A DNA stretch of 64,000 bases from Escherichia phage ECML-10, in the sequence record OL631479.1. One strand, written 5' to 3'. The notes beneath the pieces are model-generated. The model worked only from the letters and a program-made list of their open reading frames with translations. It ran no database searches and had not been told where the DNA came from. Of this stretch, positions 1 through 64,000 are shown one piece after another. The translations under genes were made by a program, and so were the position numbers. Within the stretch, counting starts at the first letter, position 1. Every line of letters begins with the position of its first letter.

Positions 1-15
1 CTAGGAGAACTAGAT

Positions 16-324
16 ATGCTTAAAATTTTTATTGTTGAAGATAAAGATATTGTCCAGTTGTATGCAAACGAGAATCATAAAGGTATGATTCTGAAGAAGG
101 CAAGCAACCTTCATGAAAACACAATTCAACCTGGCGATGTAATTAAGATCTGTGGTTATATGATACCAGACTCCTTGATGAAAATAACCCACCACTGGGG
201 GTCTAATCCGTTCCTTTTTGAAAAGTATTGGGATGTTGAGTCACTTATTGCAGAGAGTGATGATGCATTCCATTACAGCATCCAACCATCTTGCAGAATA
301 ACTAACAGGAGGGTCTTTGAGTAG
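16..324 (+). CDS. hypothetical protein
   Basis: ATG preceded by AGGAG RBS; 102 aa ORF, no recognisable motif. Confidence 0.45.
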   Translation: MLKIFIVEDKDIVQLYANENHKGMILKKASNLHENTIQPGDVIKICGYMIPDSLMKITHHWGSNPFLFEKYWDVESLIAESDDAFHYSIQPSCRITNRRVFE

Positions 325-1456
325 AGAATATCCACTTATTGAGTCCATAGATTGTCTGGCTGATCTTCTTGAACCTGACGCTATAGTTTATTATGACTTC
401 GATCAGGTTGCATATCAAGCTGCAGCAAGTTGTGAAAAAAGGACAATTGAGGTAACACACAAAGCCTCCGGACGTAAGAAGATGTTTAAAACACGAACAG
501 AGTTCTGGGGGCGGCAGAAGAACACAGTTGGTGGTTGGTTAAAAGCTGAGAATACCAACCGTGAAGCTGCATGTAAAAAGGCTGGCAAGGAGTTTATTCC
601 GTGGACACGAGAAGATTTCGATGTCTTGGATATCCAAACCCCTGATCCTGTAGAGAACTGCTTGCACACAATTAAGTGTAAAGCGAATGCAGTCCTTAAT
701 TATCTCGGTATTCCGGAAGATCGGTGCGTGGGGGTACTTGGAGGCACAGGTAATTTCAGACTAGATCTTCCCATGCCGGAAAGATATAAAGCCAACCGTA
801 ACAATACTCTTCGACCACTGCTGCTTGGAGATGCAAGACAGTATCTCCAAAAGCAGTATAATGCTCAAGTGATCAACGGTATCGAGGCTGACGACTGGTT
901 AGCTATCCAGCAATTTGAAGGTTGGAACCACTACCAAAAAACAGGTAAGTTCAACAAGTTTATTATCTCTATTGATAAGGACCAAAGAACACTGCCGGGG
1001 CTTGTGTTCGATCCCATGCGAAACGATAAGGGAGATTTTGTAAGGGAAACCCCTATGCTGATCGATAACGGTATGGGGAACATCTTCATGAAGCCTAATG
1101 GAGAGGTTGGTGGTTACGGAATGCTGTTCTTCGGATACCAAATGCTGTGTGGTGACTCTGCCGACAATATCAAGCCGTATCAAGGACTTATCGGTAAGGG
1201 TAAGTTCGGGGATGCCTCAGCATTCTACCTACTGTCTCAGTGCAGCACTCCAAAGGAGATGTGGGTGGCTATTATTGATCAGTACAAGAAGTGGTTCCCG
1301 AAAGGTGTTGTTAAGTATACTGACTTCAATGGTGTTGATCGTAGAATTTCCGTAGGTCAATGGATGAGTATAATTTTTGACTGTTTGTATATGAAGCGAA
1401 CATTCAATGATCAAACAAAACTTGTTAACGTTCTTAGAAATGTTGGAGCAATTTGA
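317..1456 (+). CDS. 5'-3' exonuclease / flap endonuclease (FEN, T4 RNase H / T5 D15-like)
   Basis: TTG start 5 nt after AGGAGG; motifs YKANR and GIEADDWLA typical of the 5'-3' exonuclease/FEN family. Confidence 0.75.
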   Translation: MSREYPLIESIDCLADLLEPDAIVYYDFDQVAYQAAASCEKRTIEVTHKASGRKKMFKTRTEFWGRQKNTVGGWLKAENTNREAACKKAGKEFIPWTREDFDVLDIQTPDPVENCLHTIKCKANAVLNYLGIPEDRCVGVLGGTGNFRLDLPMPERYKANRNNTLRPLLLGDARQYLQKQYNAQVINGIEADDWLAIQQFEGWNHYQKTGKFNKFIISIDKDQRTLPGLVFDPMRNDKGDFVRETPMLIDNGMGNIFMKPNGEVGGYGMLFFGYQMLCGDSADNIKPYQGLIGKGKFGDASAFYLLSQCSTPKEMWVAIIDQYKKWFPKGVVKYTDFNGVDRRISVGQWMSIIFDCLYMKRTFNDQTKLVNVLRNVGAI

Positions 1457-1788
1457 TGACTAAAAATTCTGTAGATAGTGCAATTATGGAAGCTGTTTTT
1501 GAGGATGATCATACAACAGGGACACTTAAAACAAAAAATACATTCGTTGTTGCCACAGGTATGTGGCGGTTGTATGAAGATGACACCATTTCATACATCC
1601 TGTACACTGATGATTACGCAGATGACCGTGTATGGTCTGCTGTTTTAAAAGAGGATTGTGAACTGATTGAGGGCGAGCGGTTATGCATGTTCCCCAGTGT
1701 GGAAACAGATGTTAAGCTTTGCTCTCTCGTCTTGTTCAAAGATAAGGCTTATGCTCCTGATGAAGGAGAGGAGGATGAGGAAGTATGA
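1456..1788 (+). CDS. hypothetical acidic protein
   Basis: ATG overlaps upstream stop (TGATG); acidic C-terminus EGEEDEEV. Confidence 0.45.
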   Translation: MTKNSVDSAIMEAVFEDDHTTGTLKTKNTFVVATGMWRLYEDDTISYILYTDDYADDRVWSAVLKEDCELIEGERLCMFPSVETDVKLCSLVLFKDKAYAPDEGEEDEEV

Positions 1789-2414
1789 GAGAGCGTCTAT
1801 TATCCATAGACCAGTCGTTGACACACACAGCTTGCGTTGTATGGGACGATGGAAAGCCTGTTCATAAGGTTGTGTTACGAACTCAAAGCTCATCTGCAAA
1901 AGAGAAGAAACCAGGGACGGTTTCTTTTGCAACAGCTGCTGAGCGTATTGACTGGATCTGCAAACAGGTCAGATATTATATCCACACGCACGGAGTTGAC
2001 ACCGTGGTTATGGAAGGACTTTCCTTCGGATCTCGCGGGGATGCCACACGTGAACTGGCTGGGTTGTTTTACGGTCTCGAAGTTATGCTTTGGGATGCTT
2101 TAGCTGATTGTGAAAATGACGGCCTGTTTAAGGTTCACACAGTGACACCAACAACTGCCAAAAAGTTTGCTCGTAGTCATCTTCCTGAAGAACTTGCTTT
2201 TGAGGAGAAGAAAAAGCTTGACAAAAAGACAGGTAAAGAGCATACTGTGAAGAAACCTGTTACGATGGATAAAAAGTTGATGGTTAAGGCCTGCGAAGTA
2301 TCTGAACCAGGGTTCCTAGATGGGATCAATTTGGTACAAGGTAAGGCCGATCTCGCAGATGCTTATTGGATAGGCAGGGCGCATCTGGAGGGGTTATCGC
2401 AAAGCGTAAAATAA
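1785..2414 (+). CDS. RuvC-like Holliday junction resolvase (putative)
   Basis: ATG overlaps upstream stop; N-terminal LLSIDQS, central VVMEG, C-terminal GKADLADAYWIG resemble the RuvC acidic catalytic residues. Confidence 0.5.
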   Translation: MRERLLSIDQSLTHTACVVWDDGKPVHKVVLRTQSSSAKEKKPGTVSFATAAERIDWICKQVRYYIHTHGVDTVVMEGLSFGSRGDATRELAGLFYGLEVMLWDALADCENDGLFKVHTVTPTTAKKFARSHLPEELAFEEKKKLDKKTGKEHTVKKPVTMDKKLMVKACEVSEPGFLDGINLVQGKADLADAYWIGRAHLEGLSQSVK

Positions 2415-2971
2415 GAAAGAAAGCTGTCAAAGCCCCCGTTCATAGCGGGTGGCTAAAAGATTCTAAGGACATAGCCAACTTTCGAAAAGAATTGTCAGAG
2501 GAGCAGGATGGTCTTGATCCGATCTTGTGCGAGCCACTTCGTAAGCCTTGTTTAGATCATGATCATCTGACTGGTCGTTGCAGGGGTGTTTTGTCTCAGT
2601 GCACTAATACCTTTGAGGGGTATGTGCTTAAATACTGGATGAAATACTGTAACGAGTATACAGATTGCAGTTTATCAGAGGCGTTGCGCCGGATGGCTGA
2701 CTATCTGGAGAAAGACTACAGCGACTTCCCGCTCCACAAAAACTACAGAGATGATATGACAAAGTTCTTGAGGAGATGCTCTAAAGCTACGATTATTGCA
2801 CGAGCAGAATCAGATCTCAATCTTGTCATTAATCCAGAGTGCACCAAGCATGAGGCTATTGAGTCCTACATGCAGGAGTTTATAAAGAAAACTGAGGAGA
2901 GAGATTTCTATGGGGATGAAAAAGGTATTCAATCCTTGCGACTCAGTCCTGATCAGGATGAAATACCGTAA
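2366..2971 (+). CDS. recombination endonuclease VII-like (T4 gp49 family)
   Basis: motif CLDHDHLTGRCRGVLSQCTN matches the EndoVII DHDH-TG-RG-C-N signature; start uncertain (TTG in track, overlaps upstream gene). Confidence 0.65.
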   Translation: MDRQGASGGVIAKRKIRKKAVKAPVHSGWLKDSKDIANFRKELSEEQDGLDPILCEPLRKPCLDHDHLTGRCRGVLSQCTNTFEGYVLKYWMKYCNEYTDCSLSEALRRMADYLEKDYSDFPLHKNYRDDMTKFLRRCSKATIIARAESDLNLVINPECTKHEAIESYMQEFIKKTEERDFYGDEKGIQSLRLSPDQDEIP

Positions 2972-3131
2972 CTGGAAAGGTGTTGTTGCAGATCGCTGCG
3001 TTACTGAGCCTAATTTATGGTTTGGCTCTACAGAGTATCATAAAGAAGAGCAGTGGTTGATGCATGCCTTTGATGTAGACAAGGGCGAATATCGTGACTT
3101 CGCTTTAAAAGACATTCTTCAGTTTTACTAA
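2910..3131 (+). CDS. hypothetical protein
   Basis: 73 aa ORF overlapping the 3' end of the endonuclease VII gene in another frame. Confidence 0.3.
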   Translation: MGMKKVFNPCDSVLIRMKYRNWKGVVADRCVTEPNLWFGSTEYHKEEQWLMHAFDVDKGEYRDFALKDILQFY

Positions 3132-3137
3132 GGAATT

Positions 3138-4127
3138 TTGACGATGATGGCAAAGTTAACTCTTGAGCAAATTTTAACACTAAAGCAGCAGGGATACACT
3201 AATAGACAAATTGCTCGTGAATTTTTAGGCCGTGAGTCACGTGAGAGTTGGATCCGACTACAGCTTAAACGTGCACAAGAGAATATGTCAGAGATTGTAG
3301 GAGAAGCAACGGAGCGCTTCCTTGAAGAACACAAAGGAGCTAAAGTTTGGGTGTATGATACAGAAACATCACCAACAAACGGCTGGTTCTTTGGGCACTA
3401 TAAGACCAACATTCAAACCTGCGGTATTGAAATTATGCCCTATATGCTAACTTTCGCAGGTAAGTGGTTAGACAGTCCTAGTGTGGTTGACTGCGCTCTT
3501 CCCGATTACAAAATGTGGGATGAGGATATTCACAATGACCTCGAATTGATTCAGGACTTGTGGTATTATCTGGATAAATGTGATGTCGCAGTAGCCCACA
3601 ATTCAGGTTTTGACTGTGGGTGGGCAAACCAACGATTTGCATTTCACGGGTTGCCTCCAACAAGCCCATACAAAGAGGTTGACACCCTTAAAATGATCAA
3701 GAAGGCATTCCGTTTGAATGCAAACACTTTGGAGTATGCATGCAAATACTTCCAACTTGCCAGACAGAAACTGATTGACCACACATTTGAAATGTGGATC
3801 AAGTGTGTTCATGGTGATCTTGAGGCGTTTAAACAGATGCGGGAGTACAATGTTGGTGATATCCTATCTCTGGAAGGCCTGTATTTGCTGGCACGCCCGT
3901 TTGCTAAGCAGCACCCCAACATGTCATTGTACTACCAGGATGAGGAGCCAAAAGTTCGTTGCCCACGCTGCGGTGGAGAACACCTTCACGAGGAAGAAGC
4001 TTTGGCGTATACTCAACTGAGTGCATTTAAAACATATCGCTGCGAAGGTTGTGGATCTGTTGTTCGTGACCGTAACAACATCCGTACCAGAGAAGAAATG
4101 AAAAACACCCTGATTCAGATAATCTAA
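3138..4127 (+). CDS. DnaQ-like 3'-5' exonuclease with N-terminal HTH-like segment and C-terminal CxxC zinc ribbon (putative)
   Basis: AAGGA RBS; exo-like motifs VYDTET, AVAHNSGFDCGW, YNVGD; C-terminal CPRCGG...CEGCG. Confidence 0.5.
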   Translation: MTMMAKLTLEQILTLKQQGYTNRQIAREFLGRESRESWIRLQLKRAQENMSEIVGEATERFLEEHKGAKVWVYDTETSPTNGWFFGHYKTNIQTCGIEIMPYMLTFAGKWLDSPSVVDCALPDYKMWDEDIHNDLELIQDLWYYLDKCDVAVAHNSGFDCGWANQRFAFHGLPPTSPYKEVDTLKMIKKAFRLNANTLEYACKYFQLARQKLIDHTFEMWIKCVHGDLEAFKQMREYNVGDILSLEGLYLLARPFAKQHPNMSLYYQDEEPKVRCPRCGGEHLHEEEALAYTQLSAFKTYRCEGCGSVVRDRNNIRTREEMKNTLIQII

Positions 4128-4136
4128 TCAAGTATA

Positions 4137-4165
4137 GGGAGGCTTGCGCCTCCCTTTTCCTTTTG
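4137..4165 (+). terminator. intrinsic terminator
   Basis: GGGAGGC-ttgc-GCCTCCC hairpin followed by TTTTCCTTTT. Confidence 0.6.
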
Positions 4166-4173
4166 GAGGCACT

Positions 4174-4992
4174 TTGAGCAAGAAAGAGTCCAACGACAAA
4201 TATTACACAAACCCTGAGTATGCAGAATATCTTGTTGGTAAAGTAAAAGATAAGTATGGAAATTGTGCATACGTTGAGCCTTCTGCTGGAAGGGGTTCTT
4301 TTTCAAAACTATTTTCAGAGATACTGTCTTACGATCTAGTACCAGATCCTGAATTTGAAGGACCAACACCGTGCATTCAGGCAAACTTCTTGGAGGTGCA
4401 TCCCAAGGCAGATGTCTTCATAGGTAACCCACCATTTGGCAAGAATTCATCTTTAGCTTGCAAATTCTTTAACCATTGTGCATCATTGCTAGAGCTTGGA
4501 GGGGCTATAGCCTTCATCTTGCCACGGACATTTGAAAAAATATTTTTTGCAAACAAACTGGACATGTCGATGCACCTTGTCTACAGTGAAAGGTGCCCTA
4601 AGAACTCGTTTCTACTTAATGGCAAACCTTATGACGTGCCGTGTGTTTTCCAAATTTGGGAGAAAAAGGCGTGCAACAGGGATCCTGTAGAGATTGGGGA
4701 GAATAAGTTATTTTCTTTTAGCACTCCAGATGACTACGACTTCTGTGTAAGACGTGTTGGGTATAATGCTGGAAAAGTATTGGGGGAGGATGACCCAAAA
4801 TCTGAAGAATCAACATATTTCATAAAATCTTTAGTTGACGGTGTTGACAGAGTGTTTGCTGAATGCTATTCTTCTTTTCAAGAAGAAGCAGGTAAGACTG
4901 CCGGAATGAAGAGTATAGGTAAGAAAGAACTACAATACATTTTGGAGACTAGGTATGATCAAAAGCATAGACTTGACCAAAGAACTTACTGA
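4174..4992 (+). CDS. DNA N6-adenine methyltransferase (putative)
   Basis: motifs DKYYTNP, EPSAGRGSF and NPPFG; start placed at in-frame TTG after the terminator, uncertain. Confidence 0.6.
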   Translation: MSKKESNDKYYTNPEYAEYLVGKVKDKYGNCAYVEPSAGRGSFSKLFSEILSYDLVPDPEFEGPTPCIQANFLEVHPKADVFIGNPPFGKNSSLACKFFNHCASLLELGGAIAFILPRTFEKIFFANKLDMSMHLVYSERCPKNSFLLNGKPYDVPCVFQIWEKKACNRDPVEIGENKLFSFSTPDDYDFCVRRVGYNAGKVLGEDDPKSEESTYFIKSLVDGVDRVFAECYSSFQEEAGKTAGMKSIGKKELQYILETRYDQKHRLDQRTY

Positions 4993-5413
4993 TGCAAAAG
5001 CTTTTGGTGAGACAGCGGTACAAAGGGGGCAGGCGATGGGACTGGCACTACCTTTCGTATTAAAAGAGCACTTTACAGATTTTCAACTTATCAAGGGTGA
5101 TAAGGGAATGCTTATCCTGGAGCATAAGTTGAGTAAGAAACGCTATAAAGTTGTTTTTAATTCTAAAGCTCCAACAAAACTGGGATTCAGAACTTACAAT
5201 CTTAACCCATCCTACACTAAGGGTGTTGGAAGGGTAGAACAACAGCATTTCAGTGCCAGAGCTTCTTTAGCCCCTTTGATGCTAAATTTCTCAGGGGTGG
5301 CTTTAGGATACCTTGATAAGAAAAGAGTTCTTCATGTCCGTTTCACAGACTTTGTAACGCTTCTAGCCAACAACGAGGTTGATGAAAAGGGACGTGTAAA
5401 AACAAACTTCTAA
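4955..5413 (+). CDS. hypothetical protein
   Basis: 152 aa ORF, GGAGA-like RBS. Confidence 0.45.
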   Translation: MIKSIDLTKELTDAKAFGETAVQRGQAMGLALPFVLKEHFTDFQLIKGDKGMLILEHKLSKKRYKVVFNSKAPTKLGFRTYNLNPSYTKGVGRVEQQHFSARASLAPLMLNFSGVALGYLDKKRVLHVRFTDFVTLLANNEVDEKGRVKTNF

Positions 5414-5440
5414 TAACGCATAGTATGATTGGAGAACGCA

Positions 5441-5632
5441 ATGACACTAAAGTTAACAATTCCAGACAGCTTTTCAGAAGACTTTATCCCAGAAATGATG
5501 GGTAAGATGCGATCATTGCTTGATCAGATCGAGGAAGCTGTTTGGGAAGACGATGCTGTAGTGGCTAACGAGCTGGTAGATAAGTGTAAAAGTATTATTG
5601 ATGCAGTTGAAGAATACCACGGAGGTTTTTGA
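5441..5632 (+). CDS. hypothetical small acidic protein
   Basis: ATG after TTGGAGA; 63 aa. Confidence 0.4.
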   Translation: MTLKLTIPDSFSEDFIPEMMGKMRSLLDQIEEAVWEDDAVVANELVDKCKSIIDAVEEYHGGF

Positions 5633-6246
5633 TGGATATTATTGTTCTTAACGCCCCACCCAGCAGTGGTAAGGATCACATTGCAGATCTCTTGTTGGAA
5701 GCTATTCCTAACTCACACCACCGTGAGGTTAAGGAGATGCTCTTCAGTGTGGCAATTAAGGCAGCTGGTGTAACTCCTCAACTCTGGAATGCACTTTATG
5801 ACCGCCACTACAAAGAAGAGCCTTGCCCTTTCTTAATGATAGACGGCAAGCATGTTTCTCCGCGAGAATGGATGATCCATTGTAGTGAAAATCTGATTAA
5901 ACCTATCTTTGGTGAAGATGCTTTCGGTAAAGCCGCAGTCGCATCTTTGAAGAAAGATTTCCCTAAAGGTAAAGGGGTTGTTGTTTACTCCGATGGTGGA
6001 TTCAAAGAGGAGCTGGCATGCCTTAGCGAGTACGCGTACAGCACAGGTGGAGATCTGTTGTTGTTCCGTATTCACCGTGTCGGATATGACTGGGGAAATG
6101 ATTCCAGAACCTATCTAAGTCTGGAAAAGAACGGAATAAAAGGAATTGAGTTCGATGTTGTAAACCCTGAAGGTGCACCTTGGGAATGTGCATCGGAGAT
6201 TGTGTGCAAGTATATTGATGCTAAAGAGGCCCAAGAAGAATGTTAA
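5632..6246 (+). CDS. deoxynucleoside monophosphate kinase (T4 gp1-like)
   Basis: N-terminal P-loop-like IVLNAPPSSGKDHIADLL resembling T4 dNMP kinase; GGAGG RBS. Confidence 0.6.
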   Translation: MDIIVLNAPPSSGKDHIADLLLEAIPNSHHREVKEMLFSVAIKAAGVTPQLWNALYDRHYKEEPCPFLMIDGKHVSPREWMIHCSENLIKPIFGEDAFGKAAVASLKKDFPKGKGVVVYSDGGFKEELACLSEYAYSTGGDLLLFRIHRVGYDWGNDSRTYLSLEKNGIKGIEFDVVNPEGAPWECASEIVCKYIDAKEAQEEC

Positions 6247-6833
6247 TCGGTATTGATGTAGATTTGACACTGGTAGATTCAGGAACAGCATGGTGGGAGT
6301 GGTTGGAGCGTTTATATGGTCCAGCCAGTAAGACAGTCACTAAACCTTCTAATGGGTTAATGTATTACGATCTGTCAAAGTATTGGCCTGATCGCCCCAA
6401 AGAAAACATCATAGGGCCTTTTGATTTCTGGAGTGACCCGTTCCTCTACGACTTTCTTAAGCCTGAAGAGGGGGCTATTGAGGTTATGAAAGATTTGGTG
6501 GCTCGTGGTCACAAGCTTGCATTTATCTCGGTATGCAAGAAAGGTCACCTTGCATCTAAATCAAGGTTCTTAAAGCGTTGGACTAGTGATTTTATGGATC
6601 TGGACGATCACACCCAGGGTCACGGCTTCTACGCCACGCATTTCAAGGGAAATGTGGCTGTAGATGTTATAATTGACGACAGGCATGAATACCTGAACCA
6701 ATTCGCTTCACGCCCTGAAGTTATTAAAATCCTAAAAGATACGCCTTATGAGCAATTTGAGGAGTTAAAGGTTAGTGTTGACTATACCGCTAATAGCTGG
6801 TATAAAATAGGAAAGTTTTTAGAAGGTATTTGA
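6240..6833 (+). CDS. HAD-superfamily phosphatase, putative 5'-deoxynucleotidase
   Basis: N-terminal HAD motif I GIDVDLTLVDSG; start overlaps upstream stop (ATGTTAA). Confidence 0.55.
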   Translation: MLIGIDVDLTLVDSGTAWWEWLERLYGPASKTVTKPSNGLMYYDLSKYWPDRPKENIIGPFDFWSDPFLYDFLKPEEGAIEVMKDLVARGHKLAFISVCKKGHLASKSRFLKRWTSDFMDLDDHTQGHGFYATHFKGNVAVDVIIDDRHEYLNQFASRPEVIKILKDTPYEQFEELKVSVDYTANSWYKIGKFLEGI

Positions 6834-6834
6834 A

Positions 6835-7035
6835 ATGGGCAGATGTTCTAAAGGTGGCGATCCTGTAGTCAGATACGGTGACTGGCTAGAGGTGTATGAT
6901 CTGGGAGGTAAGCTGGTGTATGCCTCCAGGATCACCCAAGACATGTGCTCCGATATGTTCAACAGATACCTTGCATTTAAGGCCAACATAAACCCAGACG
7001 AAATTTCCAAAATTAAAACAAGGAGAGCTAAATAA
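6835..7035 (+). CDS. hypothetical protein
   Basis: 66 aa ORF tightly packed between neighbours. Confidence 0.4.
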   Translation: MGRCSKGGDPVVRYGDWLEVYDLGGKLVYASRITQDMCSDMFNRYLAFKANINPDEISKIKTRRAK

Positions 7036-8018
7036 TGCTAAAACTGTGCACTGCAAAGATCATTGCTGACAGCATTTCCGAGAAAGGTAAGCGCATCACA
7101 ACTTTTGAGCTAGAGTATCCTCGAATTATTCACTCAGAGCTTATGACGCACCGAGTGTTCAGCCGAAACGCCATGTCTTCCCGTGCAGTGCCTGTCGGAA
7201 AGATGCTGCAACAGATTGTGGAGAATCCGGCAATGCCAGTTCGCTTCGGTGTAAATAAGCGAGGAATGGAAGATGGTGGGGAACACGATCAAAAGATCCG
7301 TGTAGAGTACACTGATATGGAGCTAACTCCGGAAGAGTTTTGGAAAGAAGCTGCAAAAAACGCCGCTTGGCATGCAGAGAAGTTTGCCCTTGCTGGTTAC
7401 CATAAGCAAGTATGTAACCGCTTAGTGGAGCCTTTTCAGCGCATGAAAACAGTTGTAACAAGCACCGAGTGGAATAATTTTTTCCACCTCCGTTGCTGGC
7501 ACGATGCGGATCCTACGATTCAGATGTTAGCTAATTGTATGTGGGAGGCTCTTGTGAATAGCACTCCTGAAATCCTTAAACCGGGTCAATGGCACACTCC
7601 ATATGTAGAGCACGTTTATTTGGACGGGGAGTTTAACTACGCTGTACGTGACACAGAAGGAAAGCTCTGCATTCTCGATACTAAAGAAGCTCTGTCTATC
7701 AGTGCTAGTTGCTGTGCACAAGTATCTTATCGAAATATTGACAGCACGTTTGAAAAGGCAGACAGTGTGGCTAAAAAATTGATTGGTGGGGATCGTATTC
7801 ATGCAAGCCCTTACGAGCACCAGGCAACACCTATGGATCACGATAACGCAATGGAACGTTTAAACTACTACCTGTCTTCATGTGAAATCACACAAGACAT
7901 CAGTACTTGGCAGGAAGGTGTAACCCATCAAGACCGTGATGGTAAATTCTGGTCTGCCAACTTTTGTGGGTGGGTTCAGCACAGACAACTGCTTAATAAC
8001 CACTTCGTGAAAGGTTAA
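7035..8018 (+). CDS. thyX: ThyX-like FAD-dependent thymidylate synthase (atypical)
   Basis: AAGGAGAG RBS; segment LMTHRVFSRNAMSSRAV resembles the ThyX RHR-x7-S signature but with T in place of the first R; 327 aa is longer than typical ThyX. Confidence 0.55.
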   Translation: MLKLCTAKIIADSISEKGKRITTFELEYPRIIHSELMTHRVFSRNAMSSRAVPVGKMLQQIVENPAMPVRFGVNKRGMEDGGEHDQKIRVEYTDMELTPEEFWKEAAKNAAWHAEKFALAGYHKQVCNRLVEPFQRMKTVVTSTEWNNFFHLRCWHDADPTIQMLANCMWEALVNSTPEILKPGQWHTPYVEHVYLDGEFNYAVRDTEGKLCILDTKEALSISASCCAQVSYRNIDSTFEKADSVAKKLIGGDRIHASPYEHQATPMDHDNAMERLNYYLSSCEITQDISTWQEGVTHQDRDGKFWSANFCGWVQHRQLLNNHFVKG

Positions 8019-8047
8019 TCCTATCACAGCGATAGGTAACTTTTGTG

Positions 8048-8076
8048 TTGACTAATAGTATTAGATAATCTATAAT
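8048..8076 (+). promoter_or_regulatory. sigma70-like promoter
   Basis: TTGACT-17 nt-TATAAT. Confidence 0.55.
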
Positions 8077-8103
8077 AATGGCTCACTTTGTTGGTGAGCC
8101 AGA

Positions 8104-8578
8104 AATGGAGACAGATATGAGTAATGTTATGATTCCTAAAAAGACATTTATTTCAGTTACTTTGGATTTCCTATCTACCGTTCCCGGGTTTAACGTTCGC
8201 ACACGAAACGGTCTCCGAGCTGCACTCTTTGCCGTAGGGTTTGATTTAAAAAGTATTGATGTTCTTCGTGGAAAAAACGTTCGATGCAAAAATAAGCCAA
8301 CACATTATCGAAAGGCAGATGTATTTGCTGGTGTCATGCGTGCAGACTTTAGATACCCGCAAATGTATAACGGTGTAGATATTTTAGATGTGGATAAAGC
8401 ACCTGGTGAGGCAATGCTTGTTCAAGATCTTCCGTATGATATTCCTGTAGAGGATCGTGTTAATGTAAGAAAGTATACAAAACAATCTGAAAAGGCTGAA
8501 GATATTCATATTGTTGATGAACCTTTCAATTTTGAAGATCTGCATCGCCTGGAAAAATTATTCGGTATTGAAAGCTAA
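8104..8578 (+). CDS. hypothetical protein
   Basis: ORF downstream of promoter; start uncertain (ATG at 8104 or 8116). Confidence 0.45.
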
Positions 8579-8588
8579 GGTGGTGAAG

Positions 8589-8819
8589 ATGAGTCATAAC
8601 TCCAAGTGGAAGGATCTTGGTTTTGCAAGTCGGTCAGAGTATGTTGGTTGGCTTTGGTTCAACGGCCTGACAAATGATATTAAAATGTATGATGATGTTT
8701 ATTATGACGAGTATACAGGCAAAATTATAAATATCTCTGTAGAAGAGGATACCTTTATCCAGCAAGATACTGATACCTGCCTTGATAAATACGTTGATGA
8801 AGTGGAGGAAGCAAATTGA
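8589..8819 (+). CDS. hypothetical acidic protein
   Basis: ATG after AAGGTGG RBS. Confidence 0.4.
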   Translation: MSHNSKWKDLGFASRSEYVGWLWFNGLTNDIKMYDDVYYDEYTGKIINISVEEDTFIQQDTDTCLDKYVDEVEEAN

Positions 8820-11131
8820 TCACCAAGGTAATTAAAAGCAACGGATGTGAAGTGGCATTCGATCCAGAACGTTTAAATAAGGCAGCTATTTTCGGTGACG
8901 ACGGTAACGGCAATTGGTCACATATTGCACTGGATGCATACAAACGACTGTATGATGGATGTACAACCAAAGAAGTTAACCAAGCTATCATAGACTCCTG
9001 TGTTAGCCGTAAAGACGAAGCACATTCCTGTATGGCTGGTCGTGTTCTTATTGGTCAGATTTATAAAGAGGCTTTTGGAGGGTTTACAAAGATCCCTTCC
9101 TTACCATCATTTTACAACGACATGGTTGAGAAAGGGTATTGGGAGGATATGGGATATAGCTTTACCGAGCTAAACACTTTAGACGCTGTTATTGACCACA
9201 GTAAAGATCTCGGTTATGGCTATGCAGTCCTTAAACAGTTTCGCGACAAATACGGGATCAAGGATACTCTTAAAGACACCTTGTTTGAATCTCCCCAGAT
9301 GATGTTTATGGGGATAGCAATGGCTGTCATGAAGAATATGCCGAAAGAACGTCGTATCAACGATGTTGTAAAATTATACACTTATCTGTCCGACTTAAAG
9401 ATCAATGCCCCGACACCGTACTTAAACGGGCTGCGCACAGGTAAGACAGGGTATGCATCTTGTTGTGTAATAAAAGCTGACGATACAGCAAAATCTATTG
9501 GTGTGGCACGTGAAGTTGCGTACACAATGACGGTTAACCAAGCAGGTATCGGCTACTATTTATCATCAAGATCTGCAGGTGATGGTGTTCGCGGTAACAC
9601 TATTAAACACATGGGTAAGATTCCATATTATCGAGGTATTGACGCTGGGGTTAAGGAGAACAGGCAACAATCACGTGGCGGTTCTGCAACAGTATCATTC
9701 CTTGCACTAGACCCGCAGATTGATGAGCTAATCCGCTTGAGAAACCCTATGACTGTTGCTTCAAAAAGAATCAACACCATGGACTACTCCATCGGTATTA
9801 ATAGGTCGTTTATCAACCGTGTGGCTAAGAATTTAGATTGGATGCTTGTTTCTTATAAGCACGCTCCTCAACTGCATGAGGGTATCTTCACCATGTCTAT
9901 GGAGGAGTTTGATGCAGAGGTTGATCGTATTGCTAAAGATGACAGTATCCCTAAAACATGGATCCGAGCCAGAGATCTTGCTGTTGAACTGATCACGCAG
10001 CGTACTGAGGTGGGAAGGCTGTATGTATACTGGACAGATGAGATGAATAGACATACACCTTTTAAAGATGTGATCTATTCAAGTAACCTGTGTGCAGAAA
10101 TAGCCCTCCCTACAAAAGGCTATTCAGATATGCGTAATATCTTCAAGTACGATGCTGATGATGGAGAGGTTGCATTGTGCTTCCTGTCATCTCTTGTAGC
10201 TGGAAGGGTTACTCCAGAGGAGTATGAGGATGTTGCATACTACACGGTGCTTATGATTGACAATGTTATGGAAATCATGACATATCCGTATGAAAATATG
10301 GAAAGCACAGTTAAAAAACGCAGATCCATCGGGGTTGGCCTTACCAATGTTGCACATTTTATTGCCAGCCACAAGGTTACTTACGGATCTCCTGAAAGTA
10401 AACAGCTTGTTCACGATCTTGCAGAACTTCACAGCTACAGCTTGCATAAGGCAAGTTTACGGTTGGCAAAAGAGCGTGGTGTCTGCGAGTGGATGCATAA
10501 AACAAAATATCCAGAAGGTTGGTTACCAATCGACACCTATAACAAAGAGGTCGATAGCGTGGTGAAAGATCCTTCTCTTAAACAGGATTGGGAAGGGTTA
10601 CGTAAAGAAATTATTGAAAATGGTGGGCTACGTAATAGCGTTCTTGAAGCATATATGCCTAATGAAAGCTCTTCGCTGGCAACAAACACCACTAACGGGG
10701 TTTATCCTGTCCGTGAGCACATTATCTTTAAAAAGTCGCCACAAGGGCAGGTGCTGTTTATCGTTCCTGACTATGATGAGTTGAAAGAGTATTACACCTC
10801 GGCTTGGGACGTTGATACTAACGACATGATCGATATGTATGCTGTGATTCAAAAATTTACAGGTCAGGCAATCAGCGCGGATTTATACATAGACTACACC
10901 AAGTTGAAAGATGGTAAAATTTCAATGAAGGAGCAGCTAGGGTACCTTATCCGTGCCACTAAATTCGGGATGAAGACATGGTATTATTTAAACTCCAGGG
11001 TTGGTGCTGGTGACTCATTGGCAGAGGAACTTCATGCCAAGAAACAGGCTGAAGATGAAACCAGAAAGAACTACCCTTTGATTGCAGATAGTTCGGTTGA
11101 AGATCCGTATTGCGAAAGTTGTGCACTATAA
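8816..11131 (+). CDS. nrdA: ribonucleotide reductase class Ia large subunit
   Basis: N-terminal ATP-cone (VIKSNGCEVAFDPERL), active-site NLCAEIALPT, 771 aa. Confidence 0.9.
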   Translation: MITKVIKSNGCEVAFDPERLNKAAIFGDDGNGNWSHIALDAYKRLYDGCTTKEVNQAIIDSCVSRKDEAHSCMAGRVLIGQIYKEAFGGFTKIPSLPSFYNDMVEKGYWEDMGYSFTELNTLDAVIDHSKDLGYGYAVLKQFRDKYGIKDTLKDTLFESPQMMFMGIAMAVMKNMPKERRINDVVKLYTYLSDLKINAPTPYLNGLRTGKTGYASCCVIKADDTAKSIGVAREVAYTMTVNQAGIGYYLSSRSAGDGVRGNTIKHMGKIPYYRGIDAGVKENRQQSRGGSATVSFLALDPQIDELIRLRNPMTVASKRINTMDYSIGINRSFINRVAKNLDWMLVSYKHAPQLHEGIFTMSMEEFDAEVDRIAKDDSIPKTWIRARDLAVELITQRTEVGRLYVYWTDEMNRHTPFKDVIYSSNLCAEIALPTKGYSDMRNIFKYDADDGEVALCFLSSLVAGRVTPEEYEDVAYYTVLMIDNVMEIMTYPYENMESTVKKRRSIGVGLTNVAHFIASHKVTYGSPESKQLVHDLAELHSYSLHKASLRLAKERGVCEWMHKTKYPEGWLPIDTYNKEVDSVVKDPSLKQDWEGLRKEIIENGGLRNSVLEAYMPNESSSLATNTTNGVYPVREHIIFKKSPQGQVLFIVPDYDELKEYYTSAWDVDTNDMIDMYAVIQKFTGQAISADLYIDYTKLKDGKISMKEQLGYLIRATKFGMKTWYYLNSRVGAGDSLAEELHAKKQAEDETRKNYPLIADSSVEDPYCESCAL

Positions 11132-11135
11132 TTTT

Positions 11136-11157
11136 AAAGGGGCTTCGGCCCCATTTT
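11136..11157 (+). terminator. intrinsic terminator
   Basis: GGGGC-ttcg-GCCCC hairpin followed by ATTTT. Confidence 0.55.
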
Positions 11158-11170
11158 AGAGGTTAGAATA

Positions 11171-12259
11171 ATGGCTGTATTTAATGCTGAGAACACCGCT
11201 CATAAAACTGGTGACTATCCGCTGTTTCTAGGACAGCAAATGGGTATGTATGACTCTATCAACAAAAAATATCCACAACTGTTTGAACTATACAAAAAAC
11301 AAAAAGAGCAAGATTGGGCAGAGGATGAAGTGGATTTGTCGCAATCTATTTCAGATTTTGTAACATGCTCCAAGTCAACTTATGACGTGATGGTGCAGAC
11401 CTTGATGTGGCAATGGGAGGCTGATAGCGTTGCGGCAAGATCGATCATCTGCCTCTTTTCACCATTCATCACTAATAGTGAGCTTTTCACTCTATTGATG
11501 AAACAGTCAGAGATTGAAGTTCTTCACGCACTAACTTACTCAGAGATTGTTAGACAATGCCTCCCCAATGCCCGTGAGATTATAGAAGAGATTCAGGAAA
11601 ACCAAAACGTTCTGAGCAGATCTGGCGTTATTGTCAAATACATGCAAGAGCTCGAGGTTATTGGTGCAAAATACCGACTGGATCCTTCTAGTGTTGAAGA
11701 AGATGTTGTGCGGAAATGCATTCTTAGAGCGCTTTTTGCACTTTTAGCCCTGGAAAGTATTGAGTTTATTGCAAGTTTTGCATGCACTTTCGCAGTAGCT
11801 GAACAGGGTATCTTTGTTCAGGTGGCGCAGCTTGTTCAAAAAATCATGCTTGACGAAATGCTACATTCGAAAGGTGATTTTGCCATCATTGATATCCTGC
11901 TTAATGATCCCACATGGGAGAAAAGCTTCCTTGAGATAAAGGGGGAGTTAAAAGAGATTCTTGATGAAGTACGAACCAAAGAGTACGGTTGGAGTGACTA
12001 TATTTTCAGCGAAGGAAGGGCGATTATAGGTCTTAACTCACCGTTGCTTAAAGAATGGGTTGACTATAACTGCTCACCGATTTATGATTACTACGACATC
12101 GACAAAGACTTTGTGCCGCCAACAAAGGACCCGCTACCGTTTATGCAGGTGTGGATGAAACCTTCATTGCAACAGACGGCGAACCAAGAAATGTCGAACA
12201 CTGACTACCGCGTCAACACAACTGTTAACGACGCTGAAGAAGAAATTTGGGAGTTTTAA
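11171..12259 (+). CDS. nrdB: ribonucleotide reductase class Ia small subunit
   Basis: 362 aa directly after nrdA; diiron-ligand-like E..H segments (LDEMLHSKGDF). Confidence 0.85.
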   Translation: MAVFNAENTAHKTGDYPLFLGQQMGMYDSINKKYPQLFELYKKQKEQDWAEDEVDLSQSISDFVTCSKSTYDVMVQTLMWQWEADSVAARSIICLFSPFITNSELFTLLMKQSEIEVLHALTYSEIVRQCLPNAREIIEEIQENQNVLSRSGVIVKYMQELEVIGAKYRLDPSSVEEDVVRKCILRALFALLALESIEFIASFACTFAVAEQGIFVQVAQLVQKIMLDEMLHSKGDFAIIDILLNDPTWEKSFLEIKGELKEILDEVRTKEYGWSDYIFSEGRAIIGLNSPLLKEWVDYNCSPIYDYYDIDKDFVPPTKDPLPFMQVWMKPSLQQTANQEMSNTDYRVNTTVNDAEEEIWEF

Positions 12260-12262
12260 TAT

Positions 12263-12541
12263 ATGAGCTGCGAAAAATCTTTTTTCATCATCATTTACGG
12301 TAAGGATAACTGCCCACATTGTGTCAGAGCAAAAGAATTTGCAATCAGCAAAGGTCTGCCTTTTGTATATAAGACACTTGGCGAGGGCTACACAAAAGAA
12401 GAGCTTATTGAGAAGTGTAGTCCAATCGTCCCCCGAACGTTGCCGCAGATCTTCTTAGAAAGCGATCTTGACAGTATCCATATAGGCGGTGCCGACGATT
12501 TCATCTCTTTTGTTAAGAATGGTTTTGGAGAGAAAAAGTGA
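12263..12541 (+). CDS. glutaredoxin/thioredoxin-like redoxin (NrdH/NrdC-like)
   Basis: CPHC active-site motif near N-terminus, 92 aa, between nrdB and nrdD. Confidence 0.6.
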   Translation: MSCEKSFFIIIYGKDNCPHCVRAKEFAISKGLPFVYKTLGEGYTKEELIEKCSPIVPRTLPQIFLESDLDSIHIGGADDFISFVKNGFGEKK

Positions 12542-13398
12542 AAGTTGTAAAACGGGACGGTAGAGAAGAGTTCTATAACGGAATTAAGGTGATCAAGGCG
12601 GCAGAGTCCGCCTTATTTGAGTCTGGACATACTGAAGAAGAAGCTTACCGGATCGCCTGCGAGGTTAATGAAGTTGTTGCTAACAATCTACCAACCGACC
12701 AGTGCACGATCTCTGTAAAAAATATCCATATCCTTGTTGAAGACGCTCTTATGGATATGGGTTTAAAATGTGCAGCCAGAGAATACATCCAGTATAGGCA
12801 GACAAGAGATAATAACAGAGAGGCAGGTGGAAAACTGCTCGCAGATATTAGTGGCTTCTTGGATCGCACTTGTGATGAATTTACAAAAGAAAACGCAAAT
12901 AAGCCTACCAATCATGTACACACTCATCGTGACCTGCTTGCAGGCATCCTTAGCAAACACCTTGCATCAACACAGATCCTGCCAGACCGTGTCTCAGAAG
13001 AGCACAATAAAGGCTTCATCCATGTGCATGATCTTGACTACTTGATCAGTCCGTTAACAAACTGTTGTTTGGTAAATTATCCAGATATGTTGGAAAACGG
13101 ATTCAACATTGGTAACGCCCATGTCAGTAAGCCGAAGTCAATAGGGGTTGCAACAACAATCCTTAGCCAAATCTCTAGTGCGGTAGCTAGTGCTCAATAT
13201 GGGGGTCAGACTATGAGCCATATTGATCATTATCTGGCACAGTATGCTGAAGCGACCTATGAGAAGAACCTTAAATTTTGCCAGGAACATTGGTTGCCAG
13301 ATGCTGAGACTGTTGCAATGCAAATGACAGATAAAGACGTATTTGACAGTATGCAGACATTACTTTATCAAATCAACACGTTAACCTCTGTCAACGGT
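12538..13398 (+). CDS. nrdD: anaerobic ribonucleotide reductase, exon 1
   Basis: GTG start overlapping upstream stop; ATP-cone N-terminus; ORF closes with a stop immediately after ...TSVNG, which continues in frame after the intron. Confidence 0.8.
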
Positions 13399-14195
13399 TA
13401 ACAAACTGGCCGTTGTAAAACTCTCCTAACCTCATAAGAGGGGTCGGTAAATCCGGCTAACGGGGAACGCTAAGGCGAAAGCTATGCCAATCCCGTGACT
13501 AGTTCTTACAGGAGTTGGAACGGTTGTAACGACTAACGAAAGGCAGAGATGCTTGACAAACATTTCTGAACCAAGTAGTGTAGGGGTTAGTTGAAATACT
13601 AACTTCGAAATGGAGAGGCTCTATGAAAAAGATCATTCTTAATGGTGAAGAATCAAACTATGTGATTGATGAGGTTGGAAACGTATACGGAAAACGTGGA
13701 ATGCTACACCCAATATTGTGGGGAGGTTATGGAAAAGGTAACAAGCATGTTAAACGCCGTTATATGTACTCTTTCAACCACAAAGGTAAAAAGATTCGAA
13801 TCCAAACCTCAAGGATTGTTGCCTTGTATTGTTTGCCGGATGTCCCAGAAGACCCTGAAAACTGGGAAGTGAATCATAAAGATGGCAATACATTGAATGA
13901 TCATCCGTCTAACCTAGAGTGGGTTTTGCCGGAAGATAATAAGAGACATGCTTTCCGAACAGGACTTTGTCCAGGTAAGTGCTATAGGAAAGTGCAGGCA
14001 TACAAAGGGAAAACCTTGGTGGGTGAATATCCTTCACTCTATGCCTGTGCAAAAGCCTTAAATTTGAACGTAGGTAACGTTCATAGGGCTATCGAAGGAA
14101 ATGCCGAAGGTAAGCATCTCACAATAAAGGGTTATTATCTTATTGAAGTAGAGTAAGAGATAGTCTGGCCCTGTGGAAACACAGGGAGGAGACAG
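13399..14195 (+). mobile_element. group I intron in nrdD carrying an HNH homing endonuclease ORF
   Basis: about 800 nt between nrdD halves; exon 1 ends in U, intron ends in G; fused junction reads TSVNG|QTPFITLSLG; structured non-coding flanks around the endonuclease ORF; boundaries approximate. Confidence 0.6.
13623..14156 (+). CDS. HNH homing endonuclease (intron-encoded)
   Basis: GGAGAGG RBS; motif WEVNHKDGNTLNDHPSNLEWVLPEDN typical of HNH family. Confidence 0.8.
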   Translation: MKKIILNGEESNYVIDEVGNVYGKRGMLHPILWGGYGKGNKHVKRRYMYSFNHKGKKIRIQTSRIVALYCLPDVPEDPENWEVNHKDGNTLNDHPSNLEWVLPEDNKRHAFRTGLCPGKCYRKVQAYKGKTLVGEYPSLYACAKALNLNVGNVHRAIEGNAEGKHLTIKGYYLIEVE

Positions 14196-15458
14196 CAGAC
14201 TCCATTCATCACATTAAGTTTAGGACTGGATACCTCGGTCTTTGGTAGAATGATTACCAAAAACTACTTGAAAGTCCACAAAATGGGTCTTGGTGAAGAA
14301 CGTATCACACCTGTGTTCCCTAAAGTGCTGTTCTTCCTAGAAGAGGGTGTCAACATGAACCCTGGAGATCCTAACTATGATTTGAAACGATTAGCTCTGG
14401 AATGCTCTGCAGAGCGGATTTATCCTGACTTTGTTTCTGTTCCACTAAATCGTAAAGTGACAGGCTCGACAGATGGTAAAGTAACGAGCATGGGTTGCCG
14501 GAGTTTTCTTAGCAAATACAATGACTTGGAAACAGGCGAGGAGAAATACCTTGGTAGATTTAACTTAGGCGTTGTTAGCCTTAACCTGCCAATGATTGCG
14601 GCAAAAGCTAAGACGGAAGGTGTTGATTTCTTTGCCGTTCTTGACGAGTATCTGGATTTGGCATATGAAGCTCACCTTGTAAGGGTTAACCGTCTGAAAG
14701 GCACCAAAGCAGGGCAGAACCCTATCATGTGGTGTGAAGGCGCTCTTGCTCGCCTGGATCCTGAAGAGAGTATTGATAAACTCTTCTATGACGGGTACGC
14801 TTCCATCAGTATTGGGTATATTGGTGTGTATGAAACCTGTCAGATTTTGGGCAGGGAGGGTGACAAGGCTTTAGCTCTTGGAATACTTCAGCACATGAGA
14901 GATGCTTGTGAGCGATACAAGAAGGAAAGTAGACTAGCGTTTAGCTTGTACGGCACCCCTTCTGAGAGTCTATGCTATAAAGCTGCAACCTGTCTGGATC
15001 GTGAATATCCTGAAGTGTTGAAGCACGAGCATGAATATCTCACCAACAGTTTCCATCAGCCAGTATGGATCAATAGCTCTCCTTTTGATAAGTGGGAGTA
15101 TGAGGAAGGTTTTGCTATGATCTCCTCTGGTGGCAACATCGGATACGTAGAGACACCAAATCTGAAAAACAACTTAGATGCTTTGGAAGCTCTTGTTGAT
15201 TTCGGATATAAACACATTATGTATTTTGGTATCAACCAGCCTGTGGATAAATGTCTCAAGTGTGGTTTCTCTGGTGAGTTCAGTGCAACAGCTAAAGGCT
15301 TTGTATGCCCAGAGTGCGGAAACCATGAAGAGGGAACGATCAGCGTAATTCGACGTGTGTCTGGATACCTTTCCAGTCCTAACTCTCGTCCTTACAATAA
15401 AGGTAAGCAAGCGGAAGTTATCGAGCGAGTTAAGCACTACGGAAGTTGTGGTTGCTGA
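14196..15458 (+). CDS. nrdD: anaerobic ribonucleotide reductase, exon 2
   Basis: C-terminal zinc ribbon CLKCG...CPECG and glycyl-radical motif RRVSGY; exon start inferred from reading-frame continuity. Confidence 0.8.
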   Translation, partial: QTPFITLSLGLDTSVFGRMITKNYLKVHKMGLGEERITPVFPKVLFFLEEGVNMNPGDPNYDLKRLALECSAERIYPDFVSVPLNRKVTGSTDGKVTSMGCRSFLSKYNDLETGEEKYLGRFNLGVVSLNLPMIAAKAKTEGVDFFAVLDEYLDLAYEAHLVRVNRLKGTKAGQNPIMWCEGALARLDPEESIDKLFYDGYASISIGYIGVYETCQILGREGDKALALGILQHMRDACERYKKESRLAFSLYGTPSESLCYKAATCLDREYPEVLKHEHEYLTNSFHQPVWINSSPFDKWEYEEGFAMISSGGNIGYVETPNLKNNLDALEALVDFGYKHIMYFGINQPVDKCLKCGFSGEFSATAKGFVCPECGNHEEGTISVIRRVSGYLSSPNSRPYNKGKQAEVIERVKHYGSCGC

Positions 15459-15524
15459 TACTTGACAAAAGCCACAAGGATGTGGCACACTTAGTTCAAA
15501 GATTAGAGCTAAGAAGGTTCAGCA

Positions 15525-16652
15525 GTGTCCAGAAAACTTACAACAGATGAGTTTATAAAGAGGGCAAAAGCAGTTCATGGAGATAAGTATGATTACTCTA
15601 AGGTTGAGTATGTAAATGCCTGCACCAAGGTTATAATTATCTGCCCATATCATGGAGAATTTGAACAAGCTACCCACCAACACCTTGCAGGACGAGGCTG
15701 CCGGGAATGTGGAAAGCTAAAAATGGCACAAAGCCACATTATACCACATAAGGAGTGGTTGAATGTTATCCAAGAGGTCAATCCTTATGTCGAAGTGATT
15801 GGAGAAATAATAAGCTGCAGAACAAAAGTGCCGTGCCGCTGCAAAATTTGCAGTCATGAATGGTCAGCAATGCCTTATCTTCTTAAACAAGGACATGGGT
15901 GCCCTAGATGCGGCAAGCTAAAATTCGCACAAAGCAGAGCTATAGCCCATACCGAGTGGGTCGAGGACATAACGAAGAAAAATACATATATTGAAATAGT
16001 AGAAAGGGTTAAAAATAGCGATACACCAGTATTGGCACGATGCAAAATTTGTAGTCATGAATGGTTAGCAAGACCATCCCATCTTAAACGAGGGCATGGG
16101 TGCCCTAGATGTAAAGGCAATGCAAAGAGATCCCATGTGGAATGGGTAGGGCATATAAAGGTTGTCAATCCAAGTATTAAAGTGCTTGGAAAAATTAAAA
16201 ACGGCAGTGCAAAAGTATTATGTAGGTGTAAGATTTGTGATTATGAATGGTCTCCTGCTCCTATTAGGCTCAAGCAAGGACATGGGTGCCCTAGATGTGC
16301 TAACTACGGCTTTTTATCGTACAATCACGGCAAACTTTACATTATGGTTGATGACTTAGAAGTACCAACACTTATGAAGATCGGTATTAGCGTCAGTGTC
16401 GAAGAGAGAAAAGATAGGATATTGAAAAGTGCCAAAAGGGCAGGGGTAGGTATTTATGATCTCTACCTGGCGAAAACGTGGGAAGGATCAACTCAAAACA
16501 TGGCAGATTTAGAAAAATCTGTGCATAAGGCCTTCAGCAAGTATAAAATAAACTTCCCTGTAAAATTTGATGGTAGCACAGAATTCTTCTACTACAGGCC
16601 TGAAGTGTTTGACACGGTGGAAGAAGTATACAGGAAGATTTGTGGTAAATGA
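15525..16652 (+). CDS. zinc-ribbon repeat protein with C-terminal T5orf172/GIY-YIG-like domain (putative freestanding homing endonuclease)
   Basis: GTG start; four repeats of C-x-I-C-x-H/Y-EW...GHGCPRC; C-terminus YIMVDD...KIGIS...TEFFY. Confidence 0.5.
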   Translation: MSRKLTTDEFIKRAKAVHGDKYDYSKVEYVNACTKVIIICPYHGEFEQATHQHLAGRGCRECGKLKMAQSHIIPHKEWLNVIQEVNPYVEVIGEIISCRTKVPCRCKICSHEWSAMPYLLKQGHGCPRCGKLKFAQSRAIAHTEWVEDITKKNTYIEIVERVKNSDTPVLARCKICSHEWLARPSHLKRGHGCPRCKGNAKRSHVEWVGHIKVVNPSIKVLGKIKNGSAKVLCRCKICDYEWSPAPIRLKQGHGCPRCANYGFLSYNHGKLYIMVDDLEVPTLMKIGISVSVEERKDRILKSAKRAGVGIYDLYLAKTWEGSTQNMADLEKSVHKAFSKYKINFPVKFDGSTEFFYYRPEVFDTVEEVYRKICGK

Positions 16653-16704
16653 TCGTAGAAAGATATGCATATCTTAAATATGCTATTAACTAAGGAGGTT
16701 CAGT

Positions 16705-16821
16705 ATGTCATCGGGTATCTATAAAATCTGCAAGTGCGGTTGTCATTGTAATCTTCGTTGGTGCAAGGCACTGGACGATTTTATTTGGCATTGCCCTAAA
16801 TGTGATGCGGAGTATCTATGA
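16705..16821 (+). CDS. small Cys-rich protein (38 aa)
   Basis: strong AAGGAGG RBS; CKCGCHCN...HCPKCD; stop overlaps nrdG start (ATGA). Confidence 0.4.
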   Translation: MSSGIYKICKCGCHCNLRWCKALDDFIWHCPKCDAEYL

Positions 16822-17291
16822 ACATTGCCGGATACACAGAAATATCTTACACCGAAGGGCCAGGTATTAGAACTGCCTTATGGGTATCTGGGTGCCCACA
16901 CGCCTGCCCTGGTTGCTTTAATCAGGCATTTTGGTCAAAAGATAAAGGAAGAGAGTTCACTGAAGAAGACTTGCAAAAAATCTTGTCAGATTTAGATAAC
17001 CCGTCTGTGTGCGGTATCTCTCTGCTGGGTGGAGAACCCTTAGCATACTATAATGAGCCAGATATTATTAACCTGATGGAGAAAATTAAGGAAAAATTTG
17101 GTGACAAGAAAACTATTCTTGTATATACTGGGTTCACATTTGACCATATCTCTAGCGATGTTCTTAAACTGGCTGATATCATCATTGACGGTAAGTATGT
17201 AAAAGATTTACCAACCAAGAAACCGTTCCGAGGTAGCGATAACCAAAGAATGTTTAAAAAAGTATCAGGCGGTTGGGTTCAGGTAGACTAG
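16818..17291 (+). CDS. nrdG: anaerobic ribonucleotide reductase activating protein
   Basis: radical-SAM cluster motif CPHACPGC near N-terminus, 157 aa, adjacent to nrdD. Confidence 0.8.
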   Translation: MNIAGYTEISYTEGPGIRTALWVSGCPHACPGCFNQAFWSKDKGREFTEEDLQKILSDLDNPSVCGISLLGGEPLAYYNEPDIINLMEKIKEKFGDKKTILVYTGFTFDHISSDVLKLADIIIDGKYVKDLPTKKPFRGSDNQRMFKKVSGGWVQVD

Positions 17292-17294
17292 TTG

Positions 17295-17324
17295 TTGACA
17301 AAGCTTTGTTTAGATAGGTATAAT
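17295..17324 (+). promoter_or_regulatory. sigma70-like promoter
   Basis: TTGACA-18 nt-TATAAT. Confidence 0.55.
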
Positions 17325-17355
17325 TATCGTAAAATGAAAGCAGAGGAGGTGCCAA

Positions 17356-17469
17356 ATGGCTAAAAAAGCCTTGAAGAAGGCGTACAAGAAAGAGATTGCG
17401 CTTGAGCTTAAGAAAAAACACAAGCGTGAAAAGAAACATCATGAGGATGAAGAGGGGGTGCAACAGTGA
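17356..17469 (+). CDS. small Lys-rich basic protein (37 aa)
   Basis: GAGGAGG RBS; MAKKALKKAYKKEIALELKKKHKREKK; stop overlaps next start. Confidence 0.35.
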   Translation: MAKKALKKAYKKEIALELKKKHKREKKHHEDEEGVQQ

Positions 17470-17816
17470 CACAAGAACGTATCGATTTGGCTAATAAGTT
17501 TGTAGATCTCATTTTGCCACGGTTAGTTACTCAACATGCAGACGCTATTTCTACTAATCTTGATGGCTTACGTCTAATGCTAAATCGCACAGATGACCCT
17601 CGTATTCGGGCTGATTTAGAAGCCTCTGCCAACAAACTGGAAAAGTTCTTGCAAGTAGATACGCAAGAAGCCTTACACAAGATTATGGTGGAAGGTTTCT
17701 CTAAAGAATTTACCATTAAAGAGCTTAAGGAGCTGATCCACCAAGAAGAGATGAATATCCGAGTTCAGGCTGTTGCAAGCAGCATGGAGGCGGCTATTGA
17801 AAAACTGTTGCAGTAA
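17466..17816 (+). CDS. hypothetical protein
   Basis: 116 aa ORF, GTG start. Confidence 0.4.
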   Translation: MTQERIDLANKFVDLILPRLVTQHADAISTNLDGLRLMLNRTDDPRIRADLEASANKLEKFLQVDTQEALHKIMVEGFSKEFTIKELKELIHQEEMNIRVQAVASSMEAAIEKLLQ

Positions 17817-17854
17817 AAGTACTTGGCACATCTCAATCTGAAAGGAGTCCCAAC

Positions 17855-18643
17855 ATGGGTCGAGCTAAAGAAACAAAACGCATGCGTGATGAAGCTAGAG
17901 AGGCTCGCAAATCTGATCGCCTGCGTAAGGCTGCTGAGAAATTTGCTGACGAACGAGAGCACACCGCTCCAGCTCTCCGACCAATGAATAAAAAGCAGCA
18001 AAAGTATCTTGATTATCTAGGGTCACGTAAGATTATTATTGTAAACGGTGTGTTTGGATCCGGTAAGACATTCATGGCATCTGCATATGCAGGTGATCTT
18101 CTGCGTAAGAATGAGATTGATAAGATCATTGTTGCACGTCCTTATGTACAGACCGGAAAATCAAGCGGATACAAACCGGGAACGTCAATGCAGAAGCTTT
18201 GGCCTTACCTTCGTAGTATGATGGACACGATTTGTCGTCGTGTTGGCAAAGGTGCTTTTGCCGCAATGCTGGGAGACGGTCAGAACAGCCGTATCGAGAT
18301 TTGTGAAGTTGAAAGCATTCGTGGTCGTAGTTTCGATGAGCGATGCTTTGTCCTGATTGACGAGGCACAGCAAACTAACCCTGAAGAAATGTTGTCAATT
18401 ATCACAAGGATCTCTGATCAGGCCACCCTTGTAATTATGGGCGATAATAGCCAACGTGACATCCCTGGTAAATCTGGCCTTGCATGGGTGACGGATTTCT
18501 TTACTCGTCATCCAGATCCTGAGGTTGGAATGATCAGCTTTGATAGTCCAGACGATGTCGTTCGTTCCGGGTTGGGTCGTCAGATTGCACTCAATCTTAT
18601 TGAGGATCGTGCAAATCATATTTGGACCCCTGTTTCCGAGTAA
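17855..18643 (+). CDS. phoH: PhoH-like ATPase
   Basis: Walker A GVFGSGKTFMAS and overall PhoH-like layout; GGAG RBS. Confidence 0.85.
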   Translation: MGRAKETKRMRDEAREARKSDRLRKAAEKFADEREHTAPALRPMNKKQQKYLDYLGSRKIIIVNGVFGSGKTFMASAYAGDLLRKNEIDKIIVARPYVQTGKSSGYKPGTSMQKLWPYLRSMMDTICRRVGKGAFAAMLGDGQNSRIEICEVESIRGRSFDERCFVLIDEAQQTNPEEMLSIITRISDQATLVIMGDNSQRDIPGKSGLAWVTDFFTRHPDPEVGMISFDSPDDVVRSGLGRQIALNLIEDRANHIWTPVSE

Positions 18644-18687
18644 TACAGAAGGGTGGTTATTCCACCCTTAAATATCTAAAACAGTTG

Positions 18688-18716
18688 TTGACAAATAGGC
18701 AAGCTTTAGATATTAT
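18688..18716 (+). promoter_or_regulatory. sigma70-like promoter
   Basis: TTGACA-17 nt-TATTAT; spacer resembles that of the promoter at 17295. Confidence 0.5.
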
Positions 18717-18742
18717 TATCGGACAAAACAAGGAGAAGGACA

Positions 18743-19056
18743 GTATGGCCACAATACAAGAGAAACTGAATAAAATATACTGCCTGTTTGTCTATAACGG
18801 CGAGACAATTTTGGCATATAAAGGATCCAAGAATGTATGGATCAAGGACAGTGGTGGTAATATAATCAATTTAGCGTTGCTACGTGAGCGCCGACACAGA
18901 TTCTTTATCGAGTCTAGAATTATTGAAAGTAGTACCTGCTACAGAACAGGCGATAAAGTAATTGTTGACAATGATACGTGGTATGTGGTAGACTGGCAAT
19001 CATTGAGCTGTGATGCTTCTGACAATCGTAAGTACTCTATAGTGATTGCTAAATAA
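18743..19056 (+). CDS. hypothetical protein
   Basis: ATG after AAGGAGAAGG RBS downstream of promoter. Confidence 0.45.
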
Positions 19057-19116
19057 AGGTAAATGTGAATCAGGTTTAAATAAATAGCTTTCAACTTCCA
19101 ATATTAAGGATTTCTC

Positions 19117-20166
19117 ATGAATTTAACACCTCGCAGCACCATGGTACACGGCATGAAAGAAAAACAGAACGGTTTCGAACCTATGAGTAATAAAATGTTC
19201 GGTATGCCGGGTGGTATTATGGAAACATACAGCTACCCAACACCAGTTGTTGACCACGTTCTTTATATCGACGATTTGGAAGACTTACAAGATCATATGT
19301 CTCGTCTGCAGACGATCCGTATGGCTCAGCCGGAAGAAAGCATTCGGGTGATCATCAATAGCCCTGGGGGTTGCGTGCACATTGCAATGGCTTATCTGCA
19401 GGCATTCCGCGAGTCTCAGGCAAGCGTTGTTGCACATGCTGAAGGGATGTGTTGCTCTGCTGGAACAATCTTATGGCTTGGTTGCAAAGAACGTACTGTG
19501 GCTCCGGACACAGAATTTATGTTCCACTACTATCAAGGTGGCACTTATGGTAACGGTGTGAACATGAATACTCAGGTCAGCTACTGGAAAAAACGTTTTG
19601 AACGCCTGATCGAAAAATACTACGGTGAGGTGCTGACAGAAGATGAGATCGCATCCATCACAGCTGGTGGCGAAGTGTGGTTGGACGGAGAAGAGCTGGC
19701 AGCACGCACTGGAGCTATTATTCTGGATGAAGGCAACATACAACGCATCCAGAACGGACAAAAACCGAAAAAGCTTCTGGCAAAAGGTGATGAGGAAGGC
19801 GTGTTAGGTGAAGCAGGTCTTCCGGAGATTCACCAGTGCACATCTTTAGATGAGTTAGTTCATGCTGTTGAATCTGCAAAAGAGGGTGGTTCGAAAGGTG
19901 ATGTTCACACTGTGTTCCTGAATCTGCAGATGGAAAGTGGCGAGACCGTCCGAATTGCCCTGGGTGAGATTACTTCAGAAGATCTGCAGAGATTCTCTGT
20001 CGTTGAACTTCAGGATATTCTGTCTCAATTGAAGACCACTCTGAACGGCGGTGAAGAGGTTAAGGTGAAAGATAAGACTCGCAAGCGTCTTGTGGACAAT
20101 ATTATTAAAACAGCAAAAGAGCTCAATGAAAAAATCCTGGGTGCAGGAATTGTCGAAGAAGCTTAA
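19117..20166 (+). CDS. ClpP-like serine protease
   Basis: segments INSPGGCVHIAMA and GMCCSAGT resemble the ClpP nucleophile region; 349 aa with C-terminal extension. Confidence 0.6.
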   Translation: MNLTPRSTMVHGMKEKQNGFEPMSNKMFGMPGGIMETYSYPTPVVDHVLYIDDLEDLQDHMSRLQTIRMAQPEESIRVIINSPGGCVHIAMAYLQAFRESQASVVAHAEGMCCSAGTILWLGCKERTVAPDTEFMFHYYQGGTYGNGVNMNTQVSYWKKRFERLIEKYYGEVLTEDEIASITAGGEVWLDGEELAARTGAIILDEGNIQRIQNGQKPKKLLAKGDEEGVLGEAGLPEIHQCTSLDELVHAVESAKEGGSKGDVHTVFLNLQMESGETVRIALGEITSEDLQRFSVVELQDILSQLKTTLNGGEEVKVKDKTRKRLVDNIIKTAKELNEKILGAGIVEEA

Positions 20167-20177
20167 ACATTAATTCT

Positions 20178-20200
20178 AAAGCCCTCTTCGGAGGGCTTTT
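20178..20200 (+). terminator. intrinsic terminator
   Basis: AAGCCCTC-ttcg-GAGGGCTTTT. Confidence 0.65.
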
Positions 20201-20217
20201 ATGATCTGGAGATTTGC

Positions 20218-20751
20218 ATGACTTGTGCTAGAAAACCTGATGAACAACGTAACGCATACGATGAGTATGTGACACCGGAGTGGTGTGCAGAAGGGCTGTA
20301 TGACCTCATTCCGTTCCCAGAAGATTGGACCTATTTGGAGCCTTGCAGAAATAGCGCCTCAGGCGTGTTCTACTCCCGTATGCCGTTAGGATCTGCATGG
20401 GGAGAAATCCAAGAAGGTGTTGACTATCTGAATACAGAATACAACCATGTTGACTGTATTATCACCAACCCACCGTACAGCTTGGCTCGTGAGTTTGTAG
20501 ACAAGGCGTTGAAAGATGCTGACGTAGTTATTATGCTTTTGCGTCTTAATTTTCTGGAAAGCAAAGCCAGATTTGAATGGTGGCTTGATAATGCACCTAC
20601 CACTGTGATCACAATATCTAAGCGTCCATCATTCCAATCGAATGGCAGAACTGACGGGCAAGCATATGCATATTTTGTATGGGACAAGAAAAACCGTCTA
20701 GACTTGCCGCCATTTATGTGGTTGGCACCACCAGAGGCAGATTTGAAATGA
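20218..20751 (+). CDS. small DNA methyltransferase (N6-adenine/N4-cytosine type, NPPY)
   Basis: motif DCIITNPPYS; 177 aa. Confidence 0.55.
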   Translation: MTCARKPDEQRNAYDEYVTPEWCAEGLYDLIPFPEDWTYLEPCRNSASGVFYSRMPLGSAWGEIQEGVDYLNTEYNHVDCIITNPPYSLAREFVDKALKDADVVIMLLRLNFLESKARFEWWLDNAPTTVITISKRPSFQSNGRTDGQAYAYFVWDKKNRLDLPPFMWLAPPEADLK

Positions 20752-20753
20752 AA

Positions 20754-21032
20754 ATGAGTGCTAAGGACAAGTTGCACCAGTTAGCGCTAAAACGTCCTGT
20801 AACGCTCCCTGACGAGCTTAACTCCATTTATGATGCGATTGTAGGGGAGATACAAAATAAAGCGTTAGCAGGCTTTCTGGGATGCGGATTTTCGATAAAT
20901 CTACCCTCACATCTCTCAGATTACTTCCCGCATATTGTTGGGGATTTGAGGGCAGGAGGTCTGCAGGTAGATGTTGTTGGCATCTCTCCAGAGAAAAATA
21001 ACACGGTTGCCTACTTGACAGTAACCTGGTAG
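20754..21032 (+). CDS. hypothetical protein
   Basis: ATG just after methyltransferase stop. Confidence 0.4.
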   Translation: MSAKDKLHQLALKRPVTLPDELNSIYDAIVGEIQNKALAGFLGCGFSINLPSHLSDYFPHIVGDLRAGGLQVDVVGISPEKNNTVAYLTVTW

Positions 21033-21066
21033 TTGTGTATTGTTGTTATCAACAAGGGGGTCATTT

Positions 21067-21306
21067 ATGTACAAGTCATTTTCAATTTACTCAAGACAGG
21101 CGAAACACTACACAGAGATCCTGATTACTCAGAAAAAATCTGTAGAGGGTGAGTGGGAGTATCACCATAAAATGTTGCGTCCAGCTTGGGTTTTTGATAG
21201 ACTTATTGCTATGATCCCTCTTGGAGAAGTATACCCTCTGACAGGTCATAGGGATGCTTGGGATTTAATTGATTACATAGATTCATTTAAGGAGCCCAGT
21301 GTATGA
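21067..21306 (+). CDS. hypothetical protein
   Basis: ATG after AAGGGGG RBS. Confidence 0.4.
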   Translation: MYKSFSIYSRQAKHYTEILITQKKSVEGEWEYHHKMLRPAWVFDRLIAMIPLGEVYPLTGHRDAWDLIDYIDSFKEPSV

Positions 21307-21701
21307 AGATTGAGATCACTAAAGAAGGTAAGAAAGTGTCTGGAGACTATGCAACAGTAATTCGAGATTTAATGTTTGAAACCACCAAGTTCGGCACATC
21401 TAAAGTTGGTCAAACGGTGAGTGTGCAAGGTAATATCACCTCAGGAGAGAAGATAATCATCGTGATCAAAGGACAAGATCCTGTGGAAGGAACAGTGGGC
21501 CGAGGAGGCTACCTGTGCATTTCTGAAGAACCGCGCATGCTGGTTGCTGATGACTCCACAGGTAAAAAGCGGGTATGTAACACTGACGAGGTGATGATTA
21601 TCTATCCAGTCAACCCAGATGATCCTGCAACATGGATTGTGGGGAATGAAATCTTCTCTTTAGAAGAGTTATCCTTCCCAGCTCCGCGCTCTGTTCAGTA
21701 A
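21303..21701 (+). CDS. hypothetical protein
   Basis: 132 aa ORF, overlaps upstream stop. Confidence 0.45.
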   Translation: MKIEITKEGKKVSGDYATVIRDLMFETTKFGTSKVGQTVSVQGNITSGEKIIIVIKGQDPVEGTVGRGGYLCISEEPRMLVADDSTGKKRVCNTDEVMIIYPVNPDDPATWIVGNEIFSLEELSFPAPRSVQ

Positions 21702-21740
21702 TAATTTATCTTACCAGGGACGGTAGAAGTAGGAGGTAGC

Positions 21741-21974
21741 ATGAAAGTTAAATTTCTTACAGATTTAGGGTACCCTTCCTTGGTTGACTGCGTTGGTAAA
21801 ATTGTGGAAGCAAAACGACTATCTGCAAACGATAATGTTGTCATGGTTAAGGGAAAAGATTTACTATCTGCAGGTGCAGAGTCTGGCAGGATCTCTCCTG
21901 ACTATACGTATTACCTGTCTTTAAGTAATCTACCAGAACGAGGCGGCAAAGGCCTTGAAGTTGTGGAGGAGTGA
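21741..21974 (+). CDS. small acidic protein, paralog family member
   Basis: MKVKFL... start, K-G-K-D-L-L-S-A-G-A core, C-terminal EVVEE; AGGAGG RBS. Confidence 0.5.
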   Translation: MKVKFLTDLGYPSLVDCVGKIVEAKRLSANDNVVMVKGKDLLSAGAESGRISPDYTYYLSLSNLPERGGKGLEVVEE

Positions 21975-22498
21975 CAGGTATGCTACTGGTTGATTGGAAA
22001 GATTTTTATGGCGATAAAGACCCGAAAGCATTTATATATAAGCCTTGGAGATACTCAGAGAGTCAAATTGCTGCAATAAACCTTACAGCAAAGCGCCGAA
22101 AAATTATTGAAAGTAAATATAGATACGCCCAGCTAGTGGCTGGTGTTTCTCCACAGGTAGAGGGTTTTGTACTTAAACTGTACGAAAAGTTTATGAATTA
22201 CGATTTGTCATTCGTGAAGGTGGGCGAGGATTTATCCCCTGGTAACAACGTAACCCGTTGGAAAGTTTCGTGTGACAAAAAACTCCCGATCAGTATTGAG
22301 GTGTGTCGATACTGGGGGTATCATGATTGTGGATTGTATGACTACCATGATGTGGAAATAAAGCCACGCAATCATCTAAGCGACCCAGAAAAAGATTACT
22401 TGAAGCATGTGATTCTTTCCATGTTTGGAGGGTATATCACAGAGAAAAATAGCGAAGACAGAGTATCCTTTCTTAACAGTTTGAACCAGGAGATGTAA
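21971..22498 (+). CDS. hypothetical protein
   Basis: 175 aa ORF, overlapping stop/start. Confidence 0.45.
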   Translation: MTGMLLVDWKDFYGDKDPKAFIYKPWRYSESQIAAINLTAKRRKIIESKYRYAQLVAGVSPQVEGFVLKLYEKFMNYDLSFVKVGEDLSPGNNVTRWKVSCDKKLPISIEVCRYWGYHDCGLYDYHDVEIKPRNHLSDPEKDYLKHVILSMFGGYITEKNSEDRVSFLNSLNQEM

Positions 22499-22499
22499 T

Positions 22500-22736
22500 A
22501 TGGCCATAGATACTGTGTTGGTTTGGTATTGCGCATTGACCTTTCTGACAATGGTTGTTTTAGCAACTCTTTGCATCATATCTTGTAGAAAAATTAAGTT
22601 TGACGACTTTATAACTATAATCACTGCCGCACCTTTTTGGCCTGTCGTTCTCTTCATTGTTGTTATGTGCTTGGTAGATCACTGTAAAACCGTCAGAAAA
22701 ATGAAGGAGGCAGATAAGAATGGTAACAGTGACTGA
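22500..22736 (+). CDS. small membrane protein
   Basis: two hydrophobic helices (VLVWYCALTFLTMVVLATLCII; FWPVVLFIVVMCLV). Confidence 0.4.
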   Translation: MAIDTVLVWYCALTFLTMVVLATLCIISCRKIKFDDFITIITAAPFWPVVLFIVVMCLVDHCKTVRKMKEADKNGNSD

Positions 22737-22956
22737 AACTGTTTATACTGTTCTTAGGGAGATTGCATTCTATACAGACCTTAGTTCAGTATCTTCATGG
22801 GAAAAGAGTGTGTATTTAAAATGGTGCGTGAAATTAGAGGTGACCTTCTAATGTTTCAAGCCATGTTTATTGAAATGCTCTCCGGAGTATTACTGCTGGT
22901 AGCCATTTTGGGTGGTGCGGCACTAATGTATAATTATCTTGAAAAAGGGGACAGTA

Positions 22957-23142
22957 ATGACAAAAAATAAATCCTTAGAACAGGCTGAAAACCTTCTCCA
23001 CGAGCTGGTAAAGGAGTGGAAAGTTGAATACTCAGATTTTAATGCAAGAGAGGGGGAAGATTATTGGCCTACGGAGCGCTCAGAGGGAGAGTGGTATCAA
23101 GATTTCATAGAATGGTTATATCAGACGTGTGATGAGGGGTGA
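22957..23142 (+). CDS. hypothetical acidic protein
   Basis: ATG after AAAAGGGGA. Confidence 0.4.
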   Translation: MTKNKSLEQAENLLHELVKEWKVEYSDFNAREGEDYWPTERSEGEWYQDFIEWLYQTCDEG

Positions 23143-23145
23143 CGA

Positions 23146-23600
23146 TGTTTGTTAAATATGTAAAAACGTGCCTCAACAACCTTGGTAGAGAGCATTGGTA
23201 CACCTTGCTTGAAAAAGGAGAAATTTTAACAAAATCTGGAAAGATAACTTTGATACCCTTGGATGATAAAGACCCGTCACTACTTGTCATAGATGATTAC
23301 GTTACAGGTGTGTCGTACGAGGTCTCTGTGGAGAGGTTAATACGCAGATCTGGAGGGCCTTATGACCGAAGAGAGTATGTTTTCGATTCTGTTACAGAGA
23401 AGGAGGATCCGTCTCTAATGTTTAGGATGGTAATCAGGGATATGAAATCATCTATAAATAGGATCGTAAAGGACATTAAAGAGCCTTTTAGGGTAAAAGT
23501 TAAGAAGTTTTTTGATTCTAAGATTAACATACTCGCCGTTGTGCTAGGCGTAATTCAACTTCTGTTAATTTTGCACTATCTTGAACTGTTGTTCAAGTAG
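23146..23600 (+). CDS. hypothetical protein with C-terminal TM helix
   Basis: ATG overlapping upstream stop; C-terminal ILAVVLGVIQLLLILHYL. Confidence 0.4.
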
Positions 23601-23660
23601 TGTGCAACAAGGCACAAAGGATGTGCCATGATTAAATAAACTAAGAAAGAGGTAGAGAGA

Positions 23661-24008
23661 ATGCCAAAGATTAAGTCGGTATTAATGTGGGCAGCTGTTG
23701 TAGCTTTTGTAGGATACTGGACTTGGGAAACTGAATTAAAAGATATCGGATATACCAGTCTTGAGAGCAAGGCATGCATTGGCATAACCGATGCATTCAG
23801 GCAAAATGCTATGGATCACGAATGTGTTGATGCAGATATAGATGAGAAACTGTCTAAGGACAAGGATTTTTACCATGGTCATGCCTTGCTTGATAGTGGT
23901 GACACTGTGGAATTCTGGTCGTGGTTCCGTGAAGATGGAACAATAAAGACAGCAGTAAAGATTTCCAACAAAGAGTTAATGCTGTTGCAGCAGAAGGAGG
24001 TGCAATGA
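23661..24008 (+). CDS. hypothetical protein with N-terminal signal/anchor
   Basis: GAGGTAGAGAGA RBS; N-terminal VLMWAAVVAFVGYWTW. Confidence 0.45.
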   Translation: MPKIKSVLMWAAVVAFVGYWTWETELKDIGYTSLESKACIGITDAFRQNAMDHECVDADIDEKLSKDKDFYHGHALLDSGDTVEFWSWFREDGTIKTAVKISNKELMLLQQKEVQ

Positions 24009-24292
24009 TTTGGATATCCTACACTGATGGCACCATGCTGTATACCGCAGGTACTAGGTATGAAGTTCAGGAGGACGATAAAAAATTTATCGTAAAAACA
24101 TTTGACAAGGACGACAACCTTTTGCTAGAATTGACTTACAAGGTTGGAGAGGTATCCGATATCCAATTGGATTGTGGTCATAAAGATAATCCACTCAAAA
24201 AACCTGGAATAGGCAAGGCTTCAGAAGAACGTTTGTCTCGTATTGCAGAAAGCGTTTCTCCCCAAAAATCTAAGAAGAGGAGTAGAAAATGA
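24005..24292 (+). CDS. hypothetical protein
   Basis: 95 aa ORF overlapping upstream stop. Confidence 0.4.
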   Translation: MIWISYTDGTMLYTAGTRYEVQEDDKKFIVKTFDKDDNLLLELTYKVGEVSDIQLDCGHKDNPLKKPGIGKASEERLSRIAESVSPQKSKKRSRK

Positions 24293-24489
24293 GTGACAAA
24301 ATTCTTAAATTTAATACCTACTATGAGAATGATTTGAACGATCTGTATTATATAGTGCGTAGCGAAAACCCGAATGTAGTACTGTTTTGCCGAGAACCTT
24401 TCAAAGGAGAGGAGATTGAATCTACCATGAATGTGGATCAGATTTCACACCTGCTGCTCCTTGGATCATTAAAAGAGGCAGTATTCTAA
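24289..24489 (+). CDS. hypothetical protein
   Basis: 66 aa ORF. Confidence 0.35.
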   Translation: MSDKILKFNTYYENDLNDLYYIVRSENPNVVLFCREPFKGEEIESTMNVDQISHLLLLGSLKEAVF

Positions 24490-24508
24490 ACCAGGATGGA
24501 GGGTTTTT

Positions 24509-24694
24509 ATGAAGCACTATTGTCTGTCTGGCAGAATGGGTGCAGATTGTGATTGGGTTTTCTTAAAACTTGTCAGTATTCGAGAGTTCATTCCAGAGGA
24601 AGAGCAAGAAAGTGAGCTGATGTCATGGATCAACCATTACGGTAACACTTTTCGGCATGTTAAGGTGGAAGAGTTGCCAAGCGAGGCTGATTGA
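24509..24694 (+). CDS. hypothetical protein
   Basis: 61 aa ORF after GGATGGAGGG. Confidence 0.35.
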   Translation: MKHYCLSGRMGADCDWVFLKLVSIREFIPEEEQESELMSWINHYGNTFRHVKVEELPSEAD

Positions 24695-24789
24695 CTATGA
24701 TTGCATCAATATTAACGTTTATGGGTGGCGTGGCATTCGGATTCATTGTTTGCCTGTTTATAGTGATTATGTCTATGCGAGGCTGAATT

Positions 24790-25083
24790 ATGAAACTTTT
24801 TGAGTGGTTTAAAAAGTTTAAATATAAAGCTGTAGCCATCGTGCCGTGGTCCATTCAGTGGGTGGACGATGAGGGATTACCAATTCCAGGTGATAAAGAC
24901 ACGGGATACTGGATCATGCTTGAGAACGGGTTCGGTAAACGGAAATATTCCTGCACGGATACCTCAGGAGCATCTTTTAGGAGAATTCCTGGGTATAAAT
25001 GTATGATTGTGTGGAAGATGTCTGGTGTACCTCCGGCCAATGCACAATATCTTACTACCAATCCAACCACAGAAGAGGACTAG
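24790..25083 (+). CDS. hypothetical protein
   Basis: 97 aa ORF. Confidence 0.4.
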   Translation: MKLFEWFKKFKYKAVAIVPWSIQWVDDEGLPIPGDKDTGYWIMLENGFGKRKYSCTDTSGASFRRIPGYKCMIVWKMSGVPPANAQYLTTNPTTEED

Positions 25084-25085
25084 TA

Positions 25086-25367
25086 ATGAAAAAGATTTGC
25101 GATACAGATGTGGAGTTCAAGGTGTGTAGTAAGGAGACCTATTGGGAAGTGAGACAAAAGGTATATTTGTTTGGACTTATCCCATATTGGTCCAAATTCT
25201 ACTGGGGAGCAGATGAATTAGGGAGATATGCCACCAAAGCTATGGCGCTTATAGGTATAGCTGAATATATTGCTGCTAGGGACAGGGCTGGAAAAACCTG
25301 CTACTACACTGCTGACGAGATTCGTAACAGTGTTTACGTCCCCCAACCACCTGAAGGAGACCGTTGA
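25086..25367 (+). CDS. hypothetical protein
   Basis: ATG at 25086; 93 aa. Confidence 0.4.
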   Translation: MKKICDTDVEFKVCSKETYWEVRQKVYLFGLIPYWSKFYWGADELGRYATKAMALIGIAEYIAARDRAGKTCYYTADEIRNSVYVPQPPEGDR

Positions 25368-25591
25368 TGAAAGTTAAAGTTTTAGATTCAAGCTTCTATA
25401 TTGGTCAGGAGCCTTTAGTGGGTAAAGTGTTTACCGCTGTCCATAACGAAGATTATCCTGACCTTTTAAAAATAAAGGGTGCAGATCTTATTGCCGCTGG
25501 TGCATCTCAGGAATGCTTTGACAGTCAGTGGACCTACAACTTTGCCCTAGGTGAGGATGTAGAGATAGTGGAGGACGATCATGAAGGTTAA
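25364..25591 (+). CDS. small acidic protein, paralog family member
   Basis: MKVKVLDSSFYIGQ..., IKGADLIAAGA, C-terminal EIVEDDHEG. Confidence 0.5.
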   Translation: MMKVKVLDSSFYIGQEPLVGKVFTAVHNEDYPDLLKIKGADLIAAGASQECFDSQWTYNFALGEDVEIVEDDHEG

Positions 25592-25835
25592 AATTCTTGA
25601 TTCTAACGTCTACTTGGGGCAATCCTTCCTGAAAGGAAAGGTCGTACCTGCGGTATACTTTGAAGGGTTGCCGTGGGATGATCCTGTGCGGCAACATCAC
25701 AGTTATGTAGGCCACAACGTGGTGTTTATCTTGGGATCAGACCTGATCACCGCTGGTGCACCTGAATATTATTTCGGGGAAGAGTCCTATTATGCCTTTG
25801 GGGTAGGGTCAGATGCAGATATTGTAGAGCTGTGA
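25581..25835 (+). CDS. small acidic protein, paralog family member
   Basis: MKVKILDSNVYLGQ..., GSDLITAGA; close paralog of 25364-25591. Confidence 0.5.
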   Translation: MKVKILDSNVYLGQSFLKGKVVPAVYFEGLPWDDPVRQHHSYVGHNVVFILGSDLITAGAPEYYFGEESYYAFGVGSDADIVEL

Positions 25836-25847
25836 TGGGTAACCGTT

Positions 25848-26246
25848 GTGAAAAATAAACTGTTCAAAGTTACAATGAAAATTCGCGGAGCTTGGAGCGT
25901 AAAGCAAGGGCGTATCCCAGAATTTGAGAAAGATTTCTACGTAGTCTCCACCTCGGAGGAGGCTGCATGCTGGCAGGCTGGCTATGCCTATGCAAGAACC
26001 TGGTACGAAGGATACCAGACTGGGGGCTATGACGGAGAAATTGTCAGCAAGGGTGTAGAAGAAATTAATGTGTTGACAAGTGAAAAAGTTTTTGTTATAG
26101 TGCATCCAGATTCCAGAGTGAAGCATTACTGGAATGCCAGAACAAAAACTTGGACACCGTTTGCAGACTCTGCTACACCACTTTTAAACCAAAAAGCTCT
26201 TGACTCTGCCCCGAGCTATGGGGTTGTTGAAGAAAAGCTAAACTGA
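25848..26246 (+). CDS. hypothetical protein, paralog of 28057-28452
   Basis: shared segments VIVHPDS..HYWNARTKTWTP versus VMRHPHS..YYWDVLNNEWTP. Confidence 0.5.
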   Translation: MKNKLFKVTMKIRGAWSVKQGRIPEFEKDFYVVSTSEEAACWQAGYAYARTWYEGYQTGGYDGEIVSKGVEEINVLTSEKVFVIVHPDSRVKHYWNARTKTWTPFADSATPLLNQKALDSAPSYGVVEEKLN

Positions 26247-26263
26247 AACAGTGAGGTGTCACT

Positions 26264-26554
26264 ATGATGGATTTAATTCTAAATATTGATAACGCAGAAG
26301 AATTTAAAGACGATGGTGTAACAAGCATGGACAAACCCTGCTCTGCTAAGGTTGACTCAAAATGGACCTACAAGTTTGACGGAGAGATCTTTGCAAATGA
26401 TGAGAAGGTTGTAGATGCTGCAGCCATTTTAAACGCTCTAGGGTACGACCCTGTGAATTCTTTGATCAAGGATCCTGTTGAGTTTGCAGAGTATGTTCGA
26501 AAAATGGCAGATCTTGCTGCGGATATTTTAAAAACTATAGACAACAAGCTGTAA
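26264..26554 (+). CDS. hypothetical acidic protein
   Basis: 96 aa ORF. Confidence 0.4.
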   Translation: MMDLILNIDNAEEFKDDGVTSMDKPCSAKVDSKWTYKFDGEIFANDEKVVDAAAILNALGYDPVNSLIKDPVEFAEYVRKMADLAADILKTIDNKL

Positions 26555-26560
26555 AAACTG

Positions 26561-26589
26561 TTGACACAACGCTTCAGATTTAGTATCAT
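26561..26589 (+). promoter_or_regulatory. sigma70-like promoter followed by leader hairpin
   Basis: TTGACA-17 nt-TATCAT; hairpin AGAGGGTTTGGTTCCCTCT at about 26598-26620 before the RBS. Confidence 0.45.
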
Positions 26590-26636
26590 TGTTTTCAAAG
26601 AGGGTTTGGTTCCCTCTTCTTTAAAAGGAACACGTT

Positions 26637-26954
26637 ATGCAAATTGAAATCACTGGCAACGTAGAAATCACTGAAGGTATGGTGTCTTTCATTTCCCACA
26701 AAATGTCTAAGCTGGAGCGTTTGCACCCCTCTGCCAACTATACACGTGTGAGTGTAAAAGTTGAAAATGATCACCAGGAAGTCATGGCGTTCATTTTTGA
26801 CACTTCCGGAAAAGAAGTTATTGCCAAAGCTAAAGGCAGTGACGCTTACGAGGCAACTGACCGTATGGTAGATGTTGCAGCACGTCAGTTGGCTAAATGC
26901 GGTGGAAAGAAAGGTAAAGGGAAGGGCAAAGTAAAGATTGACTTTGGAGAATGA
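26637..26954 (+). CDS. hypothetical protein with Gly/Lys-rich C-terminus
   Basis: 105 aa; C-terminal GGKKGKGKGKVK. Confidence 0.45.
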   Translation: MQIEITGNVEITEGMVSFISHKMSKLERLHPSANYTRVSVKVENDHQEVMAFIFDTSGKEVIAKAKGSDAYEATDRMVDVAARQLAKCGGKKGKGKGKVKIDFGE

Positions 26955-27091
26955 GGTGCTACAATGGGCGTGATTAAGAAATTAGTACCAAATGTAGAGA
27001 TTGCATGCTTTGAAATTATGTTTGCAATCGCAGTTGTAGTTAATGTGTTAGGTTACGGCTATTAATATCAAATAATTGAGGAGACCTCTAA

Positions 27092-27361
27092 ATGAAAATT
27101 AAATTATTCAAAACTGAGCTGGCAGACAAAAACTGTGGACTGGTTGAAGGCATGATCGTTGAAGCACAACCAGTGGACTACATGAAGGTAGTTCGTGATG
27201 CCTTGGGTGAAGGCTTTGATCTGATGGAGCCAGCTCTGCGAGAAGATGTTATCGAGATGGCTAAAAAGCACACACCTGAAGGCTTGGTGGTGTTTGTTGC
27301 ACCGGGTAACGGAGAAGAGTTGATTGTAACTCCTGATGTGTATGAGATTGTAGAAGAGTAA
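27092..27361 (+). CDS. small acidic protein, paralog family member
   Basis: MKIKLFK..., C-terminal YEIVEE; GAGGAGA RBS. Confidence 0.5.
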   Translation: MKIKLFKTELADKNCGLVEGMIVEAQPVDYMKVVRDALGEGFDLMEPALREDVIEMAKKHTPEGLVVFVAPGNGEELIVTPDVYEIVEE

Positions 27362-27456
27362 TCCTGCTTGGATTAGCATACTTCTCTCAATAAAAAGAAA
27401 AGTTTGTAATTATTTGTGGGAAAGGAATCCCCATCTCTTGCCAGAGGTGATACTAT

Positions 27457-27720
27457 ATGATTGTTTATTTTAAAACTTCAGGTGGATACCCTGATTCTCA
27501 AAGCTTGATCGGAAAAACGTGCACAGCATACTCACCTCTTGATGAGGAGGTAAGCGATATTCTACGAGATATGTATCGGATTGATCCCCAAGAAGCTTTT
27601 GATCAAAACCTTGTATTTGTCAAGGGCTCAGACATGAAGTCTTTGGGAGCATTCCCTGAAGCAGATGATGATGCCGTTTATTCGTTCATGACTCCTTTTG
27701 AAGCTATGGTTGTTGGGTGA
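27457..27720 (+). CDS. small acidic protein, paralog family member
   Basis: VFVKGSDMKSLGA core. Confidence 0.45.
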   Translation: MIVYFKTSGGYPDSQSLIGKTCTAYSPLDEEVSDILRDMYRIDPQEAFDQNLVFVKGSDMKSLGAFPEADDDAVYSFMTPFEAMVVG

Positions 27721-27724
27721 GAAT

Positions 27725-28057
27725 ATGAAAGTACGATTTATTGGTGAAACAATTCCTGTGCATCTCCGGTCGCCTGAAGATTCTGCAGATCTTGCATCTC
27801 AGAAGGCGAGAGGTTATGATAAGAAAGTAATCTCAAACGATGTAGAACTTGAGGCTACTAGTTTACCTGACCCTGCTGCATTCTTTAATCATTATGGATA
27901 CTATTTCAGCAATCTGATGAATATCGGTGAGCTTGTGTTTATTAGTGGTGGAGAAATTGTTAGCAAGCTTGGCGGCGATCCGGATGTCTTTCATGAAACC
28001 TGTCCTTTTGCATTTGTGGTAGGTTCAGATGTGGAAGTTATTGAGGAGGTGCGGTAA
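27725..28057 (+). CDS. small acidic protein, paralog family member
   Basis: MKVRFIGE..., VFISGGEIVSKLGG, C-terminal VEVIEEVR. Confidence 0.5.
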   Translation: MKVRFIGETIPVHLRSPEDSADLASQKARGYDKKVISNDVELEATSLPDPAAFFNHYGYYFSNLMNIGELVFISGGEIVSKLGGDPDVFHETCPFAFVVGSDVEVIEEVR

Positions 28058-28452
28058 TGGTAAGACTATACCGTGTTGAGTATAGCTCAGATACTGTATA
28101 CAACGTAAGAAGCAAAGATCGCAGCGACAGAGTGCAAGAAATGTATGTTCTTGCCGACAGTCCGCTATCTGCAGCGTTCAAGGCAGGGGCTCTTGCATCT
28201 CGTTGGAAATTTGAAGGTGGATCTTTCTATGAAGAAACCCTTGAAGATTCTGTTGTTATTTCTTCTGTAGAGGTTTCAGATGACTACGAAGGGAAAAAGT
28301 TCGTAATGCGGCACCCACACAGCAACATTGCGTACTACTGGGATGTTCTGAACAACGAGTGGACCCCAGATCTTCAGAAGGCTACTGTGCTAACACCGTT
28401 TTTGGCAGATAAGTTTCCACCAGAAGGTAATTTATCCGCACTGTTTCAGTAA
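28057..28452 (+). CDS. hypothetical protein, paralog of 25848-26246
   Basis: see 25848-26246. Confidence 0.5.
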   Translation: MVRLYRVEYSSDTVYNVRSKDRSDRVQEMYVLADSPLSAAFKAGALASRWKFEGGSFYEETLEDSVVISSVEVSDDYEGKKFVMRHPHSNIAYYWDVLNNEWTPDLQKATVLTPFLADKFPPEGNLSALFQ

Positions 28453-28470
28453 TTTTCTTGCACACAGGTG

Positions 28471-28499
28471 TTGACAACGCCAACCCTGTGTGAAATAAT
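28471..28499 (+). promoter_or_regulatory. sigma70-like promoter with flanking 8-bp inverted repeat
   Basis: TTGACA-17 nt-AATAAT; CACACAGG ... CCTGTGTG brackets the -35 box. Confidence 0.45.
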
Positions 28500-28531
28500 A
28501 CCTTCATCTTAACAAGACAGGAGACCGATTG

Positions 28532-28789
28532 ATGAAGATTAAATTGAAAAACCTTGAAACGGCAGAGATTCAGGACGGTGTAGATTTCCGTTCTAAAGAT
28601 GGTGACATCTTAGAGGTAAATCTTCCAACCTACACGCTGATTAAAGGTTTTGGCAACGTTCCGGAAGAGGATATTCCAGAAATTCTTATGATGTTGATTC
28701 TTGACGGAACTGTGTTTGTAGGTGAAGGTGAGAACGCTATTGCAATCCCAAGCCATTTTTATGAAGTAGTCGACGAAGAGGTGCTGTAA
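28532..28789 (+). CDS. small acidic protein, paralog family member
   Basis: MKIKLKNLE..., C-terminal YEVVDEEVL. Confidence 0.5.
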   Translation: MKIKLKNLETAEIQDGVDFRSKDGDILEVNLPTYTLIKGFGNVPEEDIPEILMMLILDGTVFVGEGENAIAIPSHFYEVVDEEVL

Positions 28790-29140
28790 ATGAAAGTAGA
28801 AATTACCGGTTTTGATGTGAATGCGGTTCCGGAAGATATTTTATCTAAATTGCCGGAAGGTTTTGGTAACGGTGTTGTGGTGGATGCTGTTCCTCCTACC
28901 AAAGACATTCTGCTGCAGTATGGTGTAGCAGAGGAAGATGTTGATAAAGTTCTTACAATGATGGCAATCGATCGTGTTGTCGTTGTTAAAGGTCTCGATA
29001 ATTTTGAGAGTGATCCTCTGATTATTCGTGGAGATGACTACAAAATCATCGATAATGAAGGCCAAGAGTTCTATGAGCCTTGTGCAGAAGATATTCTTAA
29101 CTTATTACTGGAAGCAGGCACCGAAGAGGAGGACGAATAA
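28790..29140 (+). CDS. small acidic protein, paralog family member
   Basis: MKVEITGF..., VVVVKGLD, C-terminal TEEEDE; strongly acidic. Confidence 0.5.
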   Translation: MKVEITGFDVNAVPEDILSKLPEGFGNGVVVDAVPPTKDILLQYGVAEEDVDKVLTMMAIDRVVVVKGLDNFESDPLIIRGDDYKIIDNEGQEFYEPCAEDILNLLLEAGTEEEDE

Positions 29141-29469
29141 TGAAGATTGACCCGTTACTGAAGGCTCGTGCAGAAAAAGCGTACACCATTAAGCTGACCA
29201 ACCTGGTTCCTACTTGTCATCCAGATGTAGGTTGGCCCGAAGGTTTGGTGGAGGGAACTGTAACAGCTGCATACCTTCCTAACATCAAATACCTCATGGA
29301 GATCTTAGAGATGGATGAGGAAACTGCAGAACAGTTCCAGTTGGATATGAAACAGAGTGGGACTCTGGTTATTCACGGGTGGTATAATACTAAAGATGCA
29401 GAAGACCCTCTGGTAACTTCTAATCTGGCATATGAAATCTTAGGGCCTTTGAACCTGGAGGAAGACTAA
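29140..29469 (+). CDS. small acidic protein, paralog family member
   Basis: MKIDPLL..., C-terminal LNLEED. Confidence 0.45.
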   Translation: MKIDPLLKARAEKAYTIKLTNLVPTCHPDVGWPEGLVEGTVTAAYLPNIKYLMEILEMDEETAEQFQLDMKQSGTLVIHGWYNTKDAEDPLVTSNLAYEILGPLNLEED

Positions 29470-29756
29470 TGAAAGATCTGGTTAAGATTAAGATTAAAGA
29501 TACCAATGGGGAGCTCAGCCATTTTGGAATTAATGATGGTGACGAGCTGATCGCACACCTGCCTACCAAGGAGGTTGTAAGCAAAGCAGTTGCCGGAGAA
29601 GAAGCTGCAATGCAGGCTGCAGGTGTGGATGAAAACTATGTAGCTATGTGCATGTGCCGAGATCAGGTTGTTCTGTATAAAGCGTATCGACCAAACGGAG
29701 CCACGGAGTGGCTTGTATTCCGACCCGAAGGATATGAAATCTTAGAGGCACTATGA
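29469..29756 (+). CDS. small acidic protein
   Basis: MKDLVKIKIKD..., C-terminal YEILEAL. Confidence 0.45.
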   Translation: MKDLVKIKIKDTNGELSHFGINDGDELIAHLPTKEVVSKAVAGEEAAMQAAGVDENYVAMCMCRDQVVLYKAYRPNGATEWLVFRPEGYEILEAL

Positions 29757-29845
29757 TAAATCTTGCCAAGGTTGCAACGGCACTGTTAATTATTTGCTGG
29801 TCAGTAACCTTAACACTGTGTCTTGTATTTCAGTGAGGTGCTTGT

Positions 29846-30109
29846 ATGAACATCCTGATGTGGGTTATAGCAGTGGCGTTTGTTGCATGTTTTTGCTGCT
29901 GGGTTGCGGTGAGGATTTCTGTAGCTACCCTTCGGAAGTTGGGGTTCTCAGAATGGGATATTAATATCCTTTCTTTTCGCAATGAGACAATATCAGCCGC
30001 CCTGCTTTGTAAGAAATTCAAGTGGGAACCTTGTGAGGTCATGAACTATCTAAGAACGGGAGATATCCCTGAAAGATTTAAAAAAGTTCTTGACGGTAAG
30101 GATAAATGA
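29846..30109 (+). CDS. small membrane protein
   Basis: N-terminal TM helix WVIAVAFVACFCCWVAV. Confidence 0.4.
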   Translation: MNILMWVIAVAFVACFCCWVAVRISVATLRKLGFSEWDINILSFRNETISAALLCKKFKWEPCEVMNYLRTGDIPERFKKVLDGKDK

Positions 30110-30264
30110 TAGTATAGTGACTAACAAGAGGTGAGGAATGACAGATTTTACTGAAGCTTTAATGATGGCCTTGTCTGTTTTAGCGCTATCGGTGTGTTTT
30201 GGGGCGTTATTCACATCTCTGGTTAAAGTTTTACATACAGTATTATTACCCAAGGAGCGCAGTA

Positions 30265-30516
30265 ATGACGAAGATTGACTTGAATGCTGGCGACCATGTT
30301 GTTGTCAAATGCATCGGAGATTATCTTGGATTCACAATCGGCAATACTTACGAGGCGGTAGTGGCGAAGGTTTATCATGATAAAGTCCTCAGTCTTGTAT
30401 TTGACTGCGATGATGATGGGGATGACCGATACGTCTGTGAGGTGCTGGCACGAGACGATAGTGAAGACCAGAAATTCCTGGTTATTGAACTGAACGGTAT
30501 TTTTGTAGAACGTTAA
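30265..30516 (+). CDS. hypothetical acidic protein
   Basis: ATG at 30265; 83 aa. Confidence 0.4.
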   Translation: MTKIDLNAGDHVVVKCIGDYLGFTIGNTYEAVVAKVYHDKVLSLVFDCDDDGDDRYVCEVLARDDSEDQKFLVIELNGIFVER

Positions 30517-30544
30517 TTTAAAACAACATAAGGAGACTCTTACT

Positions 30545-30850
30545 ATGGCTAAATCTAAAGTTGAACTGTTCACCTCTCTTCCTTCTGACACTGCAGAGCG
30601 TGATCGCCTTCGCAAAACAATCGAAGAACTGGTGGAACTCCAACTTCAGATTAAAGATCTGAAAGATGCCATCAAGGATATCATTCTTGTTGAGAAGCAG
30701 GATCATCTGTATTCTCCTAAATTCATCAAATCTCTGGTGGCTACCGAGTTCGATATTCGATATGAGGCTGAAAAACGTCGAGCTAAAATCGAAGAAGAGG
30801 TTGAGCACATGTCCGAGGCAGACATTCTGTTCAAACGCTCTGTAGAATAA
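30545..30850 (+). CDS. hypothetical coiled-coil protein
   Basis: AAGGAGA RBS; heptad-like charged sequence. Confidence 0.45.
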   Translation: MAKSKVELFTSLPSDTAERDRLRKTIEELVELQLQIKDLKDAIKDIILVEKQDHLYSPKFIKSLVATEFDIRYEAEKRRAKIEEEVEHMSEADILFKRSVE

Positions 30851-30856
30851 TGACAA

Positions 30857-30882
30857 AGAGAGGGGCTTGGGCCCCTCTTTTT
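30857..30882 (+). terminator. intrinsic terminator
   Basis: AGAGGGGC-ttgg-GCCCCTCT followed by TTTTT. Confidence 0.7.
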
Positions 30883-30905
30883 ACTATCTATGAAGGAGAT
30901 TTGAG

Positions 30906-31232
30906 ATGGGTATACCGATCACTGTAAAAGAATTGAATGAACGTGATGCAGGTGGTCTATGGCCTGCACGAAAAATACGCTGCGTCTACATGAAAGAGAA
31001 CCTTGAACATCTTGATCAACAGATCAAGGTCGGTGATATTTTCGAGGTCTTCTATTCCAATCGTCGCAACTGGGAAACCATTCAGCCTTCTGGTTTTGTT
31101 CTTGCCAAACTTGACACTGGAGAAGTGATTATCCCAGGGTTGGATATTGTCTTCGAAATTATCCAGGAGTGGGATCCGGATAAGATTAGATATGAAGAGT
31201 TATTCGGTGAAGGTATTATCAAACCTGTGTGA
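30906..31232 (+). CDS. hypothetical protein
   Basis: 108 aa ORF after GAAGGAGA RBS. Confidence 0.45.
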   Translation: MGIPITVKELNERDAGGLWPARKIRCVYMKENLEHLDQQIKVGDIFEVFYSNRRNWETIQPSGFVLAKLDTGEVIIPGLDIVFEIIQEWDPDKIRYEELFGEGIIKPV

Positions 31233-31240
31233 GGTGGATT

Positions 31241-31540
31241 ATGTCTACAAAGACGGCTAAATACTCCTACATGCCATCAACCTCTGCAGAGGTAGATTTT
31301 AGTTTCGATGTGTTTCCACTGTTTGAGGTGGTTCTGGCATACCCAACAATACTATCTACTCCGGAATCACTTGTGCCTGTTAAGTTGCAGAACGCCATGC
31401 ATTCTATGCACTACAACAATAAATGCAGGCACAGATGGTGTCAGGACGAGGAAAAAGATCTGGATAGTTTGAGAGATTTTGACAGTCACCTTTTGACACC
31501 TTTCAGCTACTCCAACCTTGATAAGCCATCATGGGTATAG
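31241..31540 (+). CDS. hypothetical protein
   Basis: ATG after GAGGTGG. Confidence 0.4.
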   Translation: MSTKTAKYSYMPSTSAEVDFSFDVFPLFEVVLAYPTILSTPESLVPVKLQNAMHSMHYNNKCRHRWCQDEEKDLDSLRDFDSHLLTPFSYSNLDKPSWV

Positions 31541-31565
31541 CAAAATATCAAATTTAAGACACCTA

Positions 31566-31592
31566 GGACGCTCTGTGGCGTCCTTTTCTTTA
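31566..31592 (+). terminator. intrinsic terminator
   Basis: GGACGC-tctgtg-GCGTCC followed by TTTTCTTT. Confidence 0.7.
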
Positions 31593-31753
31593 TCTGGTGC
31601 ACGATTGCATACCTTGGACAGATAATCTCCTTACAGAGCGTTTAAGAGCTTCCTACAAACAACTCTCTTTTTCGAGCGTAGCGAGAACGCACGTCCGTTT
31701 TGACCCAAATCCCCATACGCTCGGATTTTAACCAAACCCTCGCGGCGTTTCTA

Positions 31754-31782
31754 TTGACACATTACCGCTCCAGTGATAGTAT
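31754..31782 (+). promoter_or_regulatory. sigma70-like promoter
   Basis: TTGACA-17 nt-TAGTAT. Confidence 0.5.
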
Positions 31783-31900
31783 CCACACATAGTTTGTAGA
31801 ATATGGAATACACAATGAGAACATTGTCCGAAGTTTTAGTAGTGATCCTGATGATCATTACGTCCATAGCGGCTGTTGCCGGAATACTCACGGGTGGAAC

Positions 31901-32113
31901 ATGATCAACACGCATGCACCTGAAGAGACATCCGAAGGAGTGACCATATGTCCATTGTCTGAGCCAGTGAAAGAGGAAAACTTCGATTCTGAAGATTCTC
32001 CATCTTCGCTCCAGGTAGATCCTGAGGCTGATGACCTAACGTGGGAAGACATCGTAGACATCTGGTTCTCCATTATGCCTGAGCACGAAGAGTTCAGAGG
32101 TGGTAGACTATGA
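31901..32113 (+). CDS. hypothetical acidic protein
   Basis: 70 aa ORF; a possible 29-aa hydrophobic peptide ORF lies just upstream (about 31816-31905). Confidence 0.35.
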   Translation: MINTHAPEETSEGVTICPLSEPVKEENFDSEDSPSSLQVDPEADDLTWEDIVDIWFSIMPEHEEFRGGRL

Positions 32114-32234
32114 AGCACCGAGCCCACACAGGTTCCTCATGCTAAAGCATGGCCTGAAGAGGCAAACGTGTATAATTCCAGTGCATTGGAACGTATAAAA
32201 CCCTGTTCACACTCTCATTTCCAGAGGAGATTTC

Positions 32235-32450
32235 ATGAAGATAGAAATATTTGGTGGAGCTGACAACACTCGTGGCCTGATTTACCTTGAATTCGATGAA
32301 ACATACCTGCCAGAGGTGTTAAATATAGACTCTGTTGCTGAGGCTTTGGGAGTAAACCCTAAAGAACTCCACTCTTGTGCTGAGATCGATGGTTGGGAAG
32401 AGACCATGAACATTGATTTCAGTGAAGTAGAGGATGAACCGCTGGACTGA
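32235..32450 (+). CDS. small acidic protein, paralog family member
   Basis: MKIEIFGG..., C-terminal EVEDEPLD; last plus-strand gene. Confidence 0.45.
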   Translation: MKIEIFGGADNTRGLIYLEFDETYLPEVLNIDSVAEALGVNPKELHSCAEIDGWEETMNIDFSEVEDEPLD

Positions 32451-32577
32451 CACACAATTAGCTGCCCGGCTAAAGTGCTGGAAGCACCTATAACACATCT
32501 TTCAACTAAATTTCCCACCACCACAATCACTTACCTCCCACACATGACTGTTTGCTTGTTTAGTGAGCAGTCATGCC

Positions 32578-32605
32578 TTGACATTCTTGCCTATCCTGAT
32601 AAAAT
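32578..32605 (+). promoter_or_regulatory. sigma70-like promoter facing into ORF-poor region
   Basis: TTGACA-16 nt-TAAAAT; no credible ORF downstream. Confidence 0.4.
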
Positions 32606-34030
32606 TAAGTTCTTCTCTTTTCTTTTACCGAGTAATTCGGGTTTTCTGTTCTCTTCGGTTTGAAGGGGTATGGAGATACACCTGAGTGAACAGGGTGAAC
32701 AACCGAACATTTGGCTATGGCATTAGCATGGCGAAGCGGACGGGTGACGAAAGAGGGGCCGGAGGACACCAGTCACTGCCATATGATATATGGGTGATAA
32801 CCTGAAGAGTCTGAATAAGTGTTTAAGTACCAGTCAGAGGAAAAGGTGAATGGTAGCCGAAGGGGGAGGGGGTTTCTTGTATCTTTAATTTGTATATTAT
32901 GTATACATTCGTAAACCAATCTCATCTGAATCTGTTTACCACACAAAGTGGATAGAGACAAATATTACCTATTAAACTTGAATTATTTATAGAAAATACT
33001 ACAACACTACTTAAGTATTTGATTTTACACACAAATCCTGCAGATATTCACCCCCCATATTTAACATACTTGTAACATATTCCATACTCTACCTGACCGA
33101 TCAACTCACCCAACTACATCCTCCATATTTCCCCTGTCTGTACTACCCCTGCCCAGCCGGGAGTCCCGTCATATCTGGCTTTCCAGCAAATATCACACCC
33201 ACAAATATCATTGCCTGAAGAGGGTTTCATCCCATAATACATGCCTTACCTGAAGAGCGCTTCATATACCCCGTAAATTTTTTAATTGACACCCTCCCCG
33301 CCGCCGGAGGGGGTTGGCTTTTCCCACACAGACCCGAAGAGCCAGCCAGAAATATCTGAACAGGTCCAGCTATGCCACGATTTTGACCTGACCTACAGGA
33401 GTGCTTCCCTGTCAGGAGCCGGTAGCGACTGGAGTGCTGCCAGGCGGACGAAATGGGAATACTTCTCATTCTTATAATAATTCTCAAATATCGAGGCAGT
33501 GAGGCAAATTAATAGGTGAGGCCGTTCACACAGTGGCACAACATTTGCAACCTATCTTGTGTGGGGGAATGAGAATACCTATCATTGTGAGAATAGTTAT
33601 CATTACGGGCAATTTAACATAATACCCATTATGCGCACCACTGGCGATCCATACAGGGATTGATAACATGAGTTACTGTTTATGCATATAACAATTATAT
33701 TTCTTACTATTTGTGTGGGATATAGTTAGCAGCCAATAGATTAGATATTGACCTGTAGACTTCTGACCGTCCAGACGTCTAAACGCCCACACAACAAGGC
33801 TTATACATACATCGCTGAATGTAAACAGGGCCGCAAAAATGCTACCATACCAGATTGTAAATTTTTCATACAGCACTTGACAAAGAGGAGAAAAACTTGT
33901 CTGACACTTTAGACACAATAGTGACATAATGGTGACACACTGGGCATACTCAACACACTGGATACAATAACAGTTGTTACTATTGCATGCTTCACTGTTC
34001 ACGTATAGATTGTTTACACAGAGATGATAA

Positions 34031-34311
34031 GCCATGCCATTCGTTTGCATGACAATAATTAACTTGTTTACAATCTTTCACTGGCTATGCCAGGTGACCT
34101 TTGGTCACCCCTTCGGGTGTTTCTATGACATAATATAAAAGCAGGGCAACTATTAGAAGATCTATAGTTGCCTTGCTTGTTATGTCACGATTAACTAAAT
34201 ACAAGGCAACTATGATCTGATTAATAGTTTGCAGACAAACTATCACGGGGGTGATGGTTACTGCTTTTATATTATGTCGCGACTCCGTCGCGCCATGCCA
34301 TTCGTTTGCAT
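34031..34311. repeat. composite palindrome/iteron locus bounded by 20-bp direct repeats
   Basis: direct repeats GCCATGCCATTCGTTTGCAT at 34031 and 34292; perfect 18-bp inverted repeat GACATAATATAAAAGCAG (34127) / CTGCTTTTATATTATGTC (34261); GGCAACTAT / ATAGTTGCC palindrome at 34145-34172 with more copies at 34205 and 34310; GGTGACC..GGTCACC at 34093. Confidence 0.7.
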
Positions 34312-34924
34312 AGTTGCCTTATTGTTACGAATAAAACAATTGCATTGTTAATGATTTCTTATCTTTCTCTTAGTCATCTAATGATTCCAGTCAGTATAGT
34401 AATGTACAGTAAACATTAGACGACTAAAGATTTCTCTGTTTATTATAACTCACCGTTATAATTTCGAGCTGTTTACGAAAAATGTTGACATCCTAGCCGA
34501 TTTATGTTATGCAGTTTACACGAATAATTATTTTATGCAGGTATTGACTATTCCGTTATTCTATGGTTGGAATAAATACTTAGCAGGCTATAGACTGGTG
34601 AGCGTACGTAAATTCTGAGATCTGGCGGCTATAGTTATACTCGATTTTTCACGTAGAACACGCTTTTGTGGTTATGTAAGTGCATGAATTATAAGAATTT
34701 TTATTTGTTGACAAGATATTGAAGATATGCATCAGGTTAAAATTTATGCAATAGCGGCATTACGTGCAATTTTGGAAGGAAAAGCGTGTAAAAATGGCCC
34801 TGCTACCACACAATGAAAGGTTATGCAATAGCTATTTTACATGTATATTTGTACAGTGTGTGGGATTGATGGCTCGTCAATTATTCCACTTGCCAGGTAG
34901 GGCCGTTTGTGGTAGGAAAAGAGA

Positions 34925-34951
34925 AGACAAAAAGAAAGGGGCTTTAAGCCC
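34925..34951 (-). terminator. intrinsic terminator for the leftward gene block
   Basis: minus-strand GGGGC-uuaaa-GCCCC followed by UUUCUUUUU. Confidence 0.65.
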
Positions 34952-34972
34952 CTGACCGTTCATCTTGTTGTA

Positions 34973-35236
34973 TTATTTGTTGCTCATCCAGTTTTCCCAA
35001 GCTGCCTGATAATCTGCCTCACTACGGCGGATCTCTTCTTGTTCTTCAAGTCGGATCTCTTCTTCCAGGTACCCCAAGATGTCAGCCTTTTTGGTCTGGC
35101 GTAGCATCCAGTCATCTTTTTTGCGGGTAAAGATCTTATAAGCTTTCTCGCAAACCTCTTTTTTGCTACCTTTCTGGACTTCCAGAACACGATAAGCCAT
35201 ATATTGAACTAGTTTGAGCTGGTCAAGACGTTTCAT
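34973..35236 (-). CDS. hypothetical protein
   Basis: AAAGAGGAAAAA RBS; 87 aa. Confidence 0.5.
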   Translation of the reverse strand: MKRLDQLKLVQYMAYRVLEVQKGSKKEVCEKAYKIFTRKKDDWMLRQTKKADILGYLEEEIRLEEQEEIRRSEADYQAAWENWMSNK

Positions 35237-35298
35237 GATGTTTTTCCTCTTTATGTGGTTTTTGTTCAGTGGGCCTTTTGGCCCGTGTCATTATCTTA

Positions 35299-35571
35299 TT
35301 ACTTACGGCGGCAGAATTCAAGCGTTTTTAATTGATAATCTTCCTCAGCCTGGAGTACAACCGCCTCGATCATTTCGTTGGCATTGTTGAAGCCATACCC
35401 TTTAGCGAACTCATCCGCACCACCTTCGTGATCATGTTCTGCGTTCATCGCTTCCACGAAATGGAATTCAAGATTATTGAGATAAGGGCTTGATGTTCCG
35501 TCCTCTTTTTCGATGAGATCCCAAATAGCATTAAAACGTGATTCGACTTCTTGATTAATCCAGCTTGACAT
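35299..35571 (-). CDS. hypothetical acidic protein
   Basis: AGAGAGGAAAA RBS; 90 aa. Confidence 0.5.
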   Translation of the reverse strand: MSSWINQEVESRFNAIWDLIEKEDGTSSPYLNNLEFHFVEAMNAEHDHEGGADEFAKGYGFNNANEMIEAVVLQAEEDYQLKTLEFCRRK

Positions 35572-35782
35572 AATGTTTTCCTCTCTTCTGGTTGTTGTGT
35601 GGGCACTTTTGCCCCTTCAAGATAAATGTTACCCCACCACCTGGCAGATGTCAACGGTTTTTATAGTTCTTATATGACAGGCAGGCCCGGTGATTGTCTC
35701 CCCCCGTCGCCAGGTGCCTGCCGTGTAATAAGTATAACAAAAAACAGGACCATTGCAAGCCCTGTTTTCTAGTTAATAAGGA

Positions 35783-35974
35783 TTATATTTTTTCGCCTAT
35801 GTAGTCCGGTCGGTTTTTCTCTGTCATGCGCTTTAGCAATTCTTGCATGTTACTTATGGCTTGTAGTGTATCCTCTTCCAGACTTGAATCAACATAATCA
35901 GGATCGTCTATGACCTTTCTATGATTATGATAACGCAGTACCGCCAATACCTTTCTAACTTGTTCAACATTCAT
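35783..35974 (-). CDS. hypothetical protein
   Basis: 63 aa ORF; weak RBS. Confidence 0.35.
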   Translation of the reverse strand: MNVEQVRKVLAVLRYHNHRKVIDDPDYVDSSLEEDTLQAISNMQELLKRMTEKNRPDYIGEKI

Positions 35975-36123
35975 TTTTATCGCTCTTTAAAACAAGGTGC
36001 CAACCGTTTCTAGTAGATCACTGACCACCAGGACAATACTGATCAGCACATATCTAACCATAAGGGGAAAGAGCGCCAGCGATCCCGCCACAATCCCCAA
36101 GGTAATGATTATCTTTTTCACGG

Positions 36124-36408
36124 TTAACGGTTAACGTAAGCTTTACCGTTCACGGTTATGGGTAGATCCTCCAGGTCTGGATCTTCCTTAAGGTCGCGAG
36201 CAAGCTCACCGCACCGGATACCCTCGAATCCGTAGTACTCTGTTGTACCGTCATTAAAAGTTTTAGCGGCAAGGCATAAGCGATAAGTAACCCCGATTTG
36301 ATTGACGGCATGGATATCCGTTAGATCAACCTCTTTTGCCAGCTCTTTAGCCATTACAGGCGCATTAAGTCCAACAACCAGGGCAACTACTGCGATCATC
36401 TTTTTCAT
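36124..36408 (-). CDS. secreted/periplasmic small protein
   Basis: AAAGAGGATAG RBS; N-terminal signal-peptide-like MKKMIAVVALVVGLNAPVMA. Confidence 0.5.
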   Translation of the reverse strand: MKKMIAVVALVVGLNAPVMAKELAKEVDLTDIHAVNQIGVTYRLCLAAKTFNDGTTEYYGFEGIRCGELARDLKEDPDLEDLPITVNGKAYVNR

Positions 36409-36499
36409 TGTGTCTATCCTCTTTCTGCTACGTTTAAGGCGGCGGTAACCGCCTGTTTATGTTTTGTTGGTTAATTTTCGGGTATCGGTATAAATTAAA

Positions 36500-36715
36500 C
36501 TATGCTGTACGCTCAACTATAACAACGGCTTGAGGGATCTCACCTTCAACCACTATCAAGGCTTTTTTCTGCGTGATAGATATCTTTACCCGCTTCAGTG
36601 TGGCGGTAAAATCTTTCATTTCGTCACGTGGTGTTTTAGTGCAATGCCAGATCTCGGGCTTGCCGATCTGTAAGCTGCGCAAGAATTCCGTTTTACCTGT
36701 TTTATTCGTGATCAT
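36500..36715 (-). CDS. hypothetical protein
   Basis: ATG after AAGGTGA; 71 aa. Confidence 0.4.
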   Translation of the reverse strand: MITNKTGKTEFLRSLQIGKPEIWHCTKTPRDEMKDFTATLKRVKISITQKKALIVVEGEIPQAVVIVERTA

Positions 36716-36917
36716 TTGATTCACCTTATCCAATACCGTGGGAAGATAGGATCATGTTAGCCATAGTTGCAACCACTCCAACCGATAATGCCAGGCCAAC
36801 TACTACAACCGTGAAAATTTTATCTAACATGATTCTACCCTCATTAATGGGCGTTGCCTTATTGCCCCGCCCTACGAAATACATTCTACCTGATTTACAA
36901 TTGTTGTCAAACTATTT

Positions 36918-37096
36918 TAACGATAATCATCATATGCTTTATTGACCTGGCGAATATAACATTCAAAAGCTAGATCAATAGATTTATATTCACGGATATA
37001 TTCACCATAGGAAACCACATACATTTCTATAGCTTCCTCATATGCGAGGAGAATAGAATCTAAGCCTACGATCTCAGTCTTTGCAATAATAGCCAT
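36918..37096 (-). CDS. hypothetical small protein (59 aa)
   Basis: ATG after AAAGAGGATAAAAA preceded by GC hairpin; not in the 60-aa ORF track. Confidence 0.4.
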
Positions 37097-37172
37097 GATT
37101 TTTATCCTCTTTGTGGTTGGTGGGGCTTGTTGCCCCCATTTGATTTATATATTACAGTCTTATATGGTCATG

Positions 37173-37406
37173 TCAACTATTTTCAAAAAATTTTTCTGCT
37201 GTGATATTTTTCCCGGTAGGGTTCGCTACTTTTAAAATTCTATCATGCACCGGACGCCCGAAAGAATAAGATCCGTATACAGTAAACCAATAATTGCCGT
37301 CAGGCTGTACTATTACCGTCGCATATGGTACGCCTTTTTCGTTTTTGCTGACAAAATAGATCACATTGCCATTAATAGCCTCGGCGCGTTTAATTTGTTC
37401 CATCAT
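37173..37406 (-). CDS. hypothetical protein
   Basis: AGGTGA RBS; 77 aa. Confidence 0.45.
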   Translation of the reverse strand: MMEQIKRAEAINGNVIYFVSKNEKGVPYATVIVQPDGNYWFTVYGSYSFGRPVHDRILKVANPTGKNITAEKFFENS

Positions 37407-37469
37407 GATGATTCACCTATCTTTATTTTTTCATAGTTTCAGGAGGGGGCCTTTTCGGCCCCGCCAGGT

Positions 37470-37754
37470 TTATTTATTGATAGCGTGCAGCGGGAAAGGT
37501 ACGCCAGGTTGATAGATAACCTTTACAACCTCATCAGGACAAAAGAAATTGCAGAACTCACCGCAATAGGCCTCATCCTCTTTCAACTCTTCATCAACAT
37601 ACTCAAAAAAGTAGTCGATGCTTGGATAATCTTGACCAGGGTTATAATCAACCATAGTGAGGACCAGTTCAAGATCATTGCGGATGATATGCATACCAGC
37701 TTTTAAATACTTCGCTTCCATTTTTACTACATCGCCAGCGGTAACAATAGCCAT
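37470..37754 (-). CDS. hypothetical acidic protein
   Basis: start placed at internal ATG (MAIVTAGDVV) with RBS. Confidence 0.45.
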   Translation of the reverse strand: MAIVTAGDVVKMEAKYLKAGMHIIRNDLELVLTMVDYNPGQDYPSIDYFFEYVDEELKEDEAYCGEFCNFFCPDEVVKVIYQPGVPFPLHAINK

Positions 37755-37979
37755 GGTTTTAACTCCTGTTTCTGTTAATGATTGGAGGCATAACCCCCCT
37801 CGACAACTCTTATTATCCATATTGTAGGGCTTGATGCAAGTACTTCTTTAAAAAATTTTTAAGTGCCTTGGAGGCCGCTGTAACGCCAAAATAATAAAGG
37901 CCATGCAACCGCATAGCCTTTATGTGATTATATCGCTGCAGGCCCTGCTAGGGGCCTTATTTTGCATCATTTGCCGGAA

Positions 37980-38279
37980 CTATACAGAGAAAACATCGTT
38001 CACAATAGCGATCACAATGCCGCCCACCTTGTCACGGTCAACAATGCACAAATCACCATAGATCATGTGGTAGTCTGGATGATCTTTCACGGAATAGTCA
38101 ATGAGCGTTTTCTTGTCGTCCAGCTTTGTAACTTCCATTCTCATAACGATATGAGAATCATCAAAGGCATTATTCCGAAAAGTCATAGCCTGACCACCAT
38201 GGCACCCAGTGATCTCCACTTCCACACCGTCTACGATCTGACCATTAAAGAAATAAAGATTATTAGCCAGGATAAACAT
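37980..38279 (-). CDS. hypothetical protein
   Basis: ATG after AAGGAGTG RBS. Confidence 0.45.
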   Translation of the reverse strand: MFILANNLYFFNGQIVDGVEVEITGCHGGQAMTFRNNAFDDSHIVMRMEVTKLDDKKTLIDYSVKDHPDYHMIYGDLCIVDRDKVGGIVIAIVNDVFSV

Positions 38280-38324
38280 GTTTATCACTCCTTGTTAACT
38301 GCGTGTTATTTTTACCACGATTAA

Positions 38325-38376
38325 AATTTACTTTACTGATGGCCCTGGCGTCAAGGCCATCTAAAAATAAATTTAC
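38325..38376. repeat. conserved ~50-bp intergenic stem-loop element, copy 1
   Basis: TTTACTTTACTGATGGCCCTGGCGTCAAGGCCATCTAAAAATAAATTTAC; 7-bp stem GATGGCC/GGCCATC. Confidence 0.7.
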
Positions 38377-38573
38377 AGGCCTACAATCTCTTTGATTCGT
38401 TTAACTGCTGCCTCAGCGCCTTGGGGGTAGAAATTATGGTAACCGATCACGCGAGTGATACTAATTGCAGTTTGATGATCTTCATAATAGCCCTTGAAGA
38501 TTTCTTGACCGTCAATCAGCACGGCAATTTTTTCTTCTTTTTTGAAGTTAATAACGCGGATATTGTTGCTCAT
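38373..38573 (-). CDS. hypothetical protein
   Basis: AAAGGAGAAACAAA RBS; 66 aa. Confidence 0.5.
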   Translation of the reverse strand: MSNNIRVINFKKEEKIAVLIDGQEIFKGYYEDHQTAISITRVIGYHNFYPQGAEAAVKRIKEIVGL

Positions 38574-38830
38574 TTTGTTTCTCCTTTCTGGTTTTTGTGT
38601 TGGTGGGGATTAGCTCCCCGTTGATTATTATTATCCATATTTCGGACCGGATTGCAACACCCCGGAAGAAAAATTTTTTGAAAAAGTTAGGCCCCCAGGG
38701 ATCGGGGGCCGTTATCAGTTACTTACAGCGATAAAATACATCCCTACGCCTAACAATATTTCAAGGGCGATGATCTCAAGCCATACCATAACCCGGCGCA
38801 CCTTATCGGTGCGGGGCTTATCCTTGGTTG

Positions 38831-39078
38831 TCATCGTCTCCCCCTTTCATCCTGGTAGTAGTGACGTGGTTTACAATGGCCCCCAGGAGTACCATCACCA
38901 CGCACATCACAAGAAAAATTATCTCTGTCGTTGTTCGATCCATTGTTATAAAATTCCTTAAGATCAGGCCTGAAAATAAAGCGTTCGTTATTGAATCCAT
39001 CACGCCAGGCGGCTGGCTTCAAATCTTCATCAAAGGGATTAATTAACGTGGTATTATTTAAACGGCTGGCCCACATAT
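38831..39078 (-). CDS. hypothetical protein (frame choice uncertain)
   Basis: two overlapping minus-strand ORFs here (38831-39094 and 38818-39003); neither can be preferred with confidence. Confidence 0.3.
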
Positions 39079-39425
39079 TTTCTATTCCTCTCAAATAGGC
39101 GATCCGCCTCAGTTAAACAAATCTCATGGGCGTGATCTCTGGTTTTAGCTTCATCGAAAACCTGTTGTGCAAGGCTGCAGCGTAGGGAGACTGGAAGATC
39201 ACTATAATAGGCGTTGACAAATGTTTGCGCGTCATACAGGTCGGAAAATACTTTACCCTTTCTATTATCGCCTTTGTCAACAATTGCAAGGATAACAAGT
39301 ACAATAGTTGCAACCACCCCCAGGAAAATAGATATAATAAACCATAAAAAGGCGGATCTACCCATCTTGCCAGCGATCCAGGCGTTAAACAAGGCAACTA
39401 ATACGGCCAAAATAATAAATTCCAT
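39054..39425 (-). CDS. membrane protein (two predicted TM helices)
   Basis: start at MEFIILAV after AAAGAGG; hydrophobic helices FIILAVLVALFNAWIAG and FLWFIISIFLGVVATIVLVILAIV. Confidence 0.5.
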   Translation of the reverse strand: MEFIILAVLVALFNAWIAGKMGRSAFLWFIISIFLGVVATIVLVILAIVDKGDNRKGKVFSDLYDAQTFVNAYYSDLPVSLRCSLAQQVFDEAKTRDHAHEICLTEADRLFERNRKYVGQPFK

Positions 39426-39489
39426 TCTATGTACCTCTTTTGCAGTTCTGTTTAACAATAAGGCGGCAAATATGCCGCCTGTTACCTGA

Positions 39490-39870
39490 TTAAAAATTAT
39501 CGCCGTAAATCTTTCCGCTTTCTGCCCACACCACCACGCGGGGCATACTATCCCACACGTCTTGTTTTAGATTGAGCGCGTGCAATTCTTCGGTGGTGCC
39601 CATACCAGGCACGGGCTGATTGTATACTGCAAAACGACCACCTGCATAATCATAGGCCAGGGTTAAATCACACTGAATCATCTTTTTGATCATGGCGTTG
39701 AGCATAGCGTTAGCCGCATACTGGTCACGTTTTAAAGGCAACTCTTTGATTAGTTTGCGATAGTTTTCAATGTGATCGCACACTGTTTCACGTGGAAGAT
39801 CTTTCATATCCTCGCGAAAGGTAACCAGGTTAAACATAACGGTGTCAATAGCTTTAGTAGTGTTTTTCAT
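39490..39870 (-). CDS. hypothetical protein
   Basis: AAAGAGGAAAACATT RBS; 126 aa. Confidence 0.5.
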   Translation of the reverse strand: MKNTTKAIDTVMFNLVTFREDMKDLPRETVCDHIENYRKLIKELPLKRDQYAANAMLNAMIKKMIQCDLTLAYDYAGGRFAVYNQPVPGMGTTEELHALNLKQDVWDSMPRVVVWAESGKIYGDNF

Positions 39871-39960
39871 AATGTTTTCCTCTTTGTTTTGTGTGGGGCA
39901 AACGTCTTGCCCCCCTTGAGTTTTAATATAGCAAGTTTTTAGATTATTGCAACACTTTAT

Positions 39961-40137
39961 TTATGAAAAACTCATCTCTCCATATTCATCCACATCAAAC
40001 CGCCAATCATTGGCCTCAATAAGGCCGATCAGGTTTTCGGTAGTGAACTGTTCTAGATAGGCCTCCTCCAGGTCTACGTAAACCTTGCGGGATAGCTCCC
40101 GTACCGTCTCGGTGATCAGCTCTTCCAGGTCTTCCAC
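39961..40137 (-). CDS. hypothetical small acidic protein (58 aa, GTG start)
   Basis: first ORF downstream of the minus-strand promoter at 40185-40212; weak RBS. Confidence 0.3.
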   Translation of the reverse strand: MEDLEELITETVRELSRKVYVDLEEAYLEQFTTENLIGLIEANDWRFDVDEYGEMSFS

Positions 40138-40158
40138 TTTGTTTTCTTTGTTAGTGGC

Positions 40159-40212
40159 GGGAAGTTTTCCCGTTTACATGCTTAAGTATACTTATCGAGA
40201 TTTACTTGTCAA
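40159..40212 (-). promoter_or_regulatory. sigma70-like promoter with palindromic operator-like leader
   Basis: minus strand TTGACA-16 nt-TATACT followed by GTAAACGGGAAAACTTCCC (palindrome GGGAA-aac-TTCCC). Confidence 0.55.
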
Positions 40213-40462
40213 CACTATTTTTTAAATTATTGTGGCGCAAAATGTTTAAAATCTCTTCAACGTCATCAACACGGCGGCAATTTTTAAACGCTACCAATTG
40301 CCCCAAGATTTTGATCACTGGGCGGCCTTGCCAGTGCCCCTGGAGAAAGCGCGCTTTAACTTTATCGGTGGAACTATCACGCCACCAAACTGCTTTATTA
40401 TTGCAGTAGTAAAAATTATTCAGGACAACATCAACTTTATCAAAATTTTTTAATTTACGCAT
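40202..40462 (-). CDS. hypothetical protein
   Basis: GAAGGAAGGAG RBS; 86 aa. Confidence 0.5.
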   Translation of the reverse strand: MRKLKNFDKVDVVLNNFYYCNNKAVWWRDSSTDKVKARFLQGHWQGRPVIKILGQLVAFKNCRRVDDVEEILNILRHNNLKNSVDK

Positions 40463-40707
40463 GGCGTTTACTCCTTCCTTCTTGCTTTGATGTGGTTAGT
40501 ATATCCGGACTGTTCCAAGGTGTCAATCTTTAAATAAAATCACTGTTAATGATATTTTTAACACCATAAAACGGCCCTAGGTGATGTTTTCAGGTCAATA
40601 AAGGGGATTGCATAGGTAGGGGCTTTTGTGGCGTTTGTGGGGCCAACCAGGGGCGCTATTCGTAGGATAGAAATAAAAAGCCCCGCACAATGGCGGGGCG
40701 TTGGTTG

Positions 40708-40905
40708 CTATTTGTCTTTATGGCGGTACCGTTCCGCCTGTCGTTCACGTTCCAAAAGCAGGCCCGGCAGTTTACGATCATAATGATTCCGCCAGATCTT
40801 CCCAAATCTTTTTGGCTTATTTAGTTTATTGTTACGCTGGCGGCGTTCCGGCAGCTCTTCGGAATCATGAGATCGCTTTACAATCTTTTCAAAATTAATC
40901 TTCAT
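40708..40905 (-). CDS. small highly basic protein
   Basis: ATG after AAGGGGGG; Arg/Lys-rich (RRQRNNKLNKPKRFGKIWRNHYDRK). Confidence 0.45.
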   Translation of the reverse strand: MKINFEKIVKRSHDSEELPERRQRNNKLNKPKRFGKIWRNHYDRKLPGLLLERERQAERYRHKDK

Positions 40906-41243
40906 ATATTCCCCCCTTGCTAACTTCAATATTGGCCTGAATAGCCCGGATACGGCGCTTTATAACTTCCTGATCTGTGTGATCGTATCCCCAAAAGTCT
41001 ACAATTTTTGCGCCCCCCGCTTCCAGGCGGTACAGTGTTTCCTGCATTTTGTAAGCCGGGATCGGTCGCGGTGTTACTTGGTCACCTTCTTTATTTTTAT
41101 ACTTTATAATATAATCTTCATTATCGTTGAATGTCCAAAATGGATATTCTGCAAGGGCGGTACTTTCCTTTTTATCCTGGATCTTGTTTACAATTAAAGC
41201 CGTAGCAATAGCGCCAATAATAAAACTAGCCCCGCTGATCATG
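40895..41243 (-). CDS. membrane-anchored protein
   Basis: ATG after AAAGGAGAAAG; N-terminal TM helix ISGASFIIGAIATALIV. Confidence 0.5.
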
Positions 41244-41317
41244 TACTTTCTCCTTTCATTGTGTTGATAAACTATCTTTATAGATGGCCCTGCTACCAGG
41301 ACCACCGAAAAACCAGC

Positions 41318-41563
41318 TTATTTGACGATACCGACAAAACAGATCCCGCCTTCCCCTATATAGGCAATATCGGTAATTTGATAATTTGTCAAGATCCGCG
41401 TGTTCAGATCATTAATAAAATCGGTCATCGCGTTGGTGTAGTTGTCTTCCGTGTCTAAGGCATAATCCCAGGTGTAAACCTTTTTACGTCCGAAGCCTTT
41501 TACCATGATACGGGCGCTTTTGGTGTTGGTAGGGGCATAATATTTGGTGATTAGTGCTGCCAT
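41318..41563 (-). CDS. hypothetical protein
   Basis: ATAGGAG RBS; 81 aa. Confidence 0.45.
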   Translation of the reverse strand: MAALITKYYAPTNTKSARIMVKGFGRKKVYTWDYALDTEDNYTNAMTDFINDLNTRILTNYQITDIAYIGEGGICFVGIVK

Positions 41564-41604
41564 GGTTTTAACTCCTATGCATTAGTTCAGTGTTAACAGT
41601 ATAA

Positions 41605-41656
41605 CGTTTACTTTATTGATGGCCCTGGAGTCAAGGCCATCTAAAAATAAATTTAC
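41605..41656. repeat. conserved ~50-bp intergenic stem-loop element, copy 2
   Basis: TTTACTTTATTGATGGCCCTGGAGTCAAGGCCATCTAAAAATAAATTTAC. Confidence 0.7.
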
Positions 41657-41994
41657 TCGTTTTCTTCCAGTTCTGCAAGCTCTTCTTTCACTTCTTCAAG
41701 CTCTGTATGCAATTCCTGGTATTCTTCATCGTCCTCAATATCCAGGCTGTCGATGTAGTCGCTAAATCCGCAGCGGTAAGCGATAGGATCTAGCTCCTTG
41801 AGGATACGCGACGGAAGAAAAGAAATGTTTCCGATCATAATTTCGCCGTAGATCTCGTCTAACCATTCATCATAGTTTTCGTCGTACTTGTCCTCGTCGA
41901 TTTCAAAGTTATCGATCTTGTTCTCAAGGTCTGCGATCTGTTTTTTCAGCGCGGCGATCTGCATAGCTTTTTCTGCGGCGGTCATAGTAGTCAT
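41653..41994 (-). CDS. hypothetical acidic coiled-coil protein
   Basis: AAAGGAGAAAACACT RBS; 113 aa, Glu/Asp-rich. Confidence 0.5.
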   Translation of the reverse strand: MTTMTAAEKAMQIAALKKQIADLENKIDNFEIDEDKYDENYDEWLDEIYGEIMIGNISFLPSRILKELDPIAYRCGFSDYIDSLDIEDDEEYQELHTELEEVKEELAELEENE

Positions 41995-42019
41995 AGTGTT
42001 TTCTCCTTTTGTGTGCTCT

Positions 42020-42073
42020 GGGAAGTTTTCCCGTTTACGTGTTTAAGTATATCGATCTAAGTTAGTTTGTCAA
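42020..42073 (-). promoter_or_regulatory. sigma70-like promoter with palindromic operator-like leader (paralog of 40159-40212)
   Basis: minus strand TTGACA-16 nt-TATACT followed by GTAAACGGGAAAACTTCCC. Confidence 0.55.
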
Positions 42074-42193
42074 TTAAAAATTTAAGAAAAATTTTGCAAA
42101 ACTGTTAGCGCTACTCATTAACATTTGCGCCAGGATGTAACCGACAACGCAAACGATAATAGTTATCTTTGTGTATTGGCGTGTAGTGCTCAT
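42074..42193 (-). CDS. small hydrophobic peptide (39 aa)
   Basis: ATG after AAAAAGGGGG; TM-like ITIIVCVVGYILAQMLM; not in the 60-aa ORF track. Confidence 0.35.
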   Translation of the reverse strand: MSTTRQYTKITIIVCVVGYILAQMLMSSANSFAKFFLNF

Positions 42194-42225
42194 CTTAAAG
42201 CCCCCTTTTTCGCTTAGTTGAGATT

Positions 42226-42276
42226 AGTTTACTTTATTGAAGGCCCTGGAGTCAAGGCCATCTAAAAATAAACTTA
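42226..42276. repeat. conserved ~50-bp intergenic stem-loop element, copy 3
   Basis: TTTACTTTATTGAAGGCCCTGGAGTCAAGGCCATCTAAAAATAAACTTAG. Confidence 0.7.
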
Positions 42277-42678
42277 GTAAGTTTTCAGTACTTTACCGTC
42301 CAACCTGTCAAGCTGGATCTCGATAGCTGCAGAAAACCTATTGTAAACCACATCGCCCATAGAATCCAACCAGTCTATGACATTATACACTTGCTCTTTG
42401 TTCTTGCAGGTCCGGATCCGTTTCATGATGTAAGCCGGATCAATATTGGTACTCTCGTTGGTGTTCCCCTGTACCTGGTTTGCCGTATTAGTTACATCTT
42501 TAATGGCCTTTACCACCACCTGGAATGGCTTTAAGGTGCCTTTTGCGTTCATCTCACGCGCTTTTGCGGCGCGGTTGTTATATGTTACACAACGGCGGCA
42601 AATGTTGACCAAATGCATGTCAATAATTTTTTCATCGTTTGCCAGTTCGTTCATGATGCGGCGTACGTTCTTATTCAT
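42274..42678 (-). CDS. hypothetical protein
   Basis: CAGAGGAAAAGCT RBS; 134 aa. Confidence 0.5.
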   Translation of the reverse strand: MNKNVRRIMNELANDEKIIDMHLVNICRRCVTYNNRAAKAREMNAKGTLKPFQVVVKAIKDVTNTANQVQGNTNESTNIDPAYIMKRIRTCKNKEQVYNVIDWLDSMGDVVYNRFSAAIEIQLDRLDGKVLKTY

Positions 42679-42757
42679 AGCTTTTCCTCTGTGTTGGCGG
42701 GATGTTCCCCGCCTTTTGTGTCTAGTTTACTTAAATTTTGCAGCGTGTCAATGATTT

Positions 42758-43156
42758 TTATTCGTGGGCGCATGTTACAATGTGCTTTTTATAGCCTAGG
42801 TGGTCAGCAAGTGCCGACAAAAACTCTTCTTCGTAGATCCAGCCGTCGGCAGTGATCCCCATAGCATTTAATGCGCTCTCAAGTGCTGCGTTAGCTTTAT
42901 CATAACCGTGACCGCCCGCCTTGCCGCCAGTATAGCCGTACTTATTGTTCTTGTTGTCGTGTATCCAAAAAACGCAGTAGTGAGTGTTCCCGCTGGCGGC
43001 GGCATAATACCGGATCTCAGCTACTTCGTGCAAATTATTGTCATCGTCCAGGCCCACCAGATTATAAGCCTTGTAAAATCCACGATCACGGCGGCAGTTC
43101 TTGACATCAGAAAAAGAAAAGTCCGCATTATCAAAATTAAAGGTAGTGGTTTTCAT
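42758..43156 (-). CDS. hypothetical protein
   Basis: AAGAGGATAAAATC RBS; 132 aa. Confidence 0.5.
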   Translation of the reverse strand: MKTTTFNFDNADFSFSDVKNCRRDRGFYKAYNLVGLDDDNNLHEVAEIRYYAAASGNTHYCVFWIHDNKNNKYGYTGGKAGGHGYDKANAALESALNAMGITADGWIYEEEFLSALADHLGYKKHIVTCAHE

Positions 43157-43220
43157 GATTTTATCCTCTTAGTGTCTTTTGTGCTTTTAGTGTATTTTGT
43201 GTCAGGCCATATGTCAATAC

Positions 43221-43418
43221 TTATTTTTTATTAAACCAGTGGTTGATCTGGCCTTTTGTCAGGGCGCAACGATTAAGTTGGTGCCGGGTATAGCTCTGAC
43301 CGCGACGGAATTTATAAAGGCCTTGCCCGTTGTTGATGGTTACGTCCACCTGGCAAACCATTTGATCGGTGACCACCTGGCGAGTGCTGCGACGTACTTT
43401 GATTCCGTAGGCGTTCAT
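43221..43418 (-). CDS. small basic protein
   Basis: ATG after AGAGAGGATAAAAAAATC; 65 aa. Confidence 0.45.
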   Translation of the reverse strand: MNAYGIKVRRSTRQVVTDQMVCQVDVTINNGQGLYKFRRGQSYTRHQLNRCALTKGQINHWFNKK

Positions 43419-43497
43419 GATTTTTTTATCCTCTCTGTTAATTAGTGTGGTGTTGTTCACCTTGCGAGGATAAGAATAACAAGAACTGTCCGAGCTG

Positions 43498-43657
43498 TCA
43501 ACCATTAGTTAAAATTATTTTTGCCCCTGCCAGGTTAACCATCATTTTTTCGTACTCTTCTTTATGTTCCAACGCTCCCGCCATAGCCTTTTCAACCAGG
43601 GCGATAGCCTCAGCGTCATTAATAGCTACATTTTCCAGGGGGATTATATTACCTTTC
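43498..43657 (-). CDS. hypothetical small protein (53 aa)
   Basis: ATG after GGAGGTACAAAA; not in the 60-aa ORF track. Confidence 0.4.
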
Positions 43658-43818
43658 ATTTTTGTACCTCCCCTTCAATTGTTACCTATCCTATAGCATA
43701 GGCCCACCAGGTTTACAAGCCTTCATTCTCTCCTGCCTGGTCAGTTAGGTCCTGCCAGGCTGGCCCCGCCAGGTTGCAGCGGTTAGCGCATCAGGTTAGA
43801 AAAATTTTTTGAAAAGTG

Positions 43819-43950
43819 TTGACAGCGGCCCCGCCAGGTGGCACAATATACCTATCGAAAGGACGGCAGGCACCGGTGACGGGGGAGACAACCACCGGGG
43901 ATGGGCGCTGCATAAAATGAGAACGGTTATCATTATCATTTAAAAATTTA
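43819..43950 (+). ncRNA. candidate small RNA unit 1 (promoter plus ~90-nt structured transcript)
   Basis: AT-rich UP-like tract, TTGACA-17 nt-CACAAT, then CCGGUG stem with loop containing GGGAGACAAC, ending GAGAACGGTTATCATTATCATTT; no ORF. Confidence 0.35.
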
Positions 43951-43961
43951 TGCAAAAAATC

Positions 43962-44075
43962 CTTGCTTTCTTTGTCCTGTGTGATACTATAATAACAAGC
44001 CGGGGCAACAGGGGCCGGGAGACAATCACCGGGCCTGCCCGTTATTCTGCAAACGAGAATGATTATCATTCAAAA
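43962..44075 (+). ncRNA. candidate small RNA unit 2 (paralog of unit 1)
   Basis: TATAAT at 43988, then GGGAGACAATCACCGGG and GAGAATGATTATCATT, homologous to unit 1. Confidence 0.35.
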
Positions 44076-44179
44076 TTCTAAATGAGAACTCCTCGCATTT
44101 AATAAATTTAATTAGCATGCTAATTACCCTCCGTAACAATTTCCTATAAAACAGTATCCCATAAAATATTCCCATATAG

Positions 44180-44640
44180 AAATTTTAAAAATCCATTTCT
44201 GAAAACGAAAAATCGATTTCGTCCCCAAAAATTTCAGGTCGAGATCCGGAACGATTTCCAGAAAATCCGATTCAGAAAACGAAAAACAGATCGAGTACTG
44301 AGAAATTTATCGAGAAAAATTTTCAGAAAATCCAAGCCATGAAATGAAAAGTAGATCGAGTACTTGGAAAGCTGCACCGCAACTTCAAGATAGTGGTTAG
44401 ATTGTTACCATAGAAGGTTAAGGGCAAGTGGAGGAAGTTCTAGTAGAGGGAGGTTAGCATGTGTGGGAAATCTATAATGGTGGCCTGGAATATGGTGCAA
44501 ACGATAGGATGAGTTATTCAGCTTGTCGCGCCTACTCTGAAAAATCCATTTTAGTTTTCGATCCATTTTCTGATTTTCTAAGAATTTTAAAATATCCAGC
44601 CCGGTGAAATATCAAAAGGAGGAAATCCATTTTAGAAATC
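44180..44640. repeat. iteron-like degenerate direct-repeat region
   Basis: repeated CAGAAAATCC(R)ATT, GAAAACGAAAAA and AGATCGAGTACT motifs in an AT-rich ORF-free stretch. Confidence 0.6.
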
Positions 44641-44675
44641 CCCCTTACACTTGATATGCCAGGAATTTTCAAGTA

Positions 44676-45005
44676 TCAGCTGTCTTTGTTTTTAGGTTTG
44701 TACATGCGTAAAGGTATGGTCTTTGTAACATTCCATTTCCTCAATCCTTCCCAGCTCCAGTTGTGGGCGTGGTATCCGGTTATGCATGCACTACTGGAGT
44801 GATCGTAAGCATAAGAGAACGCTAAGCGCACCAGGTGGGGCCAGTCCTTCCATGGTTGTGGACCGTAAGCTTTTCTCCAACACCGACACAAACTAAATGT
44901 CTCAAGGATAGGAAGGATAACAAACCCATACACTGTCACCAAAATAGTCAGTGCAATGATTGTCAGGAACACATACCCTGCAGTTGAAATGATGATCTCT
45001 GTCAT
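44676..45005 (-). CDS. membrane protein
   Basis: AAAGGGGA RBS; N-terminal TM helices. Confidence 0.5.
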   Translation of the reverse strand: MTEIIISTAGYVFLTIIALTILVTVYGFVILPILETFSLCRCWRKAYGPQPWKDWPHLVRLAFSYAYDHSSSACITGYHAHNWSWEGLRKWNVTKTIPLRMYKPKNKDS

Positions 45006-45199
45006 TTGTCGTCCCCTTTCTTACGGATATAAATGTGAGAACCTGCCTGTATATAAATTTCTCGACCATCTTCTGCGAAGATGTGGAATACACGGTCACC
45101 TTCGTACTCAATACGAGATATCTTCATAATGGTCTTTCCACCTGGGATACGGATCTCGTCCCCCACAGCGATGTTCCATGCAGATTTAAGCTTAAACAT
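45002..45199 (-). CDS. hypothetical protein
   Basis: ATG after GGAGGGTGCAG; 65 aa. Confidence 0.45.
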   Translation of the reverse strand: MFKLKSAWNIAVGDEIRIPGGKTIMKISRIEYEGDRVFHIFAEDGREIYIQAGSHIYIRKKGDDK

Positions 45200-45437
45200 C
45201 TGCACCCTCCTTTGGGAACTTGAACTCTGGCATAGCCATATACGCTACAACAGGGTTGTGATCAAAGTAGAACTGACCGTTAATTATCCCGGTTTTACTC
45301 ACATAGTTACCAGATCCTGCAAGAACAACCTCGCAAGCTCCGAAATCTACATTGCCATCCTCATCAGCCATGGCTACGATATACTTTCCTAGAGGCATGT
45401 TTTTAACGCCGTCTACAAATGTCCACCCTTTGTTCAT
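45192..45437 (-). CDS. hypothetical protein
   Basis: CAGGAGATAAAGT RBS; 81 aa. Confidence 0.45.
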   Translation of the reverse strand: MNKGWTFVDGVKNMPLGKYIVAMADEDGNVDFGACEVVLAGSGNYVSKTGIINGQFYFDHNPVVAYMAMPEFKFPKEGADV

Positions 45438-45457
45438 ACTTTATCTCCTGCACTTTC

Positions 45458-45790
45458 TTAAGGTAACCAGTAAACAATCTCGCCTTTCAGCTTCATGTCG
45501 TTTCCAACATAAATTTCCCAGCCATCCATCTTAGCAACTGTAGGCCCAAAGTCATCCGCACCCCTTACCTCTTTCCAGGCTCCGTAGTCAGGTTGCCAGA
45601 TATAGAATCCACCTTCTTTGTCCCATGCTCCGTACACTACGTTTAACAGGTTTCCCATTGCAACAATGGTGGGCCGTGGGAATAATACATCTACAGATGC
45701 GCCACAATTTCGGGTATCTTTTAAGTTGCAATCCCAAAAGATGTCTGCCAGTGTGGCGGCGATAGCTTTACGTCTTTCTAATGTTACCAT
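45458..45790 (-). CDS. hypothetical protein
   Basis: 110 aa ORF. Confidence 0.45.
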   Translation of the reverse strand: MVTLERRKAIAATLADIFWDCNLKDTRNCGASVDVLFPRPTIVAMGNLLNVVYGAWDKEGGFYIWQPDYGAWKEVRGADDFGPTVAKMDGWEIYVGNDMKLKGEIVYWLP

Positions 45791-45799
45791 GTATCATAC

Positions 45800-45991
45800 T
45801 CACTTGTTGTTAATAAGTTCTAAAACTTTCTGTCTTACTTTGTCAAGGTCTGTTGATTCAAAAACTGTGCGATATCCCCAACTTTGCCCATAGGAGTGAC
45901 TGCAATCTCCGTAGCACCATTGCTCAATTTGATAGTATTCAAGGAAGGGGTGCTGTCTAACTATGATGCCATCCCGGTTAAAAATTACCAT
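45800..45991 (-). CDS. hypothetical protein
   Basis: 63 aa ORF. Confidence 0.4.
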   Translation of the reverse strand: MVIFNRDGIIVRQHPFLEYYQIEQWCYGDCSHSYGQSWGYRTVFESTDLDKVRQKVLELINNK

Positions 45992-46054
45992 AATACGTCG
46001 CTCTCTGTTAGTCTGTGCGTATATTATACACTGTAGTTTTCAGATGTCAATCTT

Positions 46055-46306
46055 TTACAGGTTACTCCAGTATGCTCGGCATTTACATTTCGGGCAATGA
46101 GGCTCTTTTATGTAATAACCATCAGTCTTTGGAACACTTTTTGGTGCAGTTTTAAGATTGTACCGAGTAAAACACCGGAAGCAGGTTACCTCTCCAACCT
46201 GTTGATCGTTTATCCACTCGCCAGAGTAAAGCTCTCTCTTGTTTCTCATAATTCTCTCCCAAATCCTCTGCAATCTTATACCAAAATCTCCAGCCAGAAA
46301 GCACAC
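46055..46306 (-). CDS. small Cys-rich (zinc-ribbon-like) protein
   Basis: CFRCF...CPKCKC; start uncertain. Confidence 0.4.
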   Translation of the reverse strand: MCFLAGDFGIRLQRIWERIMRNKRELYSGEWINDQQVGEVTCFRCFTRYNLKTAPKSVPKTDGYYIKEPHCPKCKCRAYWSNL

Positions 46307-46499
46307 GGGAACACTTTGATGATTGAATCTTTACCTGGTTCAGCAGTTCTTTTTCCGTAGGGTAGGTAGAAATACCCTCCTGCAGATTCGAACACAGCCC
46401 CTTCGGTTGTATCTATCACAGCCAGAATTAAGATTTTAGTCTCCATAGTGCTCCCTCTCTCAATCGTTGTGGTGACTATACCATCTCAAAAACCAGCTG

Positions 46500-46958
46500 T
46501 CAACACTTTTTGTACTCCACCACGATAATATTCATATCAAAAGTGGCAAGGTTAATAACGTCCTCTACGTGCTCCCACTTCAAACCGCCTATGCCGCACC
46601 CGATCTTAGGGATGTAGAATGGTAAAGTCGATCCACTGAATACCTCATTGACTAGCTCAAAGCCTTTCAGGATTGAGAAATATTCAGCATTAGGCCCTGG
46701 GTAGAACTGAGTATACAGATTGATTCCGTAGACAATACCTCTCGGAGATAAGTGCTCCCATCGGGAGAACGCACCCAGTTTACTTAGGCAACCATATCTA
46801 GTCTCTTTGTCAGCTGCCAATGCTTGAGGGAACTCACGGGAAATCTGTTTTGCTATCCCCTTGCCCATTGTGTGGAAGCAGTTACAACCGTGGATCAGGT
46901 GACCAGCACCGCTCTTAAAAAGGGAGATTAAATCTCCCTCTACAGTATCAATAATCAC
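46500..46958 (-). CDS. macrodomain protein, DarG/TARG1-type (putative ADP-ribosyl hydrolase)
   Basis: GTG start overlapping upstream stop gives MIIDTVEGDL...; motifs HGCNCFHTMGKGIAKQISREFP and PKIGCGIGGLKWEHVED closely match recalled DarG macrodomain segments. Confidence 0.7.
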   Translation of the reverse strand: MIIDTVEGDLISLFKSGAGHLIHGCNCFHTMGKGIAKQISREFPQALAADKETRYGCLSKLGAFSRWEHLSPRGIVYGINLYTQFYPGPNAEYFSILKGFELVNEVFSGSTLPFYIPKIGCGIGGLKWEHVEDVINLATFDMNIIVVEYKKC

Positions 46959-47373
46959 GGTATGCCAGCTCCTCTTCCGCAATTTCAAAAAACTCAGTCC
47001 AGCACTGTGGCATATTGGAGTTACCGAAGTGGCTTTCATAGTAAAGGTTCTCACCACTTGGAAGATAGAAATCTGTTACCTCATAGAATCCACAATCGTC
47101 GCACTCGCCTTCTTCAAACTTAGCCTCAACCTTAATACCGAGGAAGGTGAAAAGTTTATGGATATCTTCAGTTTCGAACTCCCAGTGAATGTTGTTTTCC
47201 GCATCGGTGTAGAACTGGATCAGCAGACCATTGTCCAGTTTACCAAAATACTCTGTGAAGTAACTTCCTTCCCAGAAATCTTTATGACAAATAATATCCA
47301 TGCGTTTGCCCATAATAATGGTGTGAGCGTTTTGGGCATCGTCACGAATCAGTTTTGGCATTTCATAGATCAT
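46948..47373 (-). CDS. hypothetical acidic protein
   Basis: CCGGAGAACTAAG RBS; 141 aa. Confidence 0.45.
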   Translation of the reverse strand: MIYEMPKLIRDDAQNAHTIIMGKRMDIICHKDFWEGSYFTEYFGKLDNGLLIQFYTDAENNIHWEFETEDIHKLFTFLGIKVEAKFEEGECDDCGFYEVTDFYLPSGENLYYESHFGNSNMPQCWTEFFEIAEEELAYRDY

Positions 47374-47441
47374 CTTAGTTCTCCGGGTTCAACAGGTGGT
47401 GGTGCTACAGGAAGATCATAAAACATGGCTATCACAGTCTC

Positions 47442-47639
47442 TTACACAGGAATTGCTTCAAATAGACCGTTATCTATACCGTCCTTCAGATAGAGATTAT
47501 ATTCTATGTCGGTATCTGTATAAAGGGCAGCATCCAGCATTCTATCCGTGAGTCCATCCATCGGGTGGAGAAACCACCACCCACGCCAGTCAAAGTAACA
47601 GCCTGGTGCATCTTCTCTTACACGGATTCGATAAATCAT
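47442..47639 (-). CDS. hypothetical protein
   Basis: ACAGGAGG RBS; 65 aa. Confidence 0.45.
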   Translation of the reverse strand: MIYRIRVREDAPGCYFDWRGWWFLHPMDGLTDRMLDAALYTDTDIEYNLYLKDGIDNGLFEAIPV

Positions 47640-47735
47640 GGGCAGTGGCCTCCTGTTAGCTATACATCCCAGTTTTCTTCGTTCATCACGTCCTCCCGTT
47701 CTATGAAGTTATAATTGCACACCTTTCAACCTGTG

Positions 47736-48152
47736 TCAACAGAAAACTTCAACAAATTCTTCCACAGTTTTAATGTCGTGGGAAAAAGGTTTACGGCTAT
47801 AGCGGGCAATAGCACTATCAACCACCGCCCGGTACTCCAAATCTTCAGAATATTTCATGAAGCATTGCAGCGTCTCTGGGCAGATAGCTAAATAGCTCCA
47901 CCACCCCTCTTCAGATTGGTAGTCGAATCCCATACTCTCCAACCATGAAGCATATACTCCTGCACCCTCTAGCCAGTGGGTATTTTCATCAAGAAATTTA
48001 TTCACCGACATGTGTGCTTCCAGGCACTCGTCAAGCTCTTTTCCGTTAACCAGCCATGCACTGACTGTGGCGCATCCGAGGTCTACAGATTGAGTTGGCA
48101 GGTTGTATTGGTCATAGTTCTCAGGTTTAACAATGATATCTTCTAATGTCAT
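47736..48152 (-). CDS. hypothetical acidic protein
   Basis: GGAGATCTGAAAA RBS; 138 aa. Confidence 0.45.
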   Translation of the reverse strand: MTLEDIIVKPENYDQYNLPTQSVDLGCATVSAWLVNGKELDECLEAHMSVNKFLDENTHWLEGAGVYASWLESMGFDYQSEEGWWSYLAICPETLQCFMKYSEDLEYRAVVDSAIARYSRKPFSHDIKTVEEFVEVFC

Positions 48153-48214
48153 TTTTCAGATCTCCTTATACAAAAATGCCCCACCCTTTCGGGCAGGGCT
48201 ATGTTAGTTAGGTG

Positions 48215-48838
48215 CTAAAAGTATTCATAGAGGTATCCATCTGGGGCTGGAATTTTTTCATGAATGTAGTAATCAACACATATTCCGGTTTCTCTTCTGC
48301 AAGAATTGTGGGATACCCATTCTTTGAGAACGTTGCCATTCATGTCCAGCCTCCTTACATTTTTACACCGTCTACCGCTGGTGCTTCTATGCAACAGAAT
48401 ATCCTCTGTCTGCTTGTCTTTATTTTCTCCCCAAGTCGTTAAACGGATATTATCAAAAGAGTACCCTTTGAAATCATCTATCCTGTCACAAGAAGGCTTT
48501 TTCCTTTTGTCGTATCCGCTGGCTACCCACTGGTCATACAACTCTTTGTAACCGTTTAGGTATAGCCACTCCTTAAACTCTTTTTTGGTGTAAGTCGGAG
48601 GTGGGTGACCTCTCTTCTTACTGTTGCACTTTTGAGTCTTGTACAACACGCGGATCACACCTTTTTCTGAAGAGTCGTGGGAAAATTGGTCAGCCTCCCT
48701 GCTGGCCTTCTTGCAACACTCTTTGCACTTATTAAGATGACCGTCAGACATCTTTGGGTGTTTGTAGAACTCGGAGAGGTTTTTCACCTCTCCGCACTTG
48801 ATGCACCTCTTACAATGCGTGGATTCTACTTTTGCCAT
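48215..48838 (-). CDS. zinc-finger protein, possible nuclease or DNA-binding protein
   Basis: start at [16 protein letters not shown] after GGTGGG; CxxC...CxxCC cluster; function not recognisable. Confidence 0.4.
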
Positions 48839-50081
48839 ATTGCAAACCCACCGGAGCGAAAGGTATGTCATCACAGAAGTCGTACTGTGCTGGATTCTGA
48901 TCCATCGGGTCATCTTCCTCATCATTTACAGGAGGGGCGTCTACAGTGTTTTGCTGTGGAGCTGCTTCCTGTTTGGCAGCCTGAGGTTCTTGATGGTCAG
49001 TTGACCCAGCACCGTTCTTGATCCAATCGTACAACGGCTCAGCCAGATTAGTCAAGACATCTTTTGCTTCTACAGTAATTGCCGCTGCAAAATCATCAAC
49101 TTTCGTTTTCTTGTCAATACGGCGACAAGCGTTCAACACTGCATTACCGACACTGGCACCTACTTCATCTTCAGTTCGGTTGGTGGCTTGAGCATACTCT
49201 TTCTTAAGCTCAATGGTGACTACGTGCAGTGTTTTAGCCACGCCCAGTGGGTCGTCTACCTTAAACCCGCGATCCAGGATGATCTGCAACGCATTGATGC
49301 TATGCCCCGTTTCCACACCGATAGGGTCGTAAGAGGATTTACGCTTGCCACCGGAGCCTTGAGTGCCGTTCTCTGCCTTAGGAGGATAGGCCTTGAAACC
49401 ACTGATAATGTTTCCAGTGTCTTTGTCAACAATGGCTGCAACACGACCACCTACCACCAGGTCTTTAAGCTGCTCATCAGTGACAACCATAGCACCTTCG
49501 CCAATCTTGTGGTCATTAACAGTAACCACGTTGCCAACAATCTGAGTCACATCACCATAGATGCGTAAAACGTCCTGATTGGCATTCTGCTGAGGTTTCT
49601 GCTTCTGGCCTTGTGATTGTGCACCTTGTTGCTGTTTTTGCTGCTGAGTCGCTGCTGGAGCCTCTCCTGCACCCAGCTTGACCATCTTAGCCAGTGAGCC
49701 TTTGTAATAGGTCTTACCGTTATGCTCGTTTGCCTTCAAAGGGATATTTACGATCCATCCTGGCGTTACGGTTTCCCACTTGTCATCAATCTTAACAGAG
49801 ACAGAGTCTTGATGCCCCGGTTTAAGCAGCTTATCACCCATGCTGATCCAGACTTCTTCACCGCCTTGAAGCAGGTTATCAGAGGAATCCAGTTCAGAAA
49901 TCAGTAAAGAGATAGTGTGGCTGGATTCAATTTTCTTACCTTGCCACACGGTGGTTTTAATACCTGTTGCAGGATCAGCCCCTTTAATAGGTTTAATGCT
50001 AACACGCTTGATCATGCCGTGAGCCAGTAAAACAGTTTCACGCGGATTCATCGGGTTAGCGAATTGTTGAATAACGCTCAT
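48810..50081 (-). CDS. putative ssDNA-binding protein (SSB-like acidic tail)
   Basis: AAGGAGA RBS; Gln-rich linker; acidic C-terminal region ...[23 protein letters not shown] resembling the bacterial SSB DDDIPF tip, followed by a 15-aa extension. Confidence 0.45.
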
Positions 50082-50446
50082 TATTTGTCTCCTTGTTCTT
50101 CGTTAGTGTTTGCCGTGTGTGCAAACCCTGCTTGAATTAATTTGTCCTGAACTTGAGCCAACAGGCCCATTGCAAAACTTGTGGTCCCAGAGAGGGCCAT
50201 CAACATATCTCGTTGTTGAGCTACCCAACCTAAGGCATAGTCCAAACGACGATATTTTTCTTCTTCACGCAGAGCCTGAAATAATTGTTCAGCCTCCGGT
50301 TGTTGTGTGAGCTCCTGAAGTCTTCCCATGAAAGAAGAAAGCACTAGCAAAAGAGACACTTGATCTTTACTTAACCCTAAGAAAAATTCTTGAGGTTGTT
50401 CTTGCTCGTTCATCGCAACCGACTCTTGATCGTTCATTTGTTCCAT
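50081..50446 (-). CDS. hypothetical protein
   Basis: GGAGATTCCATA RBS; 121 aa. Confidence 0.45.
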   Translation of the reverse strand: MEQMNDQESVAMNEQEQPQEFFLGLSKDQVSLLLVLSSFMGRLQELTQQPEAEQLFQALREEEKYRRLDYALGWVAQQRDMLMALSGTTSFAMGLLAQVQDKLIQAGFAHTANTNEEQGDK

Positions 50447-50529
50447 TATGGAATCTCCGATTTTATTTGAACAACATAGAAGGAGACACTATTTTAGCAT
50501 CCCCTTCTGTAAATTACAATAGGTATTTG

Positions 50530-50775
50530 TTAGCCAATCACTTCGAAAGTTCCCCAATTCCCGTCCAGCAGGCAGGTGATCGGATCCCCATCGTCGTCAA
50601 AGATTTCAAAGTTTTCAGCATCCAGGATGTGGCCCTCGAACACAATACTTTCGTCGCCACCACCAGAGATAACAGCGTATTCCTTACCTTGTGTCAAGTT
50701 TTGACACCCTTTGCCACCAAAACCTACTTCAACACAACGTACTTTCTGTCCTGCGCGAGCAACTACTTCAGCCAT
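50530..50775 (-). CDS. hypothetical protein
   Basis: CAGGAGACC RBS; 81 aa. Confidence 0.45.
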   Translation of the reverse strand: MAEVVARAGQKVRCVEVGFGGKGCQNLTQGKEYAVISGGGDESIVFEGHILDAENFEIFDDDGDPITCLLDGNWGTFEVIG

Positions 50776-50792
50776 CTTAAGGTCTCCTGATA

Positions 50793-51095
50793 TTAATCGT
50801 CAAGTTCAAAATAGATTTTAACAGCTTCATCAAAGATTGGAATCCCGATGTTGTTGATAAGCTGCCAAACTACCATATCTTTACCGGGGTCTGGGAGAAT
50901 GTCAACCTTTCTCCATGCGCTGTATATCCAGTTCGGACCACCTTCTGCACTAACTGGCAGATTTTCACCAGCCTCCTGCAGATACTTATACAGCAAAAGA
51001 TATTCTGGATACTCTAGAACACTGTCCTCTGTAGTGTATAGCAGTTCACGGTATACTTTTAAGAACCCTGCGGGGGTGATGTTTTCAGTCTTCAT
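50793..51095 (-). CDS. hypothetical protein
   Basis: start at MKTENITP after AGGAGAGG. Confidence 0.45.
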   Translation of the reverse strand: MKTENITPAGFLKVYRELLYTTEDSVLEYPEYLLLYKYLQEAGENLPVSAEGGPNWIYSAWRKVDILPDPGKDMVVWQLINNIGIPIFDEAVKIYFELDD

Positions 51096-51477
51096 TTGCT
51101 GCCTCTCCTGCATTCATCAGATCTGCCATAGCGTCACCAACGAAGAGAACAACCACATCGTTGACAGCGTCAGTATCATCTTTGTTGACGTTGCTGAATT
51201 TAGGACACACAGCAATGATCATATAGACACCGTTACCCACCTGAACTGTCCGTGTGGTGCACATCATGGCGGTATTTGTGCCTTCTTTGAAGGCGAAGCC
51301 TTGAAGACGCTCCTCTAAAGTGTTACCGGTAGATTTCAGAAGCGCCAGCTCGTCCAAGGCATAGATGATATCTCCGGAAGTTAGTGTTGCCTTGCCATCA
51401 GACACCATAATCACTCCATCAGCACCGTCAAGCTTAGAGGCTTCAAAGATATCAATATCCCAAATATTTTTCATCAC
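51085..51477 (-). CDS. hypothetical protein
   Basis: GAGGAAG RBS; 130 aa. Confidence 0.45.
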   Translation of the reverse strand: MMKNIWDIDIFEASKLDGADGVIMVSDGKATLTSGDIIYALDELALLKSTGNTLEERLQGFAFKEGTNTAMMCTTRTVQVGNGVYMIIAVCPKFSNVNKDDTDAVNDVVVLFVGDAMADLMNAGEAANED

Positions 51478-51734
51478 GCTTCCTCGTCGTCTAAGGAGTT
51501 GAAGATTTCACCGAAGTATTCTAAGACTTCTAGCTCCCGTGTGGTGCAGAAAACACAGTCACCGTTGTCATCCTCGATAACGGCCTCTTTACCCAGCACA
51601 TCTACTTCAAGTTTATCGTTCAACAGGACAGCCCCTGTGTAAACTTTGTCGGCTGTGCAGTCCCGAAAAGCAGAGTCCTTCTCCAGATAGTCTGGCTTAA
51701 CCTTGGCTTTAATTCGTTGATATTGTTTGGTCAT
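51474..51734 (-). CDS. small Cys-containing protein, paralog of 51798-52052
   Basis: start at MTKQYQ after AAAGGGGA; KPDYLEKDSAFRDCTADKVY / DDNGDCVFCTTRELEV mirrors the neighbour. Confidence 0.45.
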   Translation of the reverse strand: MTKQYQRIKAKVKPDYLEKDSAFRDCTADKVYTGAVLLNDKLEVDVLGKEAVIEDDNGDCVFCTTRELEVLEYFGEIFNSLDDEEA

Positions 51735-51797
51735 TACTGTGGTCCCCTTTCGTTTGGATAGGGCCATTATAATAGGTCCTATCACTGTTGTCAAGTA

Positions 51798-52052
51798 TTA
51801 ATGTTCAGGTTTTACAAAAACTACCTCGTTAACAGTGCACCAGACAGAGTCCCCTTCATCATCTTTAAAGGTAAGGCACTGTGCTGAGTTTTCCAGCTCA
51901 TCAATCTCTTCTTGTGATAAAGGAGCCCCTTCTTCCAGAAGGGCTTTTACCAAAGGGTTCTCACAAAACTCTGCTTCATAAATTGCACCGACTGTGCAAT
52001 CTTTAAAAGCTCGGTCATTTGCAACGCATTCTGGCTTCAAAGTAATTTTCAT
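51798..52052 (-). CDS. small Cys-containing protein, paralog of 51474-51734
   Basis: GAGGAGA RBS; KPECVANDRAFKDCTVGAIY / DDEGDSVWCTVNEVV. Confidence 0.45.
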   Translation of the reverse strand: MKITLKPECVANDRAFKDCTVGAIYEAEFCENPLVKALLEEGAPLSQEEIDELENSAQCLTFKDDEGDSVWCTVNEVVFVKPEH

Positions 52053-52128
52053 CTTGGCAGTCTCCTCAGTTATTTAAAAATCAACGCTCTGTTTGTGTGA
52101 AGCATCTTATATCTAATCTTACTTCTTG

Positions 52129-52500
52129 TCAATGGCTATTTTCAATCAGCCACGCAGGGTCGAGGTAAATTTGTTGGCGTGTTGCCCAATGACAAACTTC
52201 ATTGTACATCTGAATCTCTTTGTCTGTCAATTCACGAATAGGCTCATCTATACCCTCATTTTTGTGGTAATCCCAGTCGGCATCGATTTCCCACAGCCAT
52301 GACTTGTTGTCACCACGCTTACGCACACAAAAGTCACCCGGACGGCCTGCCAATGCATTTAAGAACTCGTTCTCCGCTCGCTCTTGGAGAATACTAAGGA
52401 GCAAAACGTTAGAACATGACCGTAGAATATGCTTCAGCTCACAATCATCAATCTCAACTTCAATACGTTGTTTGACTGTGTGGGTACCTTTTACTAACAT
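52129..52500 (-). CDS. hypothetical protein
   Basis: start at MLVKGTH after AGAGGAGG. Confidence 0.45.
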   Translation of the reverse strand: MLVKGTHTVKQRIEVEIDDCELKHILRSCSNVLLLSILQERAENEFLNALAGRPGDFCVRKRGDNKSWLWEIDADWDYHKNEGIDEPIRELTDKEIQMYNEVCHWATRQQIYLDPAWLIENSH

Positions 52501-52510
52501 CCTACCTCCT

Positions 52511-52705
52511 CTAAACGAACTCTGCAAGGGTTGTGTTGTTCACTGCACCGCAGTAAATGGAGTATCCCAGCCCATTAGAGTGCAGAAACCACGGCGTTCC
52601 GAAATTATCTTTCACGTAGACATCGCCGTTGCTTGTAAAGGGCCAATATTCTTCGCCAAGGGTAAAATACCTACTCATACCTTCAGCAAGATACTTTACT
52701 TTCAT
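52511..52705 (-). CDS. small protein, W-F/Y-L paralog family
   Basis: GAAGAGGACC RBS; GTPWFLHSNGLGYSIY. Confidence 0.45.
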   Translation of the reverse strand: MKVKYLAEGMSRYFTLGEEYWPFTSNGDVYVKDNFGTPWFLHSNGLGYSIYCGAVNNTTLAEFV

Positions 52706-52929
52706 AGGTCCTCTTCTACAGCTACAAACTTGGCAAGCAGGGTGGTTCCGTAGATATGATACTCACCGTTTGCCAGATGGGAGATAAACCAGGCAATCCC
52801 TTCCTCGTCTTTAATCATCTTGTTTGCACGATTTTTATCGTAATAAACCTCGTAGGTCTTTCCTTCTTTAAAGAATGACAGGTCTGTCATCTTTTCTTCT
52901 ACAAAAGTAGCTTTAACCAAAGTTGTCAT
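52702..52929 (-). CDS. small protein, W-F/Y-L paralog family
   Basis: AAGGAGA RBS; EGIAWFISHLANGEYHIY. Confidence 0.45.
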   Translation of the reverse strand: MTTLVKATFVEEKMTDLSFFKEGKTYEVYYDKNRANKMIKDEEGIAWFISHLANGEYHIYGTTLLAKFVAVEEDL

Positions 52930-53210
52930 TGATCGGTCTCCTTCTTGTTAAGTCTGAATACTGCAATAATAACATTCCCAAGGTGCAGTGTCAAATCATT
53001 TCCAAGATACCACAACATTCCACGGTCATCTTTGATGAAAGGGTAACAATCTGGTGCCTTCCAGACATTGTACACTTTCCCAACCTGAAAGAAATCAGGC
53101 CCTGTTGGGATTTTGGTACCAGGCCACACTTGAGATACCTGAACACACTCCACCTGCATAATAACAGGGATAGTCATAGATGTAAATGTTTTTGTTGGTT
53201 CTACTACCAT
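52926..53210 (-). CDS. small protein, W-F/Y-L paralog family
   Basis: start at MVVEPTK after AAGAGGAG; RGMLWYLGNDLTLHLGNV. Confidence 0.45.
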   Translation of the reverse strand: MVVEPTKTFTSMTIPVIMQVECVQVSQVWPGTKIPTGPDFFQVGKVYNVWKAPDCYPFIKDDRGMLWYLGNDLTLHLGNVIIAVFRLNKKETDQ

Positions 53211-53259
53211 AAAAGTCTCCTCTTTGCTCAACAACACTTCCATGTGTTGATAGTTTACA

Positions 53260-53613
53260 TTAGTGACAATCACCCCAATTACGACCACACAAGTATTCAC
53301 CTGTGATCTGGAACGGGACTCCCATCATTTTAGAAGCTTGCCAGAAGCAATGTACCACCATTTCGCCCACAGGACTCCAGATAAGTTCAAGCTTTCCGTC
53401 ATCGTTCAGGATAGGATCGTACACCGTGTTTCCGTCTCTGTCAACCACTTCGTTTCCGTTTTCATCCTTGCGTGCCTTTTTGTACTTATGACCGTCAAAC
53501 ACATGAAGTTTGGCCTCCTGCTCTGCCTTAAATGCTTCCAATTCTTCAATTGTGTCGAAGGTGTACACAGTCTTATACTTAGGCGTGTCAGGAACCTGAA
53601 GTTGGTACTCATC
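53260..53613 (-). CDS. family A DNA polymerase, exon 2 (C-terminal segment)
   Basis: begins DEYQLQV and ends GRNWGDCH, matching the recalled T7 gp5 C-terminus after the HDE motif (HDEIQV ... ends in CH). Confidence 0.7.
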   Translation of the reverse strand, partial: DEYQLQVPDTPKYKTVYTFDTIEELEAFKAEQEAKLHVFDGHKYKKARKDENGNEVVDRDGNTVYDPILNDDGKLELIWSPVGEMVVHCFWQASKMMGVPFQITGEYLCGRNWGDCH

Positions 53614-54456
53614 CATCTGTTCAGGTAGGTCGTTAAGCTACCCCGCACCATTACGTGCATAGCCATACAGTTTCCTGTATGGATCGGACTACCTCACTGC
53701 CTTGGTAACAAGGCACCTCCCATTTCGACCGCACTTGCTGGCCTACTCTACTCGCTTCTTCACACCAACCTGTGTTGGAGCTATGCTTTCGATAGTCTCT
53801 GAACGTTACTACCAGGTGTAGTTTTTAGAGATATGTTTCCACTGTCTTCTTTGCTTTATAGCCCTGACGGTCTCATAAGGATATCCAAGATCCCTAATCT
53901 CGCATTGTCGTAGACCACTCTGCAACAGTTCGCAAATCTCTATTACCTCATCTTCTGTCAGCACAGCGTTGGCATTATACTCACCAACTGGCCTTACTCT
54001 GAGGTCATTATCATAGGCGTGCTTGATATTTCCACCAGGGGTGGTCCATTCCAGGTTCCAGTATGCATTGTTGTACTTATTCCCATCCTTATGGTTCACC
54101 CATGTGAGCCTTTCAGGATCTGGGTTTGATACAAAGCATTCAGCAACCAGGTGGTGGACACCTTTTGTGCACTGCTTCCCCTCGATTAGCATGGTTACGC
54201 AAAGGTAACCTCTACCATTATCAAAACAAAACATTGTTGTATGATCACGTTTCGATAAAGGTATTGTTCCATCATCAAACACGGTATACCCGTGATAATC
54301 AGCTGTTCTAGCCATTTTAACTACACCCCTTTAGTCTTCGCTGCGGATTAGCATATTGAGCTTTTACCATACTCAGGTGTAAAAGTCAACTTAGCTTTCC
54401 CGTCAATTAAAGAGGTTATTCGACATAGATCACTCTATGAAGCCACAATGTTATTT
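53614..54456 (-). mobile_element. group I intron in the DNA polymerase gene carrying an HNH homing endonuclease ORF
   Basis: exon 1 ends ...IIYYH then K-stop, exon 2 starts DE: the insertion sits inside the HDE motif; exon 1 ends in U and intron ends in G on the coding strand; about 840 nt. Confidence 0.65.
53809..54315 (-). CDS. HNH homing endonuclease (intron-encoded)
   Basis: motifs GVHHLVAECF and WVNHKDGNKYNNAYWNLEW typical of the HNH family. Confidence 0.8.
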   Translation of the reverse strand: MARTADYHGYTVFDDGTIPLSKRDHTTMFCFDNGRGYLCVTMLIEGKQCTKGVHHLVAECFVSNPDPERLTWVNHKDGNKYNNAYWNLEWTTPGGNIKHAYDNDLRVRPVGEYNANAVLTEDEVIEICELLQSGLRQCEIRDLGYPYETVRAIKQRRQWKHISKNYTW

Positions 54457-56880
54457 ATGGTAATAGATAATACGACGAACACCTTCATCGTACCACCCAC
54501 GCTTCACCATTTGGTGGTGCATAAGTATCCCAACCAAGTCACACAGCGATGCACCACCATTCTGTTGGTATGCATTAAGTAAAGAGTGTTTAGATCGGGT
54601 CCAGATGGCATGACCATCAAAAGAGTAGATAAACTTCTTACCCGTTGCTTCCCAGAATTTCTCCAGATCCTCTTTACGGCCCTTAAGACCAGGGTTGGCA
54701 TCCCAAAGCGCATCGATTACCCTTTGTCCCAACTCTGGAGAGATGTCCAGCATATCTGCAACTTTATCTTTTTGTGCCCCGTACATAACCCCATACGTGA
54801 TAGGTTTACCGTCGTTACGGGACACCTCTCTGCCTGCTACTTTTGTATATGCCTCAGCATTGTTTTGGTGTGCGTCTCCGTTACTTACAACATCGTAATA
54901 CAGGCCGTTGTCGAACTCAAAGGCACCCCAAGCCCCGATAAGCTGCTCTAAGTTGGACCCGTCGATACCGATCTCAAAGTATCCTGGAGGAACACCCCAC
55001 AAGCTACGCATCTCTTTACCCATAACCACTTTAGGAGAGGGTTTAGGCATGTTTGCACAAATACTGTGTTTCTGTCTGGAAGTGTTTGTTAATCCAGAGC
55101 TTTTAGCAGGAAGCTTATGGTCAATCTTCAAACGTGGGTGATTAAGAAGACCAGTGTCAACCTTATCCTCCTTGATTGGATCAAGTACCGATCTGCGGTT
55201 TCGCAATGATAACCATAAGACGATATCTTTAGCCATCTCTCCGTTCAATTTTTCAAGATTCGGACACAGGTGTCCAAACGTATCTTTCAGTTGCGGAGAA
55301 GTAATAAGTGCCCTAGCTTTTCTACGTATTTTCCCGAATACTTCCTTTTTAATCCTTTCGGAGTTAGGAAAGCTTCGGAACTTGTGCACGGTTGTCTGGA
55401 ACTTAGCATCAGTTTTGTTCCAGAAGTTGATAATTAGGTCACAATACTCTGACTCCAAAAGCTCGTCCATATATGCATATACTCGTGCATCAACATCTGC
55501 ATCAGGTAAAGCTTTCTTCTTGCTGTCTTTAGTTACATCCTTAGTTCTCCACATTGTCGGAAGCCAACCAGCACTGATCAGGTATCGCTTAATGTCGTCC
55601 TGATTGCTGATTTTCATAGGTATCTTGCAGTCCGGCATTCGCTTCTGCTGTAGATCACTTATTGCCTGATCCATTAGCTCTTTAGGTAAAGGTTGTGGTG
55701 TGGAGGTGCCCTTAATATAGCCTCTCAAGAAATCAGCCATCTTATCGTGGTCTTTGCAGCCCATCTCTTCACACCATTTTATCCCCATCTTACTGACATC
55801 TCCTGTAGAGGTAAATGCTCGCTTAGGTGGGGCTTTGAACTCTAAAGCACTCATGTCCACAGGATAGCCAAGCTTATCTTTTAACCATTTCCAACCATTA
55901 TTAGAGATTGTCCCATCTTGGTTAAACGGCTTTTCAGGGAACTTGGGCCGCTGAGACATTGACAGCTCTTTTAAAGGCAGTTGTGGTTCAACACGATCAG
56001 CGATTTCTTTCATCCACGCATCGCAACGGTCACGTAAAGCAATAGCTCCATCTATGTCGAAGTATACACCCTGACGGGCCTGCAGCTCCATCAGGAAGTG
56101 CTGCAACATGCCTCGACGTAATGCGTTCTTCCAGGTGATCTTCTTGAACCCTTTCGGCTTCTCTTTGGCAGGATCGTACATAAAGTTCTGCATGTCAGAT
56201 TTGCCGTAGAATACACCTTTTGATTCCGCTACCAGCTCTTTCCAGAGCAGCTCCTGGATGATAACGTCCTCAAATACACGATCCACATACTTCCATAACG
56301 GAAGATCGCGCCAGTCATCAATTTGAACTTTCTGGTTACCAAGGGCGTAGCCCCATGCCATAAGGCCGTGAGGACCAACAGGCTGCATTTTCTTAGTAAC
56401 CGGGTTGAATACAGAGTCCGGACAACCTTTTGGTAAAGGGCGATCAGGCCACAAGATTCGGCTCATCGCCAACGTATCAAACAGGTTAACCTGGTGATCG
56501 TTGATAGTCCCCATACATTTAGGATCACGGAACATATCAAAATGAATACCAGATAATCTTTCCATCAGCATAAAGTCATAACTGTAGCAGTTATGGCAGT
56601 TCAAAGCTGTTGGTGACCAGTCAGAATTTCCTGTAAGCCAACCTTCCAACTCTGAAAAATCTGCTATGCGAACTTCAAAATCTTTATAAAGAGTTTTCTT
56701 TGCCAGAATGAAGTTCTTAGCCTTTTCTATATCCTCCTCGGAGTAGTGTGTGCGGTCATTTAGAGGAAGGAACAGCATAAAACGGTTCTTATTCAGCTCT
56801 TTAAACAGGCCGCAGTGATAATAAAGATCTAGGTCTTCTAGTAAACCAGAGGCCTCAAGGTCGAAAGACCACATACTCAT
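54457..56880 (-). CDS. family A DNA polymerase, exon 1 (3'-5' exonuclease and most of the polymerase domain)
   Basis: AAGGAGAAC RBS; N-terminal exo motif FDLEASGL; motif-B-like RNDGKPITYGVMYGAQ; reading frame stops one codon after the H of HDE. Confidence 0.8.
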
Positions 56881-56938
56881 ATACAGTTCTCCTTAAAGGG
56901 GAGGCGGTTGTACTACCCCTCCCACTCTTGGTTAAACA

Positions 56939-59017
56939 TTAAAAAGGTGTTTCATCGTCTTCAAAACCGGGAACAGGGTCAGAGGACGGATCATCATACG
57001 GAAGGTCTTCTTGTGTGTCAACAGGGTTAACAGTAGGAGTTACAACCTTATCGGCCACAACCCTACCTACAGGTGTTTCTACAACTGCGTGCTCTTGATC
57101 CTCAAACATAGCTTGAGGTCTCCAAACAACCTCCCCACCTTCGCCGTCTGTGAACATCTGCATTTCTTTGTCCCAGTACCAGTTGCTGGCATCATGGAAC
57201 TTACCTGTGTGGGGATCCATAACTAAGGTATCCGCAATGCCTAACGTTTTTGCTGGGCGGTTTTTAAGACCTACCAGTCGGACACGTCCACGGGAACGAT
57301 CCACCATCTCTTCTGCCTCCACCCCAACAACTACCCAGCTAAGCTGCTCCAATCCGGCACTACCCCGAAGGTTCTCTTTTCGTACAGGGTACCAGAAAGG
57401 TAACGGATTCCCATCCTTGTCCTTTGGAGGCACAATCTCTGTGCGTTTCAGGTGAGCGATCACCAAGATAAATACATTAAACTGCTTACAGAACGCGGCT
57501 AGTTGCGTCATAGCCATGTCAAGTTCTTTGCGCTCATCCTTAACATTAAGCCCTGAAATTACCATGGACAGGTGATCCAGTACAATGTAACGGCAGTGAT
57601 ACAGACACACCATTTGTTTAAGCTTAGTGATCAACTCATCTACAGGAATAGACCCAAAATGCTTGAACACTTTGATTTTTCCAGCCTTGGCCCAAGATTG
57701 GTGAATCTCAGCATGCTCCTGATCAGTCAGGAACTGACTAGGGTCTTCAACAAACTCTTTAACATCAAACCCCAACTGGTTGGCGTATAGAGAGTTAATT
57801 GCTTCCTCAGGGTCCTCTTCAAGGTGAATCAGACACAGGCGATCATCCTCTTCATAATCATCGGCTTTAGGGCATGTCGGATCCATCAAGTATTTTGCAA
57901 TGCAGTGCTCTAGTTTCTTGGCTACAGTTGTTTTACCACCGCCAGATGGGCCTGTCAGCATCATCAAGGTGCCTTTGTGGAGTCCTTTCAGCATCTTCTG
58001 CAATTTAGGGAACTCCGCGCTGATATCTACGCCATTAGAAGTCTTCTTACGAAGAGATTCAATGGAGAAGTCTTCTAAATCAGATACAGCATCGGGCACA
58101 TATTTGACTGGGTGACGGAACATGTTGACAATATCTTCCAGCTTTTTAGCCTTCAGCATGTCACGGATATCTTTTACACCGTCAGGGTCGTTTACCTCGC
58201 TAGGGTATTCCACGTGGTAAACGTTATCAGCCATCAAAAATGCCGCGATATTATGTGTGGCTTCAACACCTTTGATAACGTGTTTTTGCTTCTCTACCTC
58301 GTTAGCTGCATCGTTGTCCATTGCAAGGACCACTGTTCCGTAGCTACGGATAAATTTCTCATTGTTTGCAAAAGTATCTACTGCGTTTGCACATCCACAG
58401 TTAATTCCAACAAAAGGCAGGCAGGGTTTTCCTGCCAGATCACCCCCGTTGATAACTGCATCGATCCCGTCCTGGACCTCTTTAGCCCACTGTTTCACCT
58501 TTGCCGGGGCTTTAGCGTTGGTGAGAATCCCTTTTACTTGTATCTGATATGCAGCCTGCCACGCTGCAATAACATCACCTTCCCCCTCACAAACGTTAAT
58601 TTGCTTACGGTTGTTGGAAGATGCACACAGCTTTTGCCCAAACATCTGGGAGTTAGCCTTTACTATGCCAACAACGGAGAAATGGCCCCTTTGCTCTTTA
58701 GGAATCGTCCAGTCACGCTTTTTGAAACCTGACAGATTTCCGTAGCGGTCGTAATATGGGAAATATGTTGCAGTGACTGTCACACCGTCTTCTTGGGACA
58801 ATGCTGATCGCACACCAAAATATTGTGCAGCCATCAGACCGATATTTTGTTGTGGGACAGGGACAATTTTAGTATTTTCTAAAACAGTCTCTACAGTTTC
58901 AACTTCTTTTTCATCACGATAGTCTCGTTTCACACTTCCCCCACTTTTATACTTAGTTGCTTTCGGGTTTGGCTCACCGAAACGGTTGTATGCAGATGCC
59001 ATAAATTTACTTCCCAT
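56939..59017 (-). CDS. bifunctional primase-helicase (T7 gp4-like)
   Basis: TOPRIM-like NVCEGEGDVIAAW in N-terminal half; Walker A MMLTGPSGGGKTT in C-terminal half; 692 aa. Confidence 0.75.
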   Translation of the reverse strand: MGSKFMASAYNRFGEPNPKATKYKSGGSVKRDYRDEKEVETVETVLENTKIVPVPQQNIGLMAAQYFGVRSALSQEDGVTVTATYFPYYDRYGNLSGFKKRDWTIPKEQRGHFSVVGIVKANSQMFGQKLCASSNNRKQINVCEGEGDVIAAWQAAYQIQVKGILTNAKAPAKVKQWAKEVQDGIDAVINGGDLAGKPCLPFVGINCGCANAVDTFANNEKFIRSYGTVVLAMDNDAANEVEKQKHVIKGVEATHNIAAFLMADNVYHVEYPSEVNDPDGVKDIRDMLKAKKLEDIVNMFRHPVKYVPDAVSDLEDFSIESLRKKTSNGVDISAEFPKLQKMLKGLHKGTLMMLTGPSGGGKTTVAKKLEHCIAKYLMDPTCPKADDYEEDDRLCLIHLEEDPEEAINSLYANQLGFDVKEFVEDPSQFLTDQEHAEIHQSWAKAGKIKVFKHFGSIPVDELITKLKQMVCLYHCRYIVLDHLSMVISGLNVKDERKELDMAMTQLAAFCKQFNVFILVIAHLKRTEIVPPKDKDGNPLPFWYPVRKENLRGSAGLEQLSWVVVGVEAEEMVDRSRGRVRLVGLKNRPAKTLGIADTLVMDPHTGKFHDASNWYWDKEMQMFTDGEGGEVVWRPQAMFEDQEHAVVETPVGRVVADKVVTPTVNPVDTQEDLPYDDPSSDPVPGFEDDETPF

Positions 59018-59801
59018 TAATTCTGCTCCTTACTGCAGGCTCGTTTGCTAAGAATACGGCTTTTGCCCAGCCACGTGGTGTGAGGCTTCGGATCATCTTC
59101 GTTCTTGCACTCTTTCCACCCAGCTTAGCGTGTTGCATGGAGTACCCACTAACCGCGTCAACTATTTGCGGGACAGGTTTTGTGTCCGGGATTATAAATC
59201 CATTACCTATCCAGCCGCAAGTTATTTTTGGATAGGCATCACGTGGAGCTATAAATTCAGGAAACCAGGGGTTTACATCATCCTCCGGTAAATACCCGCC
59301 ATAGTCAGAAGGGTGAAAACGGTAATCAGGTTTGCGCCACAGTGTGGACATAACACCCACAGGATTCTCTACATGCCACGGGCAATCGTAAATCTCTCCT
59401 AGCTCTTCCGCAACCCGAGCATCCTTTACAGCATTAATTTGGATCAAAGGATCCTTAGCCAGCTTTTTCTTAAAATGTGCAGCACCTGATACCGCTAAAT
59501 GCGTGCACGGAGGAAATGCAAGAATAAAGTCTGGAGCTGGATACATGCAAAAAGTTTCCTGAGGGAACCATGGGTCAATCCAATAATCCACATAGTGAAT
59601 GTTAGGATGATCGGTTATCACCTCTGCATAACTGCCGTGGTCAGCACCTTCTGCATTAAAGCACAGGTACAGGTACCCAGCTTTTGCCCAGTCAATAACT
59701 GCACCACCAGACCCGTCAAATAGACTCCACACAACACCTTTGTGGTAGTGTTCTTTGTAGATGAATTTCAATTTGCTGTCTCCTAATGCAAAAAGCCCCA
59801 C
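59007..59801 (-). CDS. compact DNA (cytosine-5)-methyltransferase-like protein
   Basis: motif I WSLFDGSGG, motif IV FPPCTH (catalytic Cys), motif VI ENPVG; only 264 aa. Confidence 0.5.
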   Translation of the reverse strand: MGLFALGDSKLKFIYKEHYHKGVVWSLFDGSGGAVIDWAKAGYLYLCFNAEGADHGSYAEVITDHPNIHYVDYWIDPWFPQETFCMYPAPDFILAFPPCTHLAVSGAAHFKKKLAKDPLIQINAVKDARVAEELGEIYDCPWHVENPVGVMSTLWRKPDYRFHPSDYGGYLPEDDVNPWFPEFIAPRDAYPKITCGWIGNGFIIPDTKPVPQIVDAVSGYSMQHAKLGGKSARTKMIRSLTPRGWAKAVFLANEPAVRSRINGK

Positions 59802-59822
59802 CCTTTCGGGCAGGGCCTAGTG

Positions 59823-60305
59823 TTAAACCCGGATACCTATTGTATACTCGGTGGATACCAATGTCAAATCTAAATTTAAAATTTCTTGCATCTCATAATA
59901 TGCGTCCAGGGTTAGATACATTTCCCCATCCTTTTCTACATACTTGTCCAAGTGCTTGAGGCATTTCGGATAACTATCAAGTGCAGCTTTCAGGCACTCA
60001 AACTCTGTGCTGTTGATGAATCCTTCCATCTTGGCTACCCGTTCTGGGGTAATGATAGCACTGTAGTGAGATTTAGCCTCCTGAATGCAATGGGTCCAAG
60101 CATCAACCTTCTCTTCGAAAAGTCCAAAGAACTTCTTTTTGGTAAGCTTCAGATTCTTTAAGTGCTTAAGCACTCGGTTGCCGATTACAGCCACATCACG
60201 AAACTTAAGAATCACTTTGTCGATATCTTCGCGACCTATTTTCACAAAACAGGCCTTACACATTTCAGGGGAGGAATAACCAACTTTCCACATAAAATCT
60301 GACAT
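59823..60305 (-). CDS. hypothetical protein
   Basis: 160 aa ORF. Confidence 0.45.
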   Translation of the reverse strand: MSDFMWKVGYSSPEMCKACFVKIGREDIDKVILKFRDVAVIGNRVLKHLKNLKLTKKKFFGLFEEKVDAWTHCIQEAKSHYSAIITPERVAKMEGFINSTEFECLKAALDSYPKCLKHLDKYVEKDGEMYLTLDAYYEMQEILNLDLTLVSTEYTIGIRV

Positions 60306-60317
60306 ACCACCTTCTCC

Positions 60318-60713
60318 TTATTCCTGAAAAGCAACGATATCATATGAACTTGCAGACGATCCTAGTGAAGAATGACTCCAGTCTAGGTTATCAGAGTAGT
60401 CAGCGTACTGTGCACCACTGCGTAGTTTATATTTTACCCACTTACCTGGTGCAGGGTTTTCACCACCTTCCCATACTTCCCAGTCTTCTGGCAGGCCGTC
60501 CTGAGGGTAGTCATCCACCTCACTAATAATCTTAGGGTTTGGCTCCAAGATCCATGCAGGCTCTTCCTTCCGGGTAAGTGTCCACACAGCGTAGGTATCT
60601 GAGCAGGCGCATGATAGCAAAGTATATCCACTATTCAGAACTTCTGCAAGCTCTTTTTCAGCATCTTCTAATTTGGTTAAGTGGTATTGGATAATCTTCA
60701 CACCTGTAATCAT
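60318..60713 (-). CDS. hypothetical protein
   Basis: 131 aa ORF. Confidence 0.45.
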   Translation of the reverse strand: MITGVKIIQYHLTKLEDAEKELAEVLNSGYTLLSCACSDTYAVWTLTRKEEPAWILEPNPKIISEVDDYPQDGLPEDWEVWEGGENPAPGKWVKYKLRSGAQYADYSDNLDWSHSSLGSSASSYDIVAFQE

Positions 60714-61015
60714 CAGAAACCTCCAACTTCTTCAGCAAATGCAGCTGCTGTCGTCGCTGCATCCAGATAGGACTCTAGTTCACGGGCTGCACGTTTGTAA
60801 ATTGAGTGGCGCATATCGTTTGGCAGTTGGTGGAAGTCCACCTCTTCACCGTTGTGGTAAACACGCACATCGGTAATTTGTCTAAATCCGTAATAGTCAA
60901 CATCAGAGTCACGGCACTCCGAGTCTGGCAACTGGACAACTGCTTGAGCTTCCACAGTAAACATATCGTCAAGTTCGAAATCGATTTCAAAAGTGTATGG
61001 TTTATAACGTTTCAT
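60713..61015 (-). CDS. hypothetical protein
   Basis: AAGGAAG RBS downstream of GGGGAGG hairpin; 100 aa. Confidence 0.45.
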   Translation of the reverse strand: MKRYKPYTFEIDFELDDMFTVEAQAVVQLPDSECRDSDVDYYGFRQITDVRVYHNGEEVDFHQLPNDMRHSIYKRAARELESYLDAATTAAAFAEEVGGF

Positions 61016-61075
61016 CGTTTAGTGCTTCCTTAGTTTTTGTGGGGAGGAGTGCCTCCCCTTTATACTTACATCTTA

Positions 61076-61417
61076 CTACTGGAGGTCTTCAGAGTCAAGC
61101 TCAAAAAGAATCAAACTGTGCATACCTGCAGAGAGATCAACACACCCTGCAACGATAAGGGTCTGATAGTAAGGTTCAGCACCCTCGATGTCTTCGTTAA
61201 AATCCACAACAAGATAGTCACCTTTGTTAAAGGTGTATTTGTCCGATGTAAACGCAAAACCTGCCCAGTCCCCTACTGCAGGATCTTTATCAGTCACCTT
61301 TGTTAGCAGTAGATCTTTTTCACGAGATCTTTTAGTAAAATCGTGAATCACAACATCCTTCTCTTCAGGAGTTGGATTGCCACACACGTAGTTAACGATA
61401 TTTCTCCACAAACTCAT
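61076..61417 (-). CDS. hypothetical protein
   Basis: 113 aa ORF overlapping helicase stop. Confidence 0.45.
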   Translation of the reverse strand: MSLWRNIVNYVCGNPTPEEKDVVIHDFTKRSREKDLLLTKVTDKDPAVGDWAGFAFTSDKYTFNKGDYLVVDFNEDIEGAEPYYQTLIVAGCVDLSAGMHSLILFELDSEDLQ

Positions 61418-62784
61418 ACGTCCCCCTCTTCTGCTCTGGTTTCAAAATCTTTCCTGACAATTTTGTCTAAGTCAGGGAATGTTGTATTGTAAAACTCTAC
61501 AACTCGCGGGTCAACAATAATGTCAACTTCTCTTAGTGGACGCAACAAGTTTATTCCTTGTATTGTCTTAACTCGACTCAAAGCAACATACGTCATCCCC
61601 GGAGAGAAAGCTCCGTTCTTTCCAAGGTCTAGGTTGTAACAATCTAGCGTAAGTCCTTGACTTTTATGAGATGTTACGGCGTACCCAGATTTCAGAGGAA
61701 GTTGCTTGTATGACCCAATCACTACCCTCTCTATAAACTTCTCCATCTTCCTTTCTGCAATGTTGTATCTCTGAGAGGGCTTATACTCGTTATTCTCCCA
61801 CAACCTCTGCTCTATGTCAACCTGTGTTCCATCTTCAAGCTCTACCACCACCGCCTTGTTCTTAAATTTAACAATTGTGGCACGTGTTCCGTTAACATAA
61901 TAAGGTACTTTGTGCGTCGGGTCAACATCGTTGGCGGTTATCATAACTTTCATGCCAATTTTCAACTTCATCTCCTGCTCAACCGGCAGGGTGGAGGGAA
62001 ACTTACCCTTCATTTCACCAGTGTATACCTTCTCTGGGGCGTTGATGGCATCATAGAACCTTCTGTTTACTTCCTCTGCTTGTTTGTTGGTGGCGCAAAT
62101 TGTGAGAGCATCTGTTGGTACACCACCTTTGTAACAGCGAGCATTAAGTTCTGCTACAACCTCTTTTATGCGACGACCCTCACGAACACAGTTGAGCATT
62201 GTGGCAAATCGAATAGACTCCTGTCGGAACTGATCTATTAGGGCTATGTTGTGGAGGTCAAGCTCTTTCCAAGATTCGGTATAGCAACATAGGTCCGTAT
62301 GGTAGAAGTTGAAGTAGGCTTCCTTCTCCATAGAAGAGACAACAGGGAGTGCCTGGTAAAAATCGCCAAACAATATGACCTGTATGCCTCCGAAAGGTTT
62401 GTCATTTTTTCGAAGGAAGCGAAGTTTCCTATCCATCTCTATAAACTTATCAGCACGGATCATAGAGATTTCATCGATAATTAGGATGGTAAATGCCTTG
62501 CTTTTCAAAGGCTTTGCTGTTTTTGCCCTTATTGCGGTCCAGTCTGACTCCATGCTCACACCTGCTGCAAGATCGAAGGTTCGGTGTGCTGTTGCTCCAT
62601 TAACGTTTAAAGCGGCTACCCCTGTCGGGGCAACCGTTATGCAAGAGTCTCCATACATTGACTGGATCATGTTGATGAGATACGTCTTCCCACAACCTGC
62701 AGGTCCTGAAACGAAGACATTCTCACCGCTCATGATTGCAACGAGGGCAGCATCTGTGCCTACATCATACTGCCCTTTTTCCAT
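61414..62784 (-). CDS. SF1B DNA helicase (Dda/RecD/Pif1-like)
   Basis: Walker A FVSGPAGCGKTY, Walker B IIDEISM, and TSHKSQGLT motif. Confidence 0.75.
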   Translation of the reverse strand: MEKGQYDVGTDAALVAIMSGENVFVSGPAGCGKTYLINMIQSMYGDSCITVAPTGVAALNVNGATAHRTFDLAAGVSMESDWTAIRAKTAKPLKSKAFTILIIDEISMIRADKFIEMDRKLRFLRKNDKPFGGIQVILFGDFYQALPVVSSMEKEAYFNFYHTDLCCYTESWKELDLHNIALIDQFRQESIRFATMLNCVREGRRIKEVVAELNARCYKGGVPTDALTICATNKQAEEVNRRFYDAINAPEKVYTGEMKGKFPSTLPVEQEMKLKIGMKVMITANDVDPTHKVPYYVNGTRATIVKFKNKAVVVELEDGTQVDIEQRLWENNEYKPSQRYNIAERKMEKFIERVVIGSYKQLPLKSGYAVTSHKSQGLTLDCYNLDLGKNGAFSPGMTYVALSRVKTIQGINLLRPLREVDIIVDPRVVEFYNTTFPDLDKIVRKDFETRAEEGDV

Positions 62785-63989
62785 TACGCCTCCTCGTAAA
62801 GAATGTCGATAGTGTTACCGTCACGATCAACTACATATTCAATAGGGTCTCCATCTTTGCGTGCTTCCGGAGCTACCACAATCTCATAGCGGCATGCACG
62901 GCACTTAGCGCTATTGTGTTGATATGGCACACTAACTACATCTGCAGGGTCAACCATGACAGTCATTACAGTGCCGTAGCTCTTTGCATACTCTTTGCTG
63001 GCGCAGTGTAAGCCATAGGAGCACGCAGCTTCAGGATCATCCTCTACAAAGTTACGAGGCATGGATACAAAAGCACCTTGGTATTGTGGGACTTTACCAC
63101 TGTGCCAATCCACCCACTTGCTGCCGTTAAACTGAACCCCTTTGTAGCAAATGATTCGACCATCTTCTGCAATCTGAATATCATTGGCCTGCATAAAATC
63201 GTAGAGCATGTTTACAGATTTTGCAGAAGGATTGCGTAGCAGGCGAACGAGGAATTTCACATAGCGGTCATCCAGCGTTCCGTCTGCATAATCTTTCTCA
63301 ATTTTCTTTGCAATGGTGGATCGCATCTCTACACCGTAGTAGTAGAGCTTACCATCTTTCATGATCAGGTTGTCTGCAAGTGTGGTGAACTCATTCTTGC
63401 GTTCCAGCCAGACAAGGATTTCACCAATTGCCTCATCATATTCCTGAACAGAGATATGGTCGAAGACTTTCTGGTAAATTTCCTCACTTTCGCTGCGGCG
63501 AATTTCAAAAATTCCTTCGTTGCAGGTGATCTGGAGGAGTTCCCCGCAAATAACTACCAAAGGCTCGATGCTTCGAGTCTGTTGCTGAGACACACTGCTC
63601 ACCACTTCCAGCACCGGATCTTTGACTTCTACTAAAGGTTCTTCTGACTTGATTGCTACCCCAGTAAACCCCACACCGTGAACAACACACAGTGGGTATA
63701 CCACGACCCAACGTTTAACGGAACCTTCGCCTAAGTCTAAGATCATGGCGTACTTACCGTTATCTTCCAGCCCATATCTAAATAAACGGGCCTCTTCACG
63801 GGTTTCAAAATCCTCACGGGTGTAGCAGACGCTGTCACGGTCAGGATCGAACAACTCTGGGGCACCAACTGCCAGTGTCCAGGTTGTGTCGCCTTTCTCA
63901 ATGGCACATGTGAAACCCTTCTTCTCAAGTTCTGCACGGCGGTCACGTGCTTCTTTACGAGTTTTGAAATGTTCGTAGATGAAAATCAT
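62784..63989 (-). CDS. hypothetical protein with tandem N-terminal repeats
   Basis: 401 aa; two similar ~45-aa N-terminal units (FKTRKEARDRRAELEKKGF... / FETREEARLFRYGLEDNGK...). Confidence 0.45.
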   Translation of the reverse strand: MIFIYEHFKTRKEARDRRAELEKKGFTCAIEKGDTTWTLAVGAPELFDPDRDSVCYTREDFETREEARLFRYGLEDNGKYAMILDLGEGSVKRWVVVYPLCVVHGVGFTGVAIKSEEPLVEVKDPVLEVVSSVSQQQTRSIEPLVVICGELLQITCNEGIFEIRRSESEEIYQKVFDHISVQEYDEAIGEILVWLERKNEFTTLADNLIMKDGKLYYYGVEMRSTIAKKIEKDYADGTLDDRYVKFLVRLLRNPSAKSVNMLYDFMQANDIQIAEDGRIICYKGVQFNGSKWVDWHSGKVPQYQGAFVSMPRNFVEDDPEAACSYGLHCASKEYAKSYGTVMTVMVDPADVVSVPYQHNSAKCRACRYEIVVAPEARKDGDPIEYVVDRDGNTIDILYEEA

Positions 63990-64000
63990 CTTGGTCTCCC

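Follow-up and report, generated by a model that had tools for sequence, protein, structure and literature searches.

What do the GC-rich hairpins that precede many of the small leftward genes of Escherichia phage ECML-10 do? The window, a 64,000-nt stretch of this genome (OL631479.1), belongs, judging by its sequence, to an rV5-like coliphage (Vequintavirus), its small-gene region being 93-96% identical to that of rV5-like phages. The segment at 34.9-43.7 kb is a cluster of small, individually promoted genes without assigned function. These are probably early genes; in a related genus, sigma-70 promoters with UP elements cluster in a small-ORF region described as 'likely early' (PMC7344957). 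A preliminary description had reported a GC hairpin and a strong RBS before almost every small gene of this segment, and had proposed that the hairpins are processing or stabilising structures.

A promoter-hairpin-leader cassette in the small-gene cluster

We found a GC hairpin on the minus strand at all five sites originally cited (37136-37122, 35614-35601, 38619-38605, 39913-39895 and 42713-42696), in each case without a U-run on the coding strand, the tails reading ACCAACCACAAAG and similar. In each case a sigma-70 -10 hexamer lies 8-13 nt upstream of the hairpin start, a feature absent from the preliminary description. The complete cassette consists of a UP-element-like A/T tract, a sigma-70 promoter (TTGACA, 16-17 nt spacer, TAnnnT), 8-13 nt, a hairpin with a GC stem of 5-9 bp (5-10 bp in 80-nt folds) and a loop of 3-6 nt, then 5-20 nt of leader rich in A and C and poor in U and G, followed by a strong SD (AGAGGAWAA) and the ATG. 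The distance from hairpin to SD, put at 10-25 nt before, is 5-20 nt as measured here. This form of RBS is enriched: AGAGGAWAA is found nine times in the window, where 1.6 would be expected, none of 100 shuffles reaching nine, and seven of the nine lie within the cluster. We found ten modules with promoter and short hairpin between 35.2 and 42.8 kb, and an eleventh at 61.0 kb (z-scores of predicted leader folds are from 200 dinucleotide shuffles):

35234-35321, minus strand: module A; -35 TTGAAT 35321-35316, -10 TAAGAT 35298-35293, hairpin GGGCCaaaaGGCCC 35284-35271, SD AGAGGAAAA 35250-35242, ATG 35236; -10.7 kcal/mol, z -3.44
35569-35654, minus strand: module B (cited); -35 TTGACA 35654-35649, -10 TAACAT 35631-35626, hairpin GGGCAaaagTGCCC 35614-35601, SD 35584-35576, ATG 35571; z -2.45
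36828-36910, minus strand: module E; -35 TTGACA 36910-36905, -10 TAGAAT 36888-36883, hairpin GGGCG...CGCCC 36872-36849, ATG 36830; -16.8 kcal/mol, z -3.82
37094-37176, minus strand: module F (cited); -35 TTGACA 37176-37171, -10 TAATAT 37154-37149, hairpin GGGGCaacaaGCCCC 37136-37122, SD AGAGGATAA 37110-37102, ATG 37096; -10.5 kcal/mol, z -1.51
37752-37839, minus strand: module H, degenerate here; -35 TTGCAT 37839-37834, -10 GATAAT 37817-37812, weak hairpin 37801-37785, ATG 37754; z 0.01
38571-38657, minus strand: module K (cited); -35 TTGCAA 38657-38652, -10 GATAAT 38635-38630, hairpin GGGGAgctaaTCCCC 38619-38605, ATG 38573; z -2.72
39868-39952, minus strand: module N (cited); -35 TTGCAA 39952-39947, -10 TATATT 39930-39925, hairpin GGGGCAAgacgtTTGCCCC 39913-39895, SD 39883-39875, ATG 39870; z -2.87
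40135-40212, minus strand: module O; -35 TTGACA 40212-40207, -10 TATACT 40190-40185, hairpin CGGGAAaacTTCCCG 40172-40158, joined to a 5'-truncated gene remnant (GTG 40137); z -2.95
41992-42073, minus strand: module T; -35 TTGACA 42073-42068, -10 TATACT 42051-42046, hairpin GGGAAaacTTCCC 42032-42020, ATG 41994; weak fold, -5.5 kcal/mol, z -1.07
42676-42751, minus strand: module V (cited); -35 TTGACA 42751-42746, -10 TAAACT 42729-42724, hairpin GGCGGGgaacatCCCGCC 42713-42696, SD 42690-42682, ATG 42678; -13.3 kcal/mol, z -3.66
61013-61098, minus strand: module Y, beyond the span first described; -35 TTGACT 61098-61093, -10 TAAGAT 61075-61070, hairpin GGGGAGGcactCCTCCCC 61058-61041, ATG 61015; z -2.78

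The cluster contains 27 gene starts, 20 of them with a spacer of at least 60 nt. Promoter and short hairpin are present at ten of these 20, so that 'almost every small gene' was somewhat overstated; four carry a long bipartite stem-loop, three a hairpin without recognisable promoter (one of them terminator-like) and three a promoter without significant hairpin. Elements lacking one or the other part include:

36437-36454, minus strand: hairpin D, AGGCGGttaccgCCGCCT, without recognisable promoter or U-run, 28 nt before ATG 36408
37446-37462, minus strand: hairpin G, GGGGCCgaaaaGGCCCC, right behind the upstream gene's stop codon, without promoter or U-run, before ATG 37406
40460-40526, minus strand: hairpin-less promoter TTGACA-17-TATACT with A-rich leader, before ATG 40462
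43154-43217 and 43416-43501, minus strand: similar hairpin-less or nearly hairpin-less leaders; z for 40460-40526 and these two +0.77, +0.53 and -1.74

With transcription predicted to begin about 7 nt past the -10 hexamer, the hairpin would be the first structure of the mRNA, starting at about +2 to +7 of the predicted transcript behind a 5' overhang of about 2-7 unpaired nt. On the coding strand of the window, a hairpin starts 6-14 nt after the -10 at 8 of 97 promoter-like sites, against 0.91 expected from random placement (maximum 6 in 5000 trials). Over the minus-strand half of the window and 13 related loci, 171 kb in total, 57 of the 82 hairpins starting within -40 to +80 of a strong promoter do so at +9 to +13. 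The distance from hairpin to -10 is tight (10.8 +/- 1.6 nt), that to the start codon loose (24 +/- 5.9 nt). That the hairpins fold better than shuffled controls was borne out for the predicted leaders of eight of the 11 modules (-8.6 to -16.8 kcal/mol, z <= -2.4) and not for the other three, 37094-37142 (z -1.5), 37752-37805 (z 0.0) and 41992-42038 (z -1.1), which do not fold better than shuffled sequence. In the leaders A makes up 55% and U 9% (background 25% U), with UU occurring 6 times against 27.7 expected, and the predicted unpaired probability of the RBS is 0.47-0.86. Purines predominate in the 5' arms of the hairpins (G 158, A 50, C 38, T 2).

The cassette is conserved and spread across related phages

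Across Vequintavirus, Certrevirus, Seunavirus, phAPEC8 and phi92, the hairpins at this position comprise 38 distinct sequences. Among ten Vequintavirus genomes the stems differ as little as the -10 hexamer (3.5% vs 3.6% of positions); the figure is 25.9% for loops, 11.9% for leaders and 10.1% for the promoter spacer. Stems persist while loops invert, as in module N of FV3 and ECP2303 (acgtc) and hairpin D of FV3 and Mangalyan, and entire modules are exchanged for other hairpins. Relatives carry, for instance, GCGGGAAtacTTCCCGC in place of the module E hairpin, and clean GGGGGgcggCCCCC-type hairpins at the position of module H; HdK5, FV3 and ECP2303 have the variant GGGGAGacaCTCCCC in module K, and the phAPEC8 counterpart of hairpin D pairs a different sequence (GGGCGgtaaCGCCC). 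At the module O locus relatives have a full gene preceded by GGCGGGAAaacTTCCCGCC, and the phi92 orthologue of the gene downstream of hairpin G has a full promoter and hairpin module. The weakly folding stem of module T is unchanged in nine relatives, and module F is deleted in phage Gotham. A whole-genome scan of the rV5 minus strand returned modules in the 108-116 kb small-gene cluster, one at 135 kb, which is the counterpart of module Y, and one non-module match at 95 kb.

Early promoters of Vequintavirinae (sigma-70 with UP element) and of T5 are of the same strong host type and are likewise concentrated in a small-ORF region. T5 promoters, however, are not followed by a hairpin: in the first 50 kb of the T5 genome, 23 strong promoters were examined and the layout was found at none. 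The papers on rV5 (PMC3606486) and Certrevirus (PMC7344957) describe promoters and terminators only and do not mention a following hairpin.

Nearly all stems are perfect Watson-Crick palindromes, and they hardly vary among orthologues, which leaves little true covariation. Variants among relatives comprise about 4 G.U and 2-4 A.C, counts that cannot separate selection at the RNA level from selection at the DNA level.

Possible roles of the short hairpins

Because each short hairpin sits just after its gene's own promoter, protection of the mRNA 5' end is the most likely role. On balance, we infer that the hairpins act as 5'-terminal stem-loops which, together with the U-poor open leaders, protect early mRNAs against RppH/RNase E decay; the stabilising part of the original proposal is thus the best-supported one. 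The stem-loop would impede RppH as well as the sensing of the 5' end by RNase E. Being single-stranded and poor in U, the leader would offer few sites for direct entry of RNase E and be unable to pair with the SD, and the strong SD would bring ribosomes on. The combination would give early mRNAs a long life and a high rate of translation. Where transcription from a promoter further upstream reads through, the hairpins, among them those at 36454-36437 and 37462-37446 that lack a promoter, would be barriers shielding the segment on either side.

Precedents are the E. coli ompA and papA stabilisers, in which a short stable hairpin with little sequence requirement lies at the extreme 5' end of the primary transcript, before an open leader and a strong RBS. 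The phage hairpins differ in being repeated as a cassette at about ten neighbouring promoters and in related phages, and in their characteristic U-poor A/C leader. In the ompA leader, protection reportedly drops beyond about 4 unpaired 5' nt; at 2-7 nt, the overhang predicted here reaches or exceeds this limit, so several modules would be borderline. Also against this reading, individual hairpins are dispensable, since three modules here fold no better than shuffles and one relative has lost a hairpin, and three strong promoters of the same cluster do without one. RNase E favours accessible 5'-monophosphate ends over base-paired ones, and the work on 5'-terminal stem-loop stabilisers (Emory, Bouvet and Belasco 1992; Bouvet and Belasco 1992) is listed in PMC3997798. 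A possible motive for protecting early mRNAs is that rV5 gp11, encoded outside the window, is a Srd-like protein, by distant homology; in T4, Srd stimulates RNase E activity towards host mRNA (PMC4980113).

Alternatively, the palindromes could act as DNA operators, at about +3 to +20 and thus positioned like lac O1, with a dimeric phage or host regulator shutting off the early promoters. Their near-perfect symmetry, the fixed distance from the -10, the near absence of G.U pairs and a CGGGAA-n3-TTCCCG subfamily at several promoters here and in phi92 are consistent with this. We consider it unlikely: half-sites differ widely among the 38 hairpins, arm length (5-9 nt) and arm spacing (3-9 nt) vary, hairpins of identical appearance occur without any promoter (D and G), and in phAPEC8 the hairpin of site E is kept with the gene while the upstream sequence is different and a promoter is not evident.

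The tight coupling to the promoter could also reflect an insulating role that leaves mRNA half-life unaffected, the nascent hairpin helping promoter escape or sigma release, blocking backtracking or R-loops, or sequestering G/C-rich sequence and so keeping the SD accessible regardless of what precedes it. The RBS regions are predicted to be open, and the purine-rich 5' arms fit selection on the initial transcribed sequence, a link reportedly seen in promoter-escape studies of T5 N25. This role is nevertheless improbable, as the equally strong T5 early promoters and three promoters of the cluster lack such a hairpin, and hairpins without promoter exist.

It is likewise improbable that the hairpins are recognition tags, read at the 5' end by a phage or host RNA-binding factor that times translation or decay, or marks self during host mRNA destruction. 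Two subfamilies have the layout in conserved form, certain arm motifs occur repeatedly (GGCGGGAA/TTCCCGCC, GCGGCA/TGCCGC), phi92 and phAPEC8 share a conserved initial transcribed motif gtatcacatagg, and PHIRE found the phAPEC8 hairpin as a repeated 20-mer. The loops, however, are the least conserved part, freely inverted and variable in length (3-9 nt), and the shared motifs are equally explained by duplication and exchange of whole cassettes. Lambdoid nut sites (boxA + boxB) resemble the cassette in their small promoter-proximal hairpin with A-rich loop on an early transcript, but number two rather than about ten, and loop length and sequence are not fixed in the phage hairpins; a search for boxA found none adjoining any of them.

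Termination, on the sense strand or of antisense plus-strand transcription, is very unlikely, in line with the preliminary description. Rho-independent terminators share the GC-rich perfect hairpin and short loop, some database records use this label (that of HdK5 calls several of the hairpins putative terminators), and a terminator scan found T-rich plus-strand sequence after four hairpins (42696, 39895, 37122 and 38599). Yet the coding-strand tails are almost devoid of U, the hairpins lie downstream of a promoter, their 5' arm is purine-rich, and the plus-strand T-richness simply mirrors the AT-rich promoter and differs from site to site; terminators of the canonical kind, with a U-run, lie elsewhere in the cluster (38710-38690, 40699-40680, 37923-37894 and 39480-39461).

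RNase III and the long bipartite stem-loop

That host RNase III cuts the cited short hairpins, separating cistrons as in the T7 early region and as first proposed, is extremely unlikely, although they are situated between small genes in what is probably an early region, lack U-runs and share the cluster with a different element similar to a T7 RNase III site: stems of 5-9 bp (up to 10 bp in 80-nt folds) are too short, the folds contain no longer helix around them, and they lie at the predicted 5' end rather than at internal intercistronic positions, so most transcripts would begin at the hairpins and not run through them, each gene's own promoter lying upstream. Folded likewise, T7 R0.3, R0.5, R1 and R1.3 give 18-25 bp coaxial helices (five early sites were folded, the fifth being confounded by alternative pairing), and the short hairpins share none of the geometry of the T7 sites (R0.3, R0.5, R1, R1.1, R1.3).

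The RNase III idea would fit the long bipartite stem-loop instead. This element is present in four copies per Vequintavirus genome, in ECML-10 inside the same small-gene cluster:

38317-38381, minus strand: copy J; -23.1 kcal/mol, z -4.38; covariance model R1; 11-bp AU lower stem, 2x3 internal loop, 10-bp GC upper stem, tetraloop
41262-41326, minus strand: copy R; -24.4 kcal/mol, z -5.50
41597-41661, minus strand: copy S; -21.2 kcal/mol, z -5.80
42218-42282, minus strand: copy U; -21.0 kcal/mol, z -4.86

The element starts at the upstream gene's stop codon and folds into a lower stem of 10-11 bp, a 2x3 internal loop and an upper stem of 10 bp, a 20-bp bipartite structure. T7 RNase III sites likewise have an AU-rich lower stem of about 10 bp, a small asymmetric internal loop and a GC-rich upper stem of about 10 bp, and are placed just after the stop codon between early genes; the geometry of R0.5 and R1 matches that of the phage element, without sequence homology. 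Searched against T7 1-8000, our model of the element gave the R1 site as its best match, at a score that is not significant (12.8 bits, E 0.89). Three of the four copies contain a weak promoter-like motif; copy R, divergent in sequence and without the TTGAC -35 motif, has the same fold. The element displays compensatory changes and conserved G.U pairs.

Short hairpins in the leaders of the small leftward genes

The flagged span of small leftward genes shares 93-96% identity, across 98-100% of its length, with the Escherichia phages navn, JES2013 and rV5, in a search that returned about 250 records of the genus Vequintavirus. It is the counterpart of rV5 ORFs 165-196, small leftward genes of unassigned function, and the ten genes tested downstream of the hairpin-bearing modules described below all belong to PHROGs of unknown function. 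The rV5 genome paper reports 33 sigma-70 promoters and 20 terminators, leader hairpins being unmentioned (PMC3606486), and in Certrevirus sigma-70 promoters with UP elements are concentrated in a small-ORF 'likely early' region (PMC7344957). A literature search found neither transcript 5'-end data for Vequintavirinae or Stephanstirmvirinae nor a paper describing either class of element reported here, two relevant genome papers not being covered. The sole Rfam match over 33-46 kb was sub-threshold and due to chance (Clostridium-PBP, with 34.9 bits where the gathering score is 94.4).

Reading the minus strand directly and scanning for perfect stems of at least 5 bp with at least four G-C pairs, we found a GC hairpin at all five places cited in the preliminary description. 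As it had claimed, none is followed by a U-run, the tails being A/C-rich, and the purine-rich RBS is recurrent, the form AGAGGAWAA occurring nine times in the window against 1.6 expected. Its proposed comparison of fold energy with shuffled controls also came out in favour of the hairpins: eight of 11 predicted leaders beat 200 dinucleotide shuffles (z −2.45 to −3.82), the other three modules folding weakly in ECML-10. Of the 27 gene starts in the cluster, 20 follow a spacer of 60 nt or more, and a GC hairpin is present in 17 of these 20 spacers; it is thus fair to place one before most genes, and slightly generous to say almost every. The hairpins that follow a promoter (class 1) belong to eleven modules, ten between 35.2 and 42.8 kb and the other at 61.0 kb. 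Class-1 stems measure 5-10 bp; over the window and its relatives, arms range from 5 to 9 nt and loops from 3 to 9 nt.

Each cited hairpin starts 8-13 nt 3' of the −10 hexamer of a strong sigma-70 promoter, which had gone unnoticed. Class-1 promoters combine TTGACA or TTGCAA, a 16-17 nt spacer and TAnnnT, often with an A/T-rich UP-like tract upstream. The association between promoter and hairpin is not due to chance. Among the 97 coding-strand promoter-like sites of the window, eight are followed by a hairpin whose start lies 6-14 nt past the −10; hairpins placed at random would give 0.91 (5000 trials, maximum 6), and other offsets are essentially empty. In the minus-strand half of the window together with 13 related loci (171 kb in total), strong promoters have 82 hairpin starts nearby, of which 57 lie at +9 to +13. 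The hairpin lies 10.8 ± 1.6 nt from the −10 and 24 ± 5.9 nt from the start codon; its position is coupled to the promoter and not to the start codon. With the transcription start predicted at about the 7th nt after the −10, usually a purine following a pyrimidine, the hairpin would begin at about +3 to +8 of the RNA, leaving 2-7 nt unpaired 5' of the stem.

In the leader, from hairpin to start codon, A makes up 55% of the RNA and U 9%, compared to a background of 25% U; UU occurs six times against 27.7 expected, and G outside the SD makes up only 9%. Such an A-rich, U- and G-poor leader leaves no pairing with the SD possible, and the predicted unpaired probability of the RBS is 0.47-0.86. RNase E prefers A/U-rich, U-containing sites, a preference from which the class-1 leader would be expected to offer it few favoured sites.

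Conservation and exchange among related phages

Pattern scans of IMG/VR for further relatives gave only two loci each, and the comparisons were therefore built on GenBank phage records. The class-1 layout is also found in nine further Vequintavirus genomes. phAPEC8 and phi92 (Stephanstirmvirinae), one Certrevirus and one Seunavirus share it too, with hairpins of unrelated sequence. Across the ten Vequintavirus genomes, which are phylogenetically non-independent, stems differ at 3.5% of positions and the −10 hexamer at 3.6%, compared to 25.9% for loops, 11.9% for leaders and 10.1% for the promoter spacer. Structure is favoured over sequence by this difference between stems and loops, by the 38 distinct hairpins found at the one promoter-proximal position, and by z ≤ −2.4 in eight of 11 leaders. 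Class-1 stems hardly change from one Vequintavirus orthologue to the next, so that true compensatory covariation is scarce; substitution density and paralogue diversity were used instead. Counts of G.U versus A.C in stems do not separate RNA-level from DNA-level selection.

Between relatives, some loops are inverted with the stem kept (gacgt/acgtc, aac/gtt, ttaccg/cggtaa). The hairpins concerned, each with orthologues in the related-phage loci L006-L008, are:

39895-39913, hairpin with a loop replaced by its exact reverse complement
40158-40172, hairpin with a loop replaced by its exact reverse complement
36437-36454, hairpin with a loop replaced by its exact reverse complement

In these cases the entire palindrome has flipped, leaving the stem unchanged. 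Elsewhere, changes of the loop-closing bases add one stem pair (GGGGAgctaaTCCCC versus GGGGAGacaCTCCCC), entire modules are replaced by other hairpin-bearing modules, and one relative has lost a hairpin. The small-gene spacers are tightly grouped (34973-43659, minus strand), 16 of the 20 of at least 60 nt measuring 62-93 nt. Since modules are also swapped between relatives, this suggests that the unit of exchange is a promoter-hairpin-RBS-ORF cassette. T5, likewise rich in strong sigma-70 early promoters, has no such hairpin after any of the 23 strong coding-strand sigma-70 promoters in its first 50 kb; the hairpin is therefore characteristic of this lineage and does not simply come with strong promoters.

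A scan of the complete rV5 genome placed the minus-strand modules in the 108-116 kb cluster, apart from one at 135 kb. It also picked up a site at 95 kb that has neither leader nor SD and, on the plus strand, a hairpin behind promoter P144. At 26561-26640 (plus strand) of the window, the hairpin AAGAGGGtttggttCCCTCTT lies 8 nt past a promoter TTGACA-17-TATCAT and precedes an SD and ATG. The gene that starts there is a homologue of rV5 ORF144 (sigma-54 modulation / hibernation-factor-like), and this may be a class-1-like module on the opposite strand. A 58-aa GTG ORF at 39961-40137 (minus strand) is the 3' remnant of a 207-aa gene of relatives (rV5 ORF185), the ECML-10 promoter and hairpin being joined to the interior of the ORF185 homologue via a deletion between two short ACAAAGAAAAYA-like repeats.

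Possible roles of the promoter-proximal hairpin

The best-supported reading, to which we give a moderate probability, is that class 1 is a 5' stem-loop mRNA stabiliser, its start sites and effect on half-life being predicted. A 5'-terminal stem-loop would hinder RppH and the 5'-end sensing of RNase E, and the U-poor open leader and strong SD would complete a nuclease-hardened, highly translatable leader. The stabilisation principle has been reviewed (PMC3997798), and class 1 matches the ompA/papA 5' stem-loop stabilisers in stable structure and sequence independence. Two identical-looking hairpins have no promoter (36454-36437 and 37462-37446), which argues for an RNA-level barrier and not for a role in initiation. 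The weak points of this model are the predicted start sites, overhangs that in some modules may be too long for protection, the three weak modules, and near-perfect palindromes, which a DNA-level operator would share. A possible motive for hardened leaders, and only a lead, comes from T4 Srd, which stimulates RNase E on host mRNA (PMC4980113): RNase E might be boosted by a distant Srd-like protein of rV5. For this Srd-like 'anti-sigma' protein, rV5 gp11 (rV5 record L016, 6787-7722, plus strand, outside the window), the best PHROG is one named HNH endonuclease (E 9e-108), with only distant matches to 'decoy of host sigma70' (6e-12) and 'Srd anti-sigma factor' (6e-9); a Pfam search with gp11 gave no match.

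The near-perfect palindromes of the stems could also form a DNA-level operator for a dimeric regulator. However, the arms vary in sequence and in length (5-9), as does the distance between them (3-9), with no conserved half-sites at fixed spacing, and we consider an operator unlikely. A co-transcriptional or insulator role is given an equally low probability. That a specific RNA-binding factor reads the class-1 hairpins seems a poor prospect. Transcription terminators are highly improbable, the U-tract being absent directly 3' of the hairpin, where A/C-rich tails open leaders of 9% U.

Other identities were discarded. A lambdoid nut site would not fit, there being no boxA (CGCUCUUA-like) beside the hairpin and the loops of 3-9 nt being variable, without a fixed pentaloop; GCTCTT[TA] had a single match in the cluster, intragenic at 36074. 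N4-type hairpin promoters were set aside, Certrevirus phage CB7 encoding no RNA polymerase (PMC7344957) and the rV5 authors having proposed that the host RNA polymerase reads sigma-70 promoters genome-wide (PMC3606486). CRISPR-repeat mimicry was rejected, the arm sequences being unrelated.

The preliminary description likened the short hairpins to the RNase III-like sites of T7-type early regions, an analogy that fails for the hairpins it listed and, by geometry, suits a second element instead. As positive controls, five T7 early RNase III sites were folded identically, at positions that we take to be 890, 1468, 3138, 5887 and 6448, each of which lies between genes in the T7 record, in the gap where it is expected. 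R0.3, R0.5, R1 and R1.3 gave coaxial helices of 18-25 bp with a small internal loop, R1.1 being confounded by alternative pairing. With stems of 5-10 bp, no longer helix around them in intergenic folds, and a location 3' of each gene's own promoter and not between cistrons of a polycistronic precursor, class-1 hairpins lack the defining feature of RNase III signals, about two helical turns (roughly 20 bp), and are almost certainly not RNase III processing sites.

A four-copy stem-loop, annotation and neighbouring elements

The second element (class 2, family D1) is a long bipartite stem-loop with four copies:

38317-38381, minus strand, class-2 stem-loop
41262-41326, minus strand, class-2 stem-loop
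41597-41661, minus strand, class-2 stem-loop
42218-42282, minus strand, class-2 stem-loop

Every copy begins at the upstream stop codon. Its fold (−21 to −24.4 kcal/mol, z −4.4 to −5.8) consists of an AU-rich lower stem of 10-11 bp, a 2x3 internal loop, a GC-rich upper stem of 10 bp and a tetraloop. With a covariance model derived from the four copies, each Vequintavirus genome yields exactly four matches, while the rest of rV5 and the sampled members of other genera yield none; BLAST with the element returned 120 records, all Vequintavirus-like. When 36 distinct sequences are aligned, pairing holds in 98% of cells, and four lower-stem pairs show changes on both sides. The covariation score observed is reached by no shuffle, and in slid registers the paired share drops to 36-56%. 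Conservation extends to two U.G pairs, mismatched if read on the other strand; the structure is therefore selected as RNA, on the coding strand. Three of the four copies carry a weak promoter-like motif, TTGACT-18-TAAACT, the fourth keeping the fold without it.

T7 R0.5 and R1 have the same geometry as class 2, which shows the structure of an RNase III signal: a coaxial helix of ~20 bp with an internal loop, between cistrons. Run against T7 1-8000, the class-2 model scores best at the R1 RNase III site, but insignificantly (E 0.89). On this structural analogy, class 2 may work like the T7 RNase III signals, cleavage being a prediction. More speculatively, and with low probability, hairpin and U-poor leader might be a lineage-wide 'self' mark of rV5- and phi92-like early transcripts against an Srd-like-boosted RNase E, or a tag for a phage RNA-binding factor timing early shut-off; class 2 would add RNase III processing at promoter-less junctions, in a two-part RNA-level programme.

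Class-1 hairpins are unmarked in most public records. In phAPEC8 (L010, 8580-8599 and 7165-7184), the leader hairpin is labelled 'putative promoter determined with PHIRE', the PHIRE 20-mer being the hairpin itself, and in HdK5 (L003, 2599-2613 and 8968-8986) 'putative transcriptional terminator'; both labels are probably misassignments. A promoter-proximal leader hairpin label would correct the transcript models of >200 sequenced rV5-like phages, including several candidates for therapy or biocontrol. The proposed roles offer a testable picture of host-takeover transcripts in a large virulent myovirus, in which a strong host promoter is followed by a leader resistant to nucleases and by a strong RBS, and point to RNase E/RppH as candidate host enzymes for class 1 and RNase III for class 2. 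The modules could also serve as compact natural expression cassettes for E. coli engineering. Both classes extend known kinds, and are useful for annotation but unsurprising in principle.

Other elements lie nearby. A structured element of ~40 nt with the core GGGAGACAAYCACCGGG has three copies, at 35683-35722 (minus strand), 43866-43912 (plus strand) and about 44000-44045 (plus strand), each 8-17 nt 3' of a sigma-70 −10 hexamer. Together they form a long-range inverted repeat bracketing the small-gene cluster, and the element could be a small RNA or a large 5' hairpin. The interval 43700-44450 is gene-free and carries plus-strand promoters opposed to the cluster, TTGACA-17-CACAAT (43819-47) and TATAAT (near 43985); three degenerate direct repeats of 62-65 nt, unreported by Tandem Repeats Finder, lie at 44170-44370. 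Finally, a terminator-like hairpin CCCTGCCCGAAAGGGTGGGG with a U-run, a GAAA loop and two G.U pairs occurs at 59796-59815 and 48179-48198 (both minus strand), in each case just upstream of an SD and start codon; one copy lies 23 nt after a TTGACA-17-TACAAT promoter and is thus a possible attenuator.

Follow-up and report, generated by a model that had tools for sequence, protein, structure and literature searches.

What a short repeat does between small early genes is the question raised by the window, by which we mean the whole 64,000-nucleotide stretch of Escherichia phage ECML-10 analyzed here, an rV5-like phage (Vequintavirus) with 92–96% identity to other rV5-like phages. The repeat is ~52 bases long and present in four copies, all on the coding (minus) strand, on which every feature described below also lies, and the first base position of each copy is at the TAA stop codon of a small early ORF. 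Copy A (about 38322–38376; 73.7 bits with a covariance model of the element) follows the ORF179 homolog (TAA 38375–38373), copy B (about 41602–41656; 73.6 bits) the ORF192 homolog (TAA 41655–41653), and copy C (about 42223–42277; 75.8 bits) the ORF194 homolog (TAA 42276–42274). A sequence-only reading had reported these three near-identical copies between a stop codon and a ribosome-binding site; its coordinates were correct to within 1 nt, and the next Shine–Dalgarno (SD) sequence indeed lies 17–36 nt downstream of each. Its count of three, however, missed a diverged fourth copy at 41267–41321 (70.8 bits; 64% identity; same register to TAA), which is a hairpin only, begins at the stop codon of the ORF191 homolog (TAA 41320–41318), and precedes a gene with an SD at 41255–41250 and an ATG at 41242.

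With up to two mismatches allowed, the core GATGGCC-N10-GGCCATC matched 4 times versus 0.09 expected, and an 18-mer core matched 3 times versus 0.04 expected. In the genome-wide search that had been proposed, with filters off, the covariance model found exactly four matches in the window (71–76 bits sense versus 27–39 bits antisense), all clustered within 4 kb, and zero further matches in the remaining 76 kb of rV5. A search of 5,426 complete E. coli genomes gave zero matches to the element sequence. The element occurs in a single genus only, and all four sites are kept in about 120 genomes. The flanking genes are all ORFans, among which we found no linked candidate regulator.

The sequence-only reading described a 7-bp stem with a 10-nt loop, flanked by T-rich and A-rich tracts. 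The tracts are present, but they pair with each other as a lower stem of 8–14 bp, and the sense strand forms a 10-bp upper stem, including one U-G pair, capped by a tetraloop. The resulting two-tier hairpin thus consists of an A-U lower stem, a 2×3 internal loop, the upper stem, and the tetraloop. The lower and upper stems are 38374–38364/38334–38324 and 38361–38352/38347–38338 in copy A (tetraloop ACGC, 38351–38348), 41654–41644/41614–41604 and 41641–41632/41627–41618 in copy B (ACUC, 41631–41628), and 42275–42265/42235–42225 and 42262–42253/42248–42239 in copy C (tetraloop 42252–42249), which in the window carries one U-U mismatch (A→T at 42241). In the fourth copy, the lower stem is 41321–41309/41279–41267, and the upper stem, GGUGGUCCUG/CAGGGCCAUC (41306–41297/41292–41283), encloses the loop GUAG.

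All 41 unique variants share this fold, with a predicted ΔG of −21 to −24 kcal/mol on the sense strand and z-scores of −4.6 to −5.8; antisense z-scores were −1.0 to −3.0. In a set of 30 distinct sequences drawn from 18 genomes, 95.7% of pair cells were paired versus 36–56% with slid partners, four lower-stem pairs had changed on both sides (pair 8–54 occurs as G-C, A-U, and G-U), and the covariation score was 0.192 versus 0.127 in shuffles (0/500). There were 83 G-U cells but only 8 A-C cells, so that pairing falls from 95.7% in the sense strand to 83.8% in the antisense strand. In the fourth type, which has neither TTGAC nor a −10 sequence, compensatory changes (GCUG/UAGU versus GUUA/UAAU) preserve both stems, and three one-sided substitutions in its upper stem break the DNA dyad while preserving RNA pairing. 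Neither the 2×3 internal loop nor the 3′ arm CAGGGCCAUCnAUAAAG varies across the main and fourth types, and diversity within the main type is 0.02–0.06 compared to 0.14–0.18 in the adjoining downstream spacer. Conserved pairing, two-sided changes at four pairs, and the excess of G-U over A-C point to selection on the hairpin in sense-strand RNA. A hairpin in the single-stranded non-template DNA would also account for the G-U bias, as DNA tolerates G-T mismatches, and strand-biased C→T mutation could have inflated this bias; gene conversion, instead of selection, may be why the three copies are nearly identical.

The three near-identical copies also contain a promoter-like layer, reading UP-like tract/TTGAC/N18/TAAAYT, which is absent from the fourth copy. 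The hexamer pairs are TTGACG (38354–38349), N18, TAAATT (38330–38325) in copy A (9/12 matches); TTGACT (41634–41629), N18, TAAACG (41610–41605) in copy B; and TTGACT (42255–42250), an 18-nt spacer, TAAACT (42231–42226) in copy C (9/12). An UP-like tract, AAGTTTATTTTT, lies upstream of the copy C pair, and one reading AAATTTATTTTT occupies about −56 to −46. In copy B of the window, G replaces the key final T of the −10 hexamer, which is TAAACT in other genomes. A 9/12 match with an 18-nt spacer is at the noise floor of our scan (48 sites found versus 33 ± 6 expected), whereas the canonical early promoters of this phage all have 10–12/12 matches and 16–17-nt spacers. TTGAC is nevertheless invariant in 21 distinct main-type variants although loop positions 3–4 are free to vary, and U26–G35 is retained although C-G would give greater stability. 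Similarity between the copies stops exactly after the −10-like hexamer, PhagePromoter predicted the same hexamers in phage Gotham at sites homologous to copies A and B, and we found no other promoter candidate in the three main-type spacers. These three copies look like weak-to-moderate promoters of the host σ70 type, which could contribute to transcribing the downstream gene. The phage-specific promoter that had been suggested was not supported, as the hexamers are of the host type (9/12), these phages lack an RNA polymerase of their own (PMC7344957), and rV5 promoters are all σ70-like (PMC3606486).

As the sequence-only reading had noted, we found no U-run after the stem on either strand of the three near-identical copies; the stem is followed by AAUAAAGUAAA rather than by a U-tract. 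A canonical intrinsic terminator (GCCCCGC...GCGGGGC plus UUUUUAUUU; 40680..40699) closes the transcription unit holding copy B and the fourth copy, and provides a local example of a genuine terminator with a U-run. No promoter was found in the spacer of the fourth copy, and thus the ORF190 homolog appears expressible by read-through only. Because the U-tract is missing and downstream genes need read-through, we infer that the element is not a terminator and that these genes depend on transcription passing through it.

The copies also recombine, as near-identical direct repeats would, a behavior absent from the sequence-only description. The cassette between copies C and B (41657..42224) contains the ORF193 homolog (42193–42074), a canonical early promoter, TTGACA-16-TATACT (42073–42046), with its leader hairpin, and the ORF192 homolog (41994–41653). 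Four genomes (ECP32, phiWec189, magaca, and an IMG/VR contig) lack this ORF193–ORF192 cassette and have the order ORF194, one element, ORF191, in which the single element is chimeric. In six genomes, one rare variant is common to two copies. The copies are thus homogenized, and the small-gene cassette between them is deleted or inserted. In Gotham, an 8-nt deletion destroys copy C; with this loss and four genomes one copy short, individual copies are dispensable.

The explanation that we favor, and to which we give an even chance, is that the four repeats belong to one family of intercistronic stem-loops, situated in the early host-takeover gene cluster of rV5-like phages and similar to the promoter-early stem-loops (PeSLs) of T4-type phages, and that the hairpin processes or stabilizes mRNA. 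Host RNA polymerase would start at strong canonical early promoters upstream and transcribe through the element, and the sense transcript would fold into a two-tier hairpin of ~20 bp with the stop codon of the upstream gene at its base. Because no U-tract follows, transcription would continue past the hairpin, which would then act post-transcriptionally as a processing and/or 3′-end-protecting structure that uncouples the fates of the upstream and downstream cistrons. By geometry, we guess at RNase III-type cleavage in the strictly conserved 2×3 internal loop, which would leave the upper stem capping the upstream mRNA. Three copies would double at the DNA level as moderate σ70 promoters, with TTGAC lying in the stem and loop; the fourth would serve as a hairpin only. 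A putative processing site is thus the option that best fits among the three raised by the sequence-only reading, given selection on sense RNA, intercistronic position, the lack of a terminator tail, and two-tier geometry like that of RNase III sites.

In a classical PeSL, the stem-loop attenuates or terminates upstream transcription and an embedded σ70 promoter restarts it, so that every small gene becomes a separate unit. The layout here matches (AT-rich tract, −35, stem-loop, −10, and SD, between stop and start codons of a hyperplastic early region), the three main-type spacers hold no other promoter candidate, and a PeSL stem-loop from RB49 cut downstream lacZ as strongly as rrnB T1 (PMC2839356). 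We nonetheless consider this reading unlikely, as genuine terminators of the region have the U-tract that these stems lack, the promoter match is weak, and efficient termination at the promoterless fourth copy would silence the ORF190 homolog and genes beyond. The UP-like tract, invariant TTGAC, TAAAYT at 18 nt, the abrupt end of copy similarity, and the software prediction in Gotham would all suit a plain σ70 early promoter with an UP element, in which the inverted repeat is incidental or acts at the DNA level. Such a promoter would not explain why the fourth copy lost the hexamers but kept the hairpin with compensatory changes, why the G-U versus A-C asymmetry is strand-specific, or why the A-U lower stem covaries, and its hexamers and spacing fall short of the phage's canonical early promoters; we regard it as quite improbable.

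We give similarly little credence to a largely selfish or neutral repeat, a decayed and gene-converted promoter-hairpin relic whose sole consequence is homology for cassette gain and loss. Concerted evolution in six genomes, cassette loss in four, the viability of Gotham, and restriction to one genus are in keeping with a relic, as are TTTATT at the old −35 position and a loop without a −10 if the relationship to phage Av-05 (see below) is real. The fourth type, however, shows compensatory and wobble-only substitutions and lacks a near-identical conversion partner; the internal loop and 3′ arm do not vary in either type; and the four sites persist in about 120 genomes. Finally, the imperfect 24+24-nt palindrome, with half-sites GATGGCC/GGCCATC, could serve as an operator bound by a dimeric regulator of phage or host origin, or as a cruciform or a hairpin of the non-template strand that presents promoter bases to RNA polymerase. 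DNA hairpins tolerate G-T mismatches, and such a hairpin could expose the −10 hexamer, which lies exactly in the loop in related genera. The Vequintavirus loop does not contain a −10, we found no linked candidate regulator, and one-sided substitutions break the dyad while G-U pairs on one strand keep the RNA paired; the protein-binding site proposed earlier is therefore disfavored, and we regard a DNA-level role as very improbable.

With respect to known systems, the intercistronic hairpin that we prefer resembles an intrinsic (Rho-independent) terminator in having a GC-rich stem-loop right after a stop codon with flanking A/T tracts, but on both strands its tracts come in the opposite order (U-rich 5′, A-rich 3′), and thus no U-run follows the stem. 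The REP/BIME sequences of E. coli are extragenic palindromes that stabilize mRNA 3′ ends and are thought to guard upstream mRNA from 3′ exonucleases. Like them, the present element is a repeated imperfect palindrome, G-U pairs included, just past stop codons inside operons; unlike them, it is phage-specific, has four copies and a longer two-tier stem, and does not match E. coli genomes. Processing by RNase III reportedly occurs at sites R0.3–R1.3 of T7 early mRNA (Dunn and Studier, 1983) and, by the Bs-RNase III, at three near-identical sites of SP82 early mRNA (Panganiban and Whiteley, 1983). 

The likeness of the present element to these sites is geometric only, as there is no sequence similarity and its lower stem is almost pure A-U. 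Sites of this kind in T7 and SP82 are intercistronic hairpins of ~50–60 nt in early polycistronic transcripts, similar in sequence from site to site, with upper and lower stems of ~10 bp split by a small asymmetric internal loop, and they leave the upstream mRNA with a stabilizing 3′ hairpin.

Promoter-hairpins of related genera, in Av-05, Klebsiella phages 05F01, KP13-26, and phi1_175008, and Salmonella phage SSBI34, wrap a canonical promoter, which corresponds to the Certrevirus motif AAAA(N3)TGTTGAC(N19)TATAAT (PMC7344957), in a covarying hairpin (178 Watson–Crick, 37 G-U, and 2 A-C; 11 of 19 pairs compensatory). Like the present element, they lie on the coding strand, begin at the stop codons of small early ORFs, fold into an extended hairpin whose 5′ arm is T-rich, 3′ arm A-rich, and upper stem GC-rich, and have an equally strong bias of G-U over A-C; their flanks are also alike (AGTTGTCTTTTAG versus AGTTTATTTTTAG, and ATAAAAGAAACT versus ATAAAGTAAACT). 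In the related genera, however, the 5′ lower arm carries the −35 (TTGACT), a TATAAT-like −10 forms the apical loop, and the promoter has a 16–17-nt spacer and 10–12/12 matches, whereas in Vequintavirus the element is closed by a tetraloop that holds no −10 and reads TTTATT at the position of the old −35. The statistics do not establish homology: a model of the related-genera elements did not find the window copies, and the window model matched only the Av-05 element (E 0.14–0.23).

A parallel in working is with the PeSLs of RB49/phi1, PST/T4, and nt-1/KVP40 (Arbiol et al., 2010, PMC2839356; Comeau et al., 2014, PMC4122927), which are likewise short repeated intergenic cassettes in hyperplastic early-gene regions of large lytic myoviruses, where recombination between neighboring copies deletes or inserts ORFans, as here in four genomes. 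The sequences and phage subfamilies are unrelated, and the present copies are only four, clustered within a few kilobases. The PeSL promoter is near-consensus, whereas the promoter here is weak and absent from one copy; the PeSL has a polyG/polyC stem at the −10, whereas a two-tier A-U plus G-C hairpin encloses the −35 here; and the evidence here favors a read-through RNA hairpin over a terminator. The element is thus a useful annotation, PeSL-like in its working, rather than a new kind of element.

The three copies noticed in the sequence-only reading were present on the minus strand at 38322–38376, 41602–41656 and 42223–42277 (copies A, B and C, which we call the main type), and we found a fourth, diverged copy with 64% identity at 41267–41321, between the homologs of rV5 ORF191 and ORF190. 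Every copy opens at the TAA stop codon of the upstream minus-strand ORF, with the next Shine–Dalgarno (SD) sequence downstream, in line with the sequence-only reading that each copy directly follows a stop codon; the fourth copy stands in the same register to its TAA, and the 3′ limit of all four lies 17–36 nt ahead of the next SD. The window holds 4 occurrences of the core pattern (0.09 expected) and 3 of the 18-mer core (0.04 expected). With filters off, a covariance model of the family reported exactly four copies in the 64-kb window, at 71–76 bits in the sense orientation and 27–39 bits in antisense, with no other match under E = 3; the 76 kb of rV5 outside the homologous stretch yielded none. 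The genome-wide motif search proposed as a check thus gave four copies in the window and none elsewhere in rV5.

The window comes from a Vequintavirus, an rV5-like E. coli myovirus, and its region 37500–43000 is 92–96% identical to rV5, JES2013, navn and ~120 other records. The element is situated in a series of small minus-strand genes (rV5 ORF178–195) whose proteins fall only into PHROG families of unknown function and contain no Pfam domain; this stretch is an early, hyperplastic part of the genome. The three main-copy sites carry no annotation in the rV5 record. The rV5 genome paper makes no mention of the element; the signals it describes are limited to sigma70-like promoters, rho-independent terminators and a T4-late-like motif (PMC3606486). 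By blastn, the element was confined to Vequintavirus, at roughly three sites in each genome across 120 records. Exact-core scans of the IMG/VR and JGI metagenomes returned rV5-like contigs, which supplied a few extra natural variants, and otherwise only chance matches, 17-mers in GC-rich DNA. No copy matched Rfam in an E-value scan of 36000–46000. A blastn search (word 11, E ≤ 0.1) of 20,395 records from 5,426 complete E. coli genomes gave no match, which rules out a host REP-like origin. Distant homologs of the ORF192 protein (40–61% identity) in viral contigs were never followed by the element, indicating that it does not travel with the ORF192 gene. An evolved rV5 derivative, rV5_ev146 (LR699804, L145), has kept only copy B and the fourth copy; its copy A and copy C regions are rearranged or deleted relative to rV5.

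Folded as sense-strand RNA, the element forms a two-tier hairpin. The lower stem, whose 5′ end is the stop codon, has 8–14 mostly A–U pairs; an internal loop of 2 nt on the 5′ side and 3 nt on the 3′ side separates it from a GC-rich upper stem of 10 bp with one U–G pair, capped by an ACNC or GUAG tetraloop. The 7-bp stem and 10-nt loop of the sequence-only reading hold as a plus-strand view, whereas the sense stem has 10 bp and a tetraloop; similarly, the T-rich and A-rich tracts described as flanks exist but are in fact the two arms of the lower stem. Predicted free energies of the sense hairpin were −21 to −24 kcal/mol (z −4.6 to −5.8). Folding was much poorer in antisense (z −1.0 to −3.0), because wobble pairs turn into A–C mismatches. 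A minimum-free-energy scan of both strands of the window in sliding 60-nt segments was uninformative, since GC-rich coding sequence folds equally well.

We then compared all copies from 18 Vequintavirus loci, consisting of GenBank isolates chosen for diversity and metagenomic contigs. All 41 unique sequences share the 10-bp upper stem, the 2×3 internal loop and a lower stem of 8–14 bp. In a gap-free alignment of 30 distinct sequences, standard pairs filled 95.7% of pair cells compared to 36–56% when partners were slid by 1–3 columns, both sides had changed at four lower-stem pairs (8–54, 9–53, 11–51 and 12–50), and the covariation score was 0.192 compared to 0.127 after shuffling, with 0 of 500 shuffles reaching the observed score. 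Variation within the main type is located in loop positions 3–4, the internal loop and the outer ends. The fourth type occurs as two lower-stem haplotypes that differ by paired substitutions (GCUG/UAGU versus GUUA/UAAU), and three one-sided changes, all of which preserve pairing through wobble, set its upper stem apart from that of the main type. Among non-Watson–Crick cells, G–U outnumbered A–C by 83 to 8, and 95.7% of cells were paired in sense compared to 83.8% in antisense; these biases argue for selection on the hairpin as sense-strand RNA, although a hairpin in the non-template DNA strand, where G–T is tolerated, would fit them as well. Between-genome diversity of main-type elements was 0.02–0.06, compared to 0.14–0.18 in the spacer just downstream (gapless comparison), making the elements 3–8 times less variable, a figure to which gene conversion contributes.

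The absence of a U-run behind the stem, as the sequence-only reading had it, was confirmed on both strands: the tail after the hairpin is AAUAAAGUAAA in sense and UAAAAAUAAAU in antisense. A terminator scan listed none of the four copies but did list genuine terminators nearby, for example at 40699–40680. An intrinsic terminator was thus rejected, as a hairpin is present with no U-run right behind its stem. In the homologous region of FV3, examined spacer by spacer, most spacers of 60–90 nt contain a canonical promoter that begins 3–9 nt past the stop codon and has a small GC hairpin behind it in the leader, whereas the three main-type spacers contain the element alone. Because the fourth spacer holds no promoter, the ORF190 homolog (ATG at 41242) and the genes after it, which extend to the terminator at 40699, would need transcription past the fourth hairpin; efficient termination at the hairpins therefore seems unlikely. 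Transcripts from the canonical promoter at 42073 would also have to pass copy B to reach the ORF190 homolog. The hairpins would then lie inside operons, where processing or 3′-end protection are the usual roles. Two other candidates were discarded: nut/put-type antitermination, as boxA/boxB-like features are absent, and a translational operator, as the hairpin ends 17–36 nt ahead of the SD.

The same region of the window contains a second promoter-plus-hairpin design. At 40159–40212 and 42020–42073 (minus strand), canonical early promoters of the form TTGACA-16/17-TATACT start 3–9 nt after the preceding stop, with a small GC hairpin (e.g., GGGAAAACUUCCC or GGCGGGAAUGUUUCCCGCC) at about +8 in the 5′ leader that is probably an mRNA-stabilizing 5′ stem-loop. 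Most 60–90 nt spacers of comparison sequence L139 show this pattern as well.

On the sense strand, the main copies read AAATTTATTTTT, 9 nt, TTGAC(T/G/A), 18 nt, TAAA(C/T)T, with the −35-like hexamer enclosed by the hairpin. The UP-element consensus is AAAWWTWTTTT at −57 to −47; the T-rich tract of the main copies matches it and would be positioned at about −56 to −46. TTGAC is invariant in 21 of 21 distinct main-type variants, whereas the two loop bases after it vary. U26 is retained as a U–G pair, although the fourth type shows that C–G is acceptable there, and only the main type has a T at the start of the −10-like hexamer. In phage Gotham, PhagePromoter predicted exactly these hexamers. The main-copy hexamers match at 9 of 12 positions with an 18-nt spacer, which is the noise floor of our promoter scan, where 48 sites were obtained and 33 ± 6 were expected. 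Canonical early promoters in this region reach 10–12 of 12, with spacers of 16–17 nt. Window copy B has TAAACG as its −10-like hexamer, and the spacer of the fourth copy contains no candidate promoter. Judged from these matches, the case for the main copies being active as promoters is about evenly balanced. A T4-late-type promoter was rejected, as TATAAATA is missing from the main type.

Searching 87–148 kb of relatives with R1, a covariance model of the Vequintavirus element, gave as best match an element directly after a stop codon in Av-05 (Avunavirus), at an E-value of only 0.14–0.23; its flanks resemble those of the window element (AGTTGTCTTTTAG / ATAAAAGAAACT) and its upper stem is different. 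By blastn (E 4e-10 to 1e-3), the Av-05 element is tied to elements of Klebsiella phages and of Salmonella phage SSBI34, and these are canonical promoters of the type TTGAC(T/G)-16/17-TATAAT-like, present in several copies per genome, in which the 5′ lower arm carries the −35 and the −10 makes up the apical loop. The window copies differ: their loop is a tetraloop (ACNC or GUAG), and they read TTTATT where the relatives have the −35. We located these promoter-hairpins in comparison sequences L153 (2917–2980, 3172–3235, 6011–6075, 7928–7990 and 8613–8675), L154 (6011, 6353 and 6586), L155 (748, 1464, 3661, 4590, 5227 and 6009), L156 (6010 and 6352), L151 (19987 and 16936, minus strand) and L150 (18325, minus strand). 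This multi-copy family of early sigma70 promoters, which occurs in related Klebsiella, Salmonella and E. coli phages, presents the −10 hexamer as the loop of a covarying stem of 10–13 bp, and a GAAAC tract farther downstream is the pairing partner of the −35. In 19 distinct elements, the coding strand had 178 Watson–Crick, 37 G–U and 2 A–C pairs, and RNAalifold predicted 19 pairs, with compensatory changes at 11. A Certrevirus promoter motif, AAAA(N3)TGTTGAC(N19)TATAAT, matches the promoter part, and the text of that paper mentions neither a hairpin nor a stem-loop (PMC7344957); the hairpin aspect of the family is apparently undescribed. R2, a covariance model built from 16 of the relatives' elements, reported none of the four window copies with filters off at E ≤ 10 and instead scored the plain UP/−35 motifs of plus-strand promoters. 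Homology of the Vequintavirus element to this family is plausible, but because R2 misses the window copies we make no claim of it and use the relatives as an analogy only. An 'inverse terminator' architecture as a general class in phi92 or Phapecoctavirus was rejected, as it proved rare even at relaxed scan thresholds.

Recombination between copies has left traces. In ECP32, phiWec189, magaca and IMGVR_UViG_2051223002_000007, a single chimeric element bridges the ORF194 end and the ORF191 start, and these four genomes do not contain the 0.6-kb ORF193–promoter (P192)–ORF192 cassette that otherwise lies between copies C and B. The element offers an explanation for the recurrent gain and loss of this cassette among genomes otherwise 92–96% identical. 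Six genomes (rV5, IMGVR_3300010279, slur16, APECc02, phiWec193 and V18) each hold the same rare variant in two copies, which indicates gene conversion between copies. In Gotham, the copy C homolog (L002 5660–5725) has lost 8 nt (...TTGACTCCAATCAATAAAG...) and with them most of the upper stem's 3′ arm, which ruins both the hairpin and the −35/−10 spacing; the isolate is viable, and copy C is thus dispensable.

Several other repeats and hairpins were observed in the window. Three imperfect ~65-nt repeats (AGTACTCGATCT...TTTTCGTTTTCTGAA...GGATTTTCTGAAAATTT) occupy 44170–44370 (minus-strand sense) within a ~300-nt non-coding gap; the early region has no other long stretch free of genes. The repeats are conserved in FV3, TRF found only a 12-nt sub-repeat in them, and possible roles are as iterons, as an origin or as an array bound by a regulator. 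A terminator-like hairpin (AAAAAGCCCCACCCTTTCGGGCAGGGC) occurs at 48173–48199 and 59790–59816, in two copies that are 96% identical and 11.6 kb apart. Three 134-nt direct repeats at 15777–16297 (68–70% identity, spacing 186–201 nt) are probably repeated coding modules. An isolated hairpin at 26597–26619 (GAAGAGGGAACCAAACCCUCUUU) with T-rich and A-rich flanks qualified on both strands as an 'inverse terminator' at the relaxed thresholds and is unrelated to the element in sequence.

The explanation that we favor, with middling confidence, is a composite. Its conserved part would be an intercistronic sense-strand RNA hairpin that is read through and works after transcription, either by RNase III-type processing at the invariant 2×3 internal loop or as a barrier to 3′-exonucleases, as the geometry suggests; a weak sigma70 promoter would be overlaid on the hairpin in three copies, and recombination among copies would reshuffle the intervening ORFans. 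A hairpin that instead attenuates transcription ahead of a restart promoter, in the manner of the promoter-early stem-loops of T4-type phages, is unlikely given the missing U-tract and the need for read-through to the genes behind the promoter-less fourth copy. A more speculative possibility, to which we give still less credence, would make the hairpin a signal dedicated to RNA processing or insulation, which RNase III would cut or a phage factor would bind. In the wider group of rV5- and phi92-related phages this signal would be wrapped around a whole sigma70 promoter; Vequintavirus would have kept the signal after the promoter decayed and acquired a new −35 within the stem-loop in three copies. 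If so, cleavage would give read-through transcripts nearly the 5′ end that initiation at the promoter produces, and a promoter inside a covarying RNA hairpin would be a distinct and widespread design in these phages, not a chance overlap.

The simpler alternatives appear improbable. For a plain promoter there are the invariant TTGAC and the UP-like tract of the main copies; the fourth type keeps the hairpin with no hexamers. We give an equally low standing to a selfish or neutral relic kept by conversion, a process indicated by the shared rare variants; the substitutions in the fourth type's lower stem are paired. Least probable of all is a DNA-level operator or cruciform. Our literature search found no transcriptome, transcription-start or transcript-end study of Vequintavirus. 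For rV5-like phages, which are widely used in E. coli O157 typing and therapy cocktails, annotation of the early region consists only of hypothetical genes and software-predicted promoters. The element gives these early operons a defined, testable RNA signal with predicted processed-end or start positions, and it points to a larger promoter-in-hairpin family in Klebsiella, Salmonella and E. coli phages with covarying stems and a coding-strand G–U bias.

With respect to known systems, the element is neither an intrinsic terminator nor a host REP, and Rfam has no family that matches it. A mimic of a Type III antitoxin as in ΦTE was rejected, as the copies are dispersed rather than tandem and the hairpin is simple; the ΦTE paper contains nothing bearing on the element. 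By its geometry, the element resembles RNase III sites of the T7 R-site type in having an interrupted helix of ~20 bp with an internal loop between cistrons. The closest known concept by analogy is the promoter-early stem-loop (PeSL) cassette of T4-type phages (PMC2839356, PMC4122927). Like PeSLs, all four copies are intergenic, run from a stop codon toward the next SD or start, lie in a hyperplastic early region and are flanked by ORFans; the element is similarly composite, with a stable stem-loop overlapping promoter-like hexamers, and ORFan indels between close genomes arise through recombination of copies. A PeSL has a strong sigma70-like early promoter, with about 17 nt between −35 and −10 and an AT-rich tract ahead of it, whereas here there is a UP-like tract with TTGACN-N18-TAAAYT at the level of scan noise, and none in the fourth copy; terminator or attenuator function is likewise doubtful for the window element. 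Because a strong promoter is not clearly present and terminator activity is doubtful, we regard the element as working like a PeSL without filing it as a member, which extends the PeSL concept past T4-like phages and overturns nothing known.

Follow-up and report, generated by a model that had tools for sequence, protein, structure and literature searches.

Two promoter and leader modules on the minus strand

The window, which is the whole 64,000-nt stretch of Escherichia phage ECML-10 analysed here (sequence record OL631479.1), comes from a Vequintavirus (rV5-like coliphage) and is 94-95% identical to Vequintavirus genomes. The genomes used for comparison were GenBank phage records, and a search of IMG/VR for related loci gave two relatives. 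Two minus-strand promoters with the same TTGACA-16-TATACT layout were observed at 40185-40212 (copy 1) and 42046-42073 (copy 2), exactly where a previous sequence-only reading had placed them. Each matches 11 of the 12 sigma70 consensus positions, and the sequence upstream of the -35 hexamer is AT-rich at both copies (AAAAAATAGTG and TTAAATTTTTAA). Three sites of the form TTGACA-N15-18-TATACT occur in the window, where 0.02 would be expected; the third, at 40498-40526, is not followed by the palindrome. Both promoters had already been predicted in rV5 as P185 and P192 (Table S4; Kropinski et al. 2013, PMC3606486). P185, P192 and P194 of rV5 are the same promoters as those of the window, at orthologous positions and with 92-95% identity. 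Table S4 gives the -35 to -10 regions only, and the part of that paper's text covered by our search does not discuss leader hairpins, a class-wide spacing or module exchange.

From the -10 hexamer through the palindrome, 30 of 32 nt are identical between the two copies, with 0 such matches expected by chance, and a repeat search of the window returned the modules as a 54-nt direct repeat with 80% identity, 1861 nt apart. The proposal of a duplicated promoter and leader module was therefore correct. The near-identity of the leaders also held, and only the variable positions had to be corrected, to TTAA(G/A)CA(T/C)GTAAAC (CATG versus CACG) and not C(A/G)TG. The sequence GGGAAAACTTCCC occurs exactly twice in the window, at 40159-40171 and 42020-42032. 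The palindrome GGGAA-AAC-TTCCC is present in both copies and begins 13 nt past the -10 hexamer in each, which places it near the predicted transcript start (about +7 to +19) and not at the start itself, as had been suggested. In copy 1 it forms the core of a 6-bp leader hairpin, CGGGAA-AAC-TTCCCG, at 40158..40172, and in copy 2 the 5-bp hairpin GGGAA-AAC-TTCCC lies at 42020..42032 in the same register.

The genes behind the two modules differ in their state. A deletion of about 457 bp, with its junction at about 40138-40146, took the Shine-Dalgarno sequence, the start codon and about 150 codons of the ORF185 homologue, which has 207 aa in relatives, and a 3' remnant is left at 39961..40137 on the minus strand. 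With the ribosome-binding site lost and the gene truncated at its 5' end, copy 1 no longer drives an intact gene in ECML-10. Copy 2 is followed by a 113-aa gene at 41653..41994 on the minus strand, the homologue of rV5 ORF192 (phrog_9294), and its cassette is bordered by two minus-strand copies of a second hairpin element, D2, upstream at 42223..42277 and downstream at 41602..41656. No Pfam family was found for the cargo proteins, and the cargo and its neighbours fell only in PHROGs of unknown function.

A class of early leaders with different stems

The two modules are not an isolated pair. At least ten minus-strand early leaders in the window, between 35 and 43 kb with one more at 61 kb, share a layout of sigma70 promoter, 9-13 nt, G/C-rich stem-loop, A/C-rich spacer, Shine-Dalgarno sequence and ATG, and they carry different stems. 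The P194 homologue (42696..42751) consists of TTGACA-16-TAAACT, 10 nt and GGCGGG-GAACAT-CCCGCC, and has GGCGGGAA-TGT-TTCCCGCC at this place in most relatives. The leader of the ORF184 homologue (39895..39952) combines TTGCAA-16-TATATT with GGGGCAAG-ACG-TTTGCCCC. Similarly built minus-strand leaders were found at 38605..38657 (TTGCAA-16-GATAAT, then GGGGA-GCTAA-TCCCC), 37122..37176 (the P174 homologue; TTGACA-16-TAATAT, then GGGGC-AACAA-GCCCC), 35601..35654 (the P168 homologue; TTGACA-17-TAACAT, then GGGCA-AAAG-TGCCC) and 61041..61098 (TTGACT-17-TAAGAT, then GGGGAGG-CACT-CCTCCCC).

A census over the whole rV5 genome counted 11 promoter-adjacent hairpins in the sense orientation versus 1 in the antisense orientation. 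A hairpin was present at 13 of 57 promoter-plus-leader sites, compared to 3.0 ± 1.7 in dinucleotide shuffles, and when at least 4 G:C pairs were required, 8 hairpins remained versus 0.6 ± 0.8 in the shuffles of these 57 sites. Position statistics were taken from a hand-assembled set of 32 hairpin-bearing leaders, which contains 17 distinct 5' arms across related phages. In this set the hairpin starts 10-12 nt past the -10 hexamer in 25 of 29 cases, the hairpin centres lie 19.5 ± 1.8 nt past it, and the 10 nt on the 3' side of the stem are 79% A+C with 8% T. Where the hairpin is missing, the leader is shorter by about 20 nt. The hairpin is dispensable for promoter function, given that it is absent from many early promoters.

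The 138-kb rV5 genome contains GGGAA-N3-TTCCC at only three sites (0.13 expected). These are confined to 2.6 kb and share one register relative to the -10 hexamer; the 5+5 core is identical while the promoter spacers are unrelated. The motif forms the innermost part of a single stem family, GGCGGGAA-N3-TTCCCGCC, that serves P185, P192 and P194. The sequence-only reading had described a two-site system controlling two transcripts, and this is contradicted by the three rV5 leaders. Identical hairpins recur within genomes: the GGCGGGAA type three times in rV5, and GGGCGGGAAA-TGG-TTTCCCGC three times and GGGCGGCA-ATAG-TGCCGCTC twice in KKE7M, a Justusliebigvirus of another subfamily. When IMG/VR was scanned for GGCGGGAA-N3-TTCCCGCC, 73 of 116 sites looked like terminators, in unrelated viral contigs. 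The stem sequence is therefore generic and does not define the element by itself.

These data bear on the suggestion that GGGAA-N3-TTCCC is a site for a dimeric phage or host repressor that shuts off P185, P192 and P194. The small number, clustering and common register of the rV5 sites would fit such an operator, as would an identical core at promoters with unrelated spacers, half-sites separated by a freely varying loop, and the retention of the core in copy 2 although its stem is too short for a strong hairpin. The palindrome centre, at about +13, is also placed like that of lacO1. However, the unrelated stems GGGGAGG, GGGGC, GGGCA, GGGGA, GGGGCAAG, GGCGGTGG and GGGCGGCA are found in its place at other early promoters, here and in KKE7M, so one repressor cannot explain the class, and different stems at the same distance from the -10 hexamer in at least ten leaders argue against a single sequence-specific operator. 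Moreover, gene conversion between the copies, which was directly observed, accounts for the shared core, the variant GGTGGGAA...TTCCCGCC breaks the DNA symmetry and keeps the RNA pairing, and in unrelated viral contigs the 19-nt hairpin is mostly a terminator stem. Pfam and PHROGs detected no DNA-binding domain in the neighboring small proteins, which offered no candidate binding protein. A shared repressor operator is thus disfavoured, none of the findings calls for one, and we consider it improbable. The earlier suggestion had been a shared operator or an RNA hairpin, and its RNA half is the better supported one.

Stability and variation of the hairpins

The copy 2 hairpin alone is weak (5 bp, -5.5 kcal/mol, z = -0.8). 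The 6-bp stem of copy 1 is slightly stronger, and the copy 1 leader folds at -12.1 kcal/mol (z = -2.2). In most relatives the copy 1 stem has 8 bp (GGCGGGAA/TTCCCGCC), and these orthologous stems reach -14.6 kcal/mol with z of about -3.9. Despite its marginal thermodynamics, the 5-bp stem of copy 2 is nearly invariant among the sampled relatives, which could hint at sequence-specific recognition. One form of this idea is that the GCGGGAA-N3-TTCCCGC family, found at unrelated early promoters in rV5-like and phi92-like phages, is a recognition element for a putative phage or host factor. We regard this as quite unlikely; if true, the family would be an operator as DNA or a binding or processing site as RNA, and through this factor some of the accessory early genes would be timed or shut off together.

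The loops vary while the stems are kept (AAC, GTT, CAA and CAC in some cases, TGT and ACA in others). The curated set has 4 G·U wobbles in sense and 0 A·C mismatches, and the ratio is roughly 8 vs 2, counted by eye, once orthologue variants are added; ev168 and LL12 have an A·C in sense at P174, which favours the antisense fold. RNAalifold gave no consensus structure for the MAFFT alignment of the 32 leaders, because paralogues with different stems were out of register in it. In the same alignment, 76% of the cells were paired; shuffles gave 72%, with none of 500 equalling the alignment, and slid positions gave no more than 59%. Formal covariation was weak and not significant, as its score was matched in 66 of 500 shuffles. 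The order of the arms, G-rich first, was dropped as a sign of sense-strand function, since both strands of a G-run...C-run palindrome show this order.

A leader hairpin could also be bound or cleaved as RNA by a specific factor, such as a lambda-N/boxB-like antiterminator, a translational repressor or a processing nuclease, and its function would then hinge on this factor and not on generic 5' protection. The repeated use of the same hairpin at several promoters of one genome, in rV5 and KKE7M, and the location in early-transcript leaders, where nut sites also lie, are consistent with this. Recognition of the boxB type depends on the loop, however, and the loops here are hypervariable and even inverted (AAC/GTT, TGT/ACA). 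In addition, the stems differ among promoters, no boxA-like motif was seen by eye in either of the two leaders, and an Rfam search over 34-46 kb at E <= 1 returned only a sub-threshold chance match. We consider a factor of this sort improbable. An N4-type hairpin promoter was rejected, as the rV5 annotation contains no giant virion RNA polymerase and the base at the loop centre is not conserved.

Gene conversion, deletion and mobility of the cassettes

In most relatives, only a 14-nt core is common to both copies. The 5' flank of copy 1 is GTAAAC, as in copy 2, in the window, ECP26 and V18, and ACAGGC in most relatives; in SYGMH1, copy 2 carries the promoter spacer of copy 1. The near-identity of the copies in ECML-10 is thus lineage-specific; it comes from a gene-conversion patch common to ECP26 and V18, and reflects gene conversion and not conserved co-regulation.

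Whole cassettes differ between genomes as well. Both phiWec189 and ECP26 are without ORF193, the copy-2 module and ORF192, and have one hybrid D2 at the junction. KKE7M has the copy-2 cassette at about 95% identity, over a segment that opens with the -35 hexamer and closes with the final base of D2. The D2 at 41602..41656 is both the end of the KKE7M homology and the recombination partner in the loss of the cassette from phiWec189 and ECP26. An apparent replacement of ORF184 in these two phages was merely another annotated start. Three hairpin flips were seen among relatives. These comparisons show loss and gain of whole cassettes, and their transfer between phage subfamilies, with repeated hairpin elements as the sites.

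Another possibility, proposed for the PeSL (promoter-early stem-loop) cassettes of T4-type phages, is that the stem-loops mainly attenuate sense or antisense read-through between packed cassettes, are retained because recombination is promoted by them, or both, with little effect on the mRNA of their own cassette. The flips and conversion patches show that the palindromes are recombinationally active, and a PeSL stem-loop of RB49/phi1 cut downstream lacZ about as much as rrnB T1 did (PMC2839356). Several hairpins also look like terminators on the plus strand, where the A-rich start of the transcript reads as a T-tract; one of them, at 42696-42713, is followed by TTTTGTGT. In the sense direction, the tails are A/C-rich (T is 8% of 10 nt) and have no U-tract, so intrinsic termination is unlikely; a terminator scan of the window called neither copy on the minus strand. 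The quality of the T-tracts in antisense is uneven, being poor by eye at P168 and the KKE7M promoters, and a reading of the hairpins as antisense terminators was rejected, as only some members have a usable tract. Both the tight 10-12-nt spacing to the -10 hexamer and the sense bias of the G·U wobbles suggest a function linked to the transcript of the hairpin's own cassette. We judge a mainly insulating or recombinational role unlikely, though less so than a recognition factor or a repressor.

Proposed role of the leader hairpins

In the explanation that we propose and favour by a modest degree, rV5-like and phi92-like phages have a modular regulatory cassette for early genes, the two modules are paralogous copies of it, and the hairpin acts in the mRNA. 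The near-consensus sigma70 promoter of each cassette would be read by host RNA polymerase. The G/C-rich stem-loop would begin about 10 nt past the -10 hexamer, at about +3 to +7 of the transcript, followed by an unstructured A/C-rich spacer, the Shine-Dalgarno sequence and a small accessory gene. The modules swap sequence by gene conversion, and this exchange explains the near-identity of the two copies in ECML-10. A role in the sense mRNA as a 5'-proximal stem-loop is most likely: the hairpin may slow decay that depends on the 5' end (RppH/RNase E), may leave the ribosome-binding site accessible and insulated, and would probably not be a protein-specific DNA operator.

E. coli mRNAs are stabilised by 5'-terminal stem-loops, according to the work of Emory, Bouvet and Belasco (1992) as cited in PMC3997798. 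With a start assumed 6-8 nt past the -10 hexamer, promoter geometry predicts 3-5 unpaired nt 5' of the stem at the modal 10-nt spacing and 5-7 for both copies, and this range of about 3-7 would be borderline for protection from RppH/RNase E. The literature searched contained no Vequintavirus transcript 5' ends, half-lives, reporter, TSS or RNA-seq data.

These cassettes extend the known range of such elements. Portable promoter/stem-loop cassettes in the style of PeSLs also organise accessory early genes of rV5-like and phi92-like coliphages, two groups that are widely isolated for therapy and biocontrol. Among the signs of mobility are conversion between copies, one cassette loss and one cassette common to two subfamilies. 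For annotation, the layout provides a simple rule for early transcription units and cassette borders in these genomes. It also offers natural variants for effects of 5'-proximal hairpins: the stems range from 4 to 10 bp, some loops are flipped, and there are matched leaders that have or lack a hairpin. The gp11 protein of rV5 is Srd-like, and in T4 the action of RNase E on host mRNA is stimulated by Srd (PMC4980113). In a phage encoding an Srd-like protein, these variants could show what such hairpins do for early mRNAs.

Comparison with known systems

The 5' stem-loop stabilisers of ompA and papA, as summarised from Emory, Bouvet and Belasco (1992) in PMC3997798, resemble the predicted structure of these leaders in having a stable hairpin near the 5' end, upstream of an open ribosome-binding site, although the approximately 3-7 unpaired nt predicted here are at or beyond the limit reported for protection, which is about 0-4 unpaired nt. 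The nut sites of lambda likewise are near-identical small hairpins in separate early-transcript leaders. Unlike them, the two present leaders show no boxA by eye, have 3-nt hypervariable loops instead of a conserved purine-rich pentaloop, and use many stems, and no N-like protein was found.

The closest likeness is to the PeSLs of the T4-type phages RB49/phi1, PST and nt-1 (Arbiol et al. 2010, PMC2839356; Comeau et al. 2014, PMC4122927). Both have a near-consensus sigma70 early promoter with AT-rich sequence upstream and a G-then-C-rich stem-loop, repeated many times among small ORFan genes and lying directly upstream of a Shine-Dalgarno sequence and ATG, and both are linked to indels, replacements and exchange between close relatives. 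As in PeSLs, stems such as GGCGGGAA/TTCCCGCC, GGGGAGG/CCTCCCC and GGGGC/GCCCC keep a near-constant position, 10-12 nt past the -10 hexamer, the repeats lie in a plastic region of small ORFan genes, and the borders of indels and replacements coincide with repeats (the hybrid D2 of phiWec189/ECP26, the -35-to-D2 segment of KKE7M and the conversion patches of copies 1 and 2). There are also differences. The stem-loops of RB49/phi1 lie mostly between -35 and -10 or over the -10 hexamer, whereas those described here are inside the predicted transcript and are followed by an A/C-rich tract, and the rV5-like cassettes have a second repeat, D2, as a downstream border. For PeSLs, terminator activity and mini-circles have been demonstrated. 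The hosts of the element differ as well, being T4-type myoviruses for PeSLs and Vequintavirinae and Stephanstirmvirinae here. One PeSL subclass does have its stem-loop downstream of the -10 hexamer, as in our leaders. The regulatory system is not of a new kind. We call the element PeSL-like, and it is not assigned to the same lineage of elements because the window is from a Vequintavirus and not from a T4-type phage.

Duplicated promoter and leader modules

Many Vequintavirus (rV5-like) coliphages match the window at 94-95% identity, and the modules lie in its leftward early block, whose small genes have no known function. The duplicated promoter plus leader described on the minus strand in the sequence-only reading was confirmed. 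Both promoters, copy 1 at 40185-40212 and copy 2 at 42046-42073 (minus strand), have the layout TTGACA-16-TATACT and are followed by TTAA(G/A)CA(T/C)GTAAACGGGAAAACTTCCC. From the -10 hexamer to the end of the palindrome the copies are identical at 30 of 32 nt, where chance predicts no such match, and the repeat search returned them as a 54-nt direct repeat with a spacing of 1861 nt. The shared leader was real, and only its variable bases had been slightly mis-transcribed; the correct forms are CATG and CACG. In both copies 13 nt separate the -10 hexamer from the palindrome, which places it at about +7 to +19 of the predicted transcript. The stem of copy 1 has 6 bp (CGGGAA/TTCCCG), and that of copy 2 has 5 bp and folds weakly as RNA (-5.5 kcal/mol, z = -0.8).

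The promoters themselves were annotated before this analysis. The rV5 genome paper (PMC3606486, text and Table S4) predicts 33 sigma70-type promoters, including P185 (copy 1), P192 (copy 2) and P186, which corresponds to a hairpin-less promoter at 40498-40526 in the window; discussion of the leaders is absent from the available passages. No transcript mapping for the rV5-like group was found in the searchable literature.

A search for further copies located the exact palindrome 13-mer at only two places in the 64-kb window, copies 1 and 2, and GGGAA-N3-TTCCC at exactly three sites in the complete rV5 genome, against 0.13 expected. These are the leaders of P185, P192 and the neighboring P194, all inside 2.6 kb. 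In the window, drift has turned the P194 stem into GGCGGG-GAACAT-CCCGCC, which is why just two exact copies are seen there. Most relatives have, at both copy 1 and P194, an 8-bp stem, GGCGGGAA-N3-TTCCCGCC, exactly 10 nt past the -10 (-14.6 kcal/mol, z about -3.9); copy 2 retains the inner 5 bp alone in unchanged register. The loops vary freely (AAC, GTT, CAA and CAC at P185; TGT and ACA at P194).

A class of early leader hairpins

When all strong sigma70-like sites were listed together with the sequence that follows them, they revealed a layout shared by many minus-strand early leaders: promoter, 9-13 nt, G/C-rich stem-loop, A/C-rich spacer (ACACAA, ACCAAC), Shine-Dalgarno (SD) sequence and ATG. 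At this same position, further minus-strand leaders in the window have unrelated stems: GGCGGG...CCCGCC (42696-42713), GGGGCAAG...TTTGCCCC (39895-39913), GGGGA...TCCCC (38605-38619), GGGGC...GCCCC (37122-37136), GGGCA...TGCCC (35601-35614) and GGGGAGG...CCTCCCC (61041-61058).

Across the whole rV5 genome, hairpins at most 24 nt downstream of a promoter numbered 11 in sense and 1 in antisense. Among 57 promoter-plus-leader sites from rV5 and one phi92-like locus, 13 had a leader hairpin, compared with 3.0 ± 1.7 in dinucleotide shuffles, and 8 had one with at least 4 G:C pairs, compared with 0.6 ± 0.8. Leaders fell into two length groups: those lacking a hairpin measured about 17-25 nt, and those that have one about 37-47 nt. 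Manual curation of sequences from the window, 16 relatives, KKE7M and IMG/VR contigs gave a set of 32 distinct hairpin-bearing leaders with 17 different 5' arms. In this set the stem began 10-12 nt past the -10 in 25 of 29 leaders and was centered 19.5 ± 1.8 nt past it, and the 10 bases 3' of the stem were 58% A, 21% C and 8% T.

RNA hairpin or DNA site

The palindrome had been read as either an operator or an RNA hairpin. As a single operator it would be a DNA site recognized at each promoter, and against this, different stems occupy one position; the hairpin reading is favored. A factor-specific RNA signal was a further rival.

Strand evidence could not be drawn from the G-first polarity of the arms, since G-first palindromes read identically on both strands; it therefore comes from the fixed spacing to a directional promoter and from wobble pairs. 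In the curated set G·U outnumbered A·C pairs 4 to 0. Orthologous variants compatible with the sense strand included GGTGGGAA at P185, GGGGTGAG...CTTGCCTC at ORF184, CTCCTC at ORF179 (ECP26) and paired CG insertions in the SYGMH1 ORF184 stem, and two A·C variants were found at P174 (ev168, LL12), giving by our reading a total of roughly 8 to 2. Formal covariation was weak.

A PeSL-style attenuator or recombination module was also considered, PeSL being the promoter-early stem-loop cassette of T4-type phages. The stems are not intrinsic terminators in sense, because a U-tract is absent. The A-rich transcript start gives some of them a terminator-like score when read on the opposite strand, inconsistently across members. 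As a sequence, the 19-nt stem is generic: 73 of 116 IMG/VR occurrences precede a T-run in terminator-like fashion, and a subset (phi92-like and other contigs) again shows promoter, 9-12 nt, hairpin and A/C leader.

Recombination at the modules

Conversion was examined in 17 genomes, the window and 16 relatives. ACAGGC precedes the copy 1 core in 11 of 17, and GTAAAC, the copy 2 flank, precedes it only in the window, ECP26 and V18, in a patch limited by the short identities TATACTTAAACAC and GGGAAAACTTCCC. This patch cut the copy 1 stem from 8 to 6 bp. In the reverse direction, the copy 1 promoter spacer AGTAAATCTCAATAAG was found in copy 2 of SYGMH1. The modules therefore convert one another, and the near-identity of copies 1 and 2 is a lineage-specific recombination product.

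The copy 2 unit (ORF193, promoter, hairpin, ORF192) is bracketed by two 55-nt copies of a repeat, D2, at 42223-42277 (upstream) and 41602-41656 (downstream); further copies lie at 38322-38376 and 41267-41321 (all minus strand). The unit is absent from phiWec189 and ECP26, where a single D2 remains whose left flank resembles that of the upstream copy and whose right flank resembles that of the downstream copy. KKE7M, a Justusliebigvirus of another subfamily, has the promoter, hairpin, ORF192 and D2 at about 95% identity; the homology begins at the -35 hexamer and stops with the final base of D2. Neighboring promoters native to KKE7M have stems GGGCGGGAAA-TGG-TTTCCCGC or GGGCGGCA-ATAG-TGCCGCTC, mostly 10 nt past the -10. 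In V18, the D2 copies flanking the copy 2 cassette (5233 and 4613) have the private variants GCTTATTTT and TTGACACC in common, which are missing from the third copy; this indicates concerted evolution of adjacent D2 repeats.

The boundaries of cassette loss and transfer are marked by D2. It lies directly 3' of stop codons and forms a long interrupted helix with conserved G·U pairs and pairing of U-rich with A-rich flanks (-20 to -23 kcal/mol in sense, -9 to -14 in antisense), similar in shape to T7-type intercistronic RNase III sites. In three of four copies the loop also contains TTGACT or TTGACG, followed 18 nt on by TAAACT, TAAACG or TAAATT, a possible promoter.

Close relatives differ in two loops by complete 3-nt inversions: AAC to GTT at P185 of A51.2 (4116-4128; window 40159-40171) and TGT to ACA at P194 of relative L004 (1209-1221; window 42696-42713). 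A third flip, GGGGCAAGACGTTTGCCCC to GGGGCAAACGTCTTGCCCC, affects the ORF184 leader hairpin of phage A142 (window 39895-39913). These look like minute hairpin-mediated inversions at short palindromes, and imply that the DNA adopts hairpins or cruciforms while it replicates or recombines.

In relatives, a good SD lies downstream of copy 1, ahead of a gene of 207 aa (rV5 ORF185; phrog_5162, unknown function) whose homologues also occur in jumbo coliphages and Klebsiella phage K64-1. The window has lost about 457 bp between the short repeats CAAAGAAAA and CAAGAAAA (junction about 40138-40146), including the SD, the start codon and about 150 codons, and a 58-codon remnant is left at 39961-40137 (minus strand). 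Copy 1 in the window drives a broken gene. In a GenBank phage search, the junction matched as two pieces about 588 bp apart in all 15 relatives listed, and at least 80% of the query was covered in 111 of 118 matching records; therefore none of the relatives listed has the deletion.

Other repeated elements

A GC-rich structured element occurs at 35677-35722 (minus), about 43862-43910 (plus) and about 43990-44050 (plus), each copy just 3' of a sigma70-like promoter and containing GGGAGACAA(T/C)CACCGGG. Two copies constitute an inverted repeat (29 nt, 93%; 35674-35702 and 44017-44045) on either side of an 8.3-kb ORFan cassette block. Folding gave z about -2.5 for two copies and z = -1.3 for the remaining one; none matched Rfam, and they could be small RNAs. 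Within a non-coding gap of about 720 nt (about 43956-44675, no convincing ORF), three direct repeats of about 62 nt, spaced 65-74 nt, lie at 44170-44370 and are rich in GAAAA(T/C)C(C/G)ATTT-like motifs. They resemble iterons and could mark a replication origin or another protein-binding array.

Terminator hairpins GCCCTGCCCGAAAGGGTGGGGC with a T-run (minus strand, 48173-48199 and 59790-59816) are 96% identical and 11.6 kb apart, each directly followed by an SD and a gene, and are another repeated regulatory module. At 15777-16297, in a rightward gene block, three 134-nt direct repeats spaced 186-201 nt and 68-70% identical to the reference copy probably represent either a protein domain in several copies or small paralogous genes in tandem.

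Proposed role and comparison with known systems

Beyond the architecture, enrichment, spacing and recombinational behavior observed for the cassettes, a role can be proposed. In early mRNA the hairpin would fold at the 5' end, with a predicted mode of about 3-5 unpaired nt before the stem (5-7 for copies 1 and 2). It may slow 5'-end-dependent decay, and the A/C tract may keep the SD accessible. This model fits the established biology of 5'-terminal stem-loops in E. coli (references in PMC3997798). It would also suit a phage with an Srd-like protein, such as gp11 of rV5, since RNase E activity on host mRNA is stimulated by the Srd of T4 (PMC4980113); this link is speculative.

The closest known kind is the PeSL. 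As described in PMC2839356 and PMC4122927, PeSLs combine a strong sigma70 promoter with a G-then-C stem-loop, are repeated in plastic regions and mediate modular shuffling, and one positional subclass has the stem-loop downstream of the -10. All sequence-level defining features of PeSLs are present in the window cassettes, where the likeness is one of sequence, whereas the functional features of PeSLs are terminator activity and mini-circles. PeSLs belong to T4-type phages, whereas the cassettes here belong to Vequintavirinae and Stephanstirmvirinae, and we file them as PeSL-like in these two subfamilies.
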